Origin: Bacteroidota bacterium
GTDB taxonomy: Bacteria > Bacteroidota > Bacteroidia > Bacteroidales > PUMT01
NCBI GenBank assembly: GCA_003554865.1
Contig: PWHJ01000050.1
Span: forward strand, 38,981-102,980
Direction: 5' to 3'
Length of the DNA stretch: 64,000 nucleotides
Positions 1 through 64,000 of the stretch are shown one piece after another. The translations under genes were made by a program, and so were the position numbers. Numbering within the stretch: the stretch's first letter is position 1; each line of letters starts with the position of its first letter. Under the pieces are notes generated by a model. The model was given only the letters and a program-made list of their open reading frames with translations. It was not told the origin of the DNA and made no database searches.

Positions 1-977
1 ATTATGACCATTTCCAGGACCGGAGCAAGAACAGCGAGCATGCTGCAAGCGCCGGTGCCGAATTTCAGCAGTATATAAGCGGGCAGGTAGTGGGACTTGA
101 TATGAATGTTGACTATTTCAACAATACGAGGGTTGCCGATACCTCCAATACTGTCCTGAGGGCCAGTCCGTGGGTCACCAAGGCCGACGAGGAATGGGAG
201 GTCTCTGCCGGATTTCACGTTTATTACGATTACTATGGCGAAACTGGCAAAACCTATTTTTACCCCAAGGCAAATCTTGAGTTCAGTCTGGTAAAGGACT
301 ATGTAGTGCCGTATGTGGGTGTTGACGGCAAGCTTGACATTAACAACTACAGCTCTGTTGCTGACGAGAACTTCTTCATTGTTCCCGGATTGGAAGTTGA
401 GAACACCAGCAATACCATAAACCTTTTTGCCGGACTCAAAGGGAACTTCACAAGAAATATATCTTTCAACGCCAGTGCAGCATACAGGGTGTATGATAAT
501 ATGCATTTTTTCATTAACGACTCTTTAAGCAGGGTGGGCAATCAGTTTATGGTCGTTTATGACGATATAGAAAAGTTTCATTATTCGGGTGAACTGAAGG
601 CGAACCTCGGCAATAACCTGGATATCATGTTTAAAGGTGATATATACAGTTACGAAATGCAAGCCGAGGAGCATCCCTGGCATAAGCCGGAGACTGAATT
701 CAGCGTGCATGCAAAATACAATCTGCAAGACAAGATAATTATGGAGGCCGATGTATTCCATGTAGGGGAAAGGAAAGCCAGAGGCTTCGGTCCGGATGCA
801 GAACCTGTGGTGCTTGAGGGTGTTACCGACTTCAACCTGGGTGTGGAGTACCGGCTGACCGATGTCTTTTCAGCTTATTTAAGGGCAAATAATATTACCG
901 CGGCCAGATACCATAAGTGGCATCATTATCCCACACAAAGATTCTCCATTATGGGAGGGTTTACATATTCGCTCTGA
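1..977 (+). CDS. Outer-membrane beta-barrel protein (putative porin), 5' end outside the window
   Basis: The frame is open from position 3 to the stop at 977 (I translated 3..89 with no stops). The sequence shows alternating beta-strand-like patterning rich in Y/F/G/N. The C-terminus ...RFSIMGGFTYSL resembles an OMP C-terminal strand. Confidence 0.5.
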   Translation, partial: YDHFQDRSKNSEHAASAGAEFQQYISGQVVGLDMNVDYFNNTRVADTSNTVLRASPWVTKADEEWEVSAGFHVYYDYYGETGKTYFYPKANLEFSLVKDYVVPYVGVDGKLDINNYSSVADENFFIVPGLEVENTSNTINLFAGLKGNFTRNISFNASAAYRVYDNMHFFINDSLSRVGNQFMVVYDDIEKFHYSGELKANLGNNLDIMFKGDIYSYEMQAEEHPWHKPETEFSVHAKYNLQDKIIMEADVFHVGERKARGFGPDAEPVVLEGVTDFNLGVEYRLTDVFSAYLRANNITAARYHKWHHYPTQRFSIMGGFTYSL

Positions 978-1072
978 CCCCCTGTTAATGAATCGTCTGC
1001 ACTGTTTATTTCTTGTTTGTAAATAGATCCTTTCCAGGGTTTGTAGCTAACAAAAAAGTGATTTATATTTAT

Positions 1073-1080
1073 TATCTTTG
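1073..1080 (+). promoter_or_regulatory. Bacteroidota -7 promoter box (TAnnTTTG) upstream of gyrB
   Basis: TATCTTTG lies 44 nt upstream of the gyrB ATG in an AT-rich spacer. Confidence 0.4.
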
Positions 1081-1123
1081 AAAGTTAAATTTCAGAAGAT
1101 CATATAATTTCAATAGTATATAA

Positions 1124-3094
<1,971 letters not shown>

Positions 3095-3119
3095 TTTGTA
3101 AATTTCTAAAAAACTGCCT

Positions 3120-4550
3120 ATGCGGAACTTTAATGTAATCCGGAAAATATCAATTTTATTGCCGGCGGTTTTCCTTTTTCTCACCAATTTGCAGGCTTCG
3201 GGTAATGAAAATGAAGATGTTCCCCGTTCAGCCGAGTTGCTGAGCAGGTATATCCGCCATGAATCGATCACGGGAAACGAGAGAAGAGCAGGTATTTTTT
3301 TGAAAAATACTGCCCGGCAAAAAGATCTCCATGTAGAGGTCCTTACCGATGAGCAGGATAGTTATAACTTTACCGCTTCCCTTTATCCTCTCGATAGCGG
3401 CAAACCCAATATAATACTGCTGAATCACATAGATGTTGTGCCAGCCGGTGATGAATCGGCCTGGAAGCATCCTCCCTTTTCGGGAAGGATTGCTGATGGT
3501 TATGTTTGGGGACGCGGAGCTATTGACAATAAAGGAATGGCCGTAATGCAGCTGCTTGCTTTGGGCGAATTTGCTGAAAAAGCCAAAGAAGAGGATTTTC
3601 CGGTGAATATAACAATGCTGTCGGTTTCCGGTGAAGAGACAGGCGGCCATACCGGAGCAAGAATTATTACCGACGAGTTTATGGAGCTTCTTAATCCTGT
3701 TGCCTTATACGGTGAAGGCGGATCGGGGTTGCCCGGGGTGGTCAAAGGGGATCCCGACAGAAAAATAATGGGTATATCTGTTGCCCATAAAAGAAGCCTC
3801 TGGCTTGAGGTTACTCTTGATACAGATATTTCCGGTCACGGTGCCGTACCCCCTGAAACCTACGCGATCAAGGAGAAGGTGGAGGCTTTGGACAATCTTT
3901 TCAACAGGAGGATTCGCACCCATTTTTCAGAAACCACCAAAAAGATGTTCAGTGAGGTGGGCGAGATGGAAAAGGGGATAAGAGGATTTGCACTCAGGAA
4001 TGTCGGATTTTTCAGGCCCTTTTTGGTCCCCGCCCTGAGAGGTGATGATGTTGCCCTTTCTACAATAAGCAATACAATAACCGTAACCGGGATCAACACC
4101 CCGGATCTTCCGCCCAATCAGATAGCCCCAAGTGTTACTGCTGTGCTGGACTGCCGTTTGCTGCCCGGGTTTGCAACCGATGATTTTATCTCCAAGATCA
4201 GGGGTGTAATGGAAAATGACCGTATCAGCGTTGATATAATACAGGAAGGAGTGGCTGCAGATCCTTCACCCTTGAACGAATACTACGGTTTGTTGAAAGA
4301 TGCTCTGGAAGAGGTGTTTGAGGGTTCGGGAGTGGTGCCTATCCTTGTTCCGGCAGCCAATGACAATAATTTTTTCAGGGCCGAAGGTGTGCCATCTTAC
4401 GGGGCACCGCCTGTCTATCTTGAGGAAGAGCTTATCAGATCCATACATAATGTAAATGAAAGAATGCCGGTTGATATGCTTGAAAAAGGAGTGGATGTTT
4501 ACAACGCTCTCATTGAAAAGTTCCTTGAAGGCGAGGCTGTTCTTAATTAA
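3120..4550 (+). CDS. Secreted M20/M28-type metallopeptidase (ArgE/DapE/CPG2 family)
   Basis: 476 aa with an N-terminal signal peptide. M20 metal-ligand motifs are present: LLNHIDVVPAG, GRGAIDNKG, SGEETGG. Confidence 0.8.
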   Translation: MRNFNVIRKISILLPAVFLFLTNLQASGNENEDVPRSAELLSRYIRHESITGNERRAGIFLKNTARQKDLHVEVLTDEQDSYNFTASLYPLDSGKPNIILLNHIDVVPAGDESAWKHPPFSGRIADGYVWGRGAIDNKGMAVMQLLALGEFAEKAKEEDFPVNITMLSVSGEETGGHTGARIITDEFMELLNPVALYGEGGSGLPGVVKGDPDRKIMGISVAHKRSLWLEVTLDTDISGHGAVPPETYAIKEKVEALDNLFNRRIRTHFSETTKKMFSEVGEMEKGIRGFALRNVGFFRPFLVPALRGDDVALSTISNTITVTGINTPDLPPNQIAPSVTAVLDCRLLPGFATDDFISKIRGVMENDRISVDIIQEGVAADPSPLNEYYGLLKDALEEVFEGSGVVPILVPAANDNNFFRAEGVPSYGAPPVYLEEELIRSIHNVNERMPVDMLEKGVDVYNALIEKFLEGEAVLN

Positions 4551-4693
4551 CCGGTTATGATTTGTTTGTGTATACTGACAGGTTAGATGCATTGTTAATG
4601 GGGAATCCGGGTTTTTTTTCAGGAGGTTGTGTGTCTGTAATACAGGATTCATTATATTCGTTTAGAAATAAACAGAGTATTAAACTTATTTGT

Positions 4694-6202
4694 ATGAGCA
4701 TACTTTCACCTGCAGCCCGCATGGCAGCTGTTGCAAGCAGGCGCCGTTTCGGGCGGTGGACCTCCCGGGCAGTTGAGCTTCAGGATAAGGTCTTTCGCCG
4801 CATAGTCGAAAAAGGAAGCAAAACCGCTTTCGGGCGTGAACACGGTTTTGAAAGCATAACCTCTTATGCCTCGTTTGCCGAAAGGGTGCCCGTCAGGGGT
4901 TATGAGGAGCTCAGGCCTTACATAGACCGTATTATGAAAGGCGAAAAGGATGTTCTCTGGCCCGGGCTTCCCAAATATTTCGCCATGAGCTCAGGTACTA
5001 CCTCGGGGGCGAAATACATTCCAATAACTCCCGATTCCCTTCCCAATCATATTGGGTCTGCACGCAATGCATTTCTCAGGTATATAGGCAAAACCGGCAG
5101 GACGGATTTTGTTAACGGCAAGTATATATTTTTATCGGGTTCACCTAAATTGGATGAAAGCGGGCCTGTTCCCTGCGGAAGGCTTTCCGGGATAGCTCAC
5201 CACAATGTGCCTCACTTTTTAAGACCCAGGAGGCTACCCTCTTATGAAACCAATTGTATAGCAAACTGGGAAGAAAAGCTGGAGAAGATAATAGATGAGA
5301 CCATTAATGAGGATATGACCCTTATAAGCGGCATTCCTCCATGGGTTACTATGTATTTTGAAAAGCTGCTTCAGCGAACCGGCAAAAATAATATTCTGGA
5401 AGTCTTTCCCCGCTTTTCGCTTATGGTGCACGGCGGGGTAAATTTTGCCCCCTACAGCGAGAAGCTCTTTAGGCTGATCGGACAGGAAATTGATATGCTC
5501 GAGACTTTCCCCGCTTCGGAAGGTTTTTTTGCCTTTCAGGATGAGTTTCCCTCGGGGGGATTGTTGCTTATTCCCGACAGCGGCATATTTTATGAATTTG
5601 TGCCCGCTGAAAGGTTCGGCGAGGAAAACCCTCCCAGAATACCTCTTTCCGGAGTTGAGCCCGGGGTCAATTATGTAATGATAATCAACAGTAATGCCGG
5701 TCTTTGGGGGTATAACCTGGGCGATACAGTAAAATTTTTGTCGGTTGACCCCTACAGGCTTACCGTTACAGGCAGAATATCCCAGTTTACATCTGCTTTC
5801 GGAGAACATGTTATTGAGGAGGAGGCAGATTATGCCATTGGCAAAGCTTCGGAAGAAACCGGGGCGGTTGTTGGGGAGTTCACCCTGGCGCCCCTGGTTG
5901 ACAACCCCGGTGGTATGCCTTGCCATCAGTGGTTCGTGGAGTTCGAAAAAGCCCCCGCGGATATAAAGCGGTTTGCCGAATCATTGGACAAACATTTGCA
6001 ACATAGAAACGATTATTATAAATATCTTGTGGAAGGTAAAATTATTGGGCCTGCAATGGTTATAAAGGTCCCCCGCGGTACTTTCAACAGGTACATGGAC
6101 TCAATCGGAAAGCTGGGGGGGCAGCACAAGGTCCCTCATTTGTCGAACGACCGCGGGATAGCTGACTGGATAATTGAGAATGTTCAGCCTGCTTTGTCCT
6201 GA
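4694..6202 (+). CDS. GH3 (auxin-responsive promoter) family acyl-adenylate-forming protein
   Basis: The N-terminus matches the family (FGREHGF, SYASFAERVPVRGYEEL, SSGTTSGAKYIP). I place the start at ATG 4694 (MSILSPAARM...). The 44-codon extension from 4562 looks like noise. Confidence 0.8.
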   Translation: MSILSPAARMAAVASRRRFGRWTSRAVELQDKVFRRIVEKGSKTAFGREHGFESITSYASFAERVPVRGYEELRPYIDRIMKGEKDVLWPGLPKYFAMSSGTTSGAKYIPITPDSLPNHIGSARNAFLRYIGKTGRTDFVNGKYIFLSGSPKLDESGPVPCGRLSGIAHHNVPHFLRPRRLPSYETNCIANWEEKLEKIIDETINEDMTLISGIPPWVTMYFEKLLQRTGKNNILEVFPRFSLMVHGGVNFAPYSEKLFRLIGQEIDMLETFPASEGFFAFQDEFPSGGLLLIPDSGIFYEFVPAERFGEENPPRIPLSGVEPGVNYVMIINSNAGLWGYNLGDTVKFLSVDPYRLTVTGRISQFTSAFGEHVIEEEADYAIGKASEETGAVVGEFTLAPLVDNPGGMPCHQWFVEFEKAPADIKRFAESLDKHLQHRNDYYKYLVEGKIIGPAMVIKVPRGTFNRYMDSIGKLGGQHKVPHLSNDRGIADWIIENVQPALS

Positions 6203-6262
6203 AACCGAGGATATCTTCCTTTACCCTGTTACGGTTGTACAGTGTAGTAATGATAAGTAAAA

Positions 6263-7624
6263 ATGAGGCAAATGGGAAATAATCTTTTCACCGGCAAATT
6301 GATGCGGGGTTTGGTATTTTTTCTTTTTTTGGGTCTTACCTTTTCCGCATATTCACAGCATGAAAGGGTTAATATTTCGAAGCGTTTTCTGGCCAGCCTC
6401 ACAGACGGGGACTTCAAAGAAGCATACGGGGAGCTTGATCAAGAGATGGCCGGGCGCATTTCTTTGCCCCAGCTTCAGTCTATATGGAATTCAATTCAAA
6501 CAGAGTACGGCGAGCTTGTCCACCGCCAGGTAACCCAACGGGATACTCTGGATGCGGGCTACCGTGTAGTTATTTTTTGTGCCTTCACCAAGGGCGATAT
6601 TGATATGCAGATTATCTTCAACGATGAAAATAAAATTGAGGGGATGTTTTTTGCCCCCGGCAAATTCCCGGATTCTTACCAGCCTCCCGAATATGACTTC
6701 ACAGACCTTTACTCTGAAAGGGATATAACTGTAAGGAGCGGGGATTATTCTCTTCCGGGCACATTTTATTATCCCTCGGCCGGCAAAAATATTCCTGTTG
6801 TGGTTCTTATACACGGTTCGGGCGGTCATGAACGCTACAGCACATTCGGGCTCAACAAGCCGTTCAGGGATATAGCGGTCGGACTCGCCTCGTTTGGTAT
6901 AGGGGTGGTTTGCTTTGACAAGCGCACTTACGTCTATCCGCGTTTGAGTGAAAAGATTGAAGATTTCACCGTTTATGACGAAATAATAGAAGATGCGGTT
7001 TCCGCTGCCGAACTGGCCGGAAATTTGCCGGAGACAGATCCCGGCAGGGTTTTTTTGCTCGGCCACGGATTCGGCGGCATGATGCTTCCCCGTATTGCTG
7101 ACAAAATAAACGGTCTGGGCGGGTTGATAAAAGTTGCAGCCAATGCACGCCCCTTTGAGCAGGTGATGCTTGAACATGTAAAACACCAGGCCCGGCTGGA
7201 GGGTGATCATGAGCATACAAAAGATGCCCTGAAACTATACAAGCTCCGTGTCATGAGAGTTAAAAGGGGGGATATTGAAGAGTATTCAGCTTCGGAGCTA
7301 CCGCTTAACCTGCCCCCTTCCTACTGGATGGATCTGAATGATTACGATCATCTTGAATATGCCGCAGGTTTGGAAATTCCTGCTCTTCTGATGCATGGCG
7401 GCCGTGATTACAGTGTTACAGAAACGGATCTTGAAATATGGAAAGAAAAGCTCGGGGACAAAAATAATGTGTCCTTTCGATATTTTCCCGGTTTGAACCA
7501 TTTGTTTATTGAAGGGGAGGGGAAGAGCAATCCCGGTGAATACAGGTTCCCGGGGAACGTGGCGATTGATGTTATTCTTGATATTCGGGAGTGGGTTAAA
7601 AACGAGGCTTCTTCGGGGAGATAA
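6263..7624 (+). CDS. Secreted alpha/beta-hydrolase-fold protein with an N-terminal DUF3887-like domain; nucleophile Ser replaced by Gly
   Basis: 453 aa with a signal peptide (the start may be ATG 6302). Hydrolase-fold blocks are VVVLIHGSGGH, LLGHGFGGMM, MHGGRDYSV and GLNHLF. See the related finding. Confidence 0.7.
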   Translation: MRQMGNNLFTGKLMRGLVFFLFLGLTFSAYSQHERVNISKRFLASLTDGDFKEAYGELDQEMAGRISLPQLQSIWNSIQTEYGELVHRQVTQRDTLDAGYRVVIFCAFTKGDIDMQIIFNDENKIEGMFFAPGKFPDSYQPPEYDFTDLYSERDITVRSGDYSLPGTFYYPSAGKNIPVVVLIHGSGGHERYSTFGLNKPFRDIAVGLASFGIGVVCFDKRTYVYPRLSEKIEDFTVYDEIIEDAVSAAELAGNLPETDPGRVFLLGHGFGGMMLPRIADKINGLGGLIKVAANARPFEQVMLEHVKHQARLEGDHEHTKDALKLYKLRVMRVKRGDIEEYSASELPLNLPPSYWMDLNDYDHLEYAAGLEIPALLMHGGRDYSVTETDLEIWKEKLGDKNNVSFRYFPGLNHLFIEGEGKSNPGEYRFPGNVAIDVILDIREWVKNEASSGR

Positions 7625-7639
7625 AACAAGCGGGAGGAG

Positions 7640-8725
7640 TTATATTCTTTTTAGGATCCAGAGCTCGGTTTTTTCTTTTTTTCGCAGCTCGTGAAGCCAT
7701 TTGTTCTTGTTTCGCTTTGAGGGACGGGATGCCTTCATCTCTTTTTTTTCGGCTAACCTGAAACGGTTGTTCTCTTTAAGCTCCTTTTCCAGAGGATGTT
7801 CTGTTTGAAGACCCGCCAGACTGAAGAAGTTGGAAAAAAAGATAGCTATAACCGAATCTTTACCGAGCTTTTCAAAAGCTCTGTCAAAAAAATCCCTGAA
7901 TAAAGAGGGGTGGAAATAGATGCCCCTGTCAATTTCGTTTTCGGGGTTGCCGGGTATCCAGGGCGGGTTGAAGACAACGAGGAGCGGATGTGCAGGGGGT
8001 GTTTCAAAAAGATTTGTTTTTTCCGCCCTTATCCGCGAGCCGAACCCAAGGCGTTTCAGTTCTTTCTTCAACCCATATATCGAGTTTGGATTGATGTCGG
8101 TTGAAAGGATATTTTTAATTCCGTGTTTTAACATTATAAATGAAAGTACTCCCGATCCTGTCCCCACATCTATTGCTGCCTTGTAATTACGGGCATTCTC
8201 CCTGAGCCAGCGATCGAACATAACAAGGTGATTGGTCCGCGTTGGAAAATAAACCCCGTAAAAAGGGTGAATACGGTGATCAAGCATGGAGTAGGACACC
8301 CCCTTTAAATACCATTGCCATGCCCCGTTTAGTCCCAGAACATCGGGAAAGCTCAAATAAAAACTTTCCATCCCTGCATAAAATTCTCTCAGCCACCCGA
8401 TTTGCGGGAACCTCTCAAGTGAAACCTCCCCGTTTTTAACCTCAACCAGAAGCCTGGCGGCTGCGTTGCTCAGCTCATGACGGTAAATGCGCGAGGAGCT
8501 GTAACTGTTAACGGGAAATTTTTTGCCGATTTGTTTTTTTAGCTTCGAATAAACTGAAAGGGCAGAGGAATAACTTCCTTTAATACTCACCTTGTGGCCG
8601 GATAAAATTTTATTTACTATATAACCATATCGGGTGTTTTCATCCGCCTGAAAAAGATTATTGTCCGGTATAACCGGCCGGGGTACAATTATATTGTGGC
8701 CGTCCTGCATGCTTAAGGCACTCAC
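7640..8725 (-). CDS. Class I SAM-dependent methyltransferase (NPPW-type)
   Basis: 361 aa. It has SAM-binding motif I (DVGTGSGVLS) and motif IV (VVFNPPWIPG), which is typical of N-methyltransferases. Confidence 0.7.
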   Translation of the reverse strand: MSALSMQDGHNIIVPRPVIPDNNLFQADENTRYGYIVNKILSGHKVSIKGSYSSALSVYSKLKKQIGKKFPVNSYSSSRIYRHELSNAAARLLVEVKNGEVSLERFPQIGWLREFYAGMESFYLSFPDVLGLNGAWQWYLKGVSYSMLDHRIHPFYGVYFPTRTNHLVMFDRWLRENARNYKAAIDVGTGSGVLSFIMLKHGIKNILSTDINPNSIYGLKKELKRLGFGSRIRAEKTNLFETPPAHPLLVVFNPPWIPGNPENEIDRGIYFHPSLFRDFFDRAFEKLGKDSVIAIFFSNFFSLAGLQTEHPLEKELKENNRFRLAEKKEMKASRPSKRNKNKWLHELRKKEKTELWILKRI

Positions 8726-8817
8726 GGTTTTTTAAAGATCATTTTGGCTTTTCACTAACGCAGGCTTTGCAATCTATATTATTTTTTATCTCTGGCCGCC
8801 ATTGAAAACAAATCAAT

Positions 8818-8825
8818 TATATTTG
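8818..8825 (+). promoter_or_regulatory. Bacteroidota -7 promoter box (TAnnTTTG) upstream of the SMR gene
   Basis: TATATTTG lies 10 nt upstream of ATG 8836. Confidence 0.4.
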
Positions 8826-8835
8826 CAACAAAAAA

Positions 8836-9153
8836 ATGGCTTGGTTTTTTCTATTTCTTGCAGGCCTGTGTGAAACGGCCTGGGTTGTAAGTATCAGGTA
8901 TTCAGAAGGGTTTACACGCATTGTTCCGTTGGTGGCAGGCTTTGCCTTTATGATATTAAGTTTGTACCTTCTTTCACTATCTCTTAAGTCTGTTCCGATC
9001 AGTATTGCCTACGGGGTGTGGACGGGAATCGGGATAACCGGAACCGCCGTTTTCGGTATGATATTTCTCGATGAATCGCATGATGCGCTTAGACTTCTCT
9101 GCCTTTTTCTTATACTTGCCGGGATTGTGGGGCTTCGCATTCTGGAGGCGTGA
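8836..9153 (+). CDS. sugE: SMR-family small multidrug/guanidinium exporter (SugE/Gdx-like)
   Basis: 105 aa with 4 TM helices and a conserved membrane Glu (LCETAW). The protein is SugE-like throughout. Confidence 0.85.
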   Translation: MAWFFLFLAGLCETAWVVSIRYSEGFTRIVPLVAGFAFMILSLYLLSLSLKSVPISIAYGVWTGIGITGTAVFGMIFLDESHDALRLLCLFLILAGIVGLRILEA

Positions 9154-9160
9154 TTTTTTC

Positions 9161-9940
9161 TCATAGTTCAGCTGTTCCTTTAAAAACTGATTTTGCCGGC
9201 CCTGAAAGCCATATGTTACTGAAAGTGCCTTCCCTTTTTCCGTCAAACTGAACTTTTAGCCACCCGCCCCTGGTTTCGACAGGCACAGGTTGTTTTTGAA
9301 AGCCCTCGATAAATGCCGCTATAGCAGAGGCGACAGAGCCGGTGCCGCAACTGAGGGTCTCATCTTCCACGCCTCTTTCGTAGGTTCTGACAAAAAGTGA
9401 GTTATTTTGCTTTTCGGCAAAGTTGACATTTATCCCCCCGGGCTTAAATGCATTACTGTTGCGAATTTTTTTACCCTCTTTGTAAACATCTGCATTTTTG
9501 ACATTTTTCATGAATACTACAAGGTGGGGTGAACCGGTATCTATTACCCAGCCTTCTTTTGAATATTTTACACTACTTACATCGCTGAGTTTCAGATTTA
9601 TTGTACCCCCCTCTTCTGCTACAGCCCTGTGCTCCCCGTCTGCTGCGGAAAAAAATATATTATTGCCGCCAACCCCCAGTCTCCGGGAAAGTGCTGCAAT
9701 GCATCTTCCGCCGTTGCCGCACATTGTGGCTTCATTTCCGTCGCAGTTGAAATAGCGCATATGGAAATCGTAACCTTTCTTTTCCTCCAGCAGCATCAGT
9801 CCATCAGCCCCTACCCCGAAACGCCTGCTGCATAAGTTTGATATAATTTTGCCGTCAGCCTTAAAATGCCCGTTTCTGTTGTCAATTATTATAAAATCAT
9901 TCCCGTTGCCGTGATATTTGTAAAATTCTACTGTAGCCAT
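9161..9940 (-). CDS. dapF: Diaminopimelate epimerase
   Basis: 259 aa. Both catalytic Cys motifs are present (NCDGNEATMCGNG and LSCGTGSVAS), along with the N-terminal YHGNGNDF. Confidence 0.95.
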   Translation of the reverse strand: MATVEFYKYHGNGNDFIIIDNRNGHFKADGKIISNLCSRRFGVGADGLMLLEEKKGYDFHMRYFNCDGNEATMCGNGGRCIAALSRRLGVGGNNIFFSAADGEHRAVAEEGGTINLKLSDVSSVKYSKEGWVIDTGSPHLVVFMKNVKNADVYKEGKKIRNSNAFKPGGINVNFAEKQNNSLFVRTYERGVEDETLSCGTGSVASAIAAFIEGFQKQPVPVETRGGWLKVQFDGKREGTFSNIWLSGPAKSVFKGTAEL

Positions 9941-10102
9941 TTTTAAAGGATAATAAACTTTGTTAAATTGCTGTGCTTGTGCAACACATTGATATTAAAT
10001 TTCGTTAAAAACCTGAACAATTGTCATAGCTGACCAAAAAGGCATTATATTTGAAATAATGCAATTTAAACACATCTTTTTTAAAATTTAAATAAATAAA
10101 AC

Positions 10103-11548
10103 ATGAAAACAAGAAATTTGATAATAGGTATTTTGATTGCTGTAGGGGGTGGACTTGTGGCTGTTTTTGCCTACAATCAGATAGCGGGTCCGCAGGAGAC
10201 AGTTGTAACCTACCGTGAGCAAGCCCCTGCCTGGTATACCAGCATGCCTGAGGATTATGATCCGGAAGGTTTGGATTTTACATACGCGGCCGAGCGCACC
10301 GTTCACGGTGTTGTTCATGTTAAAACCATCAGGGAAAGGGAAAGACGTCCTGTAGACCCTTTTGATTTTTTCTTTGGCCCCCAGAGAGACAGGCAAAGGG
10401 AAATGGAGCCGCAGCCGGAGACAGGTTTTGGTTCGGGAGTTATTATTGCATCCGAGGGGTATATTGTTACCAACCATCACGTTATCAAAGGTGCGGACAA
10501 TATCAAGGTTACACTCAATGATCAGCGGACATTCGAGGCGGAAGTGGTTGGCAGTGATCCCGATACCGATATTGCACTTTTAAAGATTGATGAAGATAAT
10601 CTTCCCTATATTGAATTCGGGGATTCCGACGAACTCAGGCTTGGTCAGTGGGTGCTGGCCGTCGGCAATCCTTTCAACCTTACTTCAAGTGTTACGGCAG
10701 GTATAATAAGTGCAAAAGGAAGAGCTTTCGGAGTTCTGCGTGATGGAGAAATGCCGATCGAATCGTTTATACAGACAGACGCCCCGGTAAATGTCGGCAA
10801 CAGCGGAGGCGCCCTTGTTAACCTGAAAGGTGAGCTGGTGGGTATTCCAACCCTGATTATCTCACCCACCCGTACTTACACGGGCAATGCTTTTGCCGTT
10901 CCCTCGGCCATTGTAAGCAAGGTTGTGGAAGACCTGATCGAGTTCGGTGAAGTTCAAAGGGGCGTTCTGGGTATTACCATCGAGGATGTAACATCCGATC
11001 TTGCCGAAGAAAAAGGTCTTGAGCGTATAAGAGGTGTTTATATTGCGGATGTGGTTGACGGCAGCGCAGCCGATAAAGCGGGTATAAGAAGAGGTGATGT
11101 TGTTATTGAGATTAACGGTGTATCGGTGAACAGCACTTCACAGCTGCAGGAGCAGGTTGGCCGTCACCGTCCCGGAGATGAGATTGATGTAGCCCTTGTA
11201 AGGGACGGAAGCAGAAGGGAGGTCTCAGCCGAGCTGCTTGCAATGGATGACCACAGAAAGCTTGTTACCGAGCATGAAGAAAGAATGCTGGGTGCGAGGT
11301 TAAAAAAGGTTTCCGAAGATCTCATGGAAGATCTGAATATTCAAAACGGTGTTCAGGTTACCGAGCTCGAAGATGGAGAGCTGAAAGATGCCGGTGTAAG
11401 GGAAGGGTTTATTATACTTTCGGTAAACAATTATCGTGTAAGTGAACCTATGGATATTGCAAGGATGCTTGAAGGTCACAGCGGCGGAGTTTACCTTGAG
11501 GGGGTATACCCTGACGGAACCAGGGCATATTATGCCTTCGGCCTTTAA
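10103..11548 (+). CDS. Periplasmic HtrA/DegQ-family serine protease with two PDZ domains
   Basis: 481 aa. The triad context is TNHHVI, DIALLKI, GNSGGALV. Two PDZ-like C-terminal regions follow. Confidence 0.9.
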   Translation: MKTRNLIIGILIAVGGGLVAVFAYNQIAGPQETVVTYREQAPAWYTSMPEDYDPEGLDFTYAAERTVHGVVHVKTIRERERRPVDPFDFFFGPQRDRQREMEPQPETGFGSGVIIASEGYIVTNHHVIKGADNIKVTLNDQRTFEAEVVGSDPDTDIALLKIDEDNLPYIEFGDSDELRLGQWVLAVGNPFNLTSSVTAGIISAKGRAFGVLRDGEMPIESFIQTDAPVNVGNSGGALVNLKGELVGIPTLIISPTRTYTGNAFAVPSAIVSKVVEDLIEFGEVQRGVLGITIEDVTSDLAEEKGLERIRGVYIADVVDGSAADKAGIRRGDVVIEINGVSVNSTSQLQEQVGRHRPGDEIDVALVRDGSRREVSAELLAMDDHRKLVTEHEERMLGARLKKVSEDLMEDLNIQNGVQVTELEDGELKDAGVREGFIILSVNNYRVSEPMDIARMLEGHSGGVYLEGVYPDGTRAYYAFGL

Positions 11549-11572
11549 TGGTTGAATAAAATTTAATATACA

Positions 11573-11601
11573 GGGGTGCCCGTGTGGCACCCTTTTTTTT
11601 T
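11573..11601 (+). terminator. Rho-independent terminator after htrA
   Basis: GGGGTGCC-cgtgt-GGCACCCT stem-loop followed by T9. Confidence 0.8.
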
Positions 11602-11612
11602 GATTTATAGGC

Positions 11613-11620
11613 TATCTTTG
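11613..11620 (+). promoter_or_regulatory. Candidate TAnnTTTG -7 box upstream of rpoD
   Basis: TATCTTTG lies 127 nt upstream of the rpoD ATG. Confidence 0.35.
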
Positions 11621-11746
11621 CAATAGCTAACGTTTTTTACCGTTAAAAAAATGGCTTCCGAAGCATGCCTTTGAAAAAAGGTTAGTGCAATATTTATAAA
11701 CTCCCGGAGAAAAGCTTTTAAATTTGAAAAAATTTTAAAAAGGAGA

Positions 11747-12607
11747 ATGAGACAACTAAAAATTACAAAGTCTATTACCAACCGCGACAGCGAATCACTG
11801 GAAAAATACCTTCAGGAGATTGGCAAGGAGGAGCTGATAAGTGCGGAAGACGAGGTTGAGCTGGCGAGGCGAATCAGGAAAGGCGACCGTGCAGCACTTG
11901 AAAAACTCACCAGGGCCAATCTAAGGTTCGTTGTGTCTGTAGCAAAGCAATACCAGAATCAGGGACTAAGTCTGCCCGACCTTATTAATGAAGGCAACCT
12001 GGGATTGATCAAGGCTGCTGAAAAGTTTGATGAGACAAGGGGATTTAAATTCATCTCCTACGCGGTATGGTGGATCAGGCAATCCATTCTCCAGGCACTG
12101 GCAGAGCAGTCAAGGATCATACGCCTGCCTCTTAATCAGGTGGGTTCTCTTAACAAGATCAACAAGGCTTTTTCACAGTTTGAACAGGAAAATGAAAGAG
12201 CTCCTTCTCCGGAAGAGCTTGCAAATATACTTGACCTTCCCGGTGATAAGGTAGCCGATACCCTGCGTGTTGCAGGCCGCCATTCTTCGGTTGACGCACC
12301 TTTTAGTGACAAAGAAGATAACAGCCTTCTCGATGTTCTCGTTAACAGTGATTCTCCGCCTGCTGATAAAACTTTGCTCAACGAATCTCTTAAAAAGGAA
12401 ATAGAACGCGCTCTTTCAACCCTTACTGAAAGGGAAAGCGATATAGTCAGGTTTTTCTTTGGAATTGGTGTACAGGAGATGACACTTGAGGAGATAGGCG
12501 AACGTTTTGGCCTCACCAGGGAAAGAGTAAGACAGATAAAAGAGAAGGCTATCCGAAGATTACGTCACACATCACGCAGCAGGCAACTTAAAACTTTTCT
12601 CGGTTAA
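11747..12607 (+). CDS. rpoD: Primary RNA polymerase sigma factor (Bacteroidota short SigA/RpoD type)
   Basis: 286 aa. Region 2 ([27 protein letters not shown]) and region 4.2 ([18 protein letters not shown]) are present. Confidence 0.95.
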
Positions 12608-12739
12608 AGCCATGTAGCCCCCCGTAAAATCCCTGCAACAGCAAAACCTTTTTAAACCGGTTCCCCGGTATGAGGTTTTATTGGATTTTAATGTTATATT
12701 GCCCTCCGGTATATTTATTCTTATCTTAAAATTTAACTC

Positions 12740-14371
12740 ATGCAAAAATTTTCAGTATGTGTCGCAGTTGTCATTATTGCGTCATTTTTTCCGTTTTCTT
12801 GTATCTACGGCCAAAGTGGCTATACAGATCACAATGATCTTTCGGTTCGCTTGCAGGATCTTGCAGGGGAATATCCTGAACTGGCAAGTTTGGAAACGCT
12901 TGACCAGACTGATGGGGGGAAAGAGATATGGCTGCTGTCAATCGGTGAGGGTGAGCTGGAAAACCGCCCGGCTATTGCTGTTGTGGGCGGGATATCGGCA
13001 GATCATCCCATAGGAACAGAGCTTGCACTTTTGTTTGCCGAAAAGATTCTGAAAAATTCAGAGAGGGAGGATGTTAATGAATTGCTCTCCCGGTCGGCAT
13101 TTTACGTTTTTCCCGACATGAACCCTGATGCCAGGGCACAGTTCTTTGACCCTTTGCGTTATGAGCGTACAGGGAATGATTATCCCGTGGAGTCTGTAGA
13201 AAGGGACTCCCGTCTGGGTGAGGATCCCTACACCGATTTGAACGGTGATGGTATGATAACCCTTATGAGGATTGAGGATCCTGCGGGCGACTGGATACCT
13301 CACCCGGAGGACGAAAGGGTTATGGTCAGGGCTTCATATGAAAAAAGGGAAACGGGTAACTACAAGGTCCTTGCAGAAGGTGTTGACAAGGATTTGTATG
13401 ATCTTTTCAATATGCACAGGGAAGGTATGGTCGATTTCAACAGGAATTTCACCTTCGATTATCCGGCCTTTACTCCAAGGGCAGGGGAGCATGCGGTATC
13501 GGAAACCGAAACGAGGGCTATAGCTGACTTTTTATTCGGTGCAAAAAATGTATTTGCCGTTGTCGGATTCGGACCGGCCGACAACCTTTCCGAGCCTCTT
13601 GCATACAACGAGAGGGCTGCTTCCGGGCGTATGGTGACCGGCATTCTTGAAGGCGATGTACCTGTTAACCGCTTGGTGTCAAATAAGTACAATGAAATTA
13701 CCGGCGGGGAAAATGGAGGCCGTATAAGCGGCAGTGAAGGTGATTTTTTCCAGTGGGCTTATTTTCATTACGGCCGCTTCAGCTTCAGCACTCCGGGATG
13801 GCATGTGCCTCAGATATCTTCACAGGATGAAAGGGGAGGTGAACAGCTCAGTTTTCTGAGATGGGCTGAAGAGGAGGATTTGGAGAATGTCTTTGTGCCG
13901 TGGCAACAGGTGGATCATCCCGATTATCCCGACCGCAAGGTTGAGGTGGGAGGTATAGCTCCGTTTGTTATGAAGAATCCCCCCTACAGATTTGTTGAAA
14001 AAACCGCCGGGGATCACTATCGCTTTTTGCTTGAGCTGGCAAAAATGAGACCGGTTATTGATATAACAAACGTAAAAACCGAATCCCTTGGAAGTGATCT
14101 TCACCGTATCACTGCCGAAATAACCAACACAGGTACCTTCCCTACGGTTACCGAACTGGGTGAGCGTGTCAGGTGGGTGCAGAAAACGGTTGTAAACTTT
14201 GATCCCGAAAATGACCAGGAGCTTGTCAGCGGCAAACGCATAGAGGTGCTTGACCGTATTGAAGGAAAAAGCGGATATGAGTGCAGCTGGCTTGTAAGGG
14301 GGAGTGGTACTGTCAACATCAGAGCCGGGGCTGAAAGCACCGGCTTCAAACAAATAGATATAAATCTTTAA
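12740..14371 (+). CDS. M14 carboxypeptidase-like protein, zinc-binding HxxE motif not conserved
   Basis: 543 aa with a signal peptide. It aligns with the downstream paralog, but carries GGISADHPIGTE where the paralog has GNIHANEIQGTE. Confidence 0.7.
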   Translation: MQKFSVCVAVVIIASFFPFSCIYGQSGYTDHNDLSVRLQDLAGEYPELASLETLDQTDGGKEIWLLSIGEGELENRPAIAVVGGISADHPIGTELALLFAEKILKNSEREDVNELLSRSAFYVFPDMNPDARAQFFDPLRYERTGNDYPVESVERDSRLGEDPYTDLNGDGMITLMRIEDPAGDWIPHPEDERVMVRASYEKRETGNYKVLAEGVDKDLYDLFNMHREGMVDFNRNFTFDYPAFTPRAGEHAVSETETRAIADFLFGAKNVFAVVGFGPADNLSEPLAYNERAASGRMVTGILEGDVPVNRLVSNKYNEITGGENGGRISGSEGDFFQWAYFHYGRFSFSTPGWHVPQISSQDERGGEQLSFLRWAEEEDLENVFVPWQQVDHPDYPDRKVEVGGIAPFVMKNPPYRFVEKTAGDHYRFLLELAKMRPVIDITNVKTESLGSDLHRITAEITNTGTFPTVTELGERVRWVQKTVVNFDPENDQELVSGKRIEVLDRIEGKSGYECSWLVRGSGTVNIRAGAESTGFKQIDINL

Positions 14372-14382
14372 ATCAGGAATAA

Positions 14383-16146
14383 ATGAAGTGTATTAATATT
14401 AAAAAGATATATCTGCTGCCGCTGGTATTTATAATGACCGCCGCTTTTTCCCTGAGCTCAGACGCTTTCGGCCAGTCGGTCGACCAAATTTACAAGGCAG
14501 CGGGAACCCCGGCCACCCCAAAGGTGGAGGTCCACTGGAACCGTTATTACGATTTCGGGGGTGTAACGGAGATATGCCGCAAGCTGGCAGAAGCGCATCC
14601 TTCACTGGCTACCCTTGAATCTATAGGGGAGTCATACGAGGGCCGTGAGATATGGCTCCTTACAATAACAAATCTTGATAACAAGCCCCACAGGGAGAAG
14701 CCCGGTTTCTGGATAGACGGGAATATACATGCCAATGAGATACAGGGAACCGAAATAGCGCTCTATACTGCGTGGTATCTTCTTGAAAATTACGGCAAGA
14801 ATGAGTTTATCACCAACCTTCTGGATGAAAAGGTTTTCTATATAGCTCCCACGATAAATCCTGACGGCAGGGATAATCATATGTACGAGCCAAATACGGG
14901 CAGCTCGCCACGCAGCGGTACCATCCCTCTCGATGATACGGGCGACGGTGTTGCGGCAGGCGACCCTTATGATGATTTGAACGATGACGGGCATATTACC
15001 CAAATGCGCAGGCGAACGCCGCTTGGCCAGTACAGGGAGTGTCCCGAAGATCCCCGCCGCATGGTTCGTGTCGGACCGGGTGAACGGGGTGAGTTCGAGC
15101 TGCTTGGCCTGGAGGGAAAGGACAGCAATCTGGATGGCCGGGTCAATTCAGACGGTATCGGCAGGTATGACCCTAACCGCGACTGGGGATGGAACTGGCA
15201 GCCCGATCATATTCAGAGGGGTGCGTACCACTATCCCTTTGCACTTCCTGAAAACAGGGCGGTAAGGGATTTTGTGGTTGCACATCCCAACATTGCCGGT
15301 GCACAGACATATCACAATATGGGCGGGATGATATTGCGCGGACCCGGTACCAGCGAAGATGAGCAGAATATGACCTTCAGCGACAGAAATGTATACGATG
15401 CTCTCGGGGAGCTGGGCGACAAGCTGCTGCCCGGATACCGCTATCTTGTTCTTTTTGAGGATCTCTATTCGGTATATGGCGGACAAATAGACTGGTTCCA
15501 TTTTGGCAGGGGCATATATACTTTCACGAATGAGCTTTTCACAAGGTATCTTTATTTTTATGAGCAGTATGAGGACAGAGAAGAGGCGGGTAAAGCACCT
15601 TATCAGTTCGACAAACACCTGCTTTTCGAAGATGCTTTCGTTCCGTGGGAGGAGTATGACCATCCGCAGTTCGGAAAGATTGAAATAGGAGGGTTCAAGA
15701 AAAATTTCGGCCGCGTTCACCCCGGTTTTCTTCTCGAGACCGATGCTCACAGGAATATGGCATTTACGCTTTTTCATGCATACCATACACCGCAGCTGGA
15801 AATTCACGAGGTTGATGTAAAGGATAAGGGCGGGGGACTTAAGGAGATAACAGCCGTAATTGCCAACAGCAGGATCATTCCCACGCATTCGGGGATCGAT
15901 TTGAGTCGTAATATCGAAAGGCCCAACTATATAGCCCTGGAGGGAGGAGAAGTACTTGCCGGCATGAGGGTTTTGAACCGTGATTTAAATGTAATAGAGG
16001 AGCAAAAAACAGACTCTGATGTTATTGAAATAGATAATATTCCCGGAATGGGCCATGTAATTGTCAGATGGATAGTTGAAGGCGGACGGGGATATACCAT
16101 AGAGGTTGACAGTGCAAAAGGAGGGGTTGTGAGGAAAGATTTTTAG
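14383..16146 (+). CDS. M14-family zinc carboxypeptidase
   Basis: 587 aa with a signal peptide. It has a canonical HxxE (IHANEIQGTE) and a later HNMGG block. Confidence 0.8.
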   Translation: MKCINIKKIYLLPLVFIMTAAFSLSSDAFGQSVDQIYKAAGTPATPKVEVHWNRYYDFGGVTEICRKLAEAHPSLATLESIGESYEGREIWLLTITNLDNKPHREKPGFWIDGNIHANEIQGTEIALYTAWYLLENYGKNEFITNLLDEKVFYIAPTINPDGRDNHMYEPNTGSSPRSGTIPLDDTGDGVAAGDPYDDLNDDGHITQMRRRTPLGQYRECPEDPRRMVRVGPGERGEFELLGLEGKDSNLDGRVNSDGIGRYDPNRDWGWNWQPDHIQRGAYHYPFALPENRAVRDFVVAHPNIAGAQTYHNMGGMILRGPGTSEDEQNMTFSDRNVYDALGELGDKLLPGYRYLVLFEDLYSVYGGQIDWFHFGRGIYTFTNELFTRYLYFYEQYEDREEAGKAPYQFDKHLLFEDAFVPWEEYDHPQFGKIEIGGFKKNFGRVHPGFLLETDAHRNMAFTLFHAYHTPQLEIHEVDVKDKGGGLKEITAVIANSRIIPTHSGIDLSRNIERPNYIALEGGEVLAGMRVLNRDLNVIEEQKTDSDVIEIDNIPGMGHVIVRWIVEGGRGYTIEVDSAKGGVVRKDF

Positions 16147-16186
16147 TCTCCCTACAAAATAAAACAGCCCGCTGAAGATAAAACGG

Positions 16187-16227
16187 CCCGGCCCTTTACC
16201 TCAAGCGGTAAAGGGCCGGGCTTTCTT
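16187..16227. terminator. Bidirectional rho-independent terminator
   Basis: Perfect 14-bp stem CCCGGCCCTTTACC / GGTAAAGGGCCGGG with a 6-nt loop. T-rich tracts follow on both strands, between convergent genes. Confidence 0.8.
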
Positions 16228-16326
16228 ATTGTCTTCCGTCTCGCTTTATTTTAATACTTACATTATTTTGTTTGCCAAAGGCTTATGGGTGTACGGGAAA
16301 ATTTTGTTTTTTTGAACTTGCAGGCT

Positions 16327-16716
16327 TTATTCTTCCACCGGAACGGCAACCATTTTGAAAGGCACCTTCAGTATGGAAGCGTAATCTTCGCCTGACTCCA
16401 GCATCTCATAATCATCTTTTTCATAGTACCAGTGAATTGCTACCGGATTTCCGTCAAGGTGGTAAGTTTCAAGTGTTTTGAAAATTCCGAAAAGGTAGCG
16501 GGAGGTGCTGGTATTGAAATATTCAAGATTTACATGCAGGTTTGTTTCTTCTTTGCGGGACTCACTTGTATACTCTTCAAGCCACTTTAAAATCGGCTCG
16601 TAGAATTTTACAGTATCTTCCGGGATTGACCGCCCCTCGAAAAACAGCTCCTGTTTTTGGGGATCAAGTGTTACAGCCGGTGTTTTTTTTTCTCCTTTTA
16701 TGTTTAATTTCTCCAT
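16327..16716 (-). CDS. DUF1987 / SiaC-like small regulatory protein
   Basis: 129 aa. The family-typical N-terminus is I.GEKKTPAVTLDPQKQELFFEGRSIPEDTVKFYEPILKWLEEY. Confidence 0.7.
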   Translation of the reverse strand: MEKLNIKGEKKTPAVTLDPQKQELFFEGRSIPEDTVKFYEPILKWLEEYTSESRKEETNLHVNLEYFNTSTSRYLFGIFKTLETYHLDGNPVAIHWYYEKDDYEMLESGEDYASILKVPFKMVAVPVEE

Positions 16717-16882
16717 CGTTTTGTCAATATCACGGGCACTTAATTAAACCGGATTTGGTCGAACAAGGTTTCTTTAATTAAAGAAAATTTTTTTACTAAG
16801 CTAATAATATTTTTTTTAAATTGAAAAAATATCGTAAAAATCAATTGGTTAACTTTTTAAAGGATTGTAAACTGAGACTGTT

Positions 16883-18895
16883 TTAATTGTCTTCGGCGTT
16901 CTGTTTTTTCAGCATCTTTTCAAGCTCAGACAGTTCGTCCCTGTAACGGGCAGCTTCAAGAAAGTTCAGCTGCGATGCGGCCTTTTCCATATTATTCCTG
17001 GCCGCCTCTATTGCCTCCTTCAGCTCTTTGCCGCTCATATACCCGATTACCGGGTCGGCTGCAACGCTAAAGCTTTCCGGCTCGCTGTAGGCTTTTTCAC
17101 CTTGTGCCTCAATAATTGAGCTTCTGGTGGATTTCACAGGGGAAGGTTCTATGTTGTGCCTTTTGTTATAGGCAAGCTGTTTTTCCCTGCGGCTGTGTGT
17201 ATCGTCTATGGCTTTACGCATTGATCCGGTAACTGTATTGGCATACATTATCACCCTTCCCTTAACGTGCCTTGCAGCTCTTCCGGATGTTTGTGTAAGT
17301 GAGCGTGAAGAACGCAGGAACCCCTCCTTGTCTGCATCCAGGATTGCTACAAGGGAAACCTCCGGCAGATCGAGTCCTTCGCGAAGCAGGTTTACCCCCA
17401 CAAGTACGTCAAAATCCCCTTTCCGCAATCCCTCCATTATTTCTATCCTCTCAATGGTGTCAATGTCCGAGTGAATGTAACGGCAGGAGATATCGATGCG
17501 TTCAAGGTATTTTGTCAGCTCCTCCGCCATTCTTTTGGTCAGGGTTGTAACCAGCACCCTTTCCTTCCGGGCTGCGCACCCGTTTATCTCGCTTATAAGG
17601 TTATCTACCTGGTTTTTGGCCGGCCTTACCTCAACTGAAGGCTCCAGAAGTCCGGTCGGCCTTATTATCTGCTCTACTATCTCACCGCCGCTTTTTTCAG
17701 TTTCGTATTCGGCCGGTGTTGCACTCATAAAGATGGTTTGTCCGGCCAGCATTTCAAATTCTTCGAATTTGAGCGGCCGGTTGTCAATTGCCGCCGGCAG
17801 TCTGAAGCCGTAATCCACAAGGTTCTTTTTCCGCGAATAGTCGCCCCCGTACATTGCCCTGATCTGGGGGATTGTAACATGGCTTTCGTCAATTACCATC
17901 AGGTAGTCGTCCGGGAAATAATCCAGCAGGCAGAATGGGCGGGAGCCCGGACTGCGTCCGTCGAAATAGCGTGAGTAATTTTCTATTCCGGAGCAGTAGC
18001 CGAGCTCACTTATCATTTCCAGATCATATTCCACTTTTTGCTGAAGCCGGTTTGCCTCGGTCTCTTTCTTTTCATCAAGGAGCTCGTTGACCCGGTCTGT
18101 AAGGTCGTCCTGTATATCCTTTATGGCTTTTTGCATCCTCTCTTTTGTCGTTATAAAAATATTTGCGGGATAAATGTTTATCTCATCCGGCCGGCTTATG
18201 GTTTCCCCGCTTAATGGACAGAAAGTTGAGATCTCCTCTATTTCGTCCCCCCAGAAAACTATCCTGCATGCGATATCCCCGTAGGCAAGGAATACATCGA
18301 TCGTGTCGCCTCTAACCCTGAAATTCCCGTGCCTGAAATCGTGTTCGCTCCGCGAGTAGAGACTGTCGACCAGCCTGCGCAAAAGACGGTTGCGCCCGGC
18401 AATCTGGCCTGTTTTCAGGGAAATGACATTGCTGTGAAAATCTTCCGGATTGCCCATTCCGTAAAGGCATGAAACCGAAGATACAACTATCACGTCCCTG
18501 CGCCCCGACAGCAGGGATGATGTGGCGCTCAGCCTCAGTTTTTCTATCTCCTCGTTGATCGAGAGATCCTTTTCTATATAGGTGTCAGTTACCGGAAGAT
18601 ACGCTTCCGGCTGATAATAATCGTAGTAGGATACGAAGTATTCCACGGCATTGTCCGGGAAGAAATGCCTGAATTCACTGTAAAGTTGTGCGGCGAGTGT
18701 TTTATTGTGACTCAGAACAAGTGTGGGGCGCCGGAGATTTTCTATAACATTGGCTATGGTGAACGTCTTTCCCGAGCCTGTAACCCCCAGCAAAGTCTGG
18801 TACTTTTTCCCCTTTTCAACTCCTTCGGTCAGTCTTTTTATTGCCTCCGGCTGATCTCCGGTAGGCACATAGCTGGATGCTATTTTAAATCCCAT
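16883..18895 (-). CDS. uvrB: Excinuclease ABC subunit B
   Basis: 670 aa. It has Walker A (GVTGSGKTF), a DESH box, helicase motifs, and a C-terminal UVR domain (LNFLEAARYRDEL). Confidence 0.97.
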   Translation of the reverse strand: MGFKIASSYVPTGDQPEAIKRLTEGVEKGKKYQTLLGVTGSGKTFTIANVIENLRRPTLVLSHNKTLAAQLYSEFRHFFPDNAVEYFVSYYDYYQPEAYLPVTDTYIEKDLSINEEIEKLRLSATSSLLSGRRDVIVVSSVSCLYGMGNPEDFHSNVISLKTGQIAGRNRLLRRLVDSLYSRSEHDFRHGNFRVRGDTIDVFLAYGDIACRIVFWGDEIEEISTFCPLSGETISRPDEINIYPANIFITTKERMQKAIKDIQDDLTDRVNELLDEKKETEANRLQQKVEYDLEMISELGYCSGIENYSRYFDGRSPGSRPFCLLDYFPDDYLMVIDESHVTIPQIRAMYGGDYSRKKNLVDYGFRLPAAIDNRPLKFEEFEMLAGQTIFMSATPAEYETEKSGGEIVEQIIRPTGLLEPSVEVRPAKNQVDNLISEINGCAARKERVLVTTLTKRMAEELTKYLERIDISCRYIHSDIDTIERIEIMEGLRKGDFDVLVGVNLLREGLDLPEVSLVAILDADKEGFLRSSRSLTQTSGRAARHVKGRVIMYANTVTGSMRKAIDDTHSRREKQLAYNKRHNIEPSPVKSTRSSIIEAQGEKAYSEPESFSVAADPVIGYMSGKELKEAIEAARNNMEKAASQLNFLEAARYRDELSELEKMLKKQNAEDN

Positions 18896-18995
18896 AATCA
18901 GGCTTGCGTTGGCTTAGTTTATTATTTGCATGAGGAATGTGATATAATAATTTAAAACTTTTATTTTTGAAGTTTATTATACAAAAAAGCTGAGT

Positions 18996-19727
18996 GTGTA
19001 TACCGGATCTCATTTTGCCGCTTCACTTGGAGAAGCCCTTCATTCATCCTGGAAGGATTTTTTATATGACCCGCAGGTTTCATCAAATCTCCTTTCGGCA
19101 GAATCGCAGGCACTGTCAGGGAATTTCACTCCCGACCCGGGGAGGGTTTTGCGTTTTATGACTCTTCCCCTTGGGGAAATGAAGGTTATTGTTCTCGGAC
19201 AGGATCCTTATCCCACGAAGGGAGTGGCTACCGGGAGAGCTTTTGAGGTGGGCGGACTGAAACTGTGGTCGCAGCCCTTCAGAAATGTTTCCCTGAAAAA
19301 TATTCTGAGGGGTGTGTACAGTTCTTATAAAGGTTTTGTCACCTCTTACTCCGGTGTGATAAACGATCCCTCGTTCCCGGTTCCGCCTCCCGGCACCCTT
19401 TTTGATATGTGGGAAAGGCAGGGTGTAATGCTGCTGAACACATCTTTTACATGTGAAATCGGCAGGCCCGGTGCGCATGCCGGTGCATGGAAAAATTTTA
19501 CCGCATTGCTGCTGCGCTACATTGCTGGTGAAAACCCCGGACTTGTCTGGCTGCTGTGGGGAAACCACGCGCGCAGGGCGACCGCTGGCATCACCATAAA
19601 AAACAGGCTGGAATCGATGCACCCGATGATGTGTTATCCCGGTCCGGGCAGGGAGACCGACTTTTTATTCGGCAATCTCAACCATTTTCATGAAACCCGC
19701 CGCCTGATAAACTGGGCTGGTTTGTGA
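18996..19727 (+). CDS. Uracil-DNA glycosylase superfamily protein (divergent family-1-like)
   Basis: 243 aa with a GTG start. Motif A is VLGQDPYPTKGVATGRAFEV (compare UNG GQDPYHGPGQAHGLAF). A C-terminal HP motif is present (SMHPMM). Confidence 0.65.
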   Translation: MYTGSHFAASLGEALHSSWKDFLYDPQVSSNLLSAESQALSGNFTPDPGRVLRFMTLPLGEMKVIVLGQDPYPTKGVATGRAFEVGGLKLWSQPFRNVSLKNILRGVYSSYKGFVTSYSGVINDPSFPVPPPGTLFDMWERQGVMLLNTSFTCEIGRPGAHAGAWKNFTALLLRYIAGENPGLVWLLWGNHARRATAGITIKNRLESMHPMMCYPGPGRETDFLFGNLNHFHETRRLINWAGL

Positions 19728-19731
19728 ATTC

Positions 19732-19827
19732 TCAGTTTTCCGTACTGCCTTCCAGCTCGCTCATTATCTGCTCAATTGCCTTGTCAAGCTGAGGCTCCCG
19801 TCCCCTGAGGCGGTCATCAAAATCCAT
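19732..19827 (-). CDS. Possible 31-aa small ORF (MDFDDRLRGREPQLDKAIEQIMSELEGSTEN)
   Basis: I translated this by hand; it is below the ORF-track cutoff. It is ATG-initiated, on the same strand as and just downstream of the 233-aa gene. I recognise no homology. Confidence 0.2.
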   Translation of the reverse strand: MDFDDRLRGREPQLDKAIEQIMSELEGSTEN

Positions 19828-19891
19828 TCCTACATGAATATGGTTTAATTAATAAGTATTTAAGGGCAGGACATAGGTTTCTGATACAATA

Positions 19892-20593
19892 TTAATCCTT
19901 GTTTTCCTCCAGCACATCATCCGAGTTGAACTGGAATCCCAGCCTTTTTCCGGTCTGCATTTTTGATGTTTCAAATTTTTTGTTCATCTGGGCAACCGAG
20001 GTTATTTTAACATTGTCGTAGGGAGGCACCAGCAGGTCAAACTCAAGAGAGTATAAAACCGATGTGTTGATTATCTGCCTTAGTGCACCCGAGTTAATGG
20101 CTGCTTTGCCGAAATCCTTGTAGAGATATTTTTTCTGGCGTTTACCCTCAACAAAAAAGCTGTAGTCTTTGTTTACGAATATGCGCGATATGAGATACCC
20201 CAGGTCATCAACACGGTTGTACTTGAAAGAATCGGCAAGGAAGTTGTAAACATTGATTATTCCGCAGTAGCTGTTAATATGATTTTCACTGACGTAGGGC
20301 ATTTCCCAGATAATATGGTTACGGTCAAATTCAAATATATTTGAGTGCATGCTGAAAATTAGGATGTCTCCGGCAATTTTAAGCTCTGCCTCAAACTTCC
20401 CCCTGTCACGGTAATCAATAAGTACCCTGTTGTCTGACCCTTTAAGTGATTCATTGTAATTTTCTGCAATTTCCTGCAGGATTTTCTTCAGCATCTCAAA
20501 CACCTCAAGTGTATTGTCGTATACTATTTGCTTTGTGGCTGCTTTTTCACCCAGAATTTTTATTATGCGTTGTTTTTGTTCTTCGGGCATCAT
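19892..20593 (-). CDS. Conserved hypothetical protein
   Basis: 233-aa ORF, 15 nt downstream of proS on the same strand. It has coding-like composition and no motif I recognise. Confidence 0.6.
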   Translation of the reverse strand: MMPEEQKQRIIKILGEKAATKQIVYDNTLEVFEMLKKILQEIAENYNESLKGSDNRVLIDYRDRGKFEAELKIAGDILIFSMHSNIFEFDRNHIIWEMPYVSENHINSYCGIINVYNFLADSFKYNRVDDLGYLISRIFVNKDYSFFVEGKRQKKYLYKDFGKAAINSGALRQIINTSVLYSLEFDLLVPPYDNVKITSVAQMNKKFETSKMQTGKRLGFQFNSDDVLEENKD

Positions 20594-20608
20594 TTTTTAA
20601 AGGTTTTA

Positions 20609-22084
20609 TTAATAGGCTCTTGCAAAAAGCACTTTTTTACGGGAGGGATTACCTGTTACTATGCATTTACCTTCTTCTTTTTCCGGAGTGATGGGTATAC
20701 ACCGTATTGTAGCTTTAGTGTCGTTCTTGATGCGCTCCTCTGTTTCAGCTGTGCCGTCCCAGTGAGCAAGTACAAAGCCGCCCCTGTTGTTTATAATATC
20801 CCTGAACTCCTCGTATGTGCCGGCAGTAAAGGTGTTTTCCTCCTTGAACCGGAGTGCTCTTGTGTACATATTCTCCTGTATTTCATCAAGGAATTTCTCC
20901 ACAATATTTTCGACCTGGTCGGCCGGATAAGTCGATTTTTCCATTGTGTCTCTGCGTGTCAGCTCAACCGTGGCATTTTCAATGTCGCGCGGGCCCAGGG
21001 CAAGCCTAACAGGAACGCCTTTCAGCTCATATTCGGCAAACTTCCAGCCAGGTTTTTGAGTATCCCGGTCGTCATACTTGACCGAAAAACCACGTTCCTC
21101 AAGCCTTTTTTTCAGTTCCCGGGCCTTTTCGGTTATGCGGCCAAGCTCTTCCTCCTTCTTGTATATGGGAATTATTACCACCTGCACGGGGGCAAGTTTG
21201 GGAGGGAGGATCAGACCGTTGTCATCCGAATGGGCCATTATCAGTGCCCCCATCAGTCTGGTCGACACCCCCCATGATGTTGCCCATACATGGTCGAGTA
21301 CTCCTTCTTTGTTTGTGAAAGTTACATCAAAAGCTTTTGCAAAGTTCTGGCCGAGGAAATGGGAGGTGCCCGCCTGCAGAGCTTTACCGTCCTGCATCAA
21401 AGCTTCAATGCAATAGCTTTCAACCGCTCCGGCAAACCTTTCACTGGGTGATTTTGTCCCTTTTTCAACCGGCATTGCCATCCATTTTGTAGCAAAATCG
21501 GAGTAGACATTGATCATTTTTTTTGTCTCCTCAATAGCCTCCTCTTTTGTTGCATGGGCTGTGTGTCCTTCCTGCCAGAGGAATTCCGCCGTTCTTAAAA
21601 AAAGCCTTGTGCGCATTTCCCATCTGACAACGTTTGACCACTGGTTCAGTAGAATAGGCAGGTCGCGGTAGGACTGTATCCAGTTCTTGTAAGTGTTCCA
21701 TATTATTGTTTCGGATGTTGGCCTGACGATCAATTCTTCTTCCAGTTTCGCGCTCTCGTCTACAACAATGTCCTTGCCGTCCGGGGAGTTTTTCAGGCGG
21801 TAATGGGTGACTACGGCACACTCTTTGGCAAATCCTTCAACATGAGCCGCTTCCCTGTTGAAAAAAGATTTGGGTATAAAAAGAGGAAAATAGGCGTTGG
21901 AATGGCCTGTTTCCTTAAACATTCCATCAAGTGCAGCCTGCATTTTTTCCCATATGGCATACCCGTATGGTTTTATTACCATGCATCCGCGCACGGGCGA
22001 GTTTTCGGCAAGATCGGCTTTGATTACCAAATCGTTATACCATTGAGCATAATTTTCTTTTCTGCTGGTTAAAACTTTGGCCAT
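20609..22084 (-). CDS. proS: Proline--tRNA ligase (archaeal/eukaryote-like type)
   Basis: 491 aa. It has class II aaRS motifs and the typical N-terminus ([18 protein letters not shown]), with a C-terminal zinc-binding-like domain. Confidence 0.95.
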
Positions 22085-22231
22085 AATTCTTGGTTGGTAT
22101 AATTTTTGTTATTATATTTATAGGACAATAAAATGTAAAATAAGCTGGTTTTATATATAAAAAGCAATAAATGTAAAAAACAGCTGCAAATTAAACAAAA
22201 TAATAATTAAAATAACAATCGGGAGGTTATC

Positions 22232-23725
22232 ATGAAAACAACTGTAAAAATATTGATTGTGGCGATGCTGGTCACAGCAGGATGTTCCTCCGGCACTTAC
22301 CTGTCTACAGGTTATGACGACCTGTATTTCACTCCCGGTGATGAAGATGTAAGAAAAGCAGAATATACCGAAACTCGGGAAACCGAGGAGGAATATTACG
22401 AGTATTATTATGATGATACTGCCTACATCGAGGAAGAGGAAAAAGAAAAGCAGGCATCGGTAATCCATCACCACTATTACGGTCCCCGTTACAGTGATTA
22501 TTACTGGACTACCCGGATCAGAAGATTTCATTATGATTTTCATTGGGGCTTCCATGATCCCTTTTATACCGGGTTTCACTGGCACCGTCCCTATTATACC
22601 GGGTTTCACTGGCACCGTCCCTACTATCACTACAGCTTCCGGTTTGCTTCGCCCTGGCACTACCACGGTTACTGGGGCTATACAGCATGGCATTACAGCC
22701 CCTACAGCTGGTATCGCGGGCATCCTTATGGAGGCTGGTATGGTGGCTGGCACGGACACCGTGGCACGGTTACCTATGCAGAGTATGAGTACGGACAGAG
22801 GCGTTCGACCGGCTCCTACAGAGCTTCCCGTACAACCGGGTCGAACCTGGGTGTAAGGGATTCCGACGGAAGGCGTGTCAGCAGCAGCGCTACATCTACG
22901 GCCACAAGCAGAAGTGGGTTGACAAGAAGTGATGATTCCCGTACAAGCGTAACACGCGCAGGTGATGATTCAAGAACAAGTATTCGCACTGCAGGTGATA
23001 CACGCAGTGCCGGCACCACAACTACCAGGGTGGGAACCACCTCACGGACAGGCACTGAAACTCGTGTGGGAACAACTACGGGAACTTCCAGGACAAGTGT
23101 TGGGACATCGACATCGACAAGGCGAACAGGTACAACAGGTACAAGCGTGGGTACAACCCGGACCGGTACCTCAAGAAGTGTAGGGACATCCCGCACAGGT
23201 ACATCTACACAGCGTGCGGGGACTGCAACAAGGTCTTCCGGATCAACTTCAACCGGAAGAACAGGACGTCCGGATGAGTCATCTGAAGGCTCCGCACAAA
23301 GGGTTGAAGAGTCCGCATCAACTGTGAGAACGCCAACTTATTCACGTCCCGTGTCCGGTTCGACTTACAACAGGAGTACCGCCACTTCCCGGGGAACGAG
23401 TGTGTCCGACGAGAACAGCGGTTACCGGAGACCGACAAGCAGTTCCACCTACAGCAGGCCTGAGGTGAGAACAGACAACAACAGAACAACTACGGTGAGG
23501 ACAGGATCGAGTTCGGACAGAAGATCAACTTCAGTTGGCAGGACAAGCAGCGGCTCCTCTTCATCAAGCAGGGGAACATCAGTATCCAGGCCACCTACAA
23601 GGAGCTCGGGATCTTCCGGATCGTCCGGGAGTTCGGGATCTTCCTCCGGATCAAGAAGTAGTTCAGGCTCTTCATCATCTTCCGGACGCAGCTCCTCTAA
23701 TTCACGTACCGGTGGCGGAAATTAG
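22232..23725 (+). CDS. Low-complexity lipoprotein (acidic/Tyr segment, H/Y/W-rich repeats, long S/T/R/G tail)
   Basis: 497 aa with a lipobox (LVTAGC). Three compositional zones follow in order: a DDLYF...EEEYYEYYYDD acidic zone, FHWHRPYYTG repeats, then about 300 aa of T/S/R/G repeats ending in SSGSSGSSG. Confidence 0.7.
   Translation: MKTTVKILIVAMLVTAGCSSGTYLSTGYDDLYFTPGDEDVRKAEYTETRETEEEYYEYYYDDTAYIEEEEKEKQASVIHHHYYGPRYSDYYWTTRIRRFHYDFHWGFHDPFYTGFHWHRPYYTGFHWHRPYYHYSFRFASPWHYHGYWGYTAWHYSPYSWYRGHPYGGWYGGWHGHRGTVTYAEYEYGQRRSTGSYRASRTTGSNLGVRDSDGRRVSSSATSTATSRSGLTRSDDSRTSVTRAGDDSRTSIRTAGDTRSAGTTTTRVGTTSRTGTETRVGTTTGTSRTSVGTSTSTRRTGTTGTSVGTTRTGTSRSVGTSRTGTSTQRAGTATRSSGSTSTGRTGRPDESSEGSAQRVEESASTVRTPTYSRPVSGSTYNRSTATSRGTSVSDENSGYRRPTSSSTYSRPEVRTDNNRTTTVRTGSSSDRRSTSVGRTSSGSSSSSRGTSVSRPPTRSSGSSGSSGSSGSSSGSRSSSGSSSSSGRSSSNSRTGGGN
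22565..22624 (+). repeat. Perfect 30-bp tandem duplication inside the lipoprotein gene
   Basis: TATACCGGGTTTCACTGGCACCGTCCCTAT occurs twice, encoding YTGFHWHRPY twice. Confidence 0.9.
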
Positions 23726-23757
23726 AAATAAAGTTTTGAAACAAAGAAGTTTAACGA

Positions 23758-23787
23758 GCTCCCTTTCCGGTCTTCAGGAAAGGGAGC
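23758..23787 (+). terminator. Stem-loop after the lipoprotein gene
   Basis: GCTCCCTTTCC-8 nt-GGAAAGGGAGC forms an 11-bp stem. The T tract follows only after a 13-nt gap. Confidence 0.45.
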
Positions 23788-23848
23788 CGTAATAAACTCC
23801 CGTTTTTGTTTAATTTTTATCCTAAAATATAACCTAACAAGTATTAAT

Positions 23849-25324
23849 ATGAAGCGCAAAATTGCCGTCTTTATACTTAGTATAGTATTTATTCCACTGA
23901 CTTTTTCACAAAATGAAACGGATGCTCTTCGTTATTCACAGAGATTTTTCGGCTCTACTGCCAGGTCGGTTTCGATGGGAGGAGCTTTTGCTTCACTGGG
24001 AGGTGATTTTTTCTCTCTTGGTTACAATCCGGCGGGACTTGGAATATACCGAACTCATGAGGTAACTTTTTCCCCTTCGTTTAATTATAACAGTGTTGAA
24101 ACCGAATACATGGGAACGGTACGGGATGATGATCTCTACAGTCTGGGTATAGGTAACTTTGGAGTGGTAGCAAGCTTTAACCGCGAGAATGAGTCGGGAT
24201 GGGTAGGAACCAATATCGGTATCGGGTTTAACAGGCACAATAATTTTAACCGCAACAGAATTATTCAGGGGGTAAATGAAAACAGCTCAATGGCTGATTA
24301 TTTTATGTATAATGCCAATGGTATTGAACCCGAACACCTCGGCGACCTGGAATGGATGGCTTATGAGACCTTTGTGATTGATTTGCAGGAGGGTGAGGGT
24401 GATCTTTATGAAACTCCCGTAATGCTGGGTCAGACCCAGCGTGAAGTTAAGTCGGCGGAAGGCAATGCAGGTGAGTGGACATTTGCTTTTGCAGCCAATT
24501 ACGAGAATATGTTATACCTTGGGGCAAGTTTTGGCGTGGAAACAGTGGATTATGAATCACGCAGGCGATATCACGAGGTAGACGACCAGAACCTGAGCGA
24601 ATTTGATGAGTTCAAGCTTACACAGATCCTCAATACTTCAGGTACCGGAATGACATTCAAGGCGGGTGCAGTTTTAAGGCCGGTGGATATGCTAAGGATA
24701 GGTGGCGCGGTTCATTTGCCCACTTTTTATAACCTGAGGGACAGCTGGGAAGATAGTATGGAATCCTGGTTTGACCCCGCCTCAGAATATTACCCTTCCC
24801 ACTCTGAAGCTATGATTGAGAGGAAAGTTAAGGATTATGCAATAAACACACCCTTCAGGGCAATAGGGGGTGTCTCGCTTATGCTTTTCGACAAGCGCGG
24901 AATACTGAGCTTTGACTATGAACATGTGGATTATTCTTCGATGAGGCTGAGGGAAACTGATGGTGGTTATGATTTTTATGCTGAAAATGAAGAAATACGC
25001 GAATCTTTTACATCTGTCGGCAACCTCAGGGCCGGGGCAGAGCTGAGATTGGGCCCTTTCATGCTCAGGGGAGGTTATGCTTATCATCCAAGTCCTTACG
25101 CTTCCGAAGAGATTAACAGGGGGGCAGATTATACAACATATTCAGGTGGTTTTGGTTTCAGGGAAGGAAACTTTATGATCGATTTTGCTTTCAAAACCTC
25201 CACTCAAAGCGAATACTACTTTTTATACAACTTGCCGGCCGATATATGGGTTCCTCAAATGGAACCGGCAAAGAACAACAATAATTACAACCAGTTTAAG
25301 GCTACCATAGGGTTTAAGTTCTGA
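23849..25324 (+). CDS. Outer-membrane beta-barrel protein (FadL/OmpP1-like or related)
   Basis: 491 aa with a signal peptide. The pattern is an amphipathic beta strand, and the C-terminus ...FKATIGFKF ends in Phe, typical of OMPs. Confidence 0.65.
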   Translation: MKRKIAVFILSIVFIPLTFSQNETDALRYSQRFFGSTARSVSMGGAFASLGGDFFSLGYNPAGLGIYRTHEVTFSPSFNYNSVETEYMGTVRDDDLYSLGIGNFGVVASFNRENESGWVGTNIGIGFNRHNNFNRNRIIQGVNENSSMADYFMYNANGIEPEHLGDLEWMAYETFVIDLQEGEGDLYETPVMLGQTQREVKSAEGNAGEWTFAFAANYENMLYLGASFGVETVDYESRRRYHEVDDQNLSEFDEFKLTQILNTSGTGMTFKAGAVLRPVDMLRIGGAVHLPTFYNLRDSWEDSMESWFDPASEYYPSHSEAMIERKVKDYAINTPFRAIGGVSLMLFDKRGILSFDYEHVDYSSMRLRETDGGYDFYAENEEIRESFTSVGNLRAGAELRLGPFMLRGGYAYHPSPYASEEINRGADYTTYSGGFGFREGNFMIDFAFKTSTQSEYYFLYNLPADIWVPQMEPAKNNNNYNQFKATIGFKF

Positions 25325-25348
25325 AAACCTGCCAGGAGGATAATATAA

Positions 25349-25378
25349 GCCGGAAAGCTTAAGCTTTCCGGCTTTTTT
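25349..25378 (+). terminator. Rho-independent terminator
   Basis: 24-nt perfect palindrome GCCGGAAAGCTT/AAGCTTTCCGGC followed by T6. Confidence 0.8.
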
Positions 25379-25394
25379 CAGTTCTGTGCCACTT

Positions 25395-26048
25395 CTATTT
25401 TACCCCGGCGCTTTTTTCAAGGATCATTTTTGAGTCGGGGCCCGTATTGAAGAGCAGGTCAACTATACTCAGGTTTGGCACAAAGCCCCACTTTTCTGAA
25501 AAAACCTGCCTGTAAGGGGCCGGGGAAAATGAGGGGTCGGGTAAGTTAAACCTTTCCTTCGGGTGTATCCTGCAGCGGAAGTCATCAACTCCTTCACCGG
25601 GGCTTTTTGCGAAATGTCCGGTACATTTTGCCTGCCTGTTTATCTCGAAAATTTCCAGTATTTTTTCCAGTATCATAAAGTTCAGATCAAGAAGGTAAGT
25701 GAATTTACCGGTAAAAAAAGGCATAATATCATCAATATAATATTCGTAAAAAGGTGCTGAACGGTAAGCCGATTCGATAGCAATACGGTGATTGTGCTGC
25801 CAGTTGTAATGATTGTCAATTTTTGCATCCCTTATGGGAGTTTTAACCGTATTGCCTTTGCTTACCGGAATGGTAAGAGGTATCACCCCGTTGGCTGATA
25901 AAATTTTACACCTGTTTCTGTAGGATTGCTTGCAGTAATTTTCGTGGCATTCAATGAGGAAATCTTCATACTGGAGGATTTTTGAAAAGTAATGAATGTT
26001 GGGGAAGTAAGCGGTGGATAACAAAAGATGTGATTTGCCTGTTATCAT
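25395..26048 (-). CDS. WbqC-family protein
   Basis: 217 aa. The family-typical N-terminus is LLSTAYFPNIHYFSKI...CKQSYRNRCKI. Confidence 0.8.
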   Translation of the reverse strand: MITGKSHLLLSTAYFPNIHYFSKILQYEDFLIECHENYCKQSYRNRCKILSANGVIPLTIPVSKGNTVKTPIRDAKIDNHYNWQHNHRIAIESAYRSAPFYEYYIDDIMPFFTGKFTYLLDLNFMILEKILEIFEINRQAKCTGHFAKSPGEGVDDFRCRIHPKERFNLPDPSFSPAPYRQVFSEKWGFVPNLSIVDLLFNTGPDSKMILEKSAGVK

Positions 26049-26126
26049 TTATAAATTTAAAATTTTGATGCCGGGCTGTCAGGATCCTGTTGTCTGCCTC
26101 TGACTATCCAATTAAGTTGAAAATAA

Positions 26127-26157
26127 ATGTGTCTGTCGCAATACGCGACAGACACAT
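26127..26157. repeat. Perfect 13-bp inverted repeat in a divergent intergenic region
   Basis: ATGTGTCTGTCGC-aatac-GCGACAGACACAT. On the minus strand it is followed by TTTATTTTC. Confidence 0.6.
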
Positions 26158-26326
26158 GAAAAATATATAGTGATGCAAAAAACCATTTTTTCCGGCATTT
26201 ATTTAAAGTAAAAAATTATCAGCCAGAATTTTTTTAAGCTAACACTTTTATTTATATTTAACTTTTCAAAAGTATAAAATTTTCATTATATATCAATAAC
26301 TACATTGATTGTTTTTGATTGAATTT

Positions 26327-26334
26327 TATTTTTG
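26327..26334 (+). promoter_or_regulatory. TAnnTTTG -7 box upstream of the DUF362 gene
   Basis: TATTTTTG lies 40 nt upstream of ATG 26374. Confidence 0.4.
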
Positions 26335-26367
26335 CTGTAAATTATATAATATAACAAACTAAAATTT

Positions 26368-27300
26368 GTGAATATGATGAAGCGCAGGGAATTCATAAGA
26401 AAATCGGTGGGTGCCGGAATTGTTGGATCGGCGCTTACTTTTACAGGATATAACAAATTGTTCGGCTCCGCCGTAAGTGACAGTGAATCACCTTACGACC
26501 TGGTAGCTGTTCGCGGCGGGGAACCCGATATTATGTTCGACCGTGCAATTGATGCGCTTGGTGGTCTCGAAAGATTTATAAAGAAAGGACAAACTGTGGT
26601 ATTAAAGCCTAACATGTCGTGGGATGTTCCTCCCGAGAGAGGTGCTAACACTCACCCGGGCCTGATGAGCCATATAGTTAAAAAATGCCTGGAAGCGGGT
26701 GCAAGCCGGGTGTATGCTTTTGACAATACATGTGACAACTGGGTAAGAAGTTACAGAAACAGCGGTGTAGAGGATGCGGTAAATGATGCGGGAGGACGTG
26801 TACTGCCTGCTAATACGGAAGATTATTTCAAAGAGGTGGAGGTTGAAAAGGGGAAACGCCTTACCCGGGCAAAAGTACACGAACTGTTGCTGGACAGTGA
26901 TGTTTACATAAATATACCGGTACTTAAGCATCACGGTGCAACCGGGATTACCATTACTCTCAAGAACCTTATGGGTGTTGTATGGGACAGGCGATACTGG
27001 CATAATAATGACCTGCAACAGTGCATAGCCGATTTCGGAACATGGTACAGAAAACCGGACCTTAACATTGTCGATGCATACAGGGTGATGATGCGTAACG
27101 GTCCGCGCGGCGTTTCAGTTGACGACCTTGTAGAGATGAAAGCACTGATTGCCTCAACCGATATGGTTGCAGCCGATGCAGCCTCGGCAAGTCTTTTTGG
27201 TACAGAGCCGTCGGAGGTAGGCCATATTAAGATAGCTCATGAAATGGGTGTTGGCAACATGAACCTGGAAGAGCTTTCCATTCACCGTATTTCGGTTTAA
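26368..27300 (+). CDS. Tat-signal DUF362-domain protein
   Basis: 310 aa with a twin-arginine leader (MKRREFIRKSVGAGIVGSAL). The remainder is DUF362-like. The likely true start is ATG 26374 or 26377. Confidence 0.75.
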   Translation: MNMMKRREFIRKSVGAGIVGSALTFTGYNKLFGSAVSDSESPYDLVAVRGGEPDIMFDRAIDALGGLERFIKKGQTVVLKPNMSWDVPPERGANTHPGLMSHIVKKCLEAGASRVYAFDNTCDNWVRSYRNSGVEDAVNDAGGRVLPANTEDYFKEVEVEKGKRLTRAKVHELLLDSDVYINIPVLKHHGATGITITLKNLMGVVWDRRYWHNNDLQQCIADFGTWYRKPDLNIVDAYRVMMRNGPRGVSVDDLVEMKALIASTDMVAADAASASLFGTEPSEVGHIKIAHEMGVGNMNLEELSIHRISV

Positions 27301-27390
27301 CCTGCAACAGACAACTTTTTTCATTTACTTTGCCGTTGGTCGCCGGCCGAAAGGTATGTGTAGATTGTATAATATTTATATATCCTGACA

Positions 27391-28998
27391 ATGCAAAAAC
27401 ATCTAAAGCCCCTTAGAGTCATAATATCTTTATTTTTTCTGATAACTGCTTCATTAATATTTATCGATTTCAGGGAGTTTTTTTCAGAATCTTTCATTTC
27501 CGGATTTTTATCCCTTCAGTTTGCCCCATCGGTAATGCGCTTCATCCATATATTGGGTATAAGTTTTTTCGGTTTTCTGTTTATACTTCTGCTTACTGCG
27601 CTTTTCGGGCGTGTTTATTGTTCAACCATTTGTCCGCTCGGCATTTTCCAGGATGTGATATCGTGGATTTCAAAAAAGGTAAGGAGAAAAAAACGACCTT
27701 ACAGCTATTCCCCGCCGCGGAACAAGCTTCGATATTCACTGCTGGCAGTTACGGTGATATTCCTTCTTTTCGGCAGTGTTCTGGCTTTGAACCTGCTTGA
27801 TCCCTACAGCAATTTCGGTCGCTTTTTCACCTATTTTGCAAAACCTGTTGCCGTTTGGGTGAACAACAACCTTACCGGCATAGTGGGTGGTTATACATTA
27901 TACCGTGTCAGTATACCTCCAATTCCCTGGCAGACCGCAGTTTTCCCTGCCCTTATGCTAGTTCTGGTTGTGGGGTTGTCATACAAATACGGCAGGCTTT
28001 ATTGCAATACCATTTGTCCGGTAGGTACCTTTTTGGGACTGATTTCGAAATATTCACTTTTCAGGATCAGGATAGGGGAGAAGTGCACGGGCTGTGCGCA
28101 TTGCGTCAGGGTTTGCAAATCCTCTTGTATAGACTTTAAAACCAAAGGGATCGATTTTACAAGATGTGTCAACTGCATGAACTGCCTGAGGGTTTGTGAG
28201 GCTGTCAGATACCGTTACAGCGGCGCTCCTGCTCTTCAAAGAGTTTCAGTTTCCAGTGAAGCAAATGAAAAGACGGATAAAAGCAAGCGACAATTTCTGC
28301 TGATGGTCGTTGCATCGCTGCTGGGACTAAAAAGCATTGCATCGGCTGCAAACAGCAGGCAAACAACCACCAATCGTGCCAGGAGACGCAATCAGGGTGA
28401 TGAGCCTGAAATGTCGCGAGAGTCGACTATCCCTGAAAACCGGCAAAACCCGGTTTCCCCGCCCGGTTCTGTAAGCATTGAAAAATTCAACAAGTCGTGC
28501 ACGGCTTGCGGGTTGTGTGTAAGCGAGTGTCCGGGACATGTTTTACAGCCTTCTTTTATGGAATATGGACTGATCGGGTTTATGCAGCCCCACATGGATT
28601 TTCGTTCCGGATTCTGCAATTTCGACTGCACAAAATGCGGAGAGATTTGTCCGACGGGAGCCATACAACCTCTGACCGTTGAGAAGAAGCATCGTACACA
28701 GACGGGAGTGGCCATTTTTATTCAGGAGAACTGCATTGTGTTTGTAGATCACACCGACTGCGGTGCGTGCTCGGAGCATTGTCCCACCAGGGCGGTTGAT
28801 ATGGTGCCTTTCACCGGCAATCTTCATATTCCGGAAGTTACCGAGAATATATGTATCGGCTGCGGGGCATGCGAATACGCTTGTCCGGTGGAGCCCTACA
28901 AGGCAATATATGTGGAAGGTAATCCAAGGCATGAGCTGGCCGACAGGCCGGAGCATGAGAAGCTGGAACAGCCCGATACGGAAGACTTCCCTTTCTAA
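27391..28998 (+). CDS. Membrane-bound polyferredoxin (NapH/MauN-like TM domain plus multiple 4Fe-4S motifs)
   Basis: 535 aa with several TM helices carrying CxxxCP motifs (CSTICPLG, CNTICPVG). At least six CxxCxxC(xxx)C(P) clusters are present, for example CTGCAHCVRVC, CTACGLCVSECP, CGACSEHCP and CIGCGACEYACP. Confidence 0.8.
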   Translation: MQKHLKPLRVIISLFFLITASLIFIDFREFFSESFISGFLSLQFAPSVMRFIHILGISFFGFLFILLLTALFGRVYCSTICPLGIFQDVISWISKKVRRKKRPYSYSPPRNKLRYSLLAVTVIFLLFGSVLALNLLDPYSNFGRFFTYFAKPVAVWVNNNLTGIVGGYTLYRVSIPPIPWQTAVFPALMLVLVVGLSYKYGRLYCNTICPVGTFLGLISKYSLFRIRIGEKCTGCAHCVRVCKSSCIDFKTKGIDFTRCVNCMNCLRVCEAVRYRYSGAPALQRVSVSSEANEKTDKSKRQFLLMVVASLLGLKSIASAANSRQTTTNRARRRNQGDEPEMSRESTIPENRQNPVSPPGSVSIEKFNKSCTACGLCVSECPGHVLQPSFMEYGLIGFMQPHMDFRSGFCNFDCTKCGEICPTGAIQPLTVEKKHRTQTGVAIFIQENCIVFVDHTDCGACSEHCPTRAVDMVPFTGNLHIPEVTENICIGCGACEYACPVEPYKAIYVEGNPRHELADRPEHEKLEQPDTEDFPF

Positions 28999-30392
28999 CG
29001 GATGCCTGAAAAGATACGGTTCCCCCTTATCCTGCCAAGTCCGCTGCCGTGAGGATCCAGTGACAGCCATATGAACATGGGACTGCCGACAATATGATCC
29101 TGGGGCACAAAACCCCAGTATCTTGAATCAAGTGAATTGTGCCTGTTGTCGCCGATCATAAAAAAGTAGTCCATTTCAAAGGTATAGGAACCGGTTTTTT
29201 CTCCGTTTATGAAAATTTCCCCGTTTTCAATCTTCAGATCGTTCTTCTCATATGCCTCTATGATACGCTCATATTTAGATATGTTGCCGGTGTCTATCTC
29301 CACCGTTTTCCCTTCCCGGGGTATGGCAAGCGGACCGAAATGGTCTTCGTTCCATGGGTAGGAGGGGTCATTGGGGAAGACAAACGGACTGAAGTTGCCT
29401 TCTTTGCTTTCCCACCTTGTCGCGGATTCCACATTGGGAAAATCGAGTATTTTTTCCGCTTTTTCGCGGGTCAGGGGTACGAAATATTCAGAAGAGCTGT
29501 AGCTCATTACTTCGTCGGGGTTTACTCCCATATCATTCAGCGCCCTTCTGTTCAGGGGAGAACCGTCTGTGCGGACAATGTGCTGATGCTGAATGGTTTC
29601 AATGCCGGCATCAAAGGAGTCGCCGTTTACAAATATTTCCCCGTTTATGATCTCAAGGGTGTCACCGGGCAGACCGACACATCTTTTTATGTAATTGTCG
29701 CGCTTGTCAACCGGACGCGATATTACCGTGAAATTTTCGTGGATATGCTCCCTGGCTCTTGCCATGTACCTGTTGACCTCCTGACTGCTTCCATCCCTGA
29801 AAAGGCGGTTGCCGCCAAGCTCTTGTGCATACTGCATCATCACGTTGTAATAGCTTTGATCCTGCATCTCCAGTATGACTGTGTCACCGGCGGGAAAATT
29901 GAAGACCACAATATCGTTGTTCTCTATCTCCCTTAATCCGGCAAGCCTCTTGTAAGGCCACTTAACCCATTCAACATATGACTTCACACTTTCTGTCAGG
30001 GGCATGGTATGGTGTGCAAAAGGAAAGGAAATTGGGGTGTTTGGCATTTTTGGACCGTAAGTGAGCTTGCTTACAAACAGGTGATCGCCCACCAGCAGTG
30101 ATTTTTCCATTGAGCCGGTAGGTATTTTATAGTTCTGGAAAAAGAAGATATTAATGAAGGTAACGGCAATAACGGCAAAGATCAGTGCATCCAGCCATTC
30201 GATAAAGGTGCTGTTCTTTCCTTCTCTTTTCTTCCAGAAGGTCCAGTTAACCTTTTTGGTTATATATATATCAAAAATAACCGGCAGTCCGAGTAAAAAC
30301 CAGTAATTGCCCAGCCAGATCACCCAGAGGATATAGGCCAGTGAAACCAGCCCGCATTTTATATAAGCCGCGTATTTATTTAAAAATTGCAT
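28995..30392 (-). CDS. lepB: Signal peptidase I (large Bacteroidota type)
   Basis: 465 aa. The S26 motifs are GSMEKSL (Ser), YIKRCVGLPGD (Lys) and GDNRHNSLDSRYWGFV. Confidence 0.9.
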   Translation of the reverse strand: MQFLNKYAAYIKCGLVSLAYILWVIWLGNYWFLLGLPVIFDIYITKKVNWTFWKKREGKNSTFIEWLDALIFAVIAVTFINIFFFQNYKIPTGSMEKSLLVGDHLFVSKLTYGPKMPNTPISFPFAHHTMPLTESVKSYVEWVKWPYKRLAGLREIENNDIVVFNFPAGDTVILEMQDQSYYNVMMQYAQELGGNRLFRDGSSQEVNRYMARAREHIHENFTVISRPVDKRDNYIKRCVGLPGDTLEIINGEIFVNGDSFDAGIETIQHQHIVRTDGSPLNRRALNDMGVNPDEVMSYSSSEYFVPLTREKAEKILDFPNVESATRWESKEGNFSPFVFPNDPSYPWNEDHFGPLAIPREGKTVEIDTGNISKYERIIEAYEKNDLKIENGEIFINGEKTGSYTFEMDYFFMIGDNRHNSLDSRYWGFVPQDHIVGSPMFIWLSLDPHGSGLGRIRGNRIFSGIR

Positions 30393-30476
30393 CTGTGATT
30401 GTTGTGTTAGTATTAAATATTTGTGGATTAATTATTATTTGCATTTGCGCTTTTTACAGGTCAGCCGGCACAGGGT

Positions 30477-31196
30477 TTAATCAAGTCCGAGGAGATCTTT
30501 CATTGAATAGACCCCTTTTTTACCCTTTACAAATTCCCCTGCAGCTACGGCACCTTCTGCGAACCCTTTTCTGCCGAGTGCACGGTGCGATATTTCTATC
30601 TCATCAAAGACCGATTTGTAGCTTACAATATGTGTACCCGGCACCTCCCCTTTTCTCTCGGATTTTATCGGGACAAGAGAAGGGGAGCCCTCCTGTTTAC
30701 CGGTCCATCCTTCTACCTTTTTCAGTTTTGATTTCAGGTCATCGGCCAGTTTAATAGCCGTACCGCTTGGTGCATCCTTTTTATGAACGTGATGGACCTC
30801 GTATATATTGACCCTGTATTGCGGAAAGTGGTCCATTACCCCGGCCAGCCACCTGTTGAGGCTGAAGAGTATATTTACCCCCAGACTGAAGTTTGAGGCA
30901 TGAAACAGGCAGCCCTCCTTTTCCCGGCAAATCTTTTCGGCCTCTTCCATTTTATCACCCCATCCGGTTGTGCCGCTAACTACCGGTATCCGGGCCTCAA
31001 AGCATTGAATAATATTTTCAAAGGCAGAGGAGGGAGTTGAGAATTCAATTGCCACGTCGGCTTTTGAAAGGTTGTCTGCGGTAAGCTCTGAAGTGTTCTC
31101 CCGGGTTATTTTCAAAATCGTTTCATGACCTCTTTCATGGGCAACCTTTTCAATTTCCCTGCCCATTTTCCCGTATCCAATAATGGCAATTTTCAT
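30477..31196 (-). CDS. dapB: 4-hydroxy-tetrahydrodipicolinate reductase
   Basis: 239 aa. It has an NAD(P) fold (MKIAIIGYGKMG) and the catalytic block EVHHVHKKDAPSGTA. Confidence 0.9.
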   Translation of the reverse strand: MKIAIIGYGKMGREIEKVAHERGHETILKITRENTSELTADNLSKADVAIEFSTPSSAFENIIQCFEARIPVVSGTTGWGDKMEEAEKICREKEGCLFHASNFSLGVNILFSLNRWLAGVMDHFPQYRVNIYEVHHVHKKDAPSGTAIKLADDLKSKLKKVEGWTGKQEGSPSLVPIKSERKGEVPGTHIVSYKSVFDEIEISHRALGRKGFAEGAVAAGEFVKGKKGVYSMKDLLGLD

Positions 31197-31361
31197 TTTA
31201 AATCAATATTCAGTGAGTTATTGCGGTGTGTCAATCATGTTTATGTCTTTAGCAGGGCCCCATGATTTTTCATCTTATTTTGTCTGTCAAAGGCTGATGG
31301 TGGAGCTTTTTTTATAAGTGATTGTCAATATTTAAAAGCACAGGTAAAAATAAAAAAAGGG

Positions 31362-31392
31362 AAACAATTATGCTTCCCTTTTAAAGAGTTAT
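31362..31392 (-). terminator. Rho-independent terminator after rplT
   Basis: On the minus strand, AAAGGGAA-10 nt-TTCCCTTT is followed by T7. Confidence 0.7.
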
Positions 31393-31401
31393 TCCTTTTT
31401 A

Positions 31402-31749
31402 TTATTTTTTTGCTGTGTCAGCAACAGCTTTAAAAGCTTTGGGGTGGTTCATTGCCAGATCGGCCAGAACCTTACGGTTGAGTTCAATGCCCTTTTTGTT
31501 AACGGCTCCCATAAATTCGCTGTAGGACATTCCTTGTTCCCTTGCAGCGGCATTTATTCGCTGTATCCAAAGTTTTCTGAAAGCTATCTTTTTCTTTTTC
31601 CTGTCCCGGTATGCGTAAAGCTTCCCTTTCTCAACGGCATTTTTGGCAACCGTATGAACATTTTTCCTCCTGCCGAAATATCCCTTGGCCTGTTTAATGA
31701 TCTTTTTCCTTCTGTTCTTTGCTGCTACCGAATTTACTGATCTTGGCAT
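31402..31749 (-). CDS. rplT: 50S ribosomal protein L20
   Basis: 115 aa, L20 throughout ([17 protein letters not shown]...). Confidence 0.97.
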
Positions 31750-31827
31750 AACTTAAAGTTTTTTGGTGGTCAGCGTTTCGCTCTGTTCGAAATCTTTGGT
31801 GCTGATTCACCAGGGTTATTCAAAAAT

Positions 31828-32025
31828 TTATTTCATTGCAAGCAAAAGCCTGATATTCTTTTCATCCGACTTGCTAACAGTTGTATAATATGTAAGGTTT
31901 CTTTTCCTTTTTTTGGACTTATTTGTAAGAAGGTGGCTTTTGTAAGCATGCTTGCGTTTAATCTTCCCTCTTCCGGTGAGGCCGAATCTTTTTTTTGCAC
32001 CGGCATTGGTCTTCATCTTGGGCAT
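31828..32025 (-). CDS. rpmI: 50S ribosomal protein L35
   Basis: 65 aa ([14 protein letters not shown]...). Confidence 0.95.
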
Positions 32026-32055
32026 TTTATATCGCTTTTTAATGTTTGATTTATT

Positions 32056-32646
32056 TTATTGCTTTTTTTGTGTTTTCGGACTCAGAAACATTATCATTCT
32101 TTTCCCTTCCAGCTTGGGCATTTGCTCTACTTTTCCGTATTCTTCAAGCTCCTGGGCAAACCTCAGAAGCAGGATCTCTCCCTTCTCCTTGAAAAGTATG
32201 GTCCTCCCCTTAAAAAAGACGAAAGCCTTTAATTTGCATCCATCCTGTAAAAATTTCTTTGCATGGTTGAGCTTGAACTGAAAATCGTGCTCGTCCGTGT
32301 TGGGACCGAAACGTATTTCCTTTACAACAACCTTCTGGGTTTTGGCTTTGATCTCTTTTTGTTTCTTTTTCTGCTGGTACAGGAACTTGTTGTAATCAAT
32401 TATTTTGCATACAGGCGGATCCGCCTTGGGTGAAATTTCTACCAGATCAAGCTCCATTTCATCTGCCAGTTTCAGGCATTTTTCCAGTGTATAAATGCCG
32501 GGTTCTTCTATGTTGTCCCCGACCAGGCGGACCTTTTCAGCTTTTATTCTCTCGTTTATCCTGTATTGTGGCTCCTGAGTTCCTTTTTTGCTATACTTTC
32601 TGGAACCTTTTGGCCCTTTGGACTGGTAATTTTTTTTGATCGCTAT
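32056..32646 (-). CDS. infC: Translation initiation factor IF-3, non-AUG start (ATA 32646, or ATC 32640)
   Basis: The ORF track begins at an internal Met. My hand translation upstream gives (I)[51 protein letters not shown]..., which is a normal IF-3 N-domain. The frame is closed by TAA just upstream. AAGGAGGA lies 7 nt before the ATA. Confidence 0.9.
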
Positions 32647-32663
32647 TGTTAAATCCTCCTTAT

Positions 32664-34622
32664 TTAGTTAACAATCGGTTTATTTGTGCTTGTTGTTTGC
32701 TTTTTGACTTCGTTGGTAACCATTGCGGCAAAATCCTCAAGCTCCATTGAGCCCTTATCGCCTTCACCCTGGCGGCGGACAGAAATTTTGCCGCTTTCGG
32801 CTTCTTTTTCGCCAATGACAAGCAAGTAAGGGATCCGCTTCATCTCATTGTCCCTTATCTTTCTTCCCACTTTTTCATTTCTGTTGTCAACCAACGCGCG
32901 AATATCGTAATTATTTAGGAATTTTAAAACTTTTTTTGCATAAAACTCGAATTTTTCACTAACGGTTATTATGACAGCCTGCTCGGGAGCCAGCCATAAA
33001 GGGAACCTGCCTGCCGTGTGCTCGATCATTACCGCAACGAAACGCTCCATTGAACCAAAGGGTGCCCTGTGTATCATCACCGGCCTGTGTTTTTCATTGT
33101 CAGCTCCCGTGTATTCAAGATCAAACCTTTCCGGCAGGTTGTAGTCCACCTGGATCGTGCCGAGCTGCCACTTCCTTCCCAGTGCATCATTTACCATAAA
33201 GTCGAGTTTCGGACCGTAAAAGGCGGCCTCCCCGTAAACGATCTTTGCATCAAGCCCCTTTTCTCTTGTCGCCTCTAAGATGGCATTTTCCGCCTTTTCC
33301 CAGTTTTCGTCTGTTCCAATGTAGTTTTCCTTCTCCTCCTTGTCACGCAGGGATATATGTATTTCAAAGTCTGAAAACTCAAGCGCATTGAAAATTATAA
33401 ATACAATGTCAATCACTTTTATAAATTCTTCCTTAAGCTGGTCGGGACGGCAGAAGATATGGGCGTCGTCCTGGGTGAACCCTCTTACCCTGGTAAGACC
33501 GTGAAGCTCTCCGCTTTGTTCATAGCGGTAAACAGTGCCGAATTCAGCATATCTTACCGGCAGGTCTTTGTAGGAGCGGGGGGAGGATTTGTAAATCTCA
33601 CAGTGGTGAGGGCAGTTCATTGGCTTAAGCATGAACTCCTCGCCTTCTGCCGGAGTATTTATAGGTCTGAATGAGGACTCCCCGTATTTTTCATAATGCC
33701 CGGAGGTGATATAGAGCTCTTTTTGTCCGATGTGTGGAGAAAGTACCGGATCATAGCCGTAATCGTCCTGTACTTTTTTAAGGAAGTTCTCAAGCCTCTC
33801 CCGCAGACGCGCGCCTTTTGGAAGCCACATTGGCAGACCGGAACCCACTTTCCGGGAAAAAGTGAAAAGCTCCAGCTCCTTTCCCAGCCTGCGGTGGTCA
33901 CGCCTGGCCGCTTCCTCCAGCATTTCCATGTGCCGGTCAAGAAGCTTTTGTTTTGGAAAACTTATACCGTATATCCTTGTCAGCTGTTTTCTGTTTTCAT
34001 CTCCCCTCCAGTACGCCCCTGCAATGTTGAGAAGCCTGACCGCTTTTATGTAGCTTGTGTCGGGCAGATGAGGCCCGCGGCACAGGTCGCTGAAATTGCC
34101 GTGCAGATAAAAGGTTATGGTCTCATCCTCAAACTCGTTTATCAATTCCACCTTATATTCATTTCCTTCTTTCCTGTAATGGTCTATAGCTTCTTCTTTT
34201 GGTACCTCTTTTCTTATAAACCTGTTCTTCTGCCTTGCAAGTTCAATCATTTTCCTCTCAATTTCCGGGAAGTCTTTCTCCGATATGTTGTGTCCGCAGG
34301 GATCGATATCGTAGTAGAATCCGTTGTCTGTTGACGGACCGATACACAGCTTTATGCCCGGATAAAGAGATTCAAGGGCTTCAGCCATCAGGTGTGCAGA
34401 AGAATGCCAGAATGCATGGCGCCCCTCTGCATCATCCCAGGTGTAAAGCTTAATTTCAGCATCTTTTTCAATTGGAAAAGTAAGATCATATACCTGCCCG
34501 TTAACCGACACGGCATAGACCTCCTTTGCCAGCTTTTCACTTATGTTTTTTGCTATCTCAAGACCGGTAACTCCTTCTGGATACTCTTTTACCGACCTGT
34601 CCGGCAGTGTTATTCTGATCAT
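32664..34622 (-). CDS. thrS: Threonine--tRNA ligase
   Basis: 652 aa. It contains TGS, editing, class II core and anticodon-binding regions (for example [19 protein letters not shown]). Confidence 0.97.
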
Positions 34623-34741
34623 TTTTTAATTAATTGCAGTTTGCAAATATATATCATTTTTCTCCTGTAAAAAAGTGTCAATATTTTTTCTGTTTCCCCT
34701 CACAGCCATTTTATTTGCCGGCTGGCTTTGGGCTGGCCGGA

Positions 34742-34820
34742 CAAAATTTCTTTTGGGGGCAAAACTCTTTTGTGGCGGGTTTCAAAACTTTTTTGTGGCG
34801 GACTTTTTTTCAAAATTTTA
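34742..34820. repeat. Tandem copies of a CAAAA-N3/4-TTTTG-GGCGG-like element
   Basis: CAAAACTCTTTTGTGGCGG (34760..34778) and CAAAACTTTTTTGTGGCGG (34783..34801) are 18/19 identical. Degenerate copies sit at 34742 and 34811. Confidence 0.5.
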
Positions 34821-34841
34821 GTTATGACAATATTTTTTTAT

Positions 34842-34849
34842 TAATTTTG
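34842..34849 (+). promoter_or_regulatory. TAnnTTTG -7 box for the tRNA-Leu pair
   Basis: TAATTTTG ends 12 nt before the first tRNA nucleotide. Confidence 0.45.
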
Positions 34850-34860
34850 CAGGCATCCAT

Positions 34861-34944
34861 GCCCGGATGGCGGAATTGGTAGACGCGCTAGTTTCAGGGA
34901 CTAGTGTTCGCAAGAACGTGCTGGTTCGAGTCCAGTTCCGGGCA
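34861..34944 (+). tRNA. tRNA-Leu (anticodon CAG)
   Basis: I folded this by hand. The acceptor stem is GCCCGGA/TCCGGGC. The anticodon stem is CTAGT/ACTAG with loop TTCAGGG. It has a long variable arm and a GGTTCGAGTCC T-loop. CCA is not encoded. Confidence 0.9.
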
Positions 34945-34949
34945 CTGCC

Positions 34950-35035
34950 GCCCAGGTGGTGGAATGGGTAGACACGCCAGCTTGAGGGGCTGGTGCCCGT
35001 TAAAGGGCGTGCTGGTTCGAATCCAGTCCTGGGCA
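34950..35035 (+). tRNA. tRNA-Leu (anticodon GAG)
   Basis: The acceptor stem is GCCCAGG/CCTGGGC. The anticodon stem is CCAGC/GCTGG with loop TTGAGGG. It has a long variable arm and a GGTTCGAATCC T-loop. Confidence 0.9.
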
Positions 35036-35039
35036 CAAC

Positions 35040-35495
35040 TTAATATCCTATAACCCACAGCACCCTCTCCTCCTCAAGACATCTGTCTATGAGGAGGATA
35101 ATTTCATTGACGGTATCGCATGCACTGTCCCTGTATTTTTCCCAGTTTGTGGTCCACTGCGGATCGATTTTTTCCAGCTCTATAAGGAAGTTGCTCCCCA
35201 TAAAAGTTTTTTTCACAAATGATTTGAATTCATCAAGGCTTTGCAGGGCTTCCATTTCGGTGATCTGATCCTTTAGCTCATTTTGAAGTGGTACAATGGA
35301 GCGGCTGTCGTATTTTGTGGGTCCGAAATAATCGAATAAACTGTTGCTGCGCTCGAAACATGGGGCAAACAGGCTGAATACTTCTCCGTCAAGATATTTC
35401 GATTCGGGATCACACTTGTTGAAATGTTCATTGTTGCCCGATATGTTCAATTCAAAAAAATTGAGCCAGTCGGCATTTTGAAGTTTTATTTCCAT
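35040..35495 (-). CDS. Hypothetical protein (151 aa)
   Basis: This ORF ends 5 nt from the tRNA. I see no recognisable motif, and the protein looks acidic and soluble. Confidence 0.55.
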   Translation of the reverse strand: MEIKLQNADWLNFFELNISGNNEHFNKCDPESKYLDGEVFSLFAPCFERSNSLFDYFGPTKYDSRSIVPLQNELKDQITEMEALQSLDEFKSFVKKTFMGSNFLIELEKIDPQWTTNWEKYRDSACDTVNEIILLIDRCLEEERVLWVIGY

Positions 35496-35568
35496 TTGAG
35501 GTTTGTTTAAACAGCGAAAATTACAAATTTTGATAAAACCGGCAAAATATAAGGTAAACAGGAAAAAC

Positions 35569-35889
35569 TTACCTGGAAAGGTTGTTCAGCCGGTCTAACA
35601 ATCCGAAATTTCCGCGGTACATTTCCTCCTTAATTTCGTTGTAATAGGCTTTCAAATTATCAACTCCTTCATTGTTGCCAGGGTGATTAATTTTGTATAT
35701 CAGTTTGTTGCGGAGGTTTATGGCTTCGGCCAATATTTCCCTTGTGTTTTCCTGGTTTAGCGAAGGTGTATATTCCAAAAAAGTGAAACATTCAAAAACA
35801 ACTTTCAAGCACAGGGAGTTCACCTCCTTTTTCAGCAATTTGCGGCTGGCCATTTTAATTGTAATAGGAAAGATTAAGTGGTTATTCAC
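35569..35889 (-). CDS. Hypothetical small helical protein
   Basis: 106-aa ORF. An alternative start is Met13 at 35853 (MASRKLLKKE...). I see no recognisable motif. Confidence 0.5.
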   Translation of the reverse strand: MNNHLIFPITIKMASRKLLKKEVNSLCLKVVFECFTFLEYTPSLNQENTREILAEAINLRNKLIYKINHPGNNEGVDNLKAYYNEIKEEMYRGNFGLLDRLNNLSR

Positions 35890-36069
35890 TTTTCAATACA
35901 ACAACAAAATACGAATAATTGTAAAATAAACAATTTTTTTACACCTCTTTTTAAAAAGAGGGCAATATATAATTTAACCCTTTTTTTAAAAGTGACCTTA
36001 TTTGCTTAAGTGGCTTGAGTATGGCCGTATTATTTTTAAAACCGTTAACTTTGAAAAAAAATACCAAAA

Positions 36070-36915
36070 ATGTCAGATTGCAAAGGAGAAAAATATATCC
36101 TGGATAAACGTCCGCTTCCAACTGCCGGGTTTGATGATACAATTTTTTCGCACGGACGCTCAGTCTATGAAATTATAAGAGTGATAGACAGAGCTCCTTT
36201 ATTCCTCGGGGATCATCTTGAAAGACTTTACGGATCGCTGGAGGGCTTGGGGCTTGAAACGTCACTTTCCCCTCGGGAGATTGAAAGGAGAGTACGACTG
36301 CTTATTTCGTTGAACCCCCAAAAAGAGGGAAATATAAGAGTCGTTTTGCATTTTCCCGGTGACTGCGCCAGGCCATTGTTCCTGGCTTATTATACCGGCC
36401 ACAAATATCCCGGAACTGTTCATTATGAAAAAGGTGTAGAGGTTGCACTTTTTGCAACCGAACGACCGAACCCTCACACCAAGCTAATCGATGTGGAGCT
36501 TAGAAGCAGGATGGACTCTTTCATTAAAAAGAACAATGTCTATGAGATTTTGCTGGTTGACCGCAACGGGTTTGTCACCGAAGGCAGCAAGTCCAACTTT
36601 TTCTTTGTAAAAAACGACCGGTTGCTTACAGCTCCTGAAGAAGATGTGCTTCAGGGAATAACCCGCAAATATATTTTCAGTATATGCCAAAATAGATCCA
36701 TAGATATAATTCAGAGAAAAATAAGCCGTGATGAGCTTCCGGAGATGGAGTCATGCTTTATTACCGGCACCTCTCCAAAAGTTTTACCCGTTAAAAGAAT
36801 AGGAGATTTTACCTACAATGCGCACCATCCGCTTGTGAGGAAACTTATGGAGGAGTATGACAGGCTGATAGAAGATTATATCAGCCGCTCACATAACACA
36901 ACGTTTTCAACATGA
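36070..36915 (+). CDS. Class IV (fold-type IV) PLP aminotransferase / aminodeoxychorismate-lyase-like
   Basis: 281 aa. It has the family block EGSKSNFFFVKNDRLLTAPEEDVLQGITRKYI. Confidence 0.8.
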   Translation: MSDCKGEKYILDKRPLPTAGFDDTIFSHGRSVYEIIRVIDRAPLFLGDHLERLYGSLEGLGLETSLSPREIERRVRLLISLNPQKEGNIRVVLHFPGDCARPLFLAYYTGHKYPGTVHYEKGVEVALFATERPNPHTKLIDVELRSRMDSFIKKNNVYEILLVDRNGFVTEGSKSNFFFVKNDRLLTAPEEDVLQGITRKYIFSICQNRSIDIIQRKISRDELPEMESCFITGTSPKVLPVKRIGDFTYNAHHPLVRKLMEEYDRLIEDYISRSHNTTFST

Positions 36916-38279
36916 TGGGTGTGGGGAAACATGTCTACCGGCTGCACTTTCACCACTTTGTAGTGATCAGAGAGCATTTCAATGTCGCGCGACTGGGTTG
37001 CGGGATTGCAGCTTACATAAACGATCTTTTTGGGTTTAATCTCTTTCAGTCTTGATACTACATTCTTGTGAACCCCGGTCCGGGGAGGGTCCACTATCAC
37101 TGTATGGGGCGCCCCGTTTTTTTCAATGAATATATCGTCGAGTACCTCTTTTATGTCCCCTGCAAAAAAATGTGTGTTTTCAATACCGTTTAGTTCCGAG
37201 TTTATCTTTGCATAATCTATTGCCTCCTGAACATATTCTATACCCACGACCCTGCCGGCAAAGGGTGCCATAAAAAGAGCAATGCTCCCCGTGCCTGTGT
37301 AGAGGTCGTATATCACCTCATGCTTTTGGGGGTTTGCGAAATCCCTGACCGTTTTGTAAAGGTTGTATGCCTGCCGGGAGTTAGTCTGGAAAAAGGATTT
37401 CGGACCGATTTTGAATTTCAGGCCTTCCATTTGTTCTATAAGATGGTCCTTTCCTGAAAAAGGGTGAACATCAAGGTCTGTTATTGTATCGTTCCCTTTC
37501 GGGTTGATAACATACATAAGGGAAGTGACCGACGGGAAGGAATCTCTGATGAACCTGAGCATCTTTTCGCGTGCTGCACGCTCTTCGCGGAAAAATACCA
37601 CGATCACCATCACCTCTCCTGTTGAGCTTGTACGTATGATAAGAGTCCGCAAAAGTCCTTCCTGTTTTATTATATCAAAGAAAGGTAAACTGTTTTTGCC
37701 GGCGTAATCCTTTACAGCCAGCCGGATCGAATTTGAAGGCTCCTCCTGCAGGTAACACCCGGTCAGGTCCAATACCTTGTCAAATCTCCCGGGTACATGG
37801 AATCCCAAAGCATTAGTGTCTCCTATCTCCTCCCCGGAGTCAATTTCCTCCCTTGTGAGCCAGCGTTTGTTTGAAAATGTGAATTCCATCTTGTTCCTGT
37901 AGTGGGTGGTCTTTTCCGAAGGAATAACAGGGTTTACCGGGGGCAGCCCGGTTTTGCCTATTCGTGTGAGATTGTCTATAACCTGCTGCCTTTTGAATTT
38001 AAGCTGCTCGCTGTAGGGAATGTGCTGCCATTTGCATCCGCCGCAAACGCCAAAATGCCTGCAAAAAGGTTCTGTGCGCAAGGGGGATAATTTGTGGAAA
38101 TGCTCAGCCACCGCCTCGGCATGTTTTTTCTTTTTTCTTATTATTCTAAGGTCGGCTACATCTCCGGGTGCGGCGTAAGGAACGAAAACAACCATCCCTT
38201 CAATCCTGGCAATGGCCTTGCCTTCGGCAGCCAGACCGGTTATTTCTGCTTTTTCTATTATTTTGTTCTTCTTGCCCAT
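36876..38279 (-). CDS. rlmD: 23S rRNA (uracil-C5)-methyltransferase RlmD/RumA family
   Basis: 467 aa. It has an N-terminal TRAM domain, an Fe-S Cys cluster (CRHFGVCGGCKWQH), a SAM motif (DLYTGTGSIAL) and a catalytic YVSCNPAT. Confidence 0.85.
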   Translation of the reverse strand: MGKKNKIIEKAEITGLAAEGKAIARIEGMVVFVPYAAPGDVADLRIIRKKKKHAEAVAEHFHKLSPLRTEPFCRHFGVCGGCKWQHIPYSEQLKFKRQQVIDNLTRIGKTGLPPVNPVIPSEKTTHYRNKMEFTFSNKRWLTREEIDSGEEIGDTNALGFHVPGRFDKVLDLTGCYLQEEPSNSIRLAVKDYAGKNSLPFFDIIKQEGLLRTLIIRTSSTGEVMVIVVFFREERAAREKMLRFIRDSFPSVTSLMYVINPKGNDTITDLDVHPFSGKDHLIEQMEGLKFKIGPKSFFQTNSRQAYNLYKTVRDFANPQKHEVIYDLYTGTGSIALFMAPFAGRVVGIEYVQEAIDYAKINSELNGIENTHFFAGDIKEVLDDIFIEKNGAPHTVIVDPPRTGVHKNVVSRLKEIKPKKIVYVSCNPATQSRDIEMLSDHYKVVKVQPVDMFPHTHHVENVVLCERLI

Positions 38280-38449
38280 ATGTTAATGGTTGTGGCATCT
38301 TTTTTTATTGTAAGCTTTCTGCCAGTGCAAATTTTCGGCCCGTTGCAGCGGCAGCTGTTTTTGCCCTGAAAAGGAATCTGGACCCAAAGGTTTTGCAAAG
38401 ATAGAAAATCCAACATCTTTAATTTAATGCGTAAATGGTTATTTTTGCA

Positions 38450-38457
38450 TTTTGGTA
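38450..38457 (+). promoter_or_regulatory. TAnnTTTG -7 box upstream of the ABC-F gene
   Basis: TATTTTTG ends 12 nt before ATG 38469. This argues against the longer 38427 start. Confidence 0.45.
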
Positions 38458-38468
38458 AAAAAGGGACG

Positions 38469-40433
38469 ATGATAACGATCAACAATGTTGCGGTTCAGTT
38501 TGGCGGTCTGCTGTTGTTTAAGGATATCTCTTTCCAGGTAAACCGTGATGACAGGATAGGGCTGGTTGGCAGGAACGGCTCCGGGAAGACCACCCTTTTG
38601 AGGCTGATAAAGGGACTTGACCAGCCTGAGGAAGGGGAGGTTTCAGTTTCGCGTGAAGTGGAGACAGGTTACCTGCCACAGCAAATGGTTCATGAGGACG
38701 GAAAAACCGTTTTTGATGAGGCTCTCTCTGCTTTCTCTGAAGTTTTACATCTTGAGAGGGAAATAGAGAGGATTAACCGGTTGCTGTCTGGGCGTACCGA
38801 TTACAACTCGGCAGATTACATGGAGTTTGTTGCCGCCCTTACAGAATATAATGAAAGGCTGGGCATGTTGGGGGGAGATACAGTGCGTGCAAGGGTTGAA
38901 AAGATTTTGTATGGACTTGGGTTCAGGGCTGCGGATTTTGAAAGGGCAACACGGGAGTTCAGCGGGGGGTGGCGGATGCGCATAGAGCTTGCCAAAATAC
39001 TACTGAGGGAGCCGGATCTGCTCTTGCTGGACGAGCCGACCAATCATCTTGACATTGAGTCGATTCAATGGCTTGAGGAGTTCCTGGCTGGTTTCCGCGG
39101 TGCGGTTATATTGATTTCCCACGACCGTGCTTTTCTGGATGCCTTAACAAACAGGACGATTGAAATTTCACTTGGAAGAATATACGATTACAAAGCTCCC
39201 TATTCCCGCTATGTTGAATTGCGCAGGGAAAGAAGGGAGCGTCAGGAAGCGGCCTACCGCAACCAGCAGAAAATGATACAGGAGAACGAGAGGTTTATAG
39301 AGCGTTTCCGCTATAAGGCCACCAAAGCCCCACAGGTGCAGTCGCGCATCAAACAGCTTGAAAAAATGGAGCGGGTTGAGATTGATCAGGAGGATACAAG
39401 CAGCATAAACGTACGTTTTCCCCCTGCACCAAGATCAGGAAGCATAGTGGCCGAAATGTCGGGTGTAGGCAAAAGTTTTGGCCAGGTAAGGGTTCTCGAC
39501 AATGTCGATATGATTATTGAAAGAGGGGAAAAAGTTGCTTTTGTCGGGCGCAACGGGGAGGGCAAAACAACCCTTTCCAGGATCATTGCCGGGGAGCTGG
39601 ACCATGAAGGGAAGGTGAAAATGGGATACAATGTAAAGACAGCCTACTTTGCCCAGAATCAGGATGAGTTGCTTGACAGGGAGAAAACAGTATTTGAAAC
39701 GATTGATTCAATTGCCGAAGGGGATACGGGGAAACAGGTGAGAAGCATACTGGGGGCTTTTCTTTTCAGTGACGATGATGTGGACAAAAAAGTGGGGGTG
39801 CTGTCCGGAGGAGAACGCTCCAGGCTGGCCATAGCAAAGCTTTTGCTTGAGCCCTGCAATTTCCTTGTTCTGGATGAGCCTACCAACCACCTTGATATGC
39901 AGTCAAGGGAAATATTGAAGAGAGCGCTGCTGAACTATGAAGGAGCGATAATTGTGGTTTCCCATGACAGGGATTTTCTTGATGGACTGGTCGGGAAGGT
40001 TTACGAGTTTAAAAACAGGAATGTTGGAGAGCATACCGGGGGTATATATGACTTTCTCCGAAAGAGAAAGCTCAGCTCACTTGGCCAGCTTGATGCCCCC
40101 TCAGGTGTAAAGCAGGAGAAATCCTCAGGGGAAAAAGAAAAGACTCCCTCTCAAAACAAGCGGCTTTATGAGCAGAAAAAGGAGTATGACAGGCGTATAA
40201 GAAAAATTGACTCTCAGCTGGAAAGGACCGAATCAACAATCGAAGAGCTTGAGGAAAAGATAGCGGAAATGGATGCCCGCCTGGCCGAGGCAGGCGAGGA
40301 TATTGAAAAATTGAACGAAGAGGGTTTTTTTCAGTGTTACGAAAAATACAAATCGCGTCTTGCATCGGAGATGGAAAAATGGGAACATCTTGCCGGCAGT
40401 CTGGAAGAAGAACAAAAGAAAAAACCTTTTTAA
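38469..40433 (+). CDS. ABC-F family ATPase (Uup/YbiT-like, C-terminal coiled coil)
   Basis: It has two NBDs (GRNGSGKTT / GRNGEGKTT, FSGGWRMR / LSGGERSR), no TM domain, and a charged C-terminal coiled coil. Confidence 0.9.
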   Translation: MITINNVAVQFGGLLLFKDISFQVNRDDRIGLVGRNGSGKTTLLRLIKGLDQPEEGEVSVSREVETGYLPQQMVHEDGKTVFDEALSAFSEVLHLEREIERINRLLSGRTDYNSADYMEFVAALTEYNERLGMLGGDTVRARVEKILYGLGFRAADFERATREFSGGWRMRIELAKILLREPDLLLLDEPTNHLDIESIQWLEEFLAGFRGAVILISHDRAFLDALTNRTIEISLGRIYDYKAPYSRYVELRRERRERQEAAYRNQQKMIQENERFIERFRYKATKAPQVQSRIKQLEKMERVEIDQEDTSSINVRFPPAPRSGSIVAEMSGVGKSFGQVRVLDNVDMIIERGEKVAFVGRNGEGKTTLSRIIAGELDHEGKVKMGYNVKTAYFAQNQDELLDREKTVFETIDSIAEGDTGKQVRSILGAFLFSDDDVDKKVGVLSGGERSRLAIAKLLLEPCNFLVLDEPTNHLDMQSREILKRALLNYEGAIIVVSHDRDFLDGLVGKVYEFKNRNVGEHTGGIYDFLRKRKLSSLGQLDAPSGVKQEKSSGEKEKTPSQNKRLYEQKKEYDRRIRKIDSQLERTESTIEELEEKIAEMDARLAEAGEDIEKLNEEGFFQCYEKYKSRLASEMEKWEHLAGSLEEEQKKKPF

Positions 40434-40442
40434 AATACTATT

Positions 40443-41189
40443 ATGCCCCCGACCAAAAATGATTGTATATTCGGCCTGCACCCGGTTATCGAAGCCATCA
40501 GATCGGGAAGGGAGATTGAAAAGATTCTTTTAAAAAGAGGACTTAAAGGGGGGGCTTTCCAGGAGCTTACCACCCTTGTCAGGGAAGCGGGAATACCCTT
40601 TCAGTATGTTCCCGTGGAAAAGCTTAACCGTGTAACAAACGGTAATCATCAGGGAGTTATAGCTTTTGTCTCACAGGTAACTTACCAGCCTGTGGAAAAC
40701 GTGCTGCCGGCAATTTATGAAAAGGGGGAGAGCCCTTTTATTGTGGTGCTGGACGGGGTAACGGATGTTCGAAATATGGGTGCGGTAGCCCGTTCTGCAT
40801 TGTGTGCCGGTGTTCACGCCCTTGTTGTGCCTTCGGCAGGCAGGGCAATGATCACCGCAGAAGCGGTAAAAAGCTCAGCAGGTGCCCTCAACACTATTCC
40901 GGTCTGCCGCGAGGCAAATCTTGAAAAAACAATTAATTTTTTAAGAAAAAGCGGATTAAAGATTGTAGCGGCCGGCGAAAAGGCTCCGCGGAATTATTTT
41001 GAAGTAACTTACGCCGGGCCTCTGGCCCTTGTTCTCGGTTCGGAAGAAAAAGGAGTATCATCCGGGCTCCTGGAATCGGCAGATGAGCATGTGAGAATTC
41101 CCGTCGGCGGTCCTGTCGGCTCCCTGAATGTGTCGGCCGCCGCCGCCGTCATAATTTTTGAAGTTGTCAGGCAGCGCATGGTAACCTGA
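40443..41189 (+). CDS. rlmB: SpoU/TrmH-family 23S rRNA 2'-O-ribose methyltransferase
   Basis: 248 aa. It has an N-terminal substrate-binding domain and SpoU motifs (LDGVTDVRNMGAVARSA, LVLGSEEKGVS, IPVGGPVGSLNVSAAA). Confidence 0.85.
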   Translation: MPPTKNDCIFGLHPVIEAIRSGREIEKILLKRGLKGGAFQELTTLVREAGIPFQYVPVEKLNRVTNGNHQGVIAFVSQVTYQPVENVLPAIYEKGESPFIVVLDGVTDVRNMGAVARSALCAGVHALVVPSAGRAMITAEAVKSSAGALNTIPVCREANLEKTINFLRKSGLKIVAAGEKAPRNYFEVTYAGPLALVLGSEEKGVSSGLLESADEHVRIPVGGPVGSLNVSAAAAVIIFEVVRQRMVT

Positions 41190-41232
41190 AACTTCACCTC
41201 CCCCGGCTACCGGTTTTGACCCTAAACTGCTC

Positions 41233-42561
41233 TTATCCGTTCTTGTCTTCTTTCAGGGAGGTTTCACCGGGGTTTGCCTCCGTTTTATTTTCCATTGTTT
41301 CACCAAGCCTCCTGAAATCTTCACCCGTGGGATTCTGGAATACCCTCAGGTCAAATTCCGGCACAGCTGCAATAATGTGGTCGAATATGTCTGCCTGGAT
41401 CGATTCGTATACCGGCCACGACTGCTCCCTGCAGAAAACGAATATTTCAACGGGAACGCCTTTGTCAGTAGACTGAAGATGTCTTACTAGAAAGGTCATA
41501 TCATTGTGTACTTTCGGGTGCCTTTGAAGATAAAGGGTTATATATTGACGGAAAACCCCCAGGTTTGTTTGCCTTCTGCCGTTAACAAGTACCGAATTGT
41601 CAATCCCGTGCTTTTTGTTGTAATCTTCCAGCTCCTCCTGCTTTTTGTCGATATAATTGCGCAGTATCTGTATCCTTTTGAATTTTTCCAGCATCCCGGG
41701 AGTACAGAACTTAACGCTTTTCAGGTCTATATTGACTGAACGCTTGATCCTTCTTCCCCCCGATTCTTCCATGCCCCTCCAGTTAATAAAGGATTCCGAC
41801 ACAAGTGAATATGTGGGAAAAGAAGAGATCGTCTTGTCCCAGTTCCTTACCTTTACCGTGTTAACGGTTATGTCGGTGACTATCCCGTCGGCATTTTTCT
41901 CTGGCATTTCAATCCAGTCGCCCACCCTCACCAGCTGGTTTGCAGTGATCTGGATCCCGGCCACGAATCCCAGTATTGTATCCTTGAAGACCAGCATCAA
42001 AACTGCAGCCATAGCACCTAGCCCGGTAAAAAAAACAAGGGGTGACTTGCCTATTATAACCGAAAGAATCACTATGCCCCCGACAAAATATATGATTATC
42101 TTAAGTATCTGGATATAGCTTTTTATTGTTTTTTCTTTTGCCACCGGAAGGGTGTTGTAGAAAACGTGCAGTACGTTAAGCAGTGCATCAATGGCCATCA
42201 TTCCCAGGAAGATCATTATAACCGACAAGATGTCGCGGACAACCGGCACCGCTTCGGGGTATCCTGCAAGGGCAATGGGAATTGTATAATAAATGAAAAG
42301 TACGGGGGCAAAATTGGCCAGCCTTTTTAAAAGCTTTTTTTCGACAATTACATTGTCCCAGCTGAATCCGGATTTTTTAATATAATGTCTTATCTGAACA
42401 AGCAGTATTTTTTTGACGATAAAATTTGCTGTCCAGGCAATAAGGAGAATTGCAGACGTAACTATAAGAGTTGAAAGCAGAAGGGCGTAACTTTCACCGA
42501 CCCCGGCATTCAAGAGCCATTCGTTTAAAAGTTGGGTCAGTTGCGTGGTTATGGGAATCAT
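41233..42561 (-). CDS. Mechanosensitive ion channel (MscS family)
   Basis: 442 aa with multiple TM helices followed by an MscS beta-domain block (VRVGDWIEMPEKNADGIVTDITVNTVKVRNWDKT). Confidence 0.85.
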   Translation of the reverse strand: MIPITTQLTQLLNEWLLNAGVGESYALLLSTLIVTSAILLIAWTANFIVKKILLVQIRHYIKKSGFSWDNVIVEKKLLKRLANFAPVLFIYYTIPIALAGYPEAVPVVRDILSVIMIFLGMMAIDALLNVLHVFYNTLPVAKEKTIKSYIQILKIIIYFVGGIVILSVIIGKSPLVFFTGLGAMAAVLMLVFKDTILGFVAGIQITANQLVRVGDWIEMPEKNADGIVTDITVNTVKVRNWDKTISSFPTYSLVSESFINWRGMEESGGRRIKRSVNIDLKSVKFCTPGMLEKFKRIQILRNYIDKKQEELEDYNKKHGIDNSVLVNGRRQTNLGVFRQYITLYLQRHPKVHNDMTFLVRHLQSTDKGVPVEIFVFCREQSWPVYESIQADIFDHIIAAVPEFDLRVFQNPTGEDFRRLGETMENKTEANPGETSLKEDKNG

Positions 42562-42659
42562 GGTTCAGGGTGCCGTTAAAAAATTTTTTTGCGAAAATAC
42601 ACCCAAAAACCATTATATCAAAATTATTTTAACCGGTTTTTCCCCGGAAGGAGAAGGGC

Positions 42660-43004
42660 TTATTCGCCCCTCCCTTCTCTTTGTTTTCTTTCAATAAAGT
42701 AATAAATAATCAGTCCGCTCCCCCCAAGGAGAAATACCATTGAAGAGTAGGCCACTTCCGGTCTTATTGAAGTTGTTGCCTCAAGCAGGTTCCCTGCAAG
42801 CAGTCCTGCAGCCACACCGGCAAGGAAGATCCCCCATTTCAGGCAGGGGTAACCAAACCGGCCGTTTTTATTGTAGAAAATTGAGGCGTCGGCTCCTTTC
42901 TCAATAAGCATCTCGCGCTCCTTTCTCCTGTTTTTTATGTAGGAGAGTGCCACAACGGCGCCGAATATTATTGCCAGAACAAATACAGGTGTTAATTCAA
43001 CCAT
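42660..43004 (-). CDS. Small 3-TM membrane protein (DUF6249-like), divergent from the ECF sigma gene
   Basis: 114 aa with hydrophobic segments and an EREMLIEKG motif. The family call comes from memory only. Confidence 0.5.
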   Translation of the reverse strand: MVELTPVFVLAIIFGAVVALSYIKNRRKEREMLIEKGADASIFYNKNGRFGYPCLKWGIFLAGVAAGLLAGNLLEATTSIRPEVAYSSMVFLLGGSGLIIYYFIERKQREGRGE

Positions 43005-43148
43005 GACATAATGTTTTTAATTTGTATTACTGTTTTTCTCACCTTTATGACGCAGGTTTTTTTAATGGTTACAAAAAAAAACAAAAATTTGCATAAATAG
43101 ATCCAAATTTGTAACCGTCAGGGAGGAGTTACGTCATATATTTGTAAA

Positions 43149-43712
43149 ATGGAGTACAGGGAAGACGAATATTACATTGGCAGGGTCCTCGACGGCAATA
43201 CAGACGCTTACGGGTTTCTTGTGGAGAAGCACAAAAACCTTGCCTTTACCATTGCCCTTCGTATTGCCGGAAACAGGGAGGATGCCGAGGAGATAGCCCA
43301 GGATGCCTTTGTAAAAGTTTACCGTTCATTGAAAAATTTCAGGGGCAAGGCGAAATTTACCACATGGCTTTACCGTATTGTTTATAACACGGCGGTTTCA
43401 AAAGTAAGGATAAAAAAAAGATATGTACCCATAGATGAGGCCGGCAGGGGGGATATATACGAAAAGCTTGAAAAGCCGGAAGAGGAGGTGAGCAGTGAAA
43501 AGGAAAGGAAAATGAAAGCCCTTGAGAAGGCAATGGAAGTTTTGCCGGATGATGAAAAAATATTGGTTCAGCTATATTACTACAGTGAGACTCCCGTAAA
43601 GGAGCTTGCAAAAGTGGCGGGCATTTCACAGGCAAATGTAAAGGTTAAGCTTTTCAGGGCAAGGAAGAAGCTTTATGAAGAAATTCAGAGAAACAATGAG
43701 ATATATGCATAA
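43149..43712 (+). CDS. ECF-type RNA polymerase sigma factor
   Basis: 187 aa. It has region 2 (DAEEIAQDAFVKVYRSL, FTTWLYRIVYNTA) and a region 4 HTH (VKELAKVAGISQANVKVKLFRARKKL). Confidence 0.85.
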   Translation: MEYREDEYYIGRVLDGNTDAYGFLVEKHKNLAFTIALRIAGNREDAEEIAQDAFVKVYRSLKNFRGKAKFTTWLYRIVYNTAVSKVRIKKRYVPIDEAGRGDIYEKLEKPEEEVSSEKERKMKALEKAMEVLPDDEKILVQLYYYSETPVKELAKVAGISQANVKVKLFRARKKLYEEIQRNNEIYA

Positions 43713-44136
43713 TAAATTATCAACTATGAGCAGGCTTGATGGAAAGGAAGATAAATTTTTAAGGGACCTTTTCCGTGAAACCGGGCACAAGCAGGCTTCA
43801 GAGGATTTCACCGGTAAGGTTATGGAAAGGGTGCGGTTAGAGACGGTCAAAAAGGAAGAACCCTGGATTGCCAGTGAATGGGTGCTCTTTTTTGTTGCCG
43901 CCGCCTCTTTGGCCGCCCTCTGGGTTTTCGGTAGTCTGATACCGGGGTTTGAAGGTGTTTTAAAAACTTTTGCCGGGAGTGCCGGTATCCTCGAGGAGGG
44001 TTTCAGCAGGCTTTTTTCATATGCCGGCTTCAACGGATATTTTATTTTTGTTGCTGCTGCCGTTTTACTTCCCCTGTTGCTTGATTATTTTTTGAGGCAG
44101 CTGCAAAAAAAGGATGTTAAAGTCCGTATCCCCTGA
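43705..44136 (+). CDS. Putative membrane anti-sigma factor partner
   Basis: ATG 43705 overlaps the sigma stop (ATGCATAA). It has two hydrophobic segments. The start could be as early as 43675. Confidence 0.5.
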   Translation: MHNKLSTMSRLDGKEDKFLRDLFRETGHKQASEDFTGKVMERVRLETVKKEEPWIASEWVLFFVAAASLAALWVFGSLIPGFEGVLKTFAGSAGILEEGFSRLFSYAGFNGYFIFVAAAVLLPLLLDYFLRQLQKKDVKVRIP

Positions 44137-44303
44137 AAATCAAGCCTCCAGGAACATGGTCCGGCTCTGGTGAGAACGGGGCCGGATTTTAAAAATTCTG
44201 TTTTTTTGCCTGTTCAGTTCATTTTTGTCAAATCTTCTTTGCTATTAAGGGAAATTTAATTTAGGTTTGGGCTGGTATTGAAAACAGTCCAAAATTTTTC
44301 ATT

Positions 44304-44924
44304 GTGAAGAGCCTTTCAGATTCTGAAATTTATTATGGTATTCGCAATAAAGACAATGATGTTTTGGAATATCTGTATAAAAAATTTTTCCCTTATATCC
44401 TTAAAGTTGTAAAAGAAAGCGGGGGAGATGAGCATGATGCCCGTGATCTGTTCCAGGATGCGGTAGTTGCCATCTACAAGCAGGTCCGCGATGACAAGGT
44501 TCGCATAAGAGAGTCTTTTTCGGCATATTTTACAGTAATGTGCAGGTACCTCTGGTATGATGCAAAGGGTAGTAATGCCTCAACAAAGGAGGTCCTTCAA
44601 ACCCGGCTGAGAGATAATGTTGAAGTGGCATCTGAGCAGGAAGAGCCTTATGAAGACAGATCAAAGCATATTGCCGGGGATCTTCAGCTCCGCAGGGAAA
44701 AAATATACCAGAGGTGCTACCGGAAGTTGGCAACCGACTGCAAAAAGGTTCTTACAATGTTTTACAGGAAACACTCCTATGTTCAAATAGCCTGCAGGAT
44801 GGGCTATGCCAGCAGCGGTTATGCAAGGAGAAAAAAATACCTTTGCTGGAGGCACTTAATGGATCTTATCAAAAATGACAAGGAATACAAAAATCTCACG
44901 GAAGGGAGAGAGAGTGAAGAGTGA
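44304..44924 (+). CDS. Sigma-70-family-like transcription factor (divergent ECF-like)
   Basis: 206 aa with a GTG start. It has a region-2-like segment (DARDLFQDAVVAIYKQV, FSAYFTVMCRYLWYD) and a C-terminal HTH-like segment (SYVQIACRMGYASSGYARRKKYLC). Confidence 0.6.
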   Translation: MKSLSDSEIYYGIRNKDNDVLEYLYKKFFPYILKVVKESGGDEHDARDLFQDAVVAIYKQVRDDKVRIRESFSAYFTVMCRYLWYDAKGSNASTKEVLQTRLRDNVEVASEQEEPYEDRSKHIAGDLQLRREKIYQRCYRKLATDCKKVLTMFYRKHSYVQIACRMGYASSGYARRKKYLCWRHLMDLIKNDKEYKNLTEGRESEE

Positions 44925-44930
44925 TCCCGG

Positions 44931-47777
44931 TCATTTTCTGCGGCGCCTGAGAGTGTAAACCAGGACACCCACGGCAATGAGGGCACCAATTCCTCCAATC
45001 ACTCCCCGGCTCAGGTAAGGAGATTTTACAGCACTGCGGGGGTTACCTATGCATACGTAGCCTCCCCAGAAATAAGGATGCGCTCTAAGCATATCGGCAT
45101 TATCAAGAAACTCCAGCCTTGCATGCCTCAATGCTTCATCTGTGCGCTTTCCATTTCTTATGTGAGAGTAAAAATTTTCCATTATCCCTACACCCGACTT
45201 GTCTTCAATCTCCCAAAGAGTCATTACTATGGAAGGAACTCCCGCATAAAGGAAACCCCGTGCCAGACTCATTATGCCTTCTCCTTTAAGCAGTTTCCCG
45301 TAACCGCTGTTGCAGGAGCTCAGCACCGCAAGTCTGGCGTTGAGCCTGAGATTGTAAATTTCATATGTGTTCAGCAGTCCGTCTTCGGCCTCAGATTCTC
45401 CGGTATCGGAGAATGCCAGCTTTGAGAACATGGGGTTCTCATCGTCTATTATCGTGTGCATTGCAAGGTGAATGAAACGGTAATGGGGTGCATTGCTTTT
45501 GAAATTTGTATTGCAGGCATCTTCGTCCAGCAGTGCTTTGCCGCCGAATATATCGGCGGCCATCTGCGCCTCCTCCCTTGCACCCGGAAGAGGGGTAAGT
45601 GTTTGCCGGGCCAGGCGGTAACGGTTAACTTCATCCGGGGAGTCTTCGTTATCCATCCCTTCGTACATAGGGGCGAACGCTATCATGTCGCTTGCGCTTT
45701 CGGTGCCGTGCCCGAGGGTTTCTGTCCATATCGTAGCCGAGTATGCATAGCTCAGGGGATGTTCCCTTAATAGGTAAGGAAGGGTTGCATAGTTTGGCTC
45801 GCCTTGTTCGTTGTTTTCGGTTGTAAGCAGCTCGTAGGGAAAGTAGGAGAGAACGCTGGAGGGTATAATTATCAGTTTTTTGTTCTTTATTCTGGACTGA
45901 AAAGGCTCTATCAGTGTCTTGTAGAGTCGGTAGGAAGTTTCGTTGAATTTTTTGAAGCTTGCCCTTGCATCAGTTGAAACTGAGCTGAAGTTCATTATGT
46001 CAAGAAAATCTTGCACGGTTTCCTCAAGATTGTATGAAAATTCAACATTTTCCCATTGGGCGCCCTTTTTATCGATCAAAAATATGTGTACCGCGGAATC
46101 GCCTGTGCTGTATGACAAAAGAACCTCATCTTTTGAAAGGTGGGATTTGACAGTGCTTATGCAGGTGATACGCGGATCATATTTAAGGTTGAAATATTCT
46201 GGATATTCCTCCTCAAGCTGCTCTTCAAGGCTTTGTATTTGCCCGTTCAGCTCGAATATTCTTTTTTCCCAGTTGGCAATTCTCTGTTCGTTCGGTTTTG
46301 TTTTCTGCCTTTCTTCATATACAAGCTCCCTGTAAGCGGTAAGGGTCCGTTTCAGATTTTCTTCCTCTTCCCTTAATGATTTGGGAACACCGCCAAACTC
46401 CAGGGCTTCAATATTCCGCATTGATGCAAGCAGTACAGCAGCCTTGCTTCTTTCGGAAAAATTAAATCCCTTTTCAAGGTGATCAGGATTTCCCGATTTT
46501 CTGTAGAGTTGCTTTGCCGCATTCATTGCCCGGGGATAGATGTCGGTTTCGCTTTGCGAGAGTTCGAGACGGCTTTCTTCGGTCTGGTATCCCATTCTCA
46601 AATATTCCAGTACTTCTATAGCTTTGTCGTAAGCTTCAATGCTGTATTGAAGGTATCTGGAATTATCCTCTTTTTCTCCCAGCAATTTTAAAACATTGGC
46701 CTTACGTGAGAGCGTTTCATAGAAGTAGGCTTCTGAGATTACATCTTCCCTTTCCGGATTATCCCCCCAATATCCTGATTTGTAATCTGTGCTCACAGCA
46801 ATAAGGGATTGCTGGTACATACCTGCGGCCGTATGAAGCTGGTCAAGCTCTTCGTAAACCCCTCCGATATTCATCAGTATTCTGGACTTGATGGGACTTC
46901 TTTCGCCAAAGTTATGCGAGGCTACTTCGAGGGCTTTTTCATACAATTTCATTGCCCTTTCATAATCGAGGGTAACGTTGGCATGCAAAAGTCCGTAATT
47001 GAGGTAATTGTTTGCAAGTCCGCCCCACATCTCCCCGCGCCTTTCAATGGTTGATTCTATGGCCATATCAAAATAACGGGCCGACTCTTCGGCATTTTCC
47101 ATATAGTAGTGGCTTACCGCGAGGTTACCTGCAGGCACCCTTATTGCCGAAGGGGAGTGTTTTTCCCTTATCCTGAGTGATCTTTCATAATAATCTATTG
47201 CTTTTTTTTGTTCGCCCTGTTCGCTGTAAAGCAGTCCGATATTATTGTAAAGTGATGCCAGCCAGTTCGGGTTCTCCTCATGTGCTTCAAAAATTGCAAG
47301 TGCTCTTTGGTAGTGCTGGAGGGCGGTAGAAAAGTCGCGCTCCTGCCGGAGTATATTACCCTGATTCTGGTAAACAGCTCCCAGGTTAATGTGGTCCGAG
47401 CCGTAATTCTCCTCCAGGATTACCTGGGCTGAATCGTAATACTTAACCGCCTCCCTGCGCCTTAAGAGTACTCGGTTTACTACGCCAAGATTGGAATAAA
47501 CCCCTGCAATTTCCGAAGCTTCTGTTTCTGTCATGTCCCTGTATTTATTCAGGGCTTTAATAAATGAGATGGTTGCCTCTTCAAAAAGGCCCTCGTTGGA
47601 TTGGCTGAAACCTTGACTGTAATATTGGAGTGCTGAATCTGCAATTGATTCTTCATCCGATTCATTTGCCCGGAGATCCTTTGAATATCCATAAAATGAG
47701 AAGAGCCCAATGGCAACAAAAATTAATGTGTAAAAAACAAACCTGGTGCAAAAATTTTTAAGGGCTTTCTTTCTCAT
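44931..47777 (-). CDS. TPR-repeat / CHAT-domain (caspase-like) protein with N- and C-terminal hydrophobic anchors
   Basis: 948 aa with about eight TPR-like repeats (recurrent A..Y/N...G...Y...A). A coiled-coil segment follows. The CHAT domain carries His (FIHLAMHT) and Cys (VLSSCNSG). The C-terminal TM GVIGGIGALIAVGVLVYTL is followed by RRRRK. Confidence 0.85.
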   Translation of the reverse strand: MRKKALKNFCTRFVFYTLIFVAIGLFSFYGYSKDLRANESDEESIADSALQYYSQGFSQSNEGLFEEATISFIKALNKYRDMTETEASEIAGVYSNLGVVNRVLLRRREAVKYYDSAQVILEENYGSDHINLGAVYQNQGNILRQERDFSTALQHYQRALAIFEAHEENPNWLASLYNNIGLLYSEQGEQKKAIDYYERSLRIREKHSPSAIRVPAGNLAVSHYYMENAEESARYFDMAIESTIERRGEMWGGLANNYLNYGLLHANVTLDYERAMKLYEKALEVASHNFGERSPIKSRILMNIGGVYEELDQLHTAAGMYQQSLIAVSTDYKSGYWGDNPEREDVISEAYFYETLSRKANVLKLLGEKEDNSRYLQYSIEAYDKAIEVLEYLRMGYQTEESRLELSQSETDIYPRAMNAAKQLYRKSGNPDHLEKGFNFSERSKAAVLLASMRNIEALEFGGVPKSLREEEENLKRTLTAYRELVYEERQKTKPNEQRIANWEKRIFELNGQIQSLEEQLEEEYPEYFNLKYDPRITCISTVKSHLSKDEVLLSYSTGDSAVHIFLIDKKGAQWENVEFSYNLEETVQDFLDIMNFSSVSTDARASFKKFNETSYRLYKTLIEPFQSRIKNKKLIIIPSSVLSYFPYELLTTENNEQGEPNYATLPYLLREHPLSYAYSATIWTETLGHGTESASDMIAFAPMYEGMDNEDSPDEVNRYRLARQTLTPLPGAREEAQMAADIFGGKALLDEDACNTNFKSNAPHYRFIHLAMHTIIDDENPMFSKLAFSDTGESEAEDGLLNTYEIYNLRLNARLAVLSSCNSGYGKLLKGEGIMSLARGFLYAGVPSIVMTLWEIEDKSGVGIMENFYSHIRNGKRTDEALRHARLEFLDNADMLRAHPYFWGGYVCIGNPRSAVKSPYLSRGVIGGIGALIAVGVLVYTLRRRRK

Positions 47778-47811
47778 AACGGAAAACAGGATTAAGCTGA
47801 TTTTTCCCCTC

Positions 47812-47819
47812 CAAACATA
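47812..47819 (-). promoter_or_regulatory. Candidate TAnnTTTG -7 box for the CHAT gene
   Basis: The minus strand reads TATGTTTG, 35 nt upstream of the ATG at 47777. Confidence 0.35.
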
Positions 47820-48164
47820 TTAAAATTTTTCGATTTATTCTGATTGCTTTGCAATATATTTGTTTTTAAGCTTATAAATATATATTTTGCCTTAATAAGA
47901 TGTTGTTCGACCAATTTTAGTTTTTGGTCGAATCAGAAAGGGTGAAAACTTTACGGTCATTCCGCATAAAACACAATTTTTACAGGCATTCTTCAAGTCT
48001 CATGTTTACAACAAAATAGCAATTGTGCTTATTTAGAACACATTAAAACTTTTCTCTTTTTTTTTGTCACAAATTTCGGGTTTTCCCACAGTTAAGTGAA
48101 ATCAAAATTAACTGGAAAATTAACAGAAATAACATTAAAATATTAACCTGAAATTTTTTAAGTC

Positions 48165-48374
48165 ATGAAAACTACAGACAACTTTTTCAGCCTTCTTGCC
48201 GGACTTCCCGGTGAAACAGTTTTGACCCGCAACGAGCTCAGAGCAATAAAAGGTGGCAGCACAAACGGATTGCCTGCCGGAGAAGATGAGGATATTTTAA
48301 TACCCCCGCCGGATCATGATGAAGAAAAAGATGACGAAGATGAAGATGAGGGTGGAGACGATAACGAGGATTAA
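48165..48374 (+). CDS. Double-glycine-leader precursor peptide with a hyper-acidic core
   Basis: 69 aa. The leader is MKTTDNFFSLLAGLPGETVLTRNELRAIKGG, with the GG codons at 48252..48257. The core is STNGLPAGEDEDILIPPPDHDEEKDDEDEDEGGDDNED. A cognate C39-ABC exporter lies downstream. Confidence 0.7.
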   Translation: MKTTDNFFSLLAGLPGETVLTRNELRAIKGGSTNGLPAGEDEDILIPPPDHDEEKDDEDEDEGGDDNED

Positions 48375-48407
48375 ATAAAACAGACTTCGGATAAAGCGAT
48401 TCTTTTA

Positions 48408-48455
48408 AAACGGGAGACGCCGGCATAAACTGAGACCTGAGCCGGCTTCCCGTTT
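48408..48455 (+). terminator. Two-tier stem-loop after the peptide gene (possible terminator or attenuator)
   Basis: The outer 8-bp stem is AAACGGGA/TCCCGTTT and the inner 6-bp stem is GCCGGC/GCCGGC, with a 16-nt loop. It starts 34 nt after the stop and has no long U tract. Confidence 0.45.
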
Positions 48456-48799
48456 GGAAGAGCAAACCGGTTTGCACTTAAAGTGTTCTGGTGCAATACT
48501 TAACCGGAGGGAAGTTATTTGAATTGGTTTTTAAGCTGCATTGTTTGGGGTTGGCCTGAAGCCTCTCTGGCTTCTTTGGTGGATTGCAGGTTAAATAATG
48601 CGGTTGAGCTGACCGGGCTGGTGTGTAAAGACTGTAATGGTTTTGTTGCTGAAAGGAACCGTGACAGTTGGCCTGGCCGGATCAAACCGCCCGGAACATT
48701 TTGCGTAATAATAATTGGCACCCTGTAAGCCCAAAGTAGTCCTGCATTTGTTAAAAGGGCAACTTTTTTGGGCGAATGAGGTAAATAAAGTAAAGGGTA

Positions 48800-48807
48800 T
48801 AATTTTG
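48800..48807 (+). promoter_or_regulatory. Candidate TAnnTTTG -7 box upstream of the anti-sigma-like TPR gene
   Basis: TAATTTTG lies 64 nt upstream of ATG 48871. Confidence 0.35.
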
Positions 48808-48870
48808 GCTGGAAAAGAAATAAAATATGGAAAATTCCAAGTATAAATTAATGTTCAAAACCTTTTTAAA

Positions 48871-49641
48871 ATGAAAAAAAAGCTTAATTATCAGGCGTTT
48901 ATTGACAAATTCCTGAACGGCGAAATGGAGGGTGAAGAACTTCAGTGGTTCAGAGGGGAAATGGAGGTTAACCCACGCCTCTCTGAAGAGGTGAGGCTTC
49001 AGCAGGAGGTTAGTGAAGCTATCGTCGATGAGGATGTAATGGAATTGCGTGATCAGATGAGCAGGTTGTTTGACAGTGATCGCAGGACCATCAAGGAAGA
49101 AAGCGGAAAGAGGGTCAGCCCGACCGTTGTCAAGCTGGCAGCCGCTTCCATGATTGCCGTATTGATGGCGATCGCATCGTTGTTCCATTTTTACGGGCAC
49201 AATGATGCCACGGAAGATCTTTTCTCCATGCACTATGAAACATATGATGGTGTGATGAATGTGCGTTCAGGGGATGCCCATGTGGATGAAATTATGACCG
49301 GTGCAATTATGAAGTACGAGAACGGAAAGTTCGAAGAGGCTGCTTCAATGTTTGAAGATGTGCTCAAAGCCGACCCGGGTAATGTTGCATCCAGGTTCTA
49401 TGCCGGAATTTCCCATATGGAAACGGAAAGGTATCAAAAAGCCTCCGGAATGCTAACCGAGGTAATTGATCACAATGATAACCTTTTCGTGGAGAATGCA
49501 AGGTGGTATCTCGGACTCTGCTATCTGAAGATGGAAAACCCGGAAAAGGCCAGGGAGCAGTTTGGCTCTTTAGCCGAAGGTGAAGGATTTTACAGTGATG
49601 AGGCGGCAAAGATACTTGACAGGCTCCGGGAAAACGGATAG
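48871..49641 (+). CDS. Single-pass membrane protein: anti-sigma-like N-domain, TM helix, TPR C-domain
   Basis: 256 aa. The N-terminus is FIDKFLNGEMEGEELQWFRGEMEVNPRLSEEVRLQQEV. The TM helix is VVKLAAASMIAVLMAIASLF. C-terminal TPR-like repeats follow (FEEAASMFEDVLKADPGN..., ARWYLGLCYLKMENPEKA). Confidence 0.6.
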   Translation: MKKKLNYQAFIDKFLNGEMEGEELQWFRGEMEVNPRLSEEVRLQQEVSEAIVDEDVMELRDQMSRLFDSDRRTIKEESGKRVSPTVVKLAAASMIAVLMAIASLFHFYGHNDATEDLFSMHYETYDGVMNVRSGDAHVDEIMTGAIMKYENGKFEEAASMFEDVLKADPGNVASRFYAGISHMETERYQKASGMLTEVIDHNDNLFVENARWYLGLCYLKMENPEKAREQFGSLAEGEGFYSDEAAKILDRLRENG

Positions 49642-49764
49642 GTTCCTGTTCCGTCGCGGTTATGCAAGGATAAGGAAAAGTAAATCTTTGTAAATCTTCC
49701 CGCGTATTGCATCTTGAGCTTGAGAGATCCGCTTAAGGTGTGTGTGAATAAAATTAAAAGGAGT

Positions 49765-50589
49765 ATGCCAATTTATAGTGAAAACAGTAAGCTATTATCT
49801 TCCATAAAGGAGCTGAAGGAGGAGCTCGAGAGAAAAAACAGGGAGTTCGACTGCATCAGGTCGGTTTTTCTCTCCAATGTTTCTCACGAGATCAGAACTC
49901 CCATGAATGCAATTGTCGGTTTTGCAAATTTGCTGGCGGATGATGATATGAGTGTAGAGGATAAAAAGGAATTTATTCGCCATATCAATGATAACAGTGA
50001 AATGCTCCTGAGATTGATAGATAATATGATAGATCTGACAATGCTGCAGTCGGGAAAAATTAAGCTTGAAAATAAAAGTTTCTCCATTAACTCGTTAATA
50101 GATGAGCTTTGCAGTGATTACAGGAATTCTGAAACTGTCAGAAGCAAAGGATTGCAGATAATGACCTCGGCAAAGCGGGACAACCCCGCGGAAGCTGTAA
50201 GTGATCCGCGCCGCCTTAAATCTGCAATGCAGCATCTTATAGACAGCGCCATAAGGAATACCCAGGAAGGATTCGTCAAGTTCGGTTACTTCATGGAAGA
50301 AAACAGCCTTCACTTTTTTATAAGATATACCGGATGTGCATTTGATCTTGACGAATTTCAGGGAGATCCCGTAGATGCTCAGGATTATACGGGAAGTATG
50401 AACAACTCCGGCCTTTCGGTTGTAATTGCAAAAAGTATTGTGGAGATAATGAGAGGCAGTGTGTGGAGTGAAAACGGGATAAAAGATCATCCTGCACTGC
50501 ACTTTACAATACCTTTTAAAAAGAGTACAGGATTAATGAACAGGTTCTATAAACTTGGAATTAAAACACGAAAAAATATAGCAATTTAA
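49765..50589 (+). CDS. Soluble histidine-kinase-like protein (HisKA plus degenerate HATPase domain)
   Basis: It has a coiled-coil N-terminus and an H-box (SNVSHEIRTPMNAIVGF). An N-box-like segment (HLIDSAIRNT) is present. The G1/G2 boxes are replaced by RYTGCAF and NNSGLSV. There is no TM segment. The ORF track begins at TTG 49714, and ATG 49765 is the first Met. Confidence 0.7.
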   Translation: MPIYSENSKLLSSIKELKEELERKNREFDCIRSVFLSNVSHEIRTPMNAIVGFANLLADDDMSVEDKKEFIRHINDNSEMLLRLIDNMIDLTMLQSGKIKLENKSFSINSLIDELCSDYRNSETVRSKGLQIMTSAKRDNPAEAVSDPRRLKSAMQHLIDSAIRNTQEGFVKFGYFMEENSLHFFIRYTGCAFDLDEFQGDPVDAQDYTGSMNNSGLSVVIAKSIVEIMRGSVWSENGIKDHPALHFTIPFKKSTGLMNRFYKLGIKTRKNIAI

Positions 50590-50618
50590 AAATATAACCG
50601 TTTCATATTTTATTTGTT

Positions 50619-50698
50619 AAGGTTGCCGGCAAGTTTTTCCATGAGTTGTCTTTCCGTTATCAGCACTCGCCTGATTTAATGCCGGCAACCTTTTTTTT
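50619..50698 (+). terminator. 13-bp inverted repeat with a 48-nt loop, followed by T8
   Basis: AAGGTTGCCGGCA (50619..50631) pairs with TGCCGGCAACCTT (50680..50692), followed by TTTTTTTT. It lies between the HK-like gene and the PCAT gene. Confidence 0.4.
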
Positions 50699-50764
50699 CC
50701 CAACAGTTGGATTTTTCAAAAATACCTGACTATATTTAGCCTCAAATTATTTCAGTTTTCATAA

Positions 50765-52957
50765 ATGGGCTTTCCGCATTATAAGCAACCCGATGCAATG
50801 GATTGCGGTCCTACCTGCCTGAGGATGGTGGCCGCATTTTATGGTAAACGATACTCCCTGGCAACTCTTCGCGACAGGAGCTATATAACGCGCGAAGGTG
50901 TCAGTCTTCTCGGTATCAGTCAGGCCGCCGAAAGTATAGGTTTCAGGACCCTGGGAGTTAAGCTAACTTTTGAGCAACTCACCCGCGAAGCCCGGCTTCC
51001 TGCGATTGTTCACTGGAATCAGGACCACTTTGTTGTACTCTTTAAAGTCACCGGCAAAAAGGGGAGAGAAAAGCTTCATGTGGCGGATCCCGCCGGGGGG
51101 ATTGCCCGGTTCACCCGTGAGGAGTTTATGCGTTGCTGGGCCTCAACTGCAGAAGAGGATCGCGAAAAAGGGATTGTCCTGCTGCTTGAGCCGACACCTG
51201 ATTTTCATGCGGCTGAAGATGACAAAAAAAACAAATCTTCTTTCGGCTTTCTCTTTTCTTATCTCTCCCCCTACAGGAAGCTGGTTGTTCAGCTTTTTCT
51301 GGGTCTGCTCCTGGGCAGTTTGCTGCAGCTAATATTTCCTTTTCTCACGCAAAGTATTGTCGACTACGGTATAGGGAACCAAAATATCAGCTTTATCTAT
51401 CTGGTTCTCATTGCACAATTGGTGCTGACAGTCAGCAGGGCTTCGGTCGACTTTATACGCAACTGGATACTCCTGCATATCGGGGTGCGTATCAATATAT
51501 CACTGATATCAGACTTTCTTATTAAGCTAATGAGATTGCCCATGAAATTTTTTGATACAAAGCTCACGGGCGATCTTCTTCAGCGTATAGGTGACCACAG
51601 GCGTATAGAGACTTTCCTTACGGGCACTACACTCAGGATACTTTTCTCCTTTGTAAATCTTTTCATATTCGGACTGGTTCTTTTGTACTACAACAGGCTT
51701 ATTTTTGCAGTTTTTTTTATCGGCAGCGCATTGTATGCCGGGTGGGTATGGATATTCCTGAAAAGAAGGGAGGAACTCGACTATAAAAGGTTTACACAGC
51801 AATCGGCGCACCAAAGCAACCTTATTCAGCTTATACAGGGCATGCAGGAAATAAAGCTGCAGGGTTGCGAACAACAAAAAAGGTGGGAGTGGGAACAGAT
51901 CCGTGCACGGCTTTTCCGGATCAGTGTAAAGGGACTGGCTCTGAGGCAATATCAGCGATCGGGGGCACTTATTTTGAATGAGATGAAAAATATCTTTATT
52001 ACCGTGATAGCGGCAACTGCAGTGGTGGAGGGGACAATGACGCTGGGAATGATGCTTGCCGTGCAGTATATAATCGGACAACTTAACAGTCCAATAGAAC
52101 AGATCATAGGCTTTTTCAATACAACACAGGATGCAAGGATCAGTCTTGAAAGGCTTGGTGAGGTACATAACCGTCCCGATGAAGAGGATCCCGGGGAGTC
52201 CAGAATACAGGAAATACCCCCTGCGGCATCGCTGAAGGCAAATTCGCTTTCATTTCAGTATGAGGGACCGGAATCTGAAATGGTGCTTGACGATGTCTCT
52301 TTTACAATTCCTAATGGCGGCCAGACAGCCATAGTGGGAACTTCGGGCAGCGGAAAAACCACCCTTATCAGGCTTTTGCTGGGATTTTACCCGCCGGTAA
52401 AAGGGGAGATACTCCTGGGTAATAACCGGCTGGATGTGTTCAGCTTGAGAATGTGGCGAAGAAATTGCGGAGTGGTAATGCAGGACGGATATATCTTTTC
52501 CGATACAATAGCAGGCAACATTGCACCGGGTGAGGAAAAAATTGATAAGGTGAGGCTGCTCGATGCTGCGCGTACGGCAAATATATCCGATTTTATCGAG
52601 GAGCTCCCCCTTGGATACAATACAAAAATAGGAAGTGAGGGCCACGGACTCAGTCAGGGTCAAAAACAAAGACTTCTGATTGCAAGAGCCGTCTACAAGG
52701 ATCCCTCCTATATCTTTTTCGACGAGGCTACCAATGCTCTGGATGCCAACAATGAAAAGGTTATCATGGAAAACCTGCAGGAGTTTTTCAAAGGGAAAAC
52801 GGTGGTTTTTGTGGCTCACAGGCTTAGCACCGTCAAGAATGCCGACCATATAGTAGTTCTGGAAAAAGGAAAAGTAGCGGAAACGGGCACTCATAAAGAA
52901 CTTACAGAAAAACGCGGGGCCTATTATACTCTGGTTAAAAATCAGTTGGAATTGTAA
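50765..52957 (+). CDS. Peptidase-C39-domain ABC exporter (PCAT; bacteriocin-type processing/export ATPase)
   Basis: 730 aa. The C39 active-site context is YKQPDAMDCGPTCLRM (Gln, Cys) and VHWNQDHFVVL...VADP (His, Asp). It has a 6-TM ABC domain, Walker A (GTSGSGKTT), the signature LSQGQKQR and Walker B (IFFDEAT). Confidence 0.92.
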   Translation: MGFPHYKQPDAMDCGPTCLRMVAAFYGKRYSLATLRDRSYITREGVSLLGISQAAESIGFRTLGVKLTFEQLTREARLPAIVHWNQDHFVVLFKVTGKKGREKLHVADPAGGIARFTREEFMRCWASTAEEDREKGIVLLLEPTPDFHAAEDDKKNKSSFGFLFSYLSPYRKLVVQLFLGLLLGSLLQLIFPFLTQSIVDYGIGNQNISFIYLVLIAQLVLTVSRASVDFIRNWILLHIGVRINISLISDFLIKLMRLPMKFFDTKLTGDLLQRIGDHRRIETFLTGTTLRILFSFVNLFIFGLVLLYYNRLIFAVFFIGSALYAGWVWIFLKRREELDYKRFTQQSAHQSNLIQLIQGMQEIKLQGCEQQKRWEWEQIRARLFRISVKGLALRQYQRSGALILNEMKNIFITVIAATAVVEGTMTLGMMLAVQYIIGQLNSPIEQIIGFFNTTQDARISLERLGEVHNRPDEEDPGESRIQEIPPAASLKANSLSFQYEGPESEMVLDDVSFTIPNGGQTAIVGTSGSGKTTLIRLLLGFYPPVKGEILLGNNRLDVFSLRMWRRNCGVVMQDGYIFSDTIAGNIAPGEEKIDKVRLLDAARTANISDFIEELPLGYNTKIGSEGHGLSQGQKQRLLIARAVYKDPSYIFFDEATNALDANNEKVIMENLQEFFKGKTVVFVAHRLSTVKNADHIVVLEKGKVAETGTHKELTEKRGAYYTLVKNQLEL

Positions 52958-52978
52958 AAAATGAGCTTGTAAAAATTT

Positions 52979-54349
52979 ATGGATCAGACAAATGACAAAT
53001 CCAACCTGGAGAAAAAAGCGGAAAAGATCACAATCCGCTCCGAAGAGGTTCAGGATATTCTGGGCACTCCGCCCGGATGGCTGGTAAGATGGGGTATAGG
53101 AGTAATGTTTGCAGCGGTTATGATAGTACTTCTGGGAAGCGGGTTTTTCATGTACCCCGATACGGTGAAGGCCCCGGTTATAATTACAACCGAAAATCCC
53201 CCCTCCGTGATTGCTGCAAGAGCCGGCGGCAGACTGGAAACTATTTTCAATGAGGACGGAAAATCTGTAAACCGTAATGATACTCTTGCAGTGATTGAAA
53301 ACCCGGCAAGCTACAGGGATGTTTTCAGATTGCGCACTATTTTAAAAGAACTTAATTCTAAAGAGAGGCCGGAGGAGTTTTTGTTGAATTTTTCCTTTCC
53401 CGGCGATATGGTCCTCGGTGAGATACAGCCAGCATACAACCGCTTGCTGAAGGCTTCCCTGGAATATCGGCTGTTTGACCGCCAGGATCTGTATGCAAAA
53501 AAAATAGGCGCACTTGAAGATGAGCTGAAAGAGTATGAAGATTATCACAATATTTTGAAGTCAAGGGAAAGGCTTGTATTGGAGGAGCTTGATCTGATCA
53601 GAAAACAGTTTGCAAGGGATTCGGCCCTTTATGCAAACGATGTTATTTCCTCCTCCGACTATGAAAAGGCCCGCTCTGAAGTGCTGGCTGCAGAAAAGGA
53701 GGTGGAGTCGGCCAGGGTGTCTCTTTCAAATGCCGCCGTTACCATTGCCCGGCTTAAACATAATATAACCGATACCATGATGGAGGAGGAGGAGAGACGG
53801 CAGGATCTGCTGACCGAGCTTAACGGCTCACTCAGGCAACTTGAAAGCTCCATAGCCGAATGGGAAAGGAAGTACCTTATGGTTGCAACTACAGACGGTG
53901 TACTGAATTATGTGATGACATGGAGCGAGCTTCAGGAAGTAAGGGCAGGGGACCCGGTTTTCACAGTTGTGCCACGGGAAATGGGAGAGCTTCAAGGCAG
54001 GCTCATTCTTCCCCAAAGAAGGGCCGGGAAGGTTAGTCCCGGACAAAGGGTCAACATAAAGCTCGACGGGTATCCCTTTATGGAGTACGGCATGCTGGAG
54101 GCACGGGTGGAATCTATTTCCAGCGGACCCCTGGAGGGTGGATTCCCTGTAGTATTGTCGCTTACAAAGGGAGCCGTGACTTCGTATGGTTATGAATTGG
54201 AGGTTGTGAGAGAACTTTCAGGGGAGGCCGAGATCACTACCGAGGAGATGAGCCTTCTGGAACGCCTGGTGAGTCCAATACGCCACCTGCTGAGACACCA
54301 TATTCGGGATGCTGAAAATCAGACAAGCGCCGAAAAGAATGTTCGTTGA
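52979..54349 (+). CDS. HlyD-family membrane-fusion/adaptor protein
   Basis: 456 aa. It has an N-terminal TM (WGIGVMFAAVMIVLLGSGFF), a long coiled-coil hairpin and C-terminal beta domains. It lies 21 nt downstream of the PCAT gene. Confidence 0.85.
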   Translation: MDQTNDKSNLEKKAEKITIRSEEVQDILGTPPGWLVRWGIGVMFAAVMIVLLGSGFFMYPDTVKAPVIITTENPPSVIAARAGGRLETIFNEDGKSVNRNDTLAVIENPASYRDVFRLRTILKELNSKERPEEFLLNFSFPGDMVLGEIQPAYNRLLKASLEYRLFDRQDLYAKKIGALEDELKEYEDYHNILKSRERLVLEELDLIRKQFARDSALYANDVISSSDYEKARSEVLAAEKEVESARVSLSNAAVTIARLKHNITDTMMEEEERRQDLLTELNGSLRQLESSIAEWERKYLMVATTDGVLNYVMTWSELQEVRAGDPVFTVVPREMGELQGRLILPQRRAGKVSPGQRVNIKLDGYPFMEYGMLEARVESISSGPLEGGFPVVLSLTKGAVTSYGYELEVVRELSGEAEITTEEMSLLERLVSPIRHLLRHHIRDAENQTSAEKNVR

Positions 54350-54421
54350 TCTTGTTTGTCCGGGTTTTTTATTCTCCATTTAAACTGTATCTTATTTTTA
54401 ACGTTTTACAGTAAATTTTTT

Positions 54422-54429
54422 TATTTTTG
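54422..54429 (+). promoter_or_regulatory. TAnnTTTG -7 box upstream of ppdK
   Basis: TATTTTTG lies 48 nt upstream of the ATG. Confidence 0.45.
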
Positions 54430-54476
54430 AAGGATTATTTTCCCCCGATTTCTAATCAATTTAAAATATATTCAAA

Positions 54477-57206
54477 ATGACAAAAGCGAAATATGTATAT
54501 ACCTTTGGAAACAGGCAGGCTGAGGGTAATGCTGAAATGAAGGACCTGCTTGGCGGAAAAGGTGCAAATCTGGCCGAAATGAGCCGTATCGGTATTCCGG
54601 TGCCGCCCGGTTTTACAATAACCACAGAAGCTTGCGTGCAGTACAACAAAATTGGCAAGGAGGAAATTCTCTCGCTTATAAAGGGGGAGGTTGAAGAGGC
54701 TGTCAAATATGTTGAAGAGATTATGGGTACCAGCTTCGGCACCAACGACAACCCGTGCCTGCTTTCAGTGCGTTCCGGTGCAAAAGCTTCAATGCCCGGT
54801 ATGATGGATACTGTTTTAAACCTGGGAATGAATGACGATGCAGTAAAAGGACTTATAGCCAAAACCGGGAACGAAAGGTTTGCGTGGGACAGCTACAGGC
54901 GATTTATACATATGTACGCTGATGTGGTGATGGGACTCAAGCCGGAAACCAGGGAGGACCAGGATCCCTTCGAGGAAATACTCGAAGACCTTAAGGAGAA
55001 GAAAGGTGTAGAAAAGGATATAGATCTTACTGCGGAAGATTTTAAGCAACTGGTTACCCAATACAAAAAAATAGTAAAGGAGAGATTGGGCAGGGACTTC
55101 CCCACCGACCCGTATGAGCAGCTATGGGGTTCAATTATCGCGGTTTTCGACAGCTGGAACAACCCGCGTGCCACCTATTACCGCAAGCTGAACAATATAC
55201 CCGCCGAATGGGGTACCGCGGTTAATGTACAGGCAATGGTCTTTGGAAATATGGGCAAAAATTCGGCAACCGGCGTAGGCTTTACCCGTGATGCTGCAAC
55301 TGGTGAAAATGTCTTCAACGGCGAATATCTTATAGATGCCCAGGGGGAAGATGTGGTGGCAGGAACAAGAACACCGCAACAGATCACCAGGGAAGGCTCC
55401 CTGCGCTGGGCCAGGCTGGCCGGAGTTCCGGAGGAAACCAGAAAAGAGGAGTACCCCTCTCTGGAGGAGTGTATGCCGGAATTGTACAACGAGCTTTATG
55501 AAATACAGGATAAGCTTGAGCAACATTATAAGGATATGCAGGACCTGGAATTTACCATCCAGGAAGGAAAGCTTTGGCTGTTGCAGACAAGGAACGGTAA
55601 ACGAACCGGTGCCGCCATGGTGAAGATAGCAATTGATATGCACAAGGAGGGACTCATTGACGAGCCAACGGCCGTTCTCAGGTGCACCCCAGCCAGGCTA
55701 GATGAGCTTCTTCACCCTGTATTTGACAATAATGCTCTTCAGAACTCACAGGTGATTGCAAAAGGATTGCCGGCTTCGCCGGGAGCTGCCACGGGTCAGA
55801 TCGTCTTTTTTGCTGAAGATGCTGAAAAGTGGCATGCCCAGGGGAATGACGTATTGCTGGTGAGGGTGGAAACATCCCCTGAAGACCTTAAAGGGATGAA
55901 CCTTGCCAGGGGCATTCTTACCGCCCGTGGCGGTATGACTTCCCACGCGGCAGTTGTTGCAAGGGGAATGGGTAAATGCTGCGTTTCCGGGGCGGGCAAG
56001 CTGCAGATAAACTACAGGGAAAAGACTGTGACTGTTGACGGGAAGGTCTACAGGGAAGGAGACTGGCTGTCGCTGAACGGAACCACCGGAAATGTTTACG
56101 AGGGGAAAATACCCACGATCGATCCCAAACTGACAGGAAGCTTCGGCGAGCTTATGGAGCTTACCGACAAGTTTGCACGTATGCATGTGAGAACCAATGC
56201 CGATACACCCAATGATTCAGGTGTTGCGCGTAATTTCGGTGCAAAGGGGATCGGACTTTGCCGCACGGAGCATATGTTCTTCGAAGGTGACCGTATCAGC
56301 CTTATGCGCCAGATGATACTGGCGGATGATGAAAAGGGGCGCCGCAAGGCCCTGGAGAAACTTCTTCCTGTTCAGCGCTCCGATTTTGAAGGGATATTTG
56401 AAGCGATGCAGGATTTACCCGTTACCGTACGTCTTCTGGATCCGCCGCTGCACGAGTTTGTACCTCATGAGGAGGCAAACCAGGAAGAGATGGCCAAAGA
56501 GATGGGAGTCTCTCCCGAGCATGTAAAAAACAGGGTCAATTCCCTGCATGAGTTCAATCCGATGCTCGGTCACCGCGGCTGCCGCCTGGGCAACACCTAT
56601 CCCGAAATTACCGAAATGCAGGCAAGGGCAATTATCGAGGCGGCAATGAACCTGAAGAAGAAAAATATAAAGGCCATTCCCGAAATAATGATACCCCTTA
56701 CAGGTACCGTTGAGGAGATGGAAATGCAGGAGCGGATCGTACGCAGTACAGCCCAGGAGGTTTTCGAAGCTTACGGCGATACTATTGAATACCTTGTAGG
56801 TACAATGATCGAGGTTCCTAGGGCTTGCCTTACGGCCGACAAGATTGCCGGCGCAGCGGAATTTTTCTCTTTCGGGACGAACGATCTGACCCAGATGACC
56901 TACGGATATTCAAGGGACGATGCAGGCCCGTTCCTGGAGGTGTACCTTCGCGAAGGTATTCTCAGGGATGACCCGTTCCAGGTGCTGGACCAGGAGGGTG
57001 TGGGACAGCTTGTGGATATGGGTGTCCAAAGGGGAAGAAAAGCCAAAAAGGATCTTAAAATTGGCATATGTGGCGAACATGGGGGCGAACCTTCATCGGT
57101 GGAGTTTTGTCACCGTGTGGGAATGGACTATGTCAGCTGTTCCCCGTACAGGGTGCCTGTGGCCAGACTGGCTGCCGCTCATGCGGCTATTAAGGATATG
57201 GTCTGA
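54477..57206 (+). CDS. ppdK: Pyruvate, phosphate dikinase
   Basis: 909 aa. It has a phosphohistidine motif (GGMTSHAAVVARGMGKCCV) and a PEP-utilising C-terminal domain (GICGEHGGEP). Confidence 0.97.
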   Translation: MTKAKYVYTFGNRQAEGNAEMKDLLGGKGANLAEMSRIGIPVPPGFTITTEACVQYNKIGKEEILSLIKGEVEEAVKYVEEIMGTSFGTNDNPCLLSVRSGAKASMPGMMDTVLNLGMNDDAVKGLIAKTGNERFAWDSYRRFIHMYADVVMGLKPETREDQDPFEEILEDLKEKKGVEKDIDLTAEDFKQLVTQYKKIVKERLGRDFPTDPYEQLWGSIIAVFDSWNNPRATYYRKLNNIPAEWGTAVNVQAMVFGNMGKNSATGVGFTRDAATGENVFNGEYLIDAQGEDVVAGTRTPQQITREGSLRWARLAGVPEETRKEEYPSLEECMPELYNELYEIQDKLEQHYKDMQDLEFTIQEGKLWLLQTRNGKRTGAAMVKIAIDMHKEGLIDEPTAVLRCTPARLDELLHPVFDNNALQNSQVIAKGLPASPGAATGQIVFFAEDAEKWHAQGNDVLLVRVETSPEDLKGMNLARGILTARGGMTSHAAVVARGMGKCCVSGAGKLQINYREKTVTVDGKVYREGDWLSLNGTTGNVYEGKIPTIDPKLTGSFGELMELTDKFARMHVRTNADTPNDSGVARNFGAKGIGLCRTEHMFFEGDRISLMRQMILADDEKGRRKALEKLLPVQRSDFEGIFEAMQDLPVTVRLLDPPLHEFVPHEEANQEEMAKEMGVSPEHVKNRVNSLHEFNPMLGHRGCRLGNTYPEITEMQARAIIEAAMNLKKKNIKAIPEIMIPLTGTVEEMEMQERIVRSTAQEVFEAYGDTIEYLVGTMIEVPRACLTADKIAGAAEFFSFGTNDLTQMTYGYSRDDAGPFLEVYLREGILRDDPFQVLDQEGVGQLVDMGVQRGRKAKKDLKIGICGEHGGEPSSVEFCHRVGMDYVSCSPYRVPVARLAAAHAAIKDMV

Positions 57207-57250
57207 TTGACAGTGTTTAATTAACAGCTCTTTTAAGATATAAAATTCAA

Positions 57251-57284
57251 GGCGGTACTTTCTCCCGGTACCGTCTTTTTTTTT
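57251..57284 (+). terminator. Rho-independent terminator after ppdK
   Basis: GGCGGTAC-9 nt-GTACCGTC stem (one G-U pair) followed by T9. Confidence 0.75.
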
Positions 57285-57318
57285 ATTGATATATTGTGTT
57301 TTAGTGTAACAGATTTGT

Positions 57319-57326
57319 TATTTTTG
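57319..57326 (+). promoter_or_regulatory. TAnnTTTG -7 box upstream of pckA
   Basis: TATTTTTG lies 34 nt upstream of the ATG. Confidence 0.45.
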
Positions 57327-57359
57327 AAAAAAACCTAACCGTAAAATATAATTTCTGTT

Positions 57360-59003
57360 ATGAGCGAAAGTGAGTTACTTAAACCATTAAAGGTCAATTT
57401 GTCGGCCTACGGCATTCAAGACCCCGAAAAAATCTACCACAATCTTTCCTATGATGATCTTTTCATTCACGAGACAGATCCCTCTCTTGAGGTATTTGAA
57501 AAAGGATTTGTAACCAACAAGGGAGCCGTGGCGGTTGATACCGGAGAATTTACCGGACGCTCGCCAAAAGACAAGTACATTGTAAGGGAACCCTCCTCGG
57601 AAAAGAATATATGGTGGAAAACCCCCGAGCGAAAGAGTTCCGACAATAAACCCATCTCACCTGAAATATGGGAGCATCTGAAAAAACTTGCCCAAAAACA
57701 GCTCTCGGGCAAAAAACTCTATGTTCAGGATGCCTTTGCCGGGGCAAATCCAGATACGCGGATAAGAATAAGGGTGATTACCGAGGTGGCCTGGATGGCC
57801 CACTTTGTGAAAAATATGTTTATAAGGCCCACCGACAAGGAGCTAGAAGATTTTGAACCCGATTTTGTAATGCTCAATGCCTGTAAAACCACCAACCCGC
57901 AATGGAAAGAGCAGGGCCTGAACAGTGAAGTGTTTGCGGCTTTCAATATAGGTGAAGGTATGGCAGTTGTCGGCGGTACATGGTATGGCGGGGAGATCAA
58001 AAAAGGTTTTTTTTCCATTATGAACTATTTTCTGCCCCTGCAAAATATTGCATCGATGCACTGTTCGGCAAATATGGGTAAAAGAGGGGATACTGCCATA
58101 ATGTTCGGCCTTTCCGGAACGGGCAAAACAACACTTTCTGCAGATCCCAAGCGGAAGCTTATAGGCGACGATGAACACGGATGGGATGATGACGGCATTT
58201 TTAATTTTGAAGGGGGATGCTATGCAAAAGTGATCAACCTCAGCAAGGAGAATGAACCTGACATTTACAATGCCATTAAAAGGGATGCTTTGCTTGAAAA
58301 TGTGGTTTATGATGAAAAAACCGGTGAAATTGATTTCACAGACAGCTCAAAGACAGAGAACACCCGTGTGTCTTATCCCATTTACCACATTAAAAATATT
58401 GTAAAGCCTGTTTCAAAAGGAGGGCATCCGGAAAGTATAATCTTTCTTACATGTGATGCATTCGGTGTTTTGCCTCCCGTTGCGAAGCTGACGCGCGACC
58501 AGACAATGTACCATTTCCTGAGCGGATACACTGCCAAAGTGGCGGGCACAGAACGCGGCATTACAGAGCCCAAGCCCACTTTTTCCGCAGCTTTCGGTGC
58601 AGCTTTCCTTCTTTTGCACCCGACCGTCTATGCAAAAGAGCTTGCCAGAAAGATGGAAGCGCACAACTCGAAGGCATATCTGGTCAATACCGGCTGGACA
58701 GGGGGAAGCTACGGTGTTGGAAAGCGTATTGACATACCTTCAACCCGCGCGATAATTGACGCAATACACGAGGGCTCAATACTTGAAGCGGAATTTGAGA
58801 CAATGCCGGTTTTCAACCTGCAGATACCAAAATCCCTGAAGGGAGTTGATTCCCGTATTCTCAATCCGCGTAATATGTGGGAGAACAAGGATGAATACGA
58901 TCGCACGAGTGTAGAACTTGCAAAGAAATTTATAGCCAATTTTGAGATGTTCACCGACTCGGAGGAGGGAATGCGCCTGATTTCGGCCGGACCGAGCATT
59001 TAG
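57360..59003 (+). CDS. pckA: Phosphoenolpyruvate carboxykinase (ATP)
   Basis: 547 aa. It has the kinase-1a motif ([12 protein letters not shown]) and matches the ATP-type PCK throughout. Confidence 0.97.
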
Positions 59004-59015
59004 TCCTTTTTTTGG

Positions 59016-59055
59016 GTTTAACCGGCACGGCAGGTGCTGCCTATGCCGGTTAAAC
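59016..59055 (+). terminator. Extended stem-loop after pckA
   Basis: The outer 12-bp stem is GTTTAACCGGCA/TGCCGGTTAAAC and the inner stem is GGCAG/CTGCC. The trailing T tract is weak. Confidence 0.5.
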
Positions 59056-59373
59056 TTATATCAGGTGTATTTTTTTGGACTTGTTGCCTTTGAGCGGCCA
59101 CCTGCCTTACCGGTAAAGAATTTTCAGCTGCAGCCGGCAGTATTCAAAGAGCAGGATATATATGCGGATTAGTTTTTCAAGGATTCCCCGCTAAAATATT
59201 TCTTCTCTCTTATTCGTAGTATATTTTGATTTTATTTGGGTTTTTTATAAATTGCTGATAATACACAGCCAGGATCTGCCATGAGTAAATCCCGTAATTT
59301 TTTACAATAACTGCCAGGCAGGTATAATTTTTTAGGTTATAAAAAAGGTAATCTAAAATCAGGAGGGAATGAT

Positions 59374-60819
59374 ATGAGGTATTACGTGCTTTCCCATATA
59401 ATGAAAGATATACTCAAAAGCAAATTTACCCGGAAGTATCTTTTAAATCAGTTTGACAAGAGCCTTTATAATGCACTGGTGAAAAATGCCACAAGAAACC
59501 TTGTGGAAACCCAGAAAAAAAAGTATCATTTTCTCTCAACAATGCTTAAGGCCTCTGTCAGCAACCTTGAAAAAGGGTATTTTTCCGAAAAGGTCTTCAG
59601 GCGAATAATAAATGTGCTGGTTGAAAATGCTTTTCTTGCAAAGGAAAAGTATAAGGACAAGCTTGAGCAATTCAGGGAAGAGTATGGTGATTATCCTCCC
59701 ACATTTTTGGTGGTTTCTCCTACTCAGGCATGCAATCTCACCTGTGAGGGCTGTTATGCTGCCTCAGGTACAGAAGCAAAACCGTCTATTCCCTATCATA
59801 TTTTCGACCGTATAATATCAGAGGCCAGGGACAAGCTGCACAACCGCTTTATTACAATCAGCGGAGGCGAGCCTTTTATATACAAAAGTGAGGGTAAAAC
59901 ACTGATGGATATATTTGAAAAGTATAATGACATGTTTTTCCTTGTCTATACCAACGGAACCCTCATCACACAAGAGCTGGCCGAAAGAATGGCCGGGGCG
60001 GGTAACGTTACACCGGCTATTTCCGTTGAGGGGTTTGAGAAGGAGACGGATGCGCGCCGCGGAGAGGGAACGCACCGCCGGGTTCTGCAGGCCTTTGAGA
60101 ACCTCAGAAATGCCGGAGTGCCTTTCGGTATATCTGTTACTGCCACAAGCGACAATGCCGGTATTCTGCTTGATGATAAGTTCTATGAATACTTTTTTGA
60201 CAGGGAAAGGGCCATATATATGTGGCAGTTCCAGCTTATGCCAATAGGAAGGAGCAACAAGGCTTTTGAGAAGATGGTTCCGCCGGAAAAACGTGTGGAG
60301 CTTTACAGGAAGTGGGACGAGATGATAACCAATGAAAAGTATTGTGTGGCCGATTTCTGGAACAGCGGTGTTCTTTCAAACGGCTGCCTTGCATACGGAA
60401 GAAGGGGAGGATATCTCCACATTGACTGGAACGGCAATATTATGCCCTGTGTTTTTGTCCCTTATTATGTAGATAATATCTATGATCTTTACAATAACGG
60501 AAAAACCCTTGTGGATGCCCTCTTTTCCGATTTTATGAAAAACGGGCGTAAGTGGATAGACGATTATGGTATGCGCAATCCGAAAGAAGCTAAAAACTGG
60601 CTGATGCCCTGTTCCATACGCGATCATTATGCAAATTTCAGAGAGAATATCCTGCCTGAAAATGCCAAACCGGAAAATGAGCAGGCGCGCGAATCCCTTG
60701 AGGATGATAACTACTACAAGAACCTGGTTCTATACGACGATAGACTGGAAGAGCTAACCGGTGATATTTGGGAAAAGGAATACCTGAAGAAAGAGAGCAC
60801 GGTTGAGCAAAACCGTTAA
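59374..60819 (+). CDS. Radical SAM protein (about 100-aa helical N-extension, SPASM-like Cys-containing C-region)
   Basis: 481 aa. It has a CxxxCxxC motif (ACNLTCEGCYA) and GGEPF. AGGAGGG lies 6 nt upstream of the ATG. Confidence 0.8.
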   Translation: MRYYVLSHIMKDILKSKFTRKYLLNQFDKSLYNALVKNATRNLVETQKKKYHFLSTMLKASVSNLEKGYFSEKVFRRIINVLVENAFLAKEKYKDKLEQFREEYGDYPPTFLVVSPTQACNLTCEGCYAASGTEAKPSIPYHIFDRIISEARDKLHNRFITISGGEPFIYKSEGKTLMDIFEKYNDMFFLVYTNGTLITQELAERMAGAGNVTPAISVEGFEKETDARRGEGTHRRVLQAFENLRNAGVPFGISVTATSDNAGILLDDKFYEYFFDRERAIYMWQFQLMPIGRSNKAFEKMVPPEKRVELYRKWDEMITNEKYCVADFWNSGVLSNGCLAYGRRGGYLHIDWNGNIMPCVFVPYYVDNIYDLYNNGKTLVDALFSDFMKNGRKWIDDYGMRNPKEAKNWLMPCSIRDHYANFRENILPENAKPENEQARESLEDDNYYKNLVLYDDRLEELTGDIWEKEYLKKESTVEQNR

Positions 60820-60865
60820 ACAGTCCGGTTTTATCCCACAATTGGACTACCTGCCGGAAAAAAAT

Positions 60866-60908
60866 AAGCCGGTCCCGCCCTGTTATAATGACAGGGCGGG
60901 GCCGGCTT
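60866..60908. terminator. Bidirectional rho-independent terminator
   Basis: An 18-bp stem AAGCCGGTCCCGCCCTGT / ACAGGGCGGGGCCGGCTT (one G-U pair) with a 7-nt loop. T-rich runs follow on both strands, between convergent genes. Confidence 0.75.
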
Positions 60909-60919
60909 TATCTTTTGTT

Positions 60920-62122
60920 TCAGTCTTCGAGCAGTCCGCTGTAGGCCTGACGAACCATCCGGTCGAAGCTTTCATAAAGCCCTGTCATGCTATCGTAGTC
61001 TGGTTTGCCCTTGCTGCGCCACTCTTCCATCTCCTCTCTGGTAATATTGTAAATATTCCGGCTCACATTCAGAAGCTGCTGGGTTATGCCCGTATTGTCG
61101 GCATTAAAGGCTTTCGTGGTGTTGATATAGTATTGTGTAGACCCTCTTCTGGAAGGTGTCATCAGCCTTTTCACTTTCAGTGCATAATCGCATATCTCTG
61201 AATTCTCCTCCCCGGGAGCTGTTACTACTTCAGGAAGATCACCCTCAGGTGTAAGCCATACGGGAATGGCAACCGATCCGAGGGGGAAGCCGACCATTGA
61301 CCACATTGTGGTCAGCAGGGGAGACTCTTCCTCTTTAACTCCCTGTACAACAAGCGATGATGTTGATGTAAAACGGTTGATGCAATCCTGGAAATACATA
61401 TAATTATCCTCTCCCTCCGCAGGCATATCTTCTCTGGCATTTTCACCGGTCAGCGAATTTTCCAGCGATATCATCGCCTCCTCAATCAAAAATGGCAGTG
61501 AAAGGTTGCCTTCTCCGGAAGCGTTGTAAAACATTTTCTCGGCCGTGCCGAAACGGATATAGCCGGCACCTTGATTAGCTTCCCCGTCAAACGAATAATT
61601 GGTTCTGACTATGTAGCCGTGCGGGGCCACTCTTTTGTCGTTAACATCAAAGCGGGTGTAGGTGTGATCTCCCGTTTCAAAAAAAGCTGCTCCCCCTTCT
61701 GCATCAATCACTCCGAAGTTCGACCTGACGTTGCGCGGACGGGGGTAATCCTCGATGAATTGCTCAAATTCCTCAACCGTTGCACATTCCATAAGTGCCT
61801 CTTTCATGAAGATACCGTTATTGGCACCGTCCCCCTCAATATTGTAGGAGAGGGTGTTCATAACGGCAAAGCCTTCACTGTTGAATCCTATCCATATCTT
61901 TTCCGGCTCGGCATCTGCGGAGTTGACAAGAGCCACCGCTTCATATTTTCCATCATTTATTACCACTATTTTGTTGTCAAAAGCCTGTGTGTCCCTGTGT
62001 TTCCACATCAGGGGACGCCCGTCGGGGGTATGCTCACCGGAGATAATAACTGACGTGCATGTAAAAGCCTGCTGCAGGCTAAACAGGATTGTAACTGCCA
62101 AAAAAAATATTCGCTTTTTCAT
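60920..62122 (-). CDS. Secreted Ntn-hydrolase-type cysteine amidase/peptidase (C45/C59/C69-like)
   Basis: 400 aa. The signal peptide is followed directly by CTSVIISGEHTPDGRPLMWKHRDT, which fits an N-terminal Cys nucleophile pattern. The exact family is uncertain. Confidence 0.55.
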   Translation of the reverse strand: MKKRIFFLAVTILFSLQQAFTCTSVIISGEHTPDGRPLMWKHRDTQAFDNKIVVINDGKYEAVALVNSADAEPEKIWIGFNSEGFAVMNTLSYNIEGDGANNGIFMKEALMECATVEEFEQFIEDYPRPRNVRSNFGVIDAEGGAAFFETGDHTYTRFDVNDKRVAPHGYIVRTNYSFDGEANQGAGYIRFGTAEKMFYNASGEGNLSLPFLIEEAMISLENSLTGENAREDMPAEGEDNYMYFQDCINRFTSTSSLVVQGVKEEESPLLTTMWSMVGFPLGSVAIPVWLTPEGDLPEVVTAPGEENSEICDYALKVKRLMTPSRRGSTQYYINTTKAFNADNTGITQQLLNVSRNIYNITREEMEEWRSKGKPDYDSMTGLYESFDRMVRQAYSGLLED

Positions 62123-62127
62123 ACTAT

Positions 62128-62913
62128 TTATTTTTCAGGGTTATTTTTATTAAATTTTTTTGCTTCCTCCCACAGTTGGTTCATTTCATCCAGGGTCATT
62201 TCCCCGAGCGACTTGCCGGCCTCGGTGGTTTTCTCCTCAATATAGCTGAAACGCCTCATGAACTCCTGATTGGTTTTCTCCAGGGCGTTTTCAGGATCTA
62301 TTCCGTAAAGGCGCCCCGCATTTACAATTGAAAAGAGCAGGTCTCCGAATTCCGATTCTGCCTGCGGCTTGTCACTTTTATCTATTTCATAGCTCAACTC
62401 TACAACCTCTTCTATAATCTTCTCCCATATCTCTTCCTTATGCTCCCAGTCGAAACCAACCCCCCTGACCTTCTCCTGTATCCGCTTTGCTTTGATAAGA
62501 GAGGGAAGTGAGGCCGGTACACCCGAAAGCAGCTTTTTATCCGTATCCTTTAATTTCAAATGCTCCCAGTTGCTTTTAACCTCTTCTTCATTTTCCGCCT
62601 TTACTTTGCCGAAAACGTGCGGGTGACGGGAAACAAGCTTCCGGTTAATACTGTTTATTACATCTGTGATGTCGAAATGCTCTTCTTCCGAGCCTATACG
62701 TGAATAGAAAACAATGTGAAGCAAAAGGTCACCCAGTTCATTTTTGACCTCTTCCATATTGCCCTGTGAAATGGCATCGGCAAGCTCGTAAGTTTCCTCG
62801 ATGGTTAAATTTCTAAGGGTTTCAAAGGTCTGCTTTTTGTCCCACGGACATTTTTCTCTCAGCTCATCCATTATATCAAGGAGCTTTTCAAATGCGGCCA
62901 GCTTTTTTTCCAT
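62128..62913 (-). CDS. mazG: Nucleoside triphosphate pyrophosphohydrolase MazG
   Basis: 261 aa with tandem MazG domains (EETYELADAI, EELGDLLLHIVF / EFGDLLFSIVN). Confidence 0.9.
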   Translation of the reverse strand: MEKKLAAFEKLLDIMDELREKCPWDKKQTFETLRNLTIEETYELADAISQGNMEEVKNELGDLLLHIVFYSRIGSEEEHFDITDVINSINRKLVSRHPHVFGKVKAENEEEVKSNWEHLKLKDTDKKLLSGVPASLPSLIKAKRIQEKVRGVGFDWEHKEEIWEKIIEEVVELSYEIDKSDKPQAESEFGDLLFSIVNAGRLYGIDPENALEKTNQEFMRRFSYIEEKTTEAGKSLGEMTLDEMNQLWEEAKKFNKNNPEK

Positions 62914-62998
62914 AAAACAGTAAAAAATTTAGCTTATCCTGATAATGCAATATTAAAAAAAACTCTGTTTACCCCGAATTATTCACATATGTTATTAT

Positions 62999-63841
62999 TT
63001 ATTTTTTGCCGCGGAACTTTACCCTTACATTTGAATTGGTGTCCAGATTGAGCAATTGAGCAATATTCCCTTTGTTGATGGCAACTTCAAGCAAATCAAG
63101 AGAATTGAAGAGAGCCAGCATCTCCCCGGGCGAAGTTTCACCGTAAGTTTCATTCAGCCTGGTTATGCGGTAGTGATTGCTTTGAACCAGGATCTCAAAG
63201 GAGCGCCCCCGGCCCACCCGCTCAAACAAATCGCGTGTGATATTGGTAATGGCATTTTGATATGAATCGATGTATATGACGCTGCCGGTTATTACATCCT
63301 CATCGATAGTGGCACGCCTTGGCGTACTTTTCGAACAGGAGGTGACCCCCTCTCCAAGCTCTGACATATCTTTGCCCGAGGCAAGGTGGCAGGCTGCATA
63401 GCAGAAAACCGAAAAGGCCGCGAAAGAGCACCCCTCCCCTTTTTTACCGGTGGTTTCTTCAGTCAGGCCGGTTTTGCCGGCATCGTTTTTTTCACCCTTT
63501 GCAGAATTGAGATTTACTATTTTTTCAGCTTCCTTTTTAAATAATAACCCAAAAAGGCCGTTGTCTGCTGCAATGAAAAAATGCCCTTCGTAAAGTGCCG
63601 CCAGAAAACGGCCGTTTTCTGAATTTTCACTGTTGACCCATACGGTGTGGACACTACCCCCGGGGAAATGCCGGTAACTGTTTTTCAGGATAAAAGCGGC
63701 CTGCGCAATGTTGAAAGTTTCCACCCGGTGTGAAATATCAACTATTGTTGCATTCGGGTAAAGGGAAATTATCTTGCCTTTAACCGCCCCGCAATAGTGG
63801 TCGTTTTTATTCCAGTCGGTTGTTAACGTTATTACTGGCAT
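62999..63841 (-). CDS. SAM hydrolase / SAM hydroxide adenosyltransferase family protein (DUF62)
   Basis: 280 aa. The family N-terminus is ITLTTDWNKNDHYCGAVKGKI...IVDISH. Confidence 0.8.
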   Translation of the reverse strand: MPVITLTTDWNKNDHYCGAVKGKIISLYPNATIVDISHRVETFNIAQAAFILKNSYRHFPGGSVHTVWVNSENSENGRFLAALYEGHFFIAADNGLFGLLFKKEAEKIVNLNSAKGEKNDAGKTGLTEETTGKKGEGCSFAAFSVFCYAACHLASGKDMSELGEGVTSCSKSTPRRATIDEDVITGSVIYIDSYQNAITNITRDLFERVGRGRSFEILVQSNHYRITRLNETYGETSPGEMLALFNSLDLLEVAINKGNIAQLLNLDTNSNVRVKFRGKK

Positions 63842-63910
63842 TTGGGCACCAAAGGTCTTGTCGGTTAGAATATTCGGGATTGAGTTAAAAAAAAATGAAA
63901 AAAATGTGAT

Positions 63911-63918
63911 TATTTTTG
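63911..63918 (+). promoter_or_regulatory. TAnnTTTG -7 box
   Basis: TATTTTTG lies 35 nt upstream of ATG 63953. Confidence 0.4.
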
Positions 63919-63952
63919 CAGATCAAAAGTAATTATAATTTGACAATTTTTA

Positions 63953-64000
63953 TGACTGAACATCTCATATATTTGGAAGGTGTCGATCCGGTATCCCTCT
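63953..64000 (+). CDS. 5' end of a gene running off the window (possibly PhoH-like)
   Basis: Only 16 codons are visible (MTEHLIYLEGVDPVSL). The resemblance to Bacteroidota PhoH N-termini is from memory. Confidence 0.3.

Follow-up and report, generated by a model that had tools for sequence, protein, structure and literature searches.

What kind of system joins a double-glycine (GG)-leader peptide to a sigma factor and a caspase-like protease? The question is raised by positions 44304-54349 of a 64,000-nt stretch of DNA from a Bacteroidota bacterium (the window), where a preliminary description had proposed that seven genes form a module in which an exported polyanionic peptide triggers a cell-surface signaling cascade. 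All seven ORFs were recovered with their coordinates, strands, and domains (ORF list and profile matches; Table 1). The profile searches called for in that description matched Sigma70_r2, TPR, CHAT, HisKA/HATPase_c, C39/ABC, and HlyD, with r4_2 of the sigma factor below threshold. The AT-rich 387-bp spacer between the CHAT and peptide genes was likewise borne out (27.9% GC versus 45.2% in the window), as was the absence from 44304-54349 of response regulator, TolC-like, immunity-like, and modification genes (ORF list). The locus also has no S2P protease gene and no outer-membrane factor gene. Farther downstream lies a generic radical-SAM gene (59374-60819), with PPDK and PEPCK intervening between it and the module.

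Table 1. Features of the locus, with positions in the window
Feature	Position	Strand	Details
Divergent ECF-type sigma factor ("sigL"), 206 aa	44304..44924	+	Sigma70_r2, TIGR02937
Membrane-anchored TPR-CHAT caspase-like protease, predicted to face the periplasm, 948 aa	44931..47777	-	CHAT, TPR_12
Perfect inverted repeat	47906..47932	.	TTCGACCAA-N9-TTGGTCGAA; between CHAT gene and peptide promoter
Promoter-like element of the peptide gene	48065..48098	+	TGTCACAAATT-N11-CACAGTTAAGTG; window-clade variant of family motif
Double-glycine-leader precursor, 69 aa	48165..48374	+	Leader residues 1-31 (48165-48257); core 38 aa
Stable hairpin (predicted)	48401..48461	+	27 nt past peptide stop codon; two inverted repeats
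Single-pass anti-sigma-like TPR protein, 256 aa	48871..49641	+	C-terminal TPRs, one TM, family alignment
Short soluble histidine kinase (HK)-like protein	49765..50589	+	HisKA 1e-16, weak HATPase_c 2e-7
Peptidase-containing ABC transporter (PCAT)	50765..52957	+	Peptidase_C39 + ABC_membrane + ABC_tran
HlyD-family membrane-fusion adaptor	52979..54349	+	21 nt after PCAT gene; HlyD_3 5.7e-11, TIGR01843 6.8e-26

Conservation of the locus and its core

With the CHAT protein as the anchor, we surveyed 82 loci of Marinilabiliales/Bacteroidales at 30-64% CHAT identity, fetching ≤10 kb on each side of the CHAT gene. The carriers are marine and sediment Bacteroidota of many genera, cultured ones included. 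Housekeeping genes flank the module, which occupies an orthologous position on the chromosome. Unbiased clustering of the neighbors recovered CHAT in 82 loci, the sigma factor in 64 (where its gene adjoins CHAT), the TPR protein in 62, and the short HK in 23; the remaining clusters covered ≤14 loci each and reflected housekeeping synteny. Among the 36 complete loci (≥5 kb on either side of CHAT), 33 had the sigma gene, 35 the TPR gene, and 16 the short soluble HK, with CHAT, sigma, and TPR together in 33. A reciprocal search started from the sigma side retrieved the same module. The neighborhood comparison proposed in the preliminary description thus finds these genes together, rather than never adjacent, along with the GG peptide at 52 or more of 67 loci; this confirms the module as real and conserved and contradicts a chance juxtaposition.

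Taken together, the neighbor, peptide, and motif counts define a core of peptide, TPR-CHAT protein, sigma factor, and anti-sigma-like protein. The seven-gene module therefore holds for these four parts, while HK, PCAT, and HlyD are recurrent accessories outside the core. An orthologous PCAT (860 to 1460 bits) falls inside the fetched stretch at 10 of 82 loci from several clades, immediately adjacent to the peptide gene or the HK gene in L001, L010, L014, L061, and L071 and 6 to 9 kb off in L002-L004, L006, and L043. The core itself varies. Three loci (L086-L088) have a sigma/TPR pair without CHAT and a sigma-TPR-PCAT operon instead, showing that CHAT is not needed by every sigma/TPR pair of the family; in a Lentimicrobium-type group, a T9SS-tailed protein takes the place of the peptide. 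We found no paper on this module in the literature.

The sigma factor, the single-pass TPR protein, and the TPR-CHAT protease

The window sigma factor matches Sigma70_r2 (E=8e-7) and passes TIGR02937 (44.5 bits versus a cutoff of 42.9), with a sub-threshold r4_2 match (E=0.067, Pfam). Among 52 family members, Sigma70_r2 is matched by all and r4_2 is reached by 11. Searched against the PDB, the family profile retrieved SigW (5wuq; E=1.7e-8, positions 9-178 of 191) and aligned at full length, from sigma2 to sigma4, to sigmaE (1or7) and SigL (6dv9). A length of 206 aa leaves no space for sigma1 or sigma3, and the protein thus has the composition of an ECF (group IV) factor, sigma2 and sigma4 without sigma1 or sigma3. 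Hydropathy reveals no TM segment.

In the 256-aa protein, an N-terminal part of ∼85 aa precedes a single TM segment (86-104) and the TPRs (137-236) follow it (hydropathy and profiles), so that the predicted topology places the N terminus inside and a sensor domain outside the cytoplasm. At 34 of 64 loci, the gene for its homologue comes immediately after the sigma gene or overlaps it. This topology and position favor the earlier label "anti-sigma-like," but an anti-sigma fold of the N-domain was not demonstrable by sequence. No Pfam family matched at threshold among 42 members; 10 N-domain fragments yielded four zf-HC2 matches in the same register, all below threshold (E 0.014-0.29). From the PDB, the N-domain profile retrieved a Nif11 domain (E=6e-4), without a single anti-sigma chain. 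An AF2 model shows three N-terminal helices (pLDDT ∼80). We consider the protein most likely to be the anti-sigma factor of the divergent ECF sigma factor, to which its N-domain would bind. One of its only two invariant residues in the family alignment, R132, lies in a modeled nonhelical segment (122-135) between the TM segment and the first TPR helix, and this juxtamembrane stretch is a possible cleavage site.

The third protein is a CHAT family member (CHAT E=2.6e-57, three TPR_12 matches) in which H770, H774, and C822 are invariant among 23 aligned orthologues. Hydropathy identifies an N-terminal hydrophobic segment (9-27), signal-peptide-like in orthologues, and a C-terminal TM segment (925-943) followed by RRRRK; the TPR-CHAT body is therefore predicted to be periplasmic. 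The idea that both TPR proteins place their TPRs outside the cytoplasm, and that the CHAT domain is there too, is thus backed by predicted topology. The AF2 model (pLDDT 77) has its best full-length fold matches in craspase Csx29, DdvA, and separase: the craspase chains 7y8t_B, 8d9f_A, and 7y85_D scored best, with DdvA (8rw5 and 8rot, E about 1e-12) and 9hn5_A also matched.

The peptide, its exporter, and a common promoter motif

The window leader ends in GG (LRAIKGG at 25-31, with AIKGG at 27-31). Its match to a leader family is weak (NF047798, E=0.025), and related peptides at the same position pass TIGR01847 (17.3 to 19.2 bits versus a cutoff of 15.7); L001-L004 carry a homologous peptide at the equivalent position. 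A small ORF with a GG leader lies ≤1.5 kb upstream of CHAT in 45 (strict) or 52 (relaxed) of 67 informative loci, versus a background of 0.029 per 1.5 kb, and a detectable peptide is missing from about 15 of the 67. Peptide genes are often tandem, in 2 to 5 copies of which up to 5 are identical, and at 29 of 49 loci the next gene after the peptide is that of the TPR protein.

The 38-aa window core contains 19 D/E and one K, with a conserved GEDEDILIPPP block and a polyanionic tail particular to the lineage. As a trait of the peptides at large, "polyanionic" had to be abandoned: the tail is lineage specific, and many cores lack it. Core length is 7 to 22 aa at most loci, with a median of 16 aa among the 59 unique cores. 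Of these, 55 carry a net negative charge, only 5 contain Cys, and 40 have an acidic-plus-hydrophobic patch; D, E, and P abound in the cores and stand next to hydrophobic residues. Judged from these sequences, the feature common to the family is a short acidic core. In a cultured carrier, Marinifilum flexuosum DSM 21950, the predicted mature peptide is YQDKCINEDILV.

The exporter is intact, as had been claimed: the C39 Cys and His (DCGPTC at 13, HFVV at 88) and the ABC motifs (Walker A at 525, LSQGQ at 629, Walker B at 650, AHRL at 684) are all in place, and a membrane-fusion adaptor with a single N-terminal TM segment accompanies them. In L006, the same PCAT has as neighbors an rSAM-type cassette and a GG peptide rich in Cys. 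The earlier proposal had the peptide delivered to the compartment of its sensors. The sensors are indeed predicted to be periplasmic, but exporters with HlyD adaptors normally deliver outside the cell and not to the periplasm. This makes the compartment argument uncertain, and a peptide taking that route would need re-entry to reach the sensors.

The HK-like protein has neither a TM segment nor a sensor domain (hydropathy). Its H-box (SHEIRTP, residue 40 of the 274-aa form) is intact, with H-E-x-R-T-P invariant in 19 homologues. In agreement with the degenerate ATP site noted before, its N, G1, and G2 boxes have degenerate sequences (LIDSAIRNT, RYTGCAF, NSGLSVV) in both the window and L001; they are canonical in nine other clades. 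The locus encodes no receiver-domain protein, and no LytTR-type gene follows the HK gene in the window. Stand-alone LytTR proteins without receiver domains do so in L089, as do LytTR-like small ORFs (sequence resemblance only) in L006 and L010.

Upstream of the peptide genes we found a bipartite family motif, GGGTTACCTTTT-N11-GGAATAAA. A matrix trained on 34 peptide-upstream sites detected 75 sites in 1.34 Mb, compared with 0 to 2 in shuffled DNA. Seventeen of these sites, each at a different one of 64 loci and none of them used in the matrix, stand at a fixed distance of 32 to 42 nt ahead of the start codon of sigma, with about 6 further variants. In L023 and L031 the motif is also found before the HK and TPR genes, and it recurs in L089, an independently found locus. 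A common promoter motif for the peptide genes and the sigma gene is a link beyond the preliminary description and adds support to the module. The window peptide promoter has diverged from the family motif and falls short of the matrix threshold; it is in register with the variants of L001-L004, L010, L014, and L006 and is the sole intergenic match to a loose pattern in the 64-kb window, the other match, at 56032(-), being inside the PPDK gene. No recognizable motif lies upstream of 44304, and the TPR gene is 4 kb from the sigma gene. Two further elements flank the peptide gene. The inverted repeat at 47906..47932, kept only in the window and L001-L004, may be an operator; the hairpin (RNA fold of 48372-48500, -39.8 kcal/mol, z=-3.7) is a candidate partial terminator or transcript-end structure.

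A proposed circuit, its precedents, and its rivals

Starting from which parts are present, how they are predicted to lie in the membrane, how often they occur together, and the common motif, we infer sigma/anti-sigma binding, an export route, a sensing step, a CHAT substrate, and a sign for the loop as follows. The sigma factor would drive transcription of the peptide gene and, in many relatives, of its own operon; in the window, it would probably also serve the anti-sigma-like, HK-like, PCAT, and HlyD genes downstream on the same strand. The precursor would be cleaved after GG and exported through PCAT/HlyD, and the mature peptide, once out of the cytoplasm, would be recognized by one of the two TPR proteins through its TPR domain, either the CHAT protein or the anti-sigma-like protein. 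Sensing would activate CHAT, or give it access, so that the periplasmic linker of the anti-sigma-like protein is cut (site-1 cleavage), and intramembrane proteolysis would then free the sigma factor. The circuit would in this way reinforce itself through a peptide of the cell's own making, in a manner akin to quorum sensing. We put the probability that the locus belongs to a conserved Bacteroidota signaling module of this kind, built from sigma factor, anti-sigma factor, TPR-CHAT protease, and GG peptide, at a little under one half (about 0.45). The cascade of the preliminary description thus keeps its conserved module, its topology as predicted, and a protease step with precedents in DdvA/DdvS and Csx29/Csx30; it loses the polyanionic trait and, to accessory status, the HK, PCAT, and HlyD.

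Cleavage of the anti-sigma protein by CHAT is proposed by analogy with two experimental precedents. In Myxococcus xanthus, the ECF sigma factor DdvS is paired with DdvA, a transmembrane anti-sigma protein with a periplasmic TPR-CHAT (PMC11506125, PMC6061681). This TPR-CHAT has been proposed to be DdvA's own site-1 protease, starting intramembrane proteolysis, and DdvA, reported only in Myxococcota and one Comamonas, controls a CBASS/CRISPR island (PMC11506125). The module likewise sets an ECF sigma gene next to that of a TPR-CHAT of the separase/craspase type with a His-Cys dyad, periplasmic by predicted topology. In DdvA, however, a zinc anti-sigma domain, TM segment, and TPR-CHAT form one polypeptide without an associated peptide or exporter, whereas the module has a peptide and a separate TPR-CHAT anchored at its C terminus, the anti-sigma position being filled by another, small TPR protein that crosses the membrane once. 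A fused anti-sigma factor of the DdvA type was rejected, as the CHAT protein has no cytoplasmic N-domain, a signal-like start, and a C-terminal anchor. In type III-E craspase, the Csx29 TPR-CHAT of Cas7-11/Csx29 cleaves Csx30, an inhibitor of the ECF-type CASP-sigma (PMC10028731). There, as in the proposed module, a TPR-CHAT acts in trans on a separate inhibitor of an autoregulating ECF-type sigma factor. Craspase is cytoplasmic, RNA guided, and devoted to CRISPR defense, whereas the module lacks CRISPR components, carries a peptide predicted to be secreted, and has a membrane-anchored protease predicted to be periplasmic.

Regulated intramembrane proteolysis with an anti-sigma factor as its substrate is also how sigmaE/RseA/DegS/RseP works. 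In sigmaV/RsiV, such proteolysis is gated by a ligand, lysozyme (PMC4183432). The proposed module would share with RsiV and RseA a single-pass anti-sigma factor, a ligand-induced site-1 cut in its extracytoplasmic domain, and an autoregulated ECF sigma factor; it would differ in its site-1 protease (CHAT instead of signal peptidase or DegS) and in its ligand, a self-made exported peptide instead of foreign lysozyme or misfolded porins. TPR domains and short secreted signaling peptides also meet in RRNPP receptors (Rap/NprR/PlcR/PrgX), whose cytoplasmic TPR domains bind peptides after re-import. RapI (4i1a) was among the sequence matches of the TPR part of the CHAT protein (E=4e-8), which is generic TPR similarity and not evidence of functional homology. 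Circuits of the ComCDE/BlpCRH type use a membrane histidine kinase as the sensor and a LytTR response regulator. These Gram-positive double-glycine pheromone circuits, ComC/ComAB/ComDE and BlpC/BlpAB/BlpRH, are reviewed in PMC7595303. They resemble the module in short GG-leader peptides, a C39-ABC exporter, an autoinduction logic that puts the peptide gene under its own circuit's regulator, and peptide genes that can be multicopy. The module has instead an ECF sigma factor, an anti-sigma-like protein, and a caspase-like protease as regulator, a soluble HK-like protein with no receiver partner in the locus and a degenerate ATP site in the window, and an added HlyD adaptor in a Gram-negative envelope. 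A two-component circuit of this type was rejected, given an HK-like protein with neither TM segment nor sensor and no receiver-domain protein in the locus.

Other readings give the same parts different roles. The logic could be the opposite one, with the peptide serving as a substrate, decoy, or inhibitor of CHAT, or being matured or degraded by it; sigma-driven peptide would then damp a system whose input is, e.g., envelope damage or a foreign protein. The usual co-transcription of the peptide gene with the anti-sigma-like gene fits, since in ECF systems this is the classical negative-feedback position; so do D/E/P-rich cores with adjacent hydrophobic residues, plausible as protease substrates or pseudo-substrates, and the peptide-less loci that retain CHAT, sigma, and TPR. 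Tandem identical peptide genes (≤5) and a dedicated exporter suit a signal better than a stoichiometric inhibitor, and the cores do not resemble the juxtamembrane segment of the anti-sigma-like protein in a way that would point to competition (cognate pairs, 15.4; noncognate, 14.8; shuffled peptides, 14.9 ± 3.4). We give this reading some weight, although it seems unlikely. A DdvA/DdvS- or craspase-like threat sensor, in which the TPR-CHAT would detect a foreign phage or competitor protein and free the sigma factor, with the peptide as output (e.g., an alarm or kin signal), appears distinctly unlikely. The fold and ECF association do match DdvA and craspase, both of which act in anti-phage regulation, and the motif puts the peptide downstream of sigma. 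The neighborhood, on the other hand, is free of defense genes and has housekeeping flanks at an orthologous position, and nothing like a CRISPR or CBASS regulon can be seen around the motif sites. A known anti-phage defense system was rejected as well, PADLOC returning only generic TPR and ABC-ATPase matches to the module components.

An ordinary bacteriocin, microcin, or RiPP locus, with the peptide as an antimicrobial or other effector, PCAT/HlyD as its exporter, and sigma, TPR, and CHAT in regulation, processing, or immunity, strikes us as improbable. GG leader, C39-ABC exporter, and HlyD adaptor do make up the standard bacteriocin export set, as in class II bacteriocin and microcin loci (e.g., PMC10233263), and L006 adds the rSAM-type cassette and Cys-rich peptide by the same PCAT. 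Yet the cores here are very short, strongly acidic, and nearly Cys free, not hydrophobic or cationic, the partners conserved with them act in regulation and proteolysis and include no immunity gene or modification enzyme, and PCAT is missing from most loci while CHAT, sigma, and TPR are nearly always there. Assignment to class II bacteriocins or microcins was therefore rejected on sequence grounds, with 55 of 59 cores net negative and no conserved small membrane protein in the neighbor clustering. That unrelated genes merely happen to lie together is scarcely conceivable. The two genes earlier described as a pair, sigma-like and anti-sigma-like, are not neighbors in the window, where the CHAT and peptide genes part them, and PCAT is 6 kb distant in some relatives. 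Such gaps are outweighed by co-occurrence over 82 loci, down to 30% CHAT identity, by the common promoter motif, and by the sigma-side search that recovers the same module.

The self-reinforcing loop that we favor may amount, in a more specific and quite tentative form, to a peptide-pheromone circuit of Gram-negative Bacteroidota, in which a short, self-produced acidic GG peptide would be read by a periplasmic caspase-like protease that cuts an anti-sigma factor and frees an ECF sigma factor to act on the peptide genes. If true, this would be a new architecture for signal transduction, with protease readout instead of a two-component system. It would also be the third case in which a TPR-CHAT protein controls a sigma factor and the first that is extracytoplasmic and ligand driven.

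Gene content of the window locus

The preliminary description had placed seven open reading frames in the module, and all seven were recovered at its coordinates and on its strands; profile searches, one of the checks that it had proposed, confirmed each domain assignment. The genes from the peptide to HlyD share a single strand and are spaced by 496, 123, 175, and 21 nt. The divergent 387-bp spacer is AT-rich (27.9% GC versus 45.2% window-wide), the peptidase-containing ABC transporter (PCAT) is intact, with all catalytic and ATPase motifs kept, and the short soluble histidine kinase-like protein (HK) has degenerate ATP-binding boxes and an intact H-box. The window encodes no response regulator, in line with the earlier claim for the locus. 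The flanks of the module are housekeeping genes (MscS, SpoU methylase, ABC-F, RumA, PPDK, and PEPCK). Membership in a known defense system was rejected, with no specific PADLOC match for any component and a housekeeping neighborhood. An Rfam scan of the window region returned nothing relevant.

Features of the window locus and of related loci (handles L001 to L089; window coordinates unless a handle is given)
Feature	Position	Strand	Evidence or remark
Divergent ECF-type sigma, 206 aa	44304-44924	+	Sigma70_r2 8e-7; r4_2 subthreshold; TIGR02937 just above cutoff
TPR-CHAT protein, 948 aa	44931-47777	-	CHAT 2.6e-57
GG-leader peptide, 69 aa	48165-48374	+	...AIKGG at residues 27-31
TPR protein, 256 aa	48871-49641	+	C-terminal TPRs (profile searches)
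HK	49765-50589	+	HisKA and weak HATPase_c (profile searches)
C39-ABC exporter (PCAT)	50765-52957	+	Profile searches
HlyD adaptor	52979-54349	+	Profile searches
Peptide promoter, diverged variant	48065-48098		TGTCACAAATT-N11-CACAGTTAAGTG
Inverted repeat	47906-47932		TTCGACCAA-N9-TTGGTCGAA
Hairpin	48401-48461		z = -3.7
Stretch between peptide and TPR protein genes	48375-48870		496 bp
DUF6249-like membrane protein	42660-43004	-	Small
Canonical ECF sigma	43149-43712		
Two-TM protein, 153 aa	43675-44136		Overlaps canonical ECF sigma gene
Radical-SAM gene	59374-60819		481 aa; CNLTCEGC motif
HK-like gene, three LytTR proteins, C39-peptidase-VKOR fusion	L089:14369-16564		Pfam LytTR
LytTR-like small ORFs	L006:6767-7964; L010:7201-7557		Sequence resemblance only
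Possible RiPP cassette	L006:3482-6480		Core QGCLLECMG...
Sigma-TPR-PCAT operons	L086, L087, L088:8001-11528		Sigma 25-27% identity
T9SS-tailed protein, ~480 aa	L062:7860-9302		Por_Secre_tail, CarboxypepD_reg
DUF805b RNA (RF02914)	L025:9632-9666; L043:9643-9679; L048:621-655; L049:9334-9368; L068:9493-9527; L074:3866-3900	-	47-53 bits; gathering score 35.6
Long anti-sigma-like form, ~510 aa	L034, L045, L052, L054, L057, L063, L072, L075, L076, L078, L081		TM near residue 340

Several further elements surround these genes. Just upstream of the divergent sigma gene (42660 to 44136) lie a second, canonical ECF sigma gene and two membrane protein genes, a trio that is syntenic in ∼8 to 10 related loci, e.g., L002 and L089. 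The perfect inverted repeat precedes the CHAT start codon by 130 nt and also lies upstream of the peptide promoter. It is conserved in L001 to L004 only, with symmetry-preserving changes, and may be an operator for a dimeric regulator; the palindrome (TTCGACC...GGTCGAA) was rejected as a family-wide feature, being restricted to the window's own clade. A stable hairpin after the peptide ORF opens the 496-bp stretch and could raise peptide transcripts above those of the downstream genes. The stretch itself has no credible ORF. The equivalent space in L001 holds a second, unrelated double-glycine (GG) peptide, with the core RTSGTDSGEEKKAEEEKK...; alignment of the two segments revealed no meaningful similarity and therefore gave no sign that the window stretch is the remnant of another peptide gene. 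The radical-SAM product, with PPDK and PEPCK lying between its gene and the module, has weak, subcutoff matches to peptide maturase and heme biosynthesis families. It was rejected as an overlooked modification enzyme, since it is a generic radical-SAM protein far below all family cutoffs, and no connection to the peptide was found.

Conservation of the gene combination

The CHAT protein has ∼36 full-length orthologs (41 to 64% identity) in Bacteroidales/Marinilabiliales metagenome bins. A scan restricted to a single genome per species detected at least 588 relatives; 80 loci with 30 to 46% identity were retained. Cultured carriers include Marinifilum flexuosum DSM 21950, Labilibaculum manganireducens, Ancylomarina euxinus, Sunxiuqinia elliptica, and Mangrovibacterium marinum. 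L001, the locus of a 63% CHAT ortholog, has the identical seven genes in identical order, followed by PPDK. L002 (44% ortholog) occupies the same chromosomal position as the window and keeps together sigma, CHAT, four tandem 48-aa peptides, the TPR protein, and HK, with PCAT ∼6 kb away.

The preliminary description had proposed that these genes belong together, and a neighborhood comparison bore this out. Among the 36 loci with ≥5 kb on each side of CHAT, the TPR protein is a neighbor in 35, sigma in 33, the short HK in 16, and PCAT in 7. When all ORFs up to 6 kb from CHAT were clustered all against all, without bias, the highest ranks went to CHAT (82 loci), sigma (64), the TPR protein (62), and HK (23); all other clusters reached at most 14 loci and represent lineage-specific housekeeping synteny. 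Thus, the juxtaposition is not fortuitous: assembly of these genes by chance, to which we would assign almost no probability, is excluded by the neighborhood statistics.

HK proteins of this family are short and soluble and have an invariant H-box; their ATP-binding boxes are canonical in nine clades and lost in the window/L001 and L006/L010/L014 clades. In one clade, between one and three stand-alone LytTR proteins of 110 to 137 aa, which lack a receiver domain, come after the HK whose ATP site is degenerate. The Pfam LytTR assignment applies to the L089 proteins only, where three such genes precede a C39-peptidase-VKOR fusion; the small ORFs after the HK-like genes of L006 and L010 are LytTR-like by sequence resemblance.

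Ten of 82 loci, drawn from several clades, have an orthologous PCAT (860 to 1,460 bits) inside the fetched sequence, either directly beside the peptide or HK gene (L001, L010, L014, L061, and L071) or 6 to 9 kb away (L002 to L004, L006, and L043). Between the LytTR-like ORFs and PCAT of L006 are a Cys-rich GG peptide and 469-aa and 409-aa proteins, the former with a CxxxCxxC radical-SAM motif; judged by sequence motifs only, these genes resemble a RiPP cassette, which may use the same exporter. Three distant relatives of sigma (L086 to L088) reside in compact operons in which a 247-aa TPR protein gene overlaps sigma by 14 nt and is followed by PCAT. No CHAT, detectable GG peptide, or family promoter motif was found within 8 kb of these operons. 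The sigma/TPR pair is therefore linked to peptide export more anciently and widely than to CHAT, which is not indispensable to every member.

Peptides, promoter motif, sigma factor, and putative anti-sigma factor

The GG-leader peptide is part of the module core. Of 67 informative loci, 45 under strict and 52 under relaxed criteria have a small ORF with such a leader ≤1.5 kb upstream of CHAT; the background of the pattern elsewhere in the loci is 0.029 per 1.5 kb. The peptide gene is mostly divergent from CHAT. Tandem copies are frequent, with five in L019, three in L034, and four each in L002 and L016, the latter being M. flexuosum with four copies of MKNFEVLNTEDLKNIKGG|YQDKCINEDILV. Several leaders meet the curated TIGR01847 double-glycine signal cutoff, and no family model covers the cores, the parts after the cleavage site. 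The 59 distinct cores have a median length of 16 aa (range, 7 to 43); 55 carry a net negative charge, D, E, and P account for 40% of residues, Cys occurs in only five, and 40 contain an acidic-plus-hydrophobic patch. The window, L001, and L002 to L004 share a block, G-x-[ED]-DEDI[LI]IP[PD]P, directly after the cleavage site, while cores from other clades include YQDKCINEDILV, RGRDLDLIVEDFD, KAADAYADLD, YNLPTPIIIEE, and TNNPNTATVEDEDVWL. The term polyanionic, used in the preliminary description, fits the window core (19 acidic and 1 basic residue in 38 aa), but the polyanion is not conserved, and the long acidic tail is missing from L002 to L004; what the predicted peptides of this family have in common is that they are short and acidic.

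Five Lentimicrobium-type loci (L028, L030, L053, L055, and L062) have no GG peptide. There, a protein of ∼480 aa with a T9SS C-terminal sorting domain and a CarboxypepD_reg domain is encoded between the sigma operon and CHAT, in the slot held elsewhere by the peptide. DUF805b RNA, an Rfam cis-regulatory motif absent from the window, is found in six related loci between the sigma-type promoter and the GG-peptide start codon, and therefore within the peptide 5′ leader.

In widely differing clades, a bipartite element with constant spacing, GGGT(T/A)ACCTTTT, 11 nt, and G(A/T)AT(A/T)AA, precedes the start codon of the first peptide by 73 to 118 nt; the motif includes the GGAATAAA element. A matrix built on 34 peptide-upstream sites matched 75 sites at ≥14 bits in 1.34 Mb (two strands), compared to 0 to 2 in shuffled loci. 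Nearly all are upstream of peptides or at a fixed 32 to 42 nt ahead of the sigma start codon; the latter class comprises 17 loci, none of which contributed to the matrix. About six more loci have a variant, GTATTACCTTTTT...GGATAA, ahead of the sigma gene. The HK and TPR genes of L023 and L031 have the element upstream as well. L089, found independently through its sigma protein, has the element at 39 bits ahead of the peptide. A motif common to an ECF sigma gene and its neighbors is the usual sign of that sigma's own promoter. This reasoning has also been applied to CASP-sigma (PMC10028731). We infer that the peptide genes are transcribed by this sigma factor, which in many lineages would also drive its own gene.

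The diverged promoter variant of the window is in register with those of L001 to L004, L010, and L014 and is the only intergenic site of this kind in the window, where one further loose-pattern match falls inside the PPDK gene; no recognizable copy precedes the window sigma gene. Scanning the locus for generic sigma-70 promoters and for terminators was uninformative, with counts equal to shuffle expectation. A metagenome-wide scan for regulon members with the exact motif gave two chance matches only, one in a coding region and one with nothing downstream.

Public records label the sigma protein merely "sigma-70 family." Among 52 aligned homologs, Sigma70_r2 was matched in all and region 4 in 11, and the family profile aligned end to end with solved ECF sigmas (SigW, 1.7e-8; also sigmaE and SigL). 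These profile comparisons identify a true but divergent ECF sigma. Two region-4 cysteines, C146 and C181 in the window protein, are nearly invariant across the 52 homologs. Such cysteines are unusual for ECF sigmas and may hint at redox or metal control.

The TPR protein is likely the anti-sigma factor of this sigma, as predicted from gene order and architecture. A conserved helical N-domain (IE-YL-GEL...E...F...L...P-L...) is followed by one TM, a juxtamembrane segment, and TPRs; in the window protein, hydropathy places the single pass claimed earlier at residues 86 to 104. In 34 of 64 loci, the gene abuts or overlaps the sigma 3′ end, the classical sigma/anti-sigma arrangement. In 29 of 49 loci, the window included, it is the next gene after the peptide, and some loci have one paralog after sigma and another after the peptide. 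Searches for an anti-sigma fold gave no Pfam match at threshold (zf-HC2 matched the N-domain below threshold only, in 4 of 10 fragments), and the N-domain profile returned a weak Nif11-domain match and no anti-sigma chain from the PDB. The AF2 model has three N-terminal helices (pLDDT, ∼80). R132, one of only two invariant residues, is in a nonhelical stretch (122 to 135) between the TM and the first TPR helix, a position that is at most compatible with a conserved cleavage or contact site. Mimicry of the conserved juxtamembrane motif by the peptide core was rejected, since cognate similarity (15.4) was no better than noncognate (14.8) or shuffled (14.9 ± 3.4) similarity. Prolixibacteraceae have a long form with the same N-domain, in which the position of the TM implies a much larger cytoplasmic part.

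Protease, predicted topology, proposed mechanism, and significance

H770, H774, and C822 are invariant among 23 CHAT orthologs. The CHAT domain alone had no match among PDB sequences; structural matches emerged from the fold search. For the AF2 model (pLDDT, 77; pTM, 0.69), the best full-length PDB matches comprise craspase Csx29 (7y8t_B, 6.6e-13; target TM-scores of 0.50 to 0.53 for 8d9f_A and 7y85_D), the anti-sigma factor DdvA (8rw5, 1.4e-12; 8rot_A), and human separase. Hydropathy supports the claimed topology, with an N-terminal segment that resembles a signal peptide and, near the C terminus, a TM and then RRRRK; sigma and HK have no TM. The TPR-CHAT body is thus predicted to be periplasmic and membrane anchored. 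The argument that the exporter delivers the peptide to this same compartment has a weak point. A PCAT with an HlyD adaptor normally exports across both membranes, so either reentry of the peptide into the periplasm or incomplete export would be required.

Control of an ECF sigma by a TPR-CHAT protease has two precedents. In Myxococcus, DdvA is a periplasmic TPR-CHAT protein fused to an anti-sigma domain, proposed by its authors to act as its own site-1 protease ahead of RseP cleavage (PMC11506125); the window protein differs in having no cytoplasmic anti-sigma domain. Csx29 relieves the inhibition of an ECF-type sigma, CASP-sigma, by cleaving its inhibitor Csx30, which is a separate protein (PMC10028731); the window protein differs in being predicted to be periplasmic and membrane anchored. 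Here, such control appears to be divided among separate proteins, to operate outside the cytoplasm, and to be linked to a peptide that the cell itself makes and exports. The module was not found described in literature on CHAT with double-glycine peptides, ECF groups, or peptide-triggered anti-sigma proteolysis.

The observed parts, their predicted topology, their co-occurrence, and the shared motif lead us to favor, tentatively and with a probability of about 45%, an autoregulated, CHAT-gated ECF sigma circuit with the exported short acidic peptide as ligand. The sigma factor would drive production of a GG-processed peptide, presumably exported through PCAT and HlyD; outside the cytoplasm, the peptide would be the ligand of one or the other TPR domain, and periplasmic TPR-CHAT proteolysis of the single-pass anti-sigma-like protein, the putative substrate and binding partner of sigma, would gate sigma activity. 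It is unlikely that the peptide is instead a substrate or inhibitor of CHAT, which would make the sign of the putative loop negative feedback. Somewhat less likely still is a DdvA-like threat sensor with the peptide as its output. An ordinary bacteriocin locus, to which GG leaders and an exporter might point, is improbable because the cores are short, acidic, and Cys-free and immunity and modification genes are missing.

The favored peptide-ligand circuit is directly testable, since the mature peptides are short enough to be synthesized, the motif is defined, and cultured carriers exist. Peptide autoinducers exported via double-glycine transporters are regarded as a Gram-positive specialty, and ECF sigma factors are usually viewed as stress sensors of foreign or damage signals. 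To our knowledge, bacterial caspase-like CHAT proteases have been tied to sigma control only recently and solely in anti-phage contexts. A conserved, chromosomally stable module joining all three would be a new route of self or kin communication in Gram-negative bacteria, and CHAT proteases would gain a physiological role outside defense. Synthetic biology would also gain a compact and probably orthogonal toolkit of peptide, protease, anti-sigma, sigma, and defined promoter. If the peptide is the inducing signal, the module would represent a new peptide-signaling architecture in Gram-negative bacteria.

Follow-up and report, generated by a model that had tools for sequence, protein, structure and literature searches.

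The locus analysed here raises the question of where a large caspase-like (CHAT) protease with a hydrophobic segment at either end resides in the bacterial cell, and what it might act on there. It lies in a 64,000-nt stretch of contig PWHJ01000050.1 from a member of the Bacteroidota (assembly GCA_003554865.1), hereafter the window, whose features of interest are collected in Table 1. An earlier, sequence-only reading had proposed that the protein is tethered to the periplasmic face of the membrane by two terminal anchors and that such an arrangement, next to the gene of an exported peptide, is unusual.

Table 1. Position, strand and description of the features discussed in the text (window coordinates)
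Feature	Position	Strand	Description
ECF-type σ factor	44304..44924	+	206 aa; Pfam Sigma70_r2, E = 8e-7; NCBIfam sigma70-ECF
TPR-CHAT protein	44931..47777	-	948 aa; predicted layout: signal peptide, TPR array, CHAT domain, C-terminal TM helix
C-terminal TM helix and tail	44934..45017	-	Helix residues 921-943, RRRRK 944-948 (predicted cytoplasmic)
CHAT (caspase-like) domain	45042..45938	-	Residues 614-912; Pfam CHAT, E = 2.6e-57
TPR / α-solenoid region	46182..47660	-	Residues 40-532; Pfam TPR families and AF2 secondary structure
N-terminal export signal (predicted)	47682..47777	-	Residues 1-32; n-region MRKKALKNFCTR, then 20 uncharged residues; coordinates verified
Clade-specific ECF-type promoter candidate	48065..48089	+	TGTCACAAATTTCGGGTTTTCCCAC, 76 nt upstream of the peptide ATG; unique in the window
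GG-leader peptide precursor	48165..48374	+	69 aa; leader residues 1-31 (...LRAIKGG), nt 48165-48257
Anti-σ-like partner	48871..49641	+	256 aa; helical N-terminal domain (about 1-70), one TM, periplasmic TPR domain (predicted); Pfam TPRs
Soluble histidine kinase	49714..50589	+	291 aa; Pfam HisKA and HATPase_c; accessory module member
Peptidase-C39 ABC transporter (PCAT)	50765..52957	+	Pfam Peptidase_C39, ABC_membrane and ABC_tran
HlyD-family periplasmic adaptor of the exporter	52979..54349	+	Pfam HlyD_3, NCBIfam type_I_hlyD

Domain identity, export and topology of the TPR-CHAT protein

The gene model and the domains proposed from sequence alone hold up, as the open reading frame starts with ATG and matches the sequence quoted earlier, and as the Pfam searches agree on both a CHAT domain and a TPR array, the latter with TPR_12, TPR_1 and TPR_2 matches that span approximately residues 90-290. 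Within the α-solenoid region, the AF2 model additionally contains long helices at residues 466-524. The His of FIHLAMHT and the Cys of VLSSCNSG do fall into the CHAT domain as had been stated, namely as H774 (nt 45456-45458) and C822 (nt 45312-45314; codons verified), and represent a candidate dyad; together with H770 they are invariant across an alignment of 60 homologues that reaches down to 23% identity. Structure prediction, which had been named as a check of the fold, likewise points to a caspase-like protein: the AF2 model (pLDDT 90.2, pTM 0.85) finds the Csx29 TPR-CHAT, separase and DdvA as its best matches in the PDB. These matches cover the whole chain; the one to Csx29 (E = 1.8e-17; TM-score 0.57, normalised to target length) comes at a sequence identity of only about 12%, and the one to DdvA has an E-value of about 5e-14. 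Domain identity and the invariant His and Cys, both computed, would hence make the 948-aa protein a TPR-CHAT cysteine protease, and we infer from sequence features and gene context that it is very probably exported.

Hydropathy and charge agree with a basic N-terminal segment, one hydrophobic helix at each end and a C-terminal RRRRK, all of which had been noted before. In a Kyte-Doolittle scan (19-residue window, threshold ≥1.6) just two segments reach the threshold, namely residues 9-27 (1.84) and 925-943 (2.17), with the next best at 1.32. Residues 1-12 contain five K/R and no D/E, and residues 32-50 contain two K/R and six D/E. In the AF2 model, the C-terminal helix comprises residues 920-947 and begins only about 10 residues past the last β-strand of the CHAT domain (907-911). 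Neither terminal segment is a product of chance, since an N-terminal hydrophobic region is kept in 34/36 orthologues (the two exceptions, P0032 and P0035, appear to be start-site artefacts) and a C-terminal run of 19 or more uncharged residues, with basic residues behind it, in 36/36.

The proposal of two terminal anchors, however, is not well supported by the family. The median length of its N-terminal hydrophobic core is about 13-14 residues, and only 13-16 uncharged N-terminal residues are present in about half of the orthologues, after which AXA-like sites follow (VFA|F, AVA|SG, ISA|AA). Judged by these features, the short segment and the AXA-like site in that half of the family are those of a predicted cleaved Sec signal peptide and not of an anchor. 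The signal is probably cleaved in most orthologues and in the window's protein as well, and therefore the mature protease is likely held by its C-terminal helix alone. The window's protein is an ambiguous outlier of the family in this respect, as its N-terminus may represent a cleaved signal peptide, with GYS|KD as candidate signal-peptidase site, or else an uncleaved signal-anchor.

In the latter case, to which we assign a real but clearly minor probability, the TPR-CHAT part would be tethered at both ends with the termini in the cytoplasm, and neither module nor function would change. The 20 uncharged residues that follow the n-region (net charge +5) are of membrane-spanning length and more numerous than in most orthologues, and AF2 draws an unbroken helix over residues 2-29; but the segment can also be divided into an h-region of 14 residues and a c-region of 6 that ends at GYS|KD, in line with the -3/-1 rule, a disordered acidic stretch (31-39) follows directly as it would at a mature N-terminus, and the h-regions of the orthologues, which measure about 9-15 residues and come with helix breakers and AXA-type sites, are typical of cleaved signals. 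It is highly improbable, from our perspective, that the N-terminal segment is no export signal at all and that the bulk of the protein remains in the cytoplasm as a tail-anchored protease similar to defence CHAT effectors. Such a location would be that of the best-studied prokaryotic CHAT proteases, e.g., Csx29 and HetF, and a few relatives (e.g., P0044) are without a recognisable N-terminal hydrophobic segment. This is opposed by the retention of the N-terminal signal in nearly all orthologues, by charges that obey the positive-inside rule for an N-in, bulk-out topology, by linked partners that are extracytoplasmic and by flanking genes with housekeeping functions, and PADLOC gives no defence-system match beyond a generic TPR model. 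Just as little weight can be given to the idea that the C-terminal helix and its Arg cluster form a cleavable sorting signal (exosortase, rhombosortase or sortase-like), by which the protease would be released or moved to another envelope layer. The layout of the very C-terminus, where basic residues cluster behind a hydrophobic helix, does resemble that of such signals, and one clade has a conserved YR..YP motif just ahead of the helix, yet there is no family-wide motif, the tails past the helix range from 2 to 16 residues, and no sorting-enzyme gene recurs in the examined neighbourhoods.

An exported protease with a C-terminal anchor is hence the topology that we prefer. The periplasmic orientation of the bulk of the protein, which is the part of the original topology that stands, is well supported, if indirectly, by the conserved export signal, by the lipobox or PDZ features of some relatives, by the linked partners and by the DdvA precedent, so that the TPR-CHAT part would sit outside the inner membrane and face the periplasm. 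The arrangement is not as unusual as had been stated, as at least 593 relatives were found in species-representative genomes of Bacteroidota and a periplasmic TPR-CHAT has been published (PMC11506125). Remoter TPR-CHAT proteins of other lineages, some of them named as cyanobacteria, also begin in a signal-peptide-like manner.

A conserved module of σ factor, anti-σ-like protein and peptides

The TPR-CHAT protease is one part of a module that is conserved across many Bacteroidota and further comprises an ECF-type σ factor, an anti-σ-like protein, double-glycine (GG)-leader peptides and often a soluble histidine kinase. Among 39 well-flanked loci, i.e., those with at least 5 kb on both sides, the σ factor is present in 35, the anti-σ-like protein in 38, both in 35, at least one of the two in 38 and the kinase in 20. 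In 32/58 loci, the anti-σ-like gene directly follows the σ gene in the same orientation, and in 21 further loci of the 58 the pair is separated only by the CHAT and peptide genes. In two loci (L002, L003), the block of five genes has been turned round as one unit relative to the window, while the genes on either side of it are unchanged; the genes that flank the module are housekeeping genes.

In the window, the σ gene converges on the CHAT gene with 6 nt between the stop codons. Its product reaches 44.5 bits with NCBIfam sigma70-ECF (cut-off 42.9) and is predicted by AF2 to fold into two helical domains; all top PDB matches of this model are ECF σ factors, and its σ4 domain superposes at 1.6-2.4 Å. 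The 256-aa partner has a TM helix at residues 86-108 (nt 49126-49194), the single one throughout its family, a conserved juxtamembrane motif LF..YY.PY...NVRS and a TPR domain that represents its most conserved part in the conservation profile. Its assignment as a single-pass anti-σ-like factor is weak at the sequence level: the only recurring Pfam family, zf-HC2, matches 7/26 of the N-termini (best E = 7e-4), the zinc ligands are absent, and a PDB profile search found no anti-σ factor. We infer that it binds the σ factor; if its N-terminal domain does bind a cytoplasmic σ factor, its TPR domain would have to be periplasmic. The kinase has neither a TM segment nor a sensor domain. The PCAT, presumed to be the leader-cleaving exporter of the GG peptide, matches the bacteriocin/NHLP exporter families of NCBIfam only below their curated cut-offs; it adjoins the module in the window and in one other locus (L001), and is found within 10 kb in only 6/39 well-flanked loci.

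One to five GG-leader peptide genes occur per module. The one in the window, which encodes the acidic core STNGLPAGEDEDILIPPPDHDEEKDDEDEDEGGDDNED (nt 48258-48371), is divergent from the CHAT gene at a distance of 387 bp. Most loci have a homologous peptide gene in this place, at least 44/68 (an undercount) have a divergent GG-leader gene no more than 700 bp away, and L032, L042, L056 and L043 are peptide-CHAT operons. The regulatory region that the sequence-only reading had seen as shared with an exported-peptide gene is accordingly found across the family and more general than had been claimed. The predicted mature peptides are 7-39 residues long (median 15.5) and carry a net negative charge in 43/44 cases (median -4); none of them contains two Cys. 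The leaders are conserved and the cores vary between close relatives.

The promoter candidate of the peptide gene is found again in L001, where it occupies the corresponding position and differs by three spacer substitutions, and L002, L003, L005 and L006 have the form TGTCAC-N13-G[TA]ACCTC. It is the counterpart, in the window's clade, of a rigid ECF-type motif seen family-wide, GGGT[TAC]ACCTTTTT-N10-GG[AT]AT[AT]AA, in short GGGTTACC...GGAATAAA. With a matrix trained without σ-gene sites, the family-wide motif has 71 matches in 1.45 Mb compared to one in shuffled sequence, of which 36 precede GG peptide genes, 17 the σ gene, three the kinase gene and three the CHAT gene. A σ-type promoter precedes the kinase gene in L024, L031 and L080, and the sites before CHAT genes belong to L032, L042 and L056, which are all peptide-CHAT operons. 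In the window's clade, the promoter variant was seen only before the peptide gene, and none upstream of the σ or CHAT genes.

A putative peptide-controlled circuit

The model that we favour, and whose chances of being correct we regard as about even, is that of an exported, membrane-held TPR-CHAT protease within a σ/anti-σ/GG-peptide module that clips the anti-σ factor under the control of the peptide. Through a dedicated promoter, the σ factor would drive transcription of the peptide genes, mostly also of the σ gene itself and, in certain lineages, of the protease gene, and the short acidic mature peptides would be exported by the C39-peptidase ABC transporter. The TPR-CHAT protein would pass the Sec pathway via its N-terminus and be kept at the periplasmic face of the inner membrane by the single C-terminal helix and the Arg-rich tail, with the catalytic domain approximately 10 residues off the bilayer. 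The exported peptide would accumulate and bind to a TPR surface in the periplasm, which could belong to the protease or to the anti-σ factor, and its binding would control site-1 cleavage of the periplasmic or juxtamembrane region of the anti-σ factor by the CHAT domain; intramembrane proteolysis could then free the σ factor, and the outcome would be an autoinducing peptide circuit. The 256-aa protein would thereby be the substrate of the protease, and the GG peptide a ligand that may serve as activator, substrate or inhibitor.

One could also imagine that the periplasmic CHAT domain acts on the GG peptide and not on the anti-σ factor, either trimming the peptide to its active form or degrading it as a quorum-quenching timer, and that the TPR domain of the anti-σ-like protein senses the peptide. 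Peptide and CHAT genes always adjoin, be it divergently or in one operon, a recognition site could be provided by the acidic stretch and subsequent hydrophobic motif common to the cores (DEDILIP, EDEDVWL, IVEDLD), and the pronounced conservation of the TPR domain in the anti-σ-like protein fits ligand binding. We nevertheless consider this unlikely, as many of the predicted mature peptides have only 7-13 residues, which leaves little to trim, as the precedents with experimental support for TPR-CHAT proteins beside σ factors cleave σ inhibitors, and as a protease of 900 residues that lies close to the membrane and has an extensive TPR platform would seem oversized for cutting a decapeptide. Very unlikely, in turn, is a bacteriocin or RiPP locus, in which antimicrobial GG peptides leave the cell via PCAT and HlyD, the CHAT protein serves in maturation or immunity and production is merely regulated by the σ/anti-σ pair. 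While GG leaders, a C39 ABC transporter and HlyD make up the classic export set of bacteriocins and the peptide genes are often multi-copy, the cores are very short, almost always net negative and never equipped with two Cys, whereas longer, cationic and amphipathic peptides are the usual case among class II bacteriocins. Moreover, no modification enzyme is conserved in the module, the exporter is mostly unlinked, and the peptide matches no bacteriocin family of NCBIfam or Pfam.

Comparison with known systems

HetF of Anabaena/Nostoc, the founding CHAT protein, acts in cell division and heterocyst differentiation (PMC8406250) and is, like the 948-aa protein, a membrane-associated CHAT protease with TPRs and one TM segment. 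Its CHAT domain, however, is N-terminal without a signal peptide (in the order CHAT, TM, TPR) and is cytoplasmic, because an internal GFP fusion fluoresces (PMC8406250). In the type III-E craspase, the TPR-CHAT protein Csx29 cleaves Csx30, an inhibitor of the ECF-like σ factor CASP-σ (PMC10028731; PDB 8eey, 8eex), and autoregulation of the locus by the σ factor has been shown experimentally (PMC10028731). Csx29 is the best structural match to the whole 948-aa protein, and its logic is shared by our model, in which a TPR-CHAT protease would cleave the inhibitor of an autoregulated σ factor as well. Unlike the 948-aa protein, the craspase is cytoplasmic and has neither a TM segment nor a signal peptide; its activator is RNA-guided Cas7-11 and not a peptide, and Csx30 is soluble and unrelated to the 256-aa TPR partner.

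In the DegS-RseA-σE system, C-termini of outer-membrane proteins bind to the PDZ domain of a membrane-anchored periplasmic site-1 protease and activate it, and the protease cuts a single-pass anti-σ factor, which frees an autoregulated ECF σ factor. A peptide-activated periplasmic site-1 protease that cuts a single-pass anti-σ factor is also what our model envisages, but DegS, a serine protease, has a PDZ sensor and a by-product of stress as its ligand, whereas here a caspase-like CHAT cysteine protease (Pfam PF12770) with a TPR sensor would respond to a dedicated, encoded and exported peptide. Cascades of regulated intramembrane proteolysis of the DegS-RseA-σE kind are also discussed in the work on the craspase and DdvA (PMC10028731, PMC11506125).

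With regard to the peptides, the ComC/CSP-ComAB system and the Blp pheromones of streptococci rely on short unmodified GG-leader peptides, a C39-peptidase ABC transporter and positive feedback. Such pheromones resemble the peptides described here in having a conserved leader and a core that varies between close relatives, as in pherotypes. The ComC/Blp systems are, however, Gram-positive and signal through a membrane histidine-kinase receptor and a response regulator, whereas the host here is a diderm member of the Bacteroidota, a σ/anti-σ pair together with a periplasmic protease would provide the read-out, the linked kinase lacks a sensor domain and is soluble, and the peptides are strongly acidic.

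DdvA of M. xanthus is a periplasmic TPR-CHAT protein solved by cryo-EM (PMC11506125). Like the 948-aa protein, it is of the separase/craspase type with a His-Cys dyad and located on the periplasmic side of the inner membrane, and like the window's module it is genetically linked to an ECF σ factor. Its CHAT domain has been proposed as the site-1 protease ahead of RseP, a role still unproven for DdvA (PMC11506125), which corresponds to the order of site-1 and intramembrane cleavage in our model. DdvA combines the anti-σ domain, a TM helix and TPR-CHAT in one N-in polypeptide with an N-terminal anchor, which has been proposed to cut itself in trans within a dimer; here, in contrast, the protease, with an N-terminal export signal and a C-terminal anchor, and the anti-σ-like protein, with a TPR domain of its own, are encoded by separate genes. 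Furthermore, the signal of DdvA is not known, whereas a candidate signal, the exported GG peptide, is encoded within the module. DdvA controls a defence island and DdvA-like proteins have been reported only from Myxococcota and one Comamonas (PMC11506125), whereas the present family belongs to the Bacteroidota and the module lies among housekeeping genes.

Overall, the module suggests a peptide-controlled proteolytic switch for gene expression that has so far gone undescribed and for which cultured species offer a way of testing.

Fold and membrane orientation of the TPR-CHAT protein

The open reading frame of 948 residues described in the sequence-only reading was recovered exactly as quoted (see the table below). 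Its residues 614-912 match the CHAT family (Pfam PF12770) with 194.9 bits (cut-off 24, E = 2.6e-57), the match covering model positions 3-289 of 289, and several TPR families of Pfam cover residues ~90-290. The two residues named as the likely dyad, namely the His of FIHLAMHT (H774, together with H770) and the Cys of VLSSCNSG (C822), are invariant among 60 homologues down to 23% identity and equally so in an alignment of 34 orthologues. In an AlphaFold2 (AF2) model built on the 60-homologue alignment (pLDDT 90.2, pTM 0.85, with the CHAT region mostly >90), two terminal helices (2-29 and 920-947) enclose a disordered linker (31-39), an α-solenoid of helical repeats (40-532) and an α/β domain (~550-911). 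The expected caspase fold is borne out by this modelled α/β CHAT domain and by whole-chain Foldseek matches to Csx29, separase and DdvA with a probability of 1.00. The best of the PDB fold matches is the craspase protease Csx29 (E = 1.8e-17), followed by separases and the Myxococcus anti-σ factor DdvA, and the alignments cover ~800-940 columns. Both the order of the Pfam matches and the AF2 model give the separase/craspase-type architecture, with the TPR/α-solenoid N-terminal and the CHAT domain C-terminal in one chain. A phmmer search with the protein against PDB sequences returned TPR proteins only and no solved CHAT protein, so that the relationship to the solved CHAT proteins lies at the level of the fold only. 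Judged by the family score, the His/Cys positions and the modelled caspase-like fold, the protein is a member of the CHAT family with predicted proteolytic activity.

With regard to topology, a 19-residue hydropathy scan gave just two segments >1.6 (residues 9-27 and 925-943), everything else scoring ≤1.32. Residues 1-12 hold five K/R and no acidic residue, an acidic stretch follows the first segment, and the protein ends in RRRRK. An uncharged C-terminal span of at least 19 residues followed by basic residues is found in 36/36 orthologues, and an N-terminal hydrophobic region in 34 of these (40-63% identity), the two exceptions, P0032 and P0035, appearing to be start-site artefacts. The N-terminal hydrophobic core has a median length of only ~13-14 residues in the 36 orthologues, and about half of them have 13-16 uncharged N-terminal residues in total, often with a helix breaker and an AXA-like site (VFA|F, AVA|SG, ISA|AA). 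Since such segments are too short for anchoring, they would represent cleavable Sec signal peptides. The N-terminus of the window protein itself, with an n-region of +5, 20 uncharged residues and, by heuristic criteria, a candidate site GYS|KD, is ambiguous and may be either a 14-residue h-region with a c-region ending at that site or an uncleaved signal-anchor. The earlier picture of a periplasm-facing protein with two terminal anchors hence stands with respect to the outward-facing bulk and the C-terminal helix, but is not well supported for the N-terminal anchor, which looks like a signal peptide in most orthologues. From our point of view, the protein probably faces outward and is held by a single anchor.

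Two other readings of the C-terminal helix are conceivable, and both are less likely. It could be part of a cleavable C-terminal sorting signal, but the region has no family-wide motif and the length of the tail past the helix ranges between 2 and 16 residues, which favours a plain anchor. It could also be the tail anchor of a cytoplasmic protease, a reading that has to be weighed against the nearly universal N-terminal hydrophobic region. For the preferred outward-facing protein, the last CHAT strand (907-911) lies ~10 residues from the C-terminal helix in the model, so that the catalytic domain would sit at the membrane surface.

Many distant TPR-CHAT relatives (among homologues P0058-P0120, some named as cyanobacterial) have signal-peptide-like starts and end in a conserved ...FYWA.F.L.GDW without a C-terminal TM helix, and some carry a lipobox or a PDZ domain (the latter in P0075, P0102 and P0107). 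Their starts suggest that exported TPR-CHAT proteins may be widespread well beyond Bacteroidota.

The gene module, its σ factor and the anti-σ-like partner

The proposed link between the CHAT gene and an exported-peptide gene extends to other loci, where one to five small peptide genes also surround the orthologues. The conserved gene set further comprises a σ-like gene of ~205 aa, a ~255-aa TPR protein with one TM helix and, often, a soluble histidine kinase, and it recurs around orthologues whose identity is 63%, 44% or as low as 28%. At least 593 relatives were obtained when one genome per species was scanned; the 80 loci retrieved by a search with a 34-sequence alignment all belong to Bacteroidota (Bacteroidales, Marinilabiliales). 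Hosts in culture include Marinifilum flexuosum DSM 21950, Labilibaculum manganireducens, Ancylomarina euxinus, Sunxiuqinia elliptica, Mangrovibacterium marinum DSM 28823 and Gaoshiqia sediminis.

Thirty-nine loci extend for at least 5 kb to either side. Within 10 kb of the CHAT gene, 35 of them have a σ-like gene, 38 the TPR/TM partner, 35 both together, 20 a histidine kinase and six a C39 exporter. The exporter is usually unlinked to the module; a C39-peptidase ABC transporter and an HlyD adaptor adjoin it in the window and in the retrieved locus L001. Of the 58 loci that have both σ gene and partner, 32 show the order of a canonical ECF σ/anti-σ operon, the partner directly following the σ gene in the same orientation, and in another 21, among them the window, nothing but the CHAT and peptide genes lies between the two. 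Relative to the window, L002 and L003 carry the five-gene block as a unit in the opposite orientation, between the same flanking genes.

A mobile or defence island was also considered and rejected, as the genes flanking the window module are housekeeping genes. When the module proteins were compared with PADLOC-DB, only a generic TPR model was matched (E = 5.6e-8), and none for σ factor, peptide, partner or kinase.

Features of the window discussed in the text
Feature	Position	Strand	Remarks
Signal peptidase I homologue	28995-30392	-	465 aa, unusually long; Peptidase_S26 match in two stretches
Tandem tRNA-Leu genes	34861-35036	+	anticodons CAG and GAG, 5 nt apart
Second σ gene set	42660-44136
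DUF6249 membrane protein	42660-43004	-	adjoins the second σ/TM pair
Second, canonical ECF σ factor	43149-43712		σ2 and σ4 Pfam matches
TM protein	43675-44136		153 aa, no Pfam match; overlaps the second σ gene
σ factor of the module	44304-44924	+	206 aa
TPR-CHAT protein	44931-47777	-	948 aa
Clade-specific promoter variant	48065-48089		76 nt upstream of the peptide ATG
GG-peptide gene	48165-48374	+	69 aa
Non-coding gap	48375-48870	+	496 nt, between peptide gene and anti-σ-like gene
TPR/TM partner	48871-49641	+	256 aa
Histidine kinase	49714-50589	+	soluble, ~290 aa
C39 ABC transporter	50765-52957	+	2.4 kb downstream of the peptide gene, with HlyD
HlyD adaptor	52979-54349	+
Radical-SAM protein	59374-60819	+	~5 kb downstream of the HlyD gene

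The 206-aa protein matches Sigma70_r2 (Pfam, E = 8e-7) and, over residues 21-171, the NCBIfam model TIGR02937 (sigma70-ECF) with 44.5 bits against a cut-off of 42.9. Its AF2 model consists of two helical domains with a disordered linker between them, the top PDB matches are all ECF σ factors, and the C-terminal domain superposes on σ4 of SigL at 1.6-2.4 Å. By these matches and its predicted fold, it is an ECF (group 4) σ factor with σ2 and σ4 domains only.

The 256-aa partner begins with a helical domain of ~65 residues, for which zf-HC2 was the sole recurrent Pfam match in the family (7/26 members, best E = 7e-4), with the zinc ligands absent. A profile of this N-terminal part retrieved no anti-σ factor from the PDB; the top match, a Nif11-domain protein (E = 2e-4, 34 residues aligned), was treated as uninformative. 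Throughout the family, a single TM helix is preceded by K/R and followed by acidic residues, in line with the positive-inside rule, and the most conserved part is periplasmic, namely a juxtamembrane motif LF..YY.PY..NVRS and the TPR segment. The partner is thus predicted to be an N-in single-pass membrane protein encoded downstream of its σ factor, the pair being split in the window by the CHAT and peptide genes. As such, we regard it as a putative anti-σ factor, on the basis of gene order more than of sequence. In nine Prolixibacteraceae-type loci (L037, L044, L050, L052, L055, L060, L066, L068, L069) the partner has ~500 aa, with a cytoplasmic region before the TM helix of ~335 residues vs ~85 in the window type.

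Several observations concern neighbouring genes. The histidine kinase has only a coiled-coil N-terminus and no sensor domain, no response regulator for it was seen among the called genes of L001-L004, and in L024, L031 and L080 it is preceded by a σ-type promoter of its own. The second σ factor and the 153-aa TM protein probably form an independent σ/anti-σ pair; L002 and L003 have this gene set next to the module too, with two DUF6249 copies. The radical-SAM gene, separated from the HlyD gene by PPDK and PEPCK genes, is probably unrelated to the peptide module. An Rfam search over the window returned the two tRNAs only.

Double-glycine peptides and their dedicated promoter

The 69-aa precursor of the window has a 31-aa leader (MKTT...LRAIKGG) and fits a double-glycine (GG) leader peptide and PCAT substrate, with cleavage and export predicted. 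In the peptide family, GG leaders of ~30 residues precede predicted mature parts of 7-39 residues (median 15.5), for example YQDKCINEDILV and ISRDMDLYVEDLE. These are net negative in 43/44 cases, none has two cysteines, and the cores typically contain an acidic run with hydrophobic residues behind it (DEDILIPDP, PIIIEE, IVEDLD, EDEDVWL). Close relatives have near-identical leaders and different cores. A short acidic core behind a conserved leader is, as far as the predicted precursors tell, the profile of a pheromone rather than of a bacteriocin.

Leaders with LGG or FGG at the end escaped the search pattern, so that the peptide-gene counts are lower bounds. In the Marinifilum loci L017 (8941-9539) and L020 (8955-9753) and in L003 (8537-9589), four to five identical or near-identical copies of the peptide gene lie in tandem, for instance with YQDKCINEDILV present four times or ...DEDILIPDPEPGDKNE five times, which suggests that a high dosage of the peptide is selected for.

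The peptide genes are preceded, at 72-106 nt from the ATG, by a bipartite motif of rigid spacing, GGGT[TAC]ACCTTTTT-N10-GG[AT]AT[AT]AA or, in short form, GGGTTACC-N-GGAATAAA. With a weight matrix trained on 27 of these peptide-gene sites, 71 matches were obtained on both strands of 1.45 Mb, vs one in shuffled sequence. Besides the 36 matches before GG-peptide genes, 17 lie before the σ gene, and since these sites were outside the training set, they independently confirm the motif. Further matches precede the kinase (three), the partner (two) and the CHAT gene (three), the latter cases being, together with L043, peptide-CHAT operons. The clade of the window has a co-varying variant, TGTCACAAATTTCGGGTTTTCCCAC, which occurs only once in the window and again, with three spacer substitutions, at the corresponding place in L001; ahead of the window's own σ gene no copy of it was detected. 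A generic scan for σ70 promoters and terminators over 44000-50800 gave no excess over shuffled expectation.

The gap between the peptide and partner genes of the window folds better than shuffled sequence (z = -3.1, 0/100 shuffles as good) and has a strong GC-rich hairpin directly past the peptide stop codon. It matched no Rfam family, and neither tblastn nor blastn detected in it a remnant of the second peptide gene that L001 has here. One could speculate that the gap is an attenuator, which may uncouple high expression of the peptide from read-through into the genes that follow.

A possible peptide-controlled circuit and its relation to known systems

Overall, the evidence supports an ECF σ factor, probably autoregulated to judge from 17 other loci, with an exported peptide as its main target, and it further supports a putative anti-σ factor that would expose its TPR domain in the same compartment as the membrane-proximal TPR-CHAT protease, provided that the latter is exported as predicted. 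For two related systems, the connection between such a protease and a σ inhibitor has been described. The TPR-CHAT protease Csx29 was experimentally shown to cleave Csx30, an inhibitor of an ECF-like σ factor (PMC10028731), and for the anti-σ factor DdvA the protein's own periplasmic TPR-CHAT part was proposed to carry out site-1 cleavage ahead of RseP, with the activating signal and proof of this cleavage still lacking (PMC11506125). By analogy with both, we propose a peptide-controlled CHAT cleavage of the partner: the exported peptide would bind one of the TPR surfaces, this binding would control cleavage of the periplasmic or juxtamembrane region of the partner, and the cleavage would release the σ factor. 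We infer in this scheme the export step, the binding of the σ factor by the partner, the identity of the substrate and the sign of the peptide effect. To the circuit as a whole, in which a GG-processed acidic peptide would act as a quorum-sensing-like pheromone that is read by periplasmic TPRs and leads, via the tethered caspase-like protease, a site-1 cut of a separate anti-σ factor and the ECF σ factor, to more peptide, we would give somewhat less than an even chance.

The main rival explanation is that the protease acts on the peptide itself, which it would either mature or destroy. A bacteriocin locus, to which the GG-leader peptides could also belong, is less likely, as the predicted peptides are too short and too acidic for it.

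Bacterial TPR-CHAT proteins are very numerous, yet hardly any function is known for them apart from CRISPR type III-E. To our knowledge, no peptide-based cell-cell signalling is established in Bacteroidota. If the pheromone circuit is true, the protein would be the first ligand-defined periplasmic CHAT protease, and many Bacteroidota would have a type of circuit that has not been described for diderm bacteria, by which peptide-based cell-cell signalling would be added to this phylum. The module offers the protease, its likely substrate and its likely ligand as three separate linked genes, together with a recognisable reporter promoter, in cultured organisms.

We found no description of the Bacteroidota σ/partner/peptide/CHAT module in the literature, and CHAT is absent from the main text of the ECF reclassification paper. 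In HetF, the founding CHAT protein, the CHAT domain is cytoplasmic and N-terminal. DdvA has a cytoplasmic zinc-binding anti-σ domain and a TM helix fused N-terminal to its TPR-CHAT part, whereas residues 1-32 of the window protein are a charged n-region and a hydrophobic segment, and its only other TM segment is C-terminal. The lack of an anti-σ domain sets it apart from the DdvA-like anti-σ factors; it would work in a DdvA-like setting without belonging to the DdvA family. DdvA and the inactive craspase show a resting dyad (PMC11506125). We regard the module as a split, trans-acting and peptide-linked version of the TPR-CHAT/anti-σ/σ theme in a new phylum and, if the proposal is true, as the counterpart in trans of the autoproteolysis that was proposed for DdvA. 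Should the model hold, craspase, DdvA and the Bacteroidota module would share one principle, namely that a TPR-CHAT protease cuts a σ inhibitor.

Follow-up and report, generated by a model that had tools for sequence, protein, structure and literature searches.

A conserved double-glycine peptide gene beside a peptide exporter

What does a double-glycine export leader carry when the 38 residues behind it include 19 acidic ones, and what is such a cargo for? The question is raised by a short ORF in the window (the whole stretch of DNA analysed, 64,000 nucleotides), which a sequence-only reading had picked out as an odd, polyanionic export cargo. The parts of the gene are as follows.

48165..48374, + strand: peptide ORF, ATG to TAA, 69 codons
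48165..48257, + strand: double-glycine leader, residues 1-31 (MKT...LTRNELRAIKGG), from the leader pattern and family conservation
48267..48311, + strand: conserved core motif GLPAGEDEDILIPPP, residues 35-49, from the family alignment and an excess of synonymous changes
48312..48371, + strand: poly-acidic low-complexity tail DHDEEKDDEDEDEGGDDNED, 15 of 20 residues Asp or Glu

The computed translation agreed letter for letter with the one given in that reading, and the leader positions it assigned hold: L20 lies at -12, E24-L25 at -8/-7, I28 at -4 and G30-G31 at -2/-1, as in the double-glycine consensus of hydrophobic residues at -4, -7 and -12, an acidic residue at -8 and a GG end. The composition of the 38-residue core was also as claimed (19 acidic residues, 1 Lys, 1 His, 1 Ser, 1 Thr, no Cys and no Phe, Trp or Tyr, with a net charge of about -18); the acidic residues are 11 Asp and 8 Glu, and the core further has 4 Pro and no Arg. 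No other ORF in the window matched the leader pattern. The NCBIfam model leader_Chryseo matched residues 20-31 weakly, below its cutoff (E = 0.025).

A single-sequence search with the window peptide found two syntenic homologues (E about 1e-19), and a family profile search among 1.84 billion proteins found 38 representative clusters, defined at 50% identity, at E <= 1e-3. In the 15-codon core motif, synonymous changes outnumbered replacement changes in five of six pairwise comparisons, with a tie in the sixth. Because of the syntenic homologues, the 38 clusters and this synonymous excess, the ORF is, on comparative grounds, a real conserved gene, far beyond a chance ORF. Both the ORF and its leader are kept in the syntenic loci; therefore the lack of conservation that the sequence-only reading had named as grounds for giving up its proposal was not found.

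The GG is invariant in the 33 relatives aligned, and the MKT start varies little or not at all across the family. The part of the core that the family shares is a motif of about nine residues, D-E-D-I-L-I-P-(D/P)-P, preceded by a Gly-rich spacer. This motif is nearly invariant while leaders and tails vary, and E42, D43 and I44 are nearly invariant among 33 family members. The window has the version GEDEDILIPPP, most relatives have DEDILIPDP, and the motif-only part of the window core is STNGLPAGEDEDILIPPPD. Family cores are mostly 10-26 aa long, and some stop exactly at ...ILIPD.

The exporter genes reported next to the peptide gene lie on the same strand, starting 2.4 kb downstream.

50765..52957, + strand: PCAT (Pfam Peptidase_C39, ABC_membrane and ABC_tran)
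52979..54349, + strand: HlyD-family membrane fusion protein (Pfam HlyD_3, NCBIfam type_I_hlyD; N-terminal TM segment 32-60)

The C39 domain of the PCAT matched Peptidase_C39 at 2.9e-31. The full-length protein could be aligned with PCAT1 and ComA, and Cys13, a His and an Asp fell on the catalytic residues of PCAT1. By this alignment, the catalytic Cys/His/Asp triad is intact and the domain is not an inactive, C39-like one. Genomes of Bacteroidales, Tenuifilaceae and Perlabentimonas encode the nearest PCATs (74-77% identity). Recognition by C39 domains depends on about the last 13 residues of the leader, and any core is accepted (PMC6363468).

A fixed gene module around the peptide gene

Upstream and downstream of the peptide gene, the window encodes two sigma factors and several membrane or regulatory proteins.

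43149..43712, + strand: ECF1 sigma factor (Pfam Sigma70_r2, r4_2 and r4; NCBIfam sigma70-ECF, 111 bits)
43675..44136, + strand: small membrane protein whose gene overlaps the stop codon of ECF1; candidate anti-sigma for that factor
44304..44924, + strand: ECF2, a divergent ECF-like sigma factor (Sigma70_r2; NCBIfam sigma70-ECF, 44.5 bits against a cutoff of 42.9)
44931..47777, - strand: TPR-CHAT protein, predicted periplasmic caspase-fold protease (Pfam CHAT 2.6e-57, TPR repeats)
48871..49641, + strand: single-pass TPR membrane protein, candidate peptide receptor (TPR Pfam matches; TM about 86-105)
49765..50589, + strand: soluble histidine kinase-like protein (Pfam HisKA and HATPase_c)

Most of these genes recur as a fixed module of ECF2, TPR-CHAT, the peptide gene in one to five tandem copies, the TPR membrane protein, the kinase, PCAT and HlyD, with the ECF-like sigma factor and TPR-CHAT in divergent transcription. 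The module was found in loci L001, L004, L005 and L047, and captured in part on the shorter contigs L009 and L055; the loci L084, L086 and L088, which end at PCAT, match it as far as they go. The arrangement is widespread in sediment, soda-lake and wastewater metagenomes, and one metagenome scan returned 529 relatives of the TPR membrane protein. A literature search found no description of this module, and PADLOC gave no defence-system match beyond generic TPR.

We examined the link between peptide and module in a peptide-blind manner: metagenome loci were fetched through the TPR membrane protein alone. A GG-leader peptide lay within 1.5 kb upstream in all 34 kinase-linked loci that had 600 nt or more of upstream sequence, each time directly upstream of the gene pair for the TPR protein and the kinase, versus none of the 23 sigma-linked loci, which contain CHAT and the TPR membrane protein without the peptide.

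In the TPR membrane protein, the part before the TM helix is predicted to be cytoplasmic and anti-sigma-like, and the TPR domain after the helix to be periplasmic. The N-terminus is a candidate anti-sigma domain, judging from the sigma-linked operon structure (an ECF2 homologue lies directly upstream of the gene in 24 metagenome loci, with a gap of about 26 nt) and from weak zf-HC2 matches in 4 of 17 homologues. The AF2 model reached a pLDDT of 88-95 over the TPR domain. Foldseek with this model returned only TPR matches, including the peptide-binding IpgC, PcrH, SycD, CHIP and RPAP3, with E values of 1.6e-4 to 2.5e-3 among the matches listed (T3SS chaperones and CHIP/RPAP3-type TPR domains).

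The TPR-CHAT protein has an N-terminal signal or anchor (residues 8-32), a C-terminal TM helix (921-944) and the C-terminus RRRRK; a PDB sequence search with it matched only TPR proteins. The positions of the hydrophobic segments put the TPR domain on the periplasmic side in both candidate receptors, this protein and the TPR membrane protein.

The kinase has no hydrophobic segment, so it lacks a TM helix, and it has no sensor domain. Its Met start at 49765 is backed by 274-aa gene calls in L001 and L091. The kinase has a conserved H-box, SHEIRTP. Its N, G1, F and G2 boxes are degenerate in the window and L001 but canonical in L084, L086 and L088. Among the module genes scanned there was no response regulator and no receiver or LytTR domain.

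ECF1 homologues occur within the same module in L004, L005, L009, L084, L086 and L088. The small membrane protein whose gene overlaps that of ECF1 has a polar N-terminus of about 60 aa followed by two hydrophobic segments, with no Pfam or NCBIfam match; a gene of 138-147 aa takes its position in L084, L086 and L088.

An exported signal as the favoured reading

We favour a reading in which the product of the ORF is a precursor and the peptide cut from it is exported, probably without modification, to serve in regulation or signalling; we give it a probability of roughly 0.55. Among the roles that had been listed from the sequence, the signal fits the gene neighbourhood, and metal binding or polyanion mimicry would be at most a clade-specific extra. 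The peptide gene would be transcribed from an ECF-type promoter, TGTCAC-N16-CAC; the PCAT C39 domain would cut the precursor after Gly30-Gly31, and PCAT and HlyD would carry the 38-aa product out of the cytoplasm. Its active part would be the conserved acidic, hydrophobic, Pro-containing motif, which a periplasmic TPR domain would bind in extended form. As receptor, the anti-sigma-like membrane protein of the next gene downstream is the likeliest candidate and the TPR-CHAT protease the second. From there the signal could pass to the co-transcribed soluble histidine kinase, release the ECF-like sigma factor, or do both. Site-1 cleavage by CHAT is one conceivable route: in DdvA of Myxococcus xanthus, a periplasmic TPR-CHAT is the proposed site-1 protease of an ECF anti-sigma and would start regulated intramembrane proteolysis (PMC11506125). 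A peptide of 1-4 kDa that has passed both membranes would hardly return to a periplasmic receptor; therefore the signal may act within the producer's periplasm, not between cells. Since the receptor ectodomain itself has a net charge of -15, the polyanion is unlikely to dock on it electrostatically. Three findings weigh against the favoured reading: the module has no response regulator, the ATP-binding boxes of the kinase are degenerate in the clade of the window, and the TGTCAC element is missing upstream of the ECF2 genes and unlike the ECF1 promoter.

The neighbouring protease allows a different proposal, namely that TPR-CHAT is the main partner of the peptide, which would be its substrate, pseudo-substrate or activator. 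D-E-D would then serve as a caspase-like site, the TPR arm of the CHAT protein would dock the peptide, and regulation would run through protease activity. In all kinase-linked loci the peptide gene is adjacent to the CHAT gene and divergent from it, and the CHAT ectodomain is predicted to be periplasmic. The candidate dyad H774/C822 shows no variation among homologues of 42-63% identity. Caspase-3/7 have the consensus D-E-x-D, to which D-E-D bears a resemblance and no more. DdvA also sets a precedent for a TPR-CHAT protein in sigma release. However, the sigma-linked loci have CHAT and no peptide; therefore CHAT function does not need the peptide. Moreover, distant module peptides are without any D-E-D (e.g. 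DNDPVVKPQGPPIII and EMVVIPPTLR). We consider this proposal unlikely, and somewhat less so than the others below.

Core composition and the bacteriocin alternative

A net negative charge is common beyond the window peptide: it is found in 38 of 43 module-linked cores. These cores have a median length of 18 aa and a median Pro content of 16%, and only 2 contain Cys. By contrast, among 43 control GG cores encoded near other PCATs of Bacteroidota, the median length is 44 aa and Pro makes up 2%; 33 of them contain Cys.

The comparison bears on the idea of an unmodified bacteriocin exported by PCAT and HlyD, in which the sigma factors, the kinase and the TPR proteins would only regulate production, as in class II loci. 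A GG leader with PCAT and HlyD is the classic bacteriocin export set, and many other Bacteroidota PCAT loci hold Cys-rich, toxin-like GG peptides; the cores of this family, by contrast, are 10-26 aa long, net acidic, Pro-rich, Cys-poor and neither amphipathic nor cationic. The features of class II bacteriocins and bacteroidetocins (a cationic or amphipathic core, in most cases disulfide-bonded, and an immunity gene of its own) are not seen for the window peptide. Tandem precursor genes are common in bacteriocin loci, and relatives carry 2-5 copies per genome, but these have near-identical cores behind variable leaders. A toxin or RiPP library would have diversified cores; these copies show the reverse, as dosage of a single signal predicts. 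The modules of the window, L084, L086 and L088 contain no modification enzyme or immunity-like gene, and no small hydrophobic immunity-like gene recurs in the last three. There is also no other candidate inducer peptide, so the peptide would have to be toxin and signal both. A bacteriocin is improbable in our view.

The sister loci carry a second peptide gene (pep2), which is absent from the 490-nt spacer 48375..48870 of the window. A 69-aa TTG ORF within that spacer, at 48519..48728, has no counterpart in L001.

The acidic tail

The description of an odd polyanionic cargo stood in one part and not in the other. The peptide is indeed unlike ordinary Bacteroidota GG cargos; the polyanion does not define it, because the tail is variable, limited to certain clades and absent in most members, and what is conserved instead is the DEDILIP(D/P)P motif. 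The Asp/Glu tail is found in the clade of the window and a few other lineages (L095, P0050, P0052 and P0053), and its sequence and length differ even between the closest relatives. In L095 the poly-Asp tail is of independent origin. We propose that the 20-residue tail is a clade-specific low-complexity extension and that the functional epitope lies elsewhere. As an adaptation to soda-lake brine, the tail may keep the peptide soluble. Its composition could be under selection, since five clusters of the window's clade have kept an acidic tail although its sequence has turned over. A 'salt-in' halophile proteome was rejected as the cause of the acidity: the window proteins are only mildly acidic overall (13.9% D+E versus 12.3% K+R, median pI 6.1).

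Could the tail itself be what functions in this clade, as a secreted divalent-cation chelator or buffer or as a polyanion mimic in alkaline brine, with the motif serving only for recognition and handling? The nearest relatives come from soda-lake sediments, and the receptor ectodomain is likewise unusually acidic in this clade. The share of Asp and Glu (15 of 20 tail residues) and the retention of acidic composition in the five related clusters also fit, as does the renewed appearance of poly-Asp tails in L095, P0050 and P0052. However, most family members do without a tail, those that end at ILIPD among them, and where present it drifts in length and sequence like slippage-prone GAN repeats. 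A single-copy gene for a 4-kDa peptide would be a weak means of bulk-cation chelation. In addition, pep2 of the sister genomes has a mixed Glu/Lys low-complexity stretch before its motif, which looks more like a spacer than a chelator. We rate a functional tail as low as a bacteriocin.

Least credible of all, and very improbable, is a RiPP precursor modified before export by an enzyme encoded elsewhere, e.g. the radical SAM/SPASM-like protein at 59374..60819, about 5 kb past HlyD: the leaders of some relatives do reach or approach the TIGR04149 threshold (23.6-26 bits, curated cutoff 25 bits), but they match over the leader alone, the window peptide has no match to that model at E <= 0.1, and its core offers no Cys, one Ser and one Thr, while the radical SAM gene lies beyond two housekeeping genes (PPDK and PEPCK), matches no peptide-maturase family or any other family above cutoff, and is missing from the modules of L084, L086 and L088. 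No radical SAM/SPASM maturase lies in the module itself.

Comparison with known systems

The favoured reading, an exported regulatory peptide, has its closest parallels in the ComC/ComAB/ComDE, BlpC/BlpAB/BlpHR and plantaricin A systems. They share with the window a small GG precursor, a C39 ABC transporter with an accessory protein, a histidine kinase gene beside the peptide gene and a short unmodified linear product, here predicted. The differences lie on the receiving side. In place of the polytopic sensor kinase and LytTR response regulator of ComCDE-type systems, the window has a soluble, sensor-less kinase, a separate single-pass protein with a periplasmic TPR domain as candidate sensor, two ECF-type sigma factors and TPR-CHAT. 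Furthermore, the host is a diderm Bacteroidota and the peptide is acidic and Pro-rich, whereas the Gram-positive pheromones are cationic and amphipathic.

An ECF sigma factor and an anti-sigma-like membrane protein are common to the module and DdvS/DdvA, as is a periplasmic TPR-CHAT, whose His-Cys dyad is a candidate dyad here. DdvA combines anti-sigma, TM and TPR-CHAT in one polypeptide; here they are split between 48871..49641 and 44931..47777, each with its own anchor. The signal for DdvA is presumed to be phage-derived, whereas the window module has a dedicated, predicted exported peptide with kinase and PCAT attached. There are also no CRISPR or CBASS genes near it, unlike the case of DdvS/DdvA.

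Likeness to TIGR04149 and the bacteroidetocins (PMC6671954) is found in the Bacteroidota-type leader (MKT or MK..., ending ...GG) and in PCAT/HlyD export. They differ in having longer cargos with Cys, which either go with a radical SAM maturase or act as class IIa-like toxins, whereas the cores of this family are short, acidic, rich in Pro and poor in Cys, and are encoded among regulatory genes.

The model of the periplasmic TPR domain can be superposed on three-repeat TPR modules, those of the T3SS class II chaperones IpgC/PcrH/SycD and of CHIP/Hop/RPAP3, which bind short extended peptides, some of them acidic, in a concave groove; the CHIP, Hop and RPAP3 domains bind EEVD-type tails. There is no sequence relationship to these modules beyond the TPR repeats, and the domain here is periplasmic and membrane-tethered, with a predicted ligand. 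RRNPP systems differ in having a cytoplasmic TPR receptor with a DNA-binding or phosphatase domain and re-import by Opp. Here the TPR domain lies beyond a TM helix with no HTH, and the scan of the module genes and their neighbours showed no Opp genes.

Beyond the single locus, core sequences shift along with the receptor (DEDILIPDP, GEEDDILLPDPPP, ...PPIKI and GKIPPPPPDFE). A wider proposal, on which we would bet at slightly less than even odds, is that this is a widespread form of Bacteroidota peptide signalling. The ligand would be an unmodified, acidic and Pro-rich peptide, 10-40 aa long and exported by PCAT. An anti-sigma-like membrane protein would sense it through its periplasmic TPR domain, in concert with a sensor-less kinase, TPR-CHAT and an ECF-like sigma factor. 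Between lineages, the peptide and its receptor would diversify in step, like quorum-sensing pherotypes.

Peptide signalling is well understood in Firmicutes, and no characterised Bacteroidota equivalent is known from the literature searched. If the proposal is true, this would be the first dedicated peptide autoinducer circuit in Bacteroidota, as far as the literature was searched, and it would name a ligand for a TPR-CHAT/ECF unit for which no trigger is described even in the Myxococcus case. The locus offers a concrete, testable candidate, with a defined ligand motif, a candidate receptor ectodomain, a promoter and an exporter, and it suggests a type of signal to which a periplasmic TPR-CHAT/ECF sigma unit can respond, a point left open by the sole studied example. 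For annotation, some short ORFs labelled 'natural product precursor' by leader similarity are likely to be signals, not RiPPs or toxins.

Promoter-like elements and a hairpin

Three further elements lie outside the coding sequences.

48065..48089, + strand: promoter-like TGTCAC-N16-CAC, 76 nt upstream of the peptide ATG; putative promoter
43110..43135, + strand: ECF-type promoter-like TGTAACC-N16-CGTC, upstream of ECF1, the first sigma gene
48408..48455, + strand: stable hairpin followed by UUU, about 35 nt past the stop codon; possible terminator or attenuator

TGTCAC-N16-CAC has a single match in the window. Of nine other loci, with flanks that otherwise do not align, eight have the form (T/G)GTCAC-N16-(C/T)AC before their first peptide gene, and the ninth (L011) retains the TGTCAC half alone. 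In the five loci matching the stricter pattern, the element occurs once per locus, before the first tandem copy. The ECF1 element is a different one: TGTAAC(C/T)-N16-CGTC stands upstream of every ECF1 homologue examined (L004, L005, L009, L084, L086-L089, L093 and L095). Autoregulation by ECF2 was considered and rejected, as the TGTCAC element lies upstream of the ECF2 gene in 0 of 37 loci.

The hairpin past the peptide gene was not called by a consensus terminator scan, and Rfam gave no match on 47700..48900. The 99-nt stretch that holds it (48372-48470) folds at -31.1 kcal/mol (z = -3.8), and none of 200 shuffled sequences folds as well.

Conservation of the peptide gene

The open reading frame (ORF) at window positions 48165..48374 (+) comprises 69 codons with an ATG start and a TAA stop, and its translation agreed letter for letter with that of the sequence-only reading. 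The double-glycine (GG) leader proposed there fits the consensus position by position, and a direct count reproduced the reported composition of the 38-residue core: 11 Asp, 8 Glu, 4 Pro, 1 Lys and 1 His, with one Ser, one Thr and neither Cys nor aromatic residues. This was the sole ORF fitting the GG-leader pattern in a scan of the 64-kb window. When the single sequence was searched against 5.8 billion proteins, the hits comprised an identical entry plus a pair of homologues with E ~1e-19. The ORF is conserved in synteny, with one homologue on the fully syntenic 53-kb contig L001. A profile built from eight relatives matched 37 proteins, and a full HMMER run over 1.84 billion cluster representatives with a 33-member profile matched 38 clusters at E <= 1e-3. 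We then compared codons pairwise over the 15-codon stretch GLPxxEDEDIxIPPP among the window and the sister genomes L001, L003 and L093. Synonymous-only codons outnumbered replacement codons in five of the six pairs (e.g. 5 to 2, 6 to 2, 5 to 0) and tied in the sixth, which marks the ORF as a gene under purifying selection.

Gene neighbourhood

Genes at the locus (window coordinates, strand, description)
43149..43712, +, ECF sigma factor (ECF1)
43675..44136, +, small two-TM protein
44304..44924, +, divergent ECF-like sigma factor (ECF2)
44931..47777, -, TPR-CHAT protein of 948 aa with an N-terminal anchor and a C-terminal TM helix
48165..48374, +, the peptide
48871..49641, +, TPR membrane protein of 256 aa: polar N-terminus of ~80 aa, one TM helix, C-terminal TPR domain
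49765..50589, +, soluble HisKA/HATPase protein without a sensor domain
50765..52957, +, peptidase (C39)-containing ABC transporter (PCAT)
52979..54349, +, HlyD
54477 onwards, +, housekeeping PPDK and PEPCK

Because the TPR-CHAT protein has an anchor at one end and a TM helix at the other, its TPR and CHAT parts are predicted to be periplasmic. The PCAT can be aligned end to end with PCAT1 and ComA, and its Cys13, His and Asp occupy the positions of the PCAT1 catalytic residues. The window shares its flanking genes (TrmA-like methyltransferase, ABC-F, SpoU and MscS) with the peptide contigs L084, L086 and L088, which marks this as a chromosomal, vertically inherited locus.

No response regulator was found among the module genes. 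The kinase keeps its H-box (SHEIRTP) in the window, and its ATP-binding motifs are degenerate there and in L001: the N-box Asn is lost, the F-box is deleted, G1 (DxGxG) reads RYTGCAF and G2 (GLGL) reads GLSV. In L084, L086 and L088 all four boxes (N, G1, F and G2) match the canonical motifs. Judging from these motifs, the kinase of the window's clade may be a pseudokinase or a phosphatase. A radical SAM/SPASM-like protein (59374-60819) lies 5 kb beyond HlyD, behind PPDK and PEPCK; its matches to peptide-maturase and cofactor-maturase families were all sub-threshold, and it is probably unrelated to the peptide.

Co-occurrence of the peptide with the module

The module was surveyed by a PCAT scan of one genome per species, followed by tblastn with the window proteins. 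The full set of sigma factor, CHAT protein, peptide, TPR protein, kinase, PCAT and HlyD was present in L001, L004, L005 and L047, and the shorter contigs L009 and L055 agree with this set as far as they reach. Three further peptide contigs (L084, L086 and L088) showed the same gene order as far as the PCAT, at which the loci stop. They carry 2-5 tandem peptide genes each, and copies within one genome have nearly identical cores and different leaders, the reverse of toxin and RiPP libraries, in which the leader is conserved and the core hypervariable. In the interval from the ECF sigma gene to the PCAT, these contigs also encode two DUF6249 proteins, a prolyl-oligopeptidase-type Peptidase_S9 and an esterase (L084 14154-18092, L086 14809-18901, L088 14117-18155), none of which occurs in the window's module. 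With Pro-rich peptides as neighbours, a post-proline peptidase could act on the signal, either processing it or degrading it.

For a peptide-blind test, we fetched 80 metagenome loci by alignment to the TPR membrane protein alone, which had 529 relatives in the metagenome scan. The kinase gene lay directly 3' of the TPR protein gene in 45 loci; of these, 34 had at least 600 nt of upstream sequence, and every one of the 34 encoded a GG-leader peptide no more than 1.5 kb away on that side. In 24 other loci an ECF2-like gene lay directly 5' (gap ~26 nt), with CHAT nearby and no kinase or PCAT; none of the 23 with at least 600 nt upstream had such a peptide within 1.5 kb. The remaining 11 contigs were too short to classify. 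When 13 sigma-linked loci were checked elsewhere, no such peptide was found except in L114, downstream of the TPR protein gene. The peptide-less architecture was seen in L101, L106, L110, L113, L120-L123, L127, L149, L158-L160, L162, L165 and L168, and the sigma, TPR-protein and CHAT trio also occurs beside PCAT and HlyD in L006, L007 and L025. This peptide-less trio looks like an ancestral sigma, anti-sigma and protease unit to which peptide, kinase and exporter were added later.

The cores vary together with the receptor (DEDILIPDP, GPGEEDDILLPDPPP, GKIPPPPPDFE, DNDPVVKPQGPPIII, GTDNPIDLVVHPK). We compared 43 module-linked cores with 43 control cores near other Bacteroidota PCATs. The module-linked cores were shorter (median 18 versus 44 aa), richer in Pro (median 16% versus 2%) and seldom contained Cys (2/43 versus 33/43); 38 of the 43 were net negative, against a control median net charge of -1.

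Origin of the acidic tail

In the family alignment, the MKT start is invariant or nearly so and is followed by a variable leader ending in (I/V)RGG, a short Gly/Ser-rich stretch and a nearly invariant x-D-E-D-I-L-(I/L)-P-(D/P)-P block. Most cores span 20-26 aa, and four members (P0060, P0061, P0063 and P0069) end exactly at ILIPD. The window tail, DHDEEKDDEDEDEGGDDNED, has 15 Asp/Glu among its 20 residues. Its counterparts occur only in the closest relatives (P0002, P0003, P0005 and P0006), where they range over 14-21 residues and from Glu runs to mixed Asp/Glu; poly-Asp tails of separate origin occur in L095, P0050, P0052 and P0053. Thus, the acidity emphasized by the sequence-only reading is real, but what the family conserves is a short motif, to which the hyper-acidic stretch is a derived addition of low complexity. 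We regard the tail as a tolerated low-complexity expansion that was possibly favoured for solubility; it may have a clade-specific function.

The closest relatives are MAGs recovered from soda-lake sediments in Siberia. The names of the closest metagenome contigs start with SL_3KL_010_SED, which we take to denote soda-lake sediment. The window proteome overall is not strongly acidic.

The candidate receptor

In the sigma-linked loci, the ECF2-like gene followed by the TPR protein gene has the gene order typical of a sigma/anti-sigma pair, and weak zf-HC2 (anti-sigma N-terminal) matches were found in 4 of 17 TPR membrane protein homologues. The AlphaFold2 model had pLDDT 88-95 over the periplasmic domain, which Foldseek grouped with TPR modules of three repeats whose ligands are short extended peptides: IpgC, PcrH and SycD, which bind translocator peptides, and CHIP and RPAP3, which bind acidic Hsp70/Hsp90 tails.

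The net charge of the ectodomain (residues 110-256 of 48871-49641) was -15 in the window, -11 to -18 in its clade (P0039-P0041), and -6 to -8 in relatives with tail-less peptides (L004-L088). Electrostatic capture of the polyanionic tail by so negative a surface is therefore unlikely. The sediments that yielded the nearest relatives are those of hypersaline soda lakes. Acidification of the extracytoplasmic parts may be a habitat effect, which would also explain the peptide tail.

Regulatory DNA

A TGTCAC-N16-CAC block, the single match in the window, lies at 48065..48089, 76 nt 5' of the peptide ATG. The pattern (T/G)GTCAC-N16-(C/T)AC precedes the first peptide gene in 8 of 9 other loci, within otherwise unalignable flanks, and L011 retains the TGTCAC half alone; a stricter pattern occurred once per locus in five matching loci. 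By its sequence, the block has the layout of an ECF-type promoter. A distinct element is strongly conserved ahead of ECF1 genes: TGTAAC(C/T)-N16-CGTC (window 43110..43135; directly upstream also in L004, L005, L009, L084, L086-L089, L093 and L095), which suggests ECF1 autoregulation. Neither element was found upstream of ECF2 genes, making ECF2 a candidate reader of the peptide promoter. Beyond the peptide stop codon, a stable hairpin (48408..48455) is followed by UUU, and the 99-nt stretch containing it has a folding z of -3.8.

Proposed mechanism and comparison with known systems

The C39 domain would cut the precursor after G31, and PCAT and HlyD would export the core. C39 domains read approximately the final 13 residues of the leader and accept any core (PMC6363468). 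Cleavage and export are predicted from strong knowledge of this family together with the intact catalytic residues. The conserved motif may then be bound in a periplasmic TPR groove, with the anti-sigma-like protein as first candidate receptor and the CHAT protease, through its TPR arm, as second. Binding might signal to the sensor-less kinase and/or release the ECF-like sigma factor, possibly with CHAT making the site-1 cut, as has been suggested for Myxococcus DdvA, the only characterised anti-sigma factor with a periplasmic TPR-CHAT, whose trigger is unknown (PMC11506125). Gene co-occurrence, topology and fold are the basis for the proposed binding and relay. The peptide may act either inside the periplasm of the cell that makes it or from one cell to another.

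The module has parts in common with DdvS/DdvA, but here they are divided between two proteins, and a dedicated peptide, kinase and exporter are joined on. Its proposed working resembles Gram-positive GG-peptide pheromone circuits; membership failed, however, because those use a membrane sensor kinase and a LytTR regulator and the module has neither. The peptide did not match TIGR04149 RiPPs and has no adjacent maturase, and by composition its core is not that of a class II bacteriocin. No prior description of the module was found in PADLOC, Rfam or the literature searched. What makes the locus of interest is the module with its testable candidate ligand-receptor pair rather than the polyanion itself.

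Additional small ORFs

The 490-nt spacer at 48375-48870 contains a 69-aa ORF with a TTG start (48519-48728), between the peptide and TPR-protein genes. It has no GG leader, and the aligned spacer of L001 contains no equivalent, so it is probably not a gene. At this position the sister genomes encode a second GG-leader peptide (L001 4451-4660; L003 1080-1295; L093 5636-5851), which is absent from the window. Its leader ends in RIRGG or KIRGG, followed by an E/K-rich charged low-complexity spacer and the conserved C-terminal motif RRWIYVRPSQMLLPD, of the pattern (R/K)WIY(V/T/N)RPSQ(M/L)L(L/W)PD. The third GG peptide of the soda-lake contig L095 (1843-2022) has a Lys/Thr-rich and then a Cys-rich insertion (…CVCGVCIIC…) and still ends in DDILIPD; the C-terminal motif is kept despite change in the remaining core.
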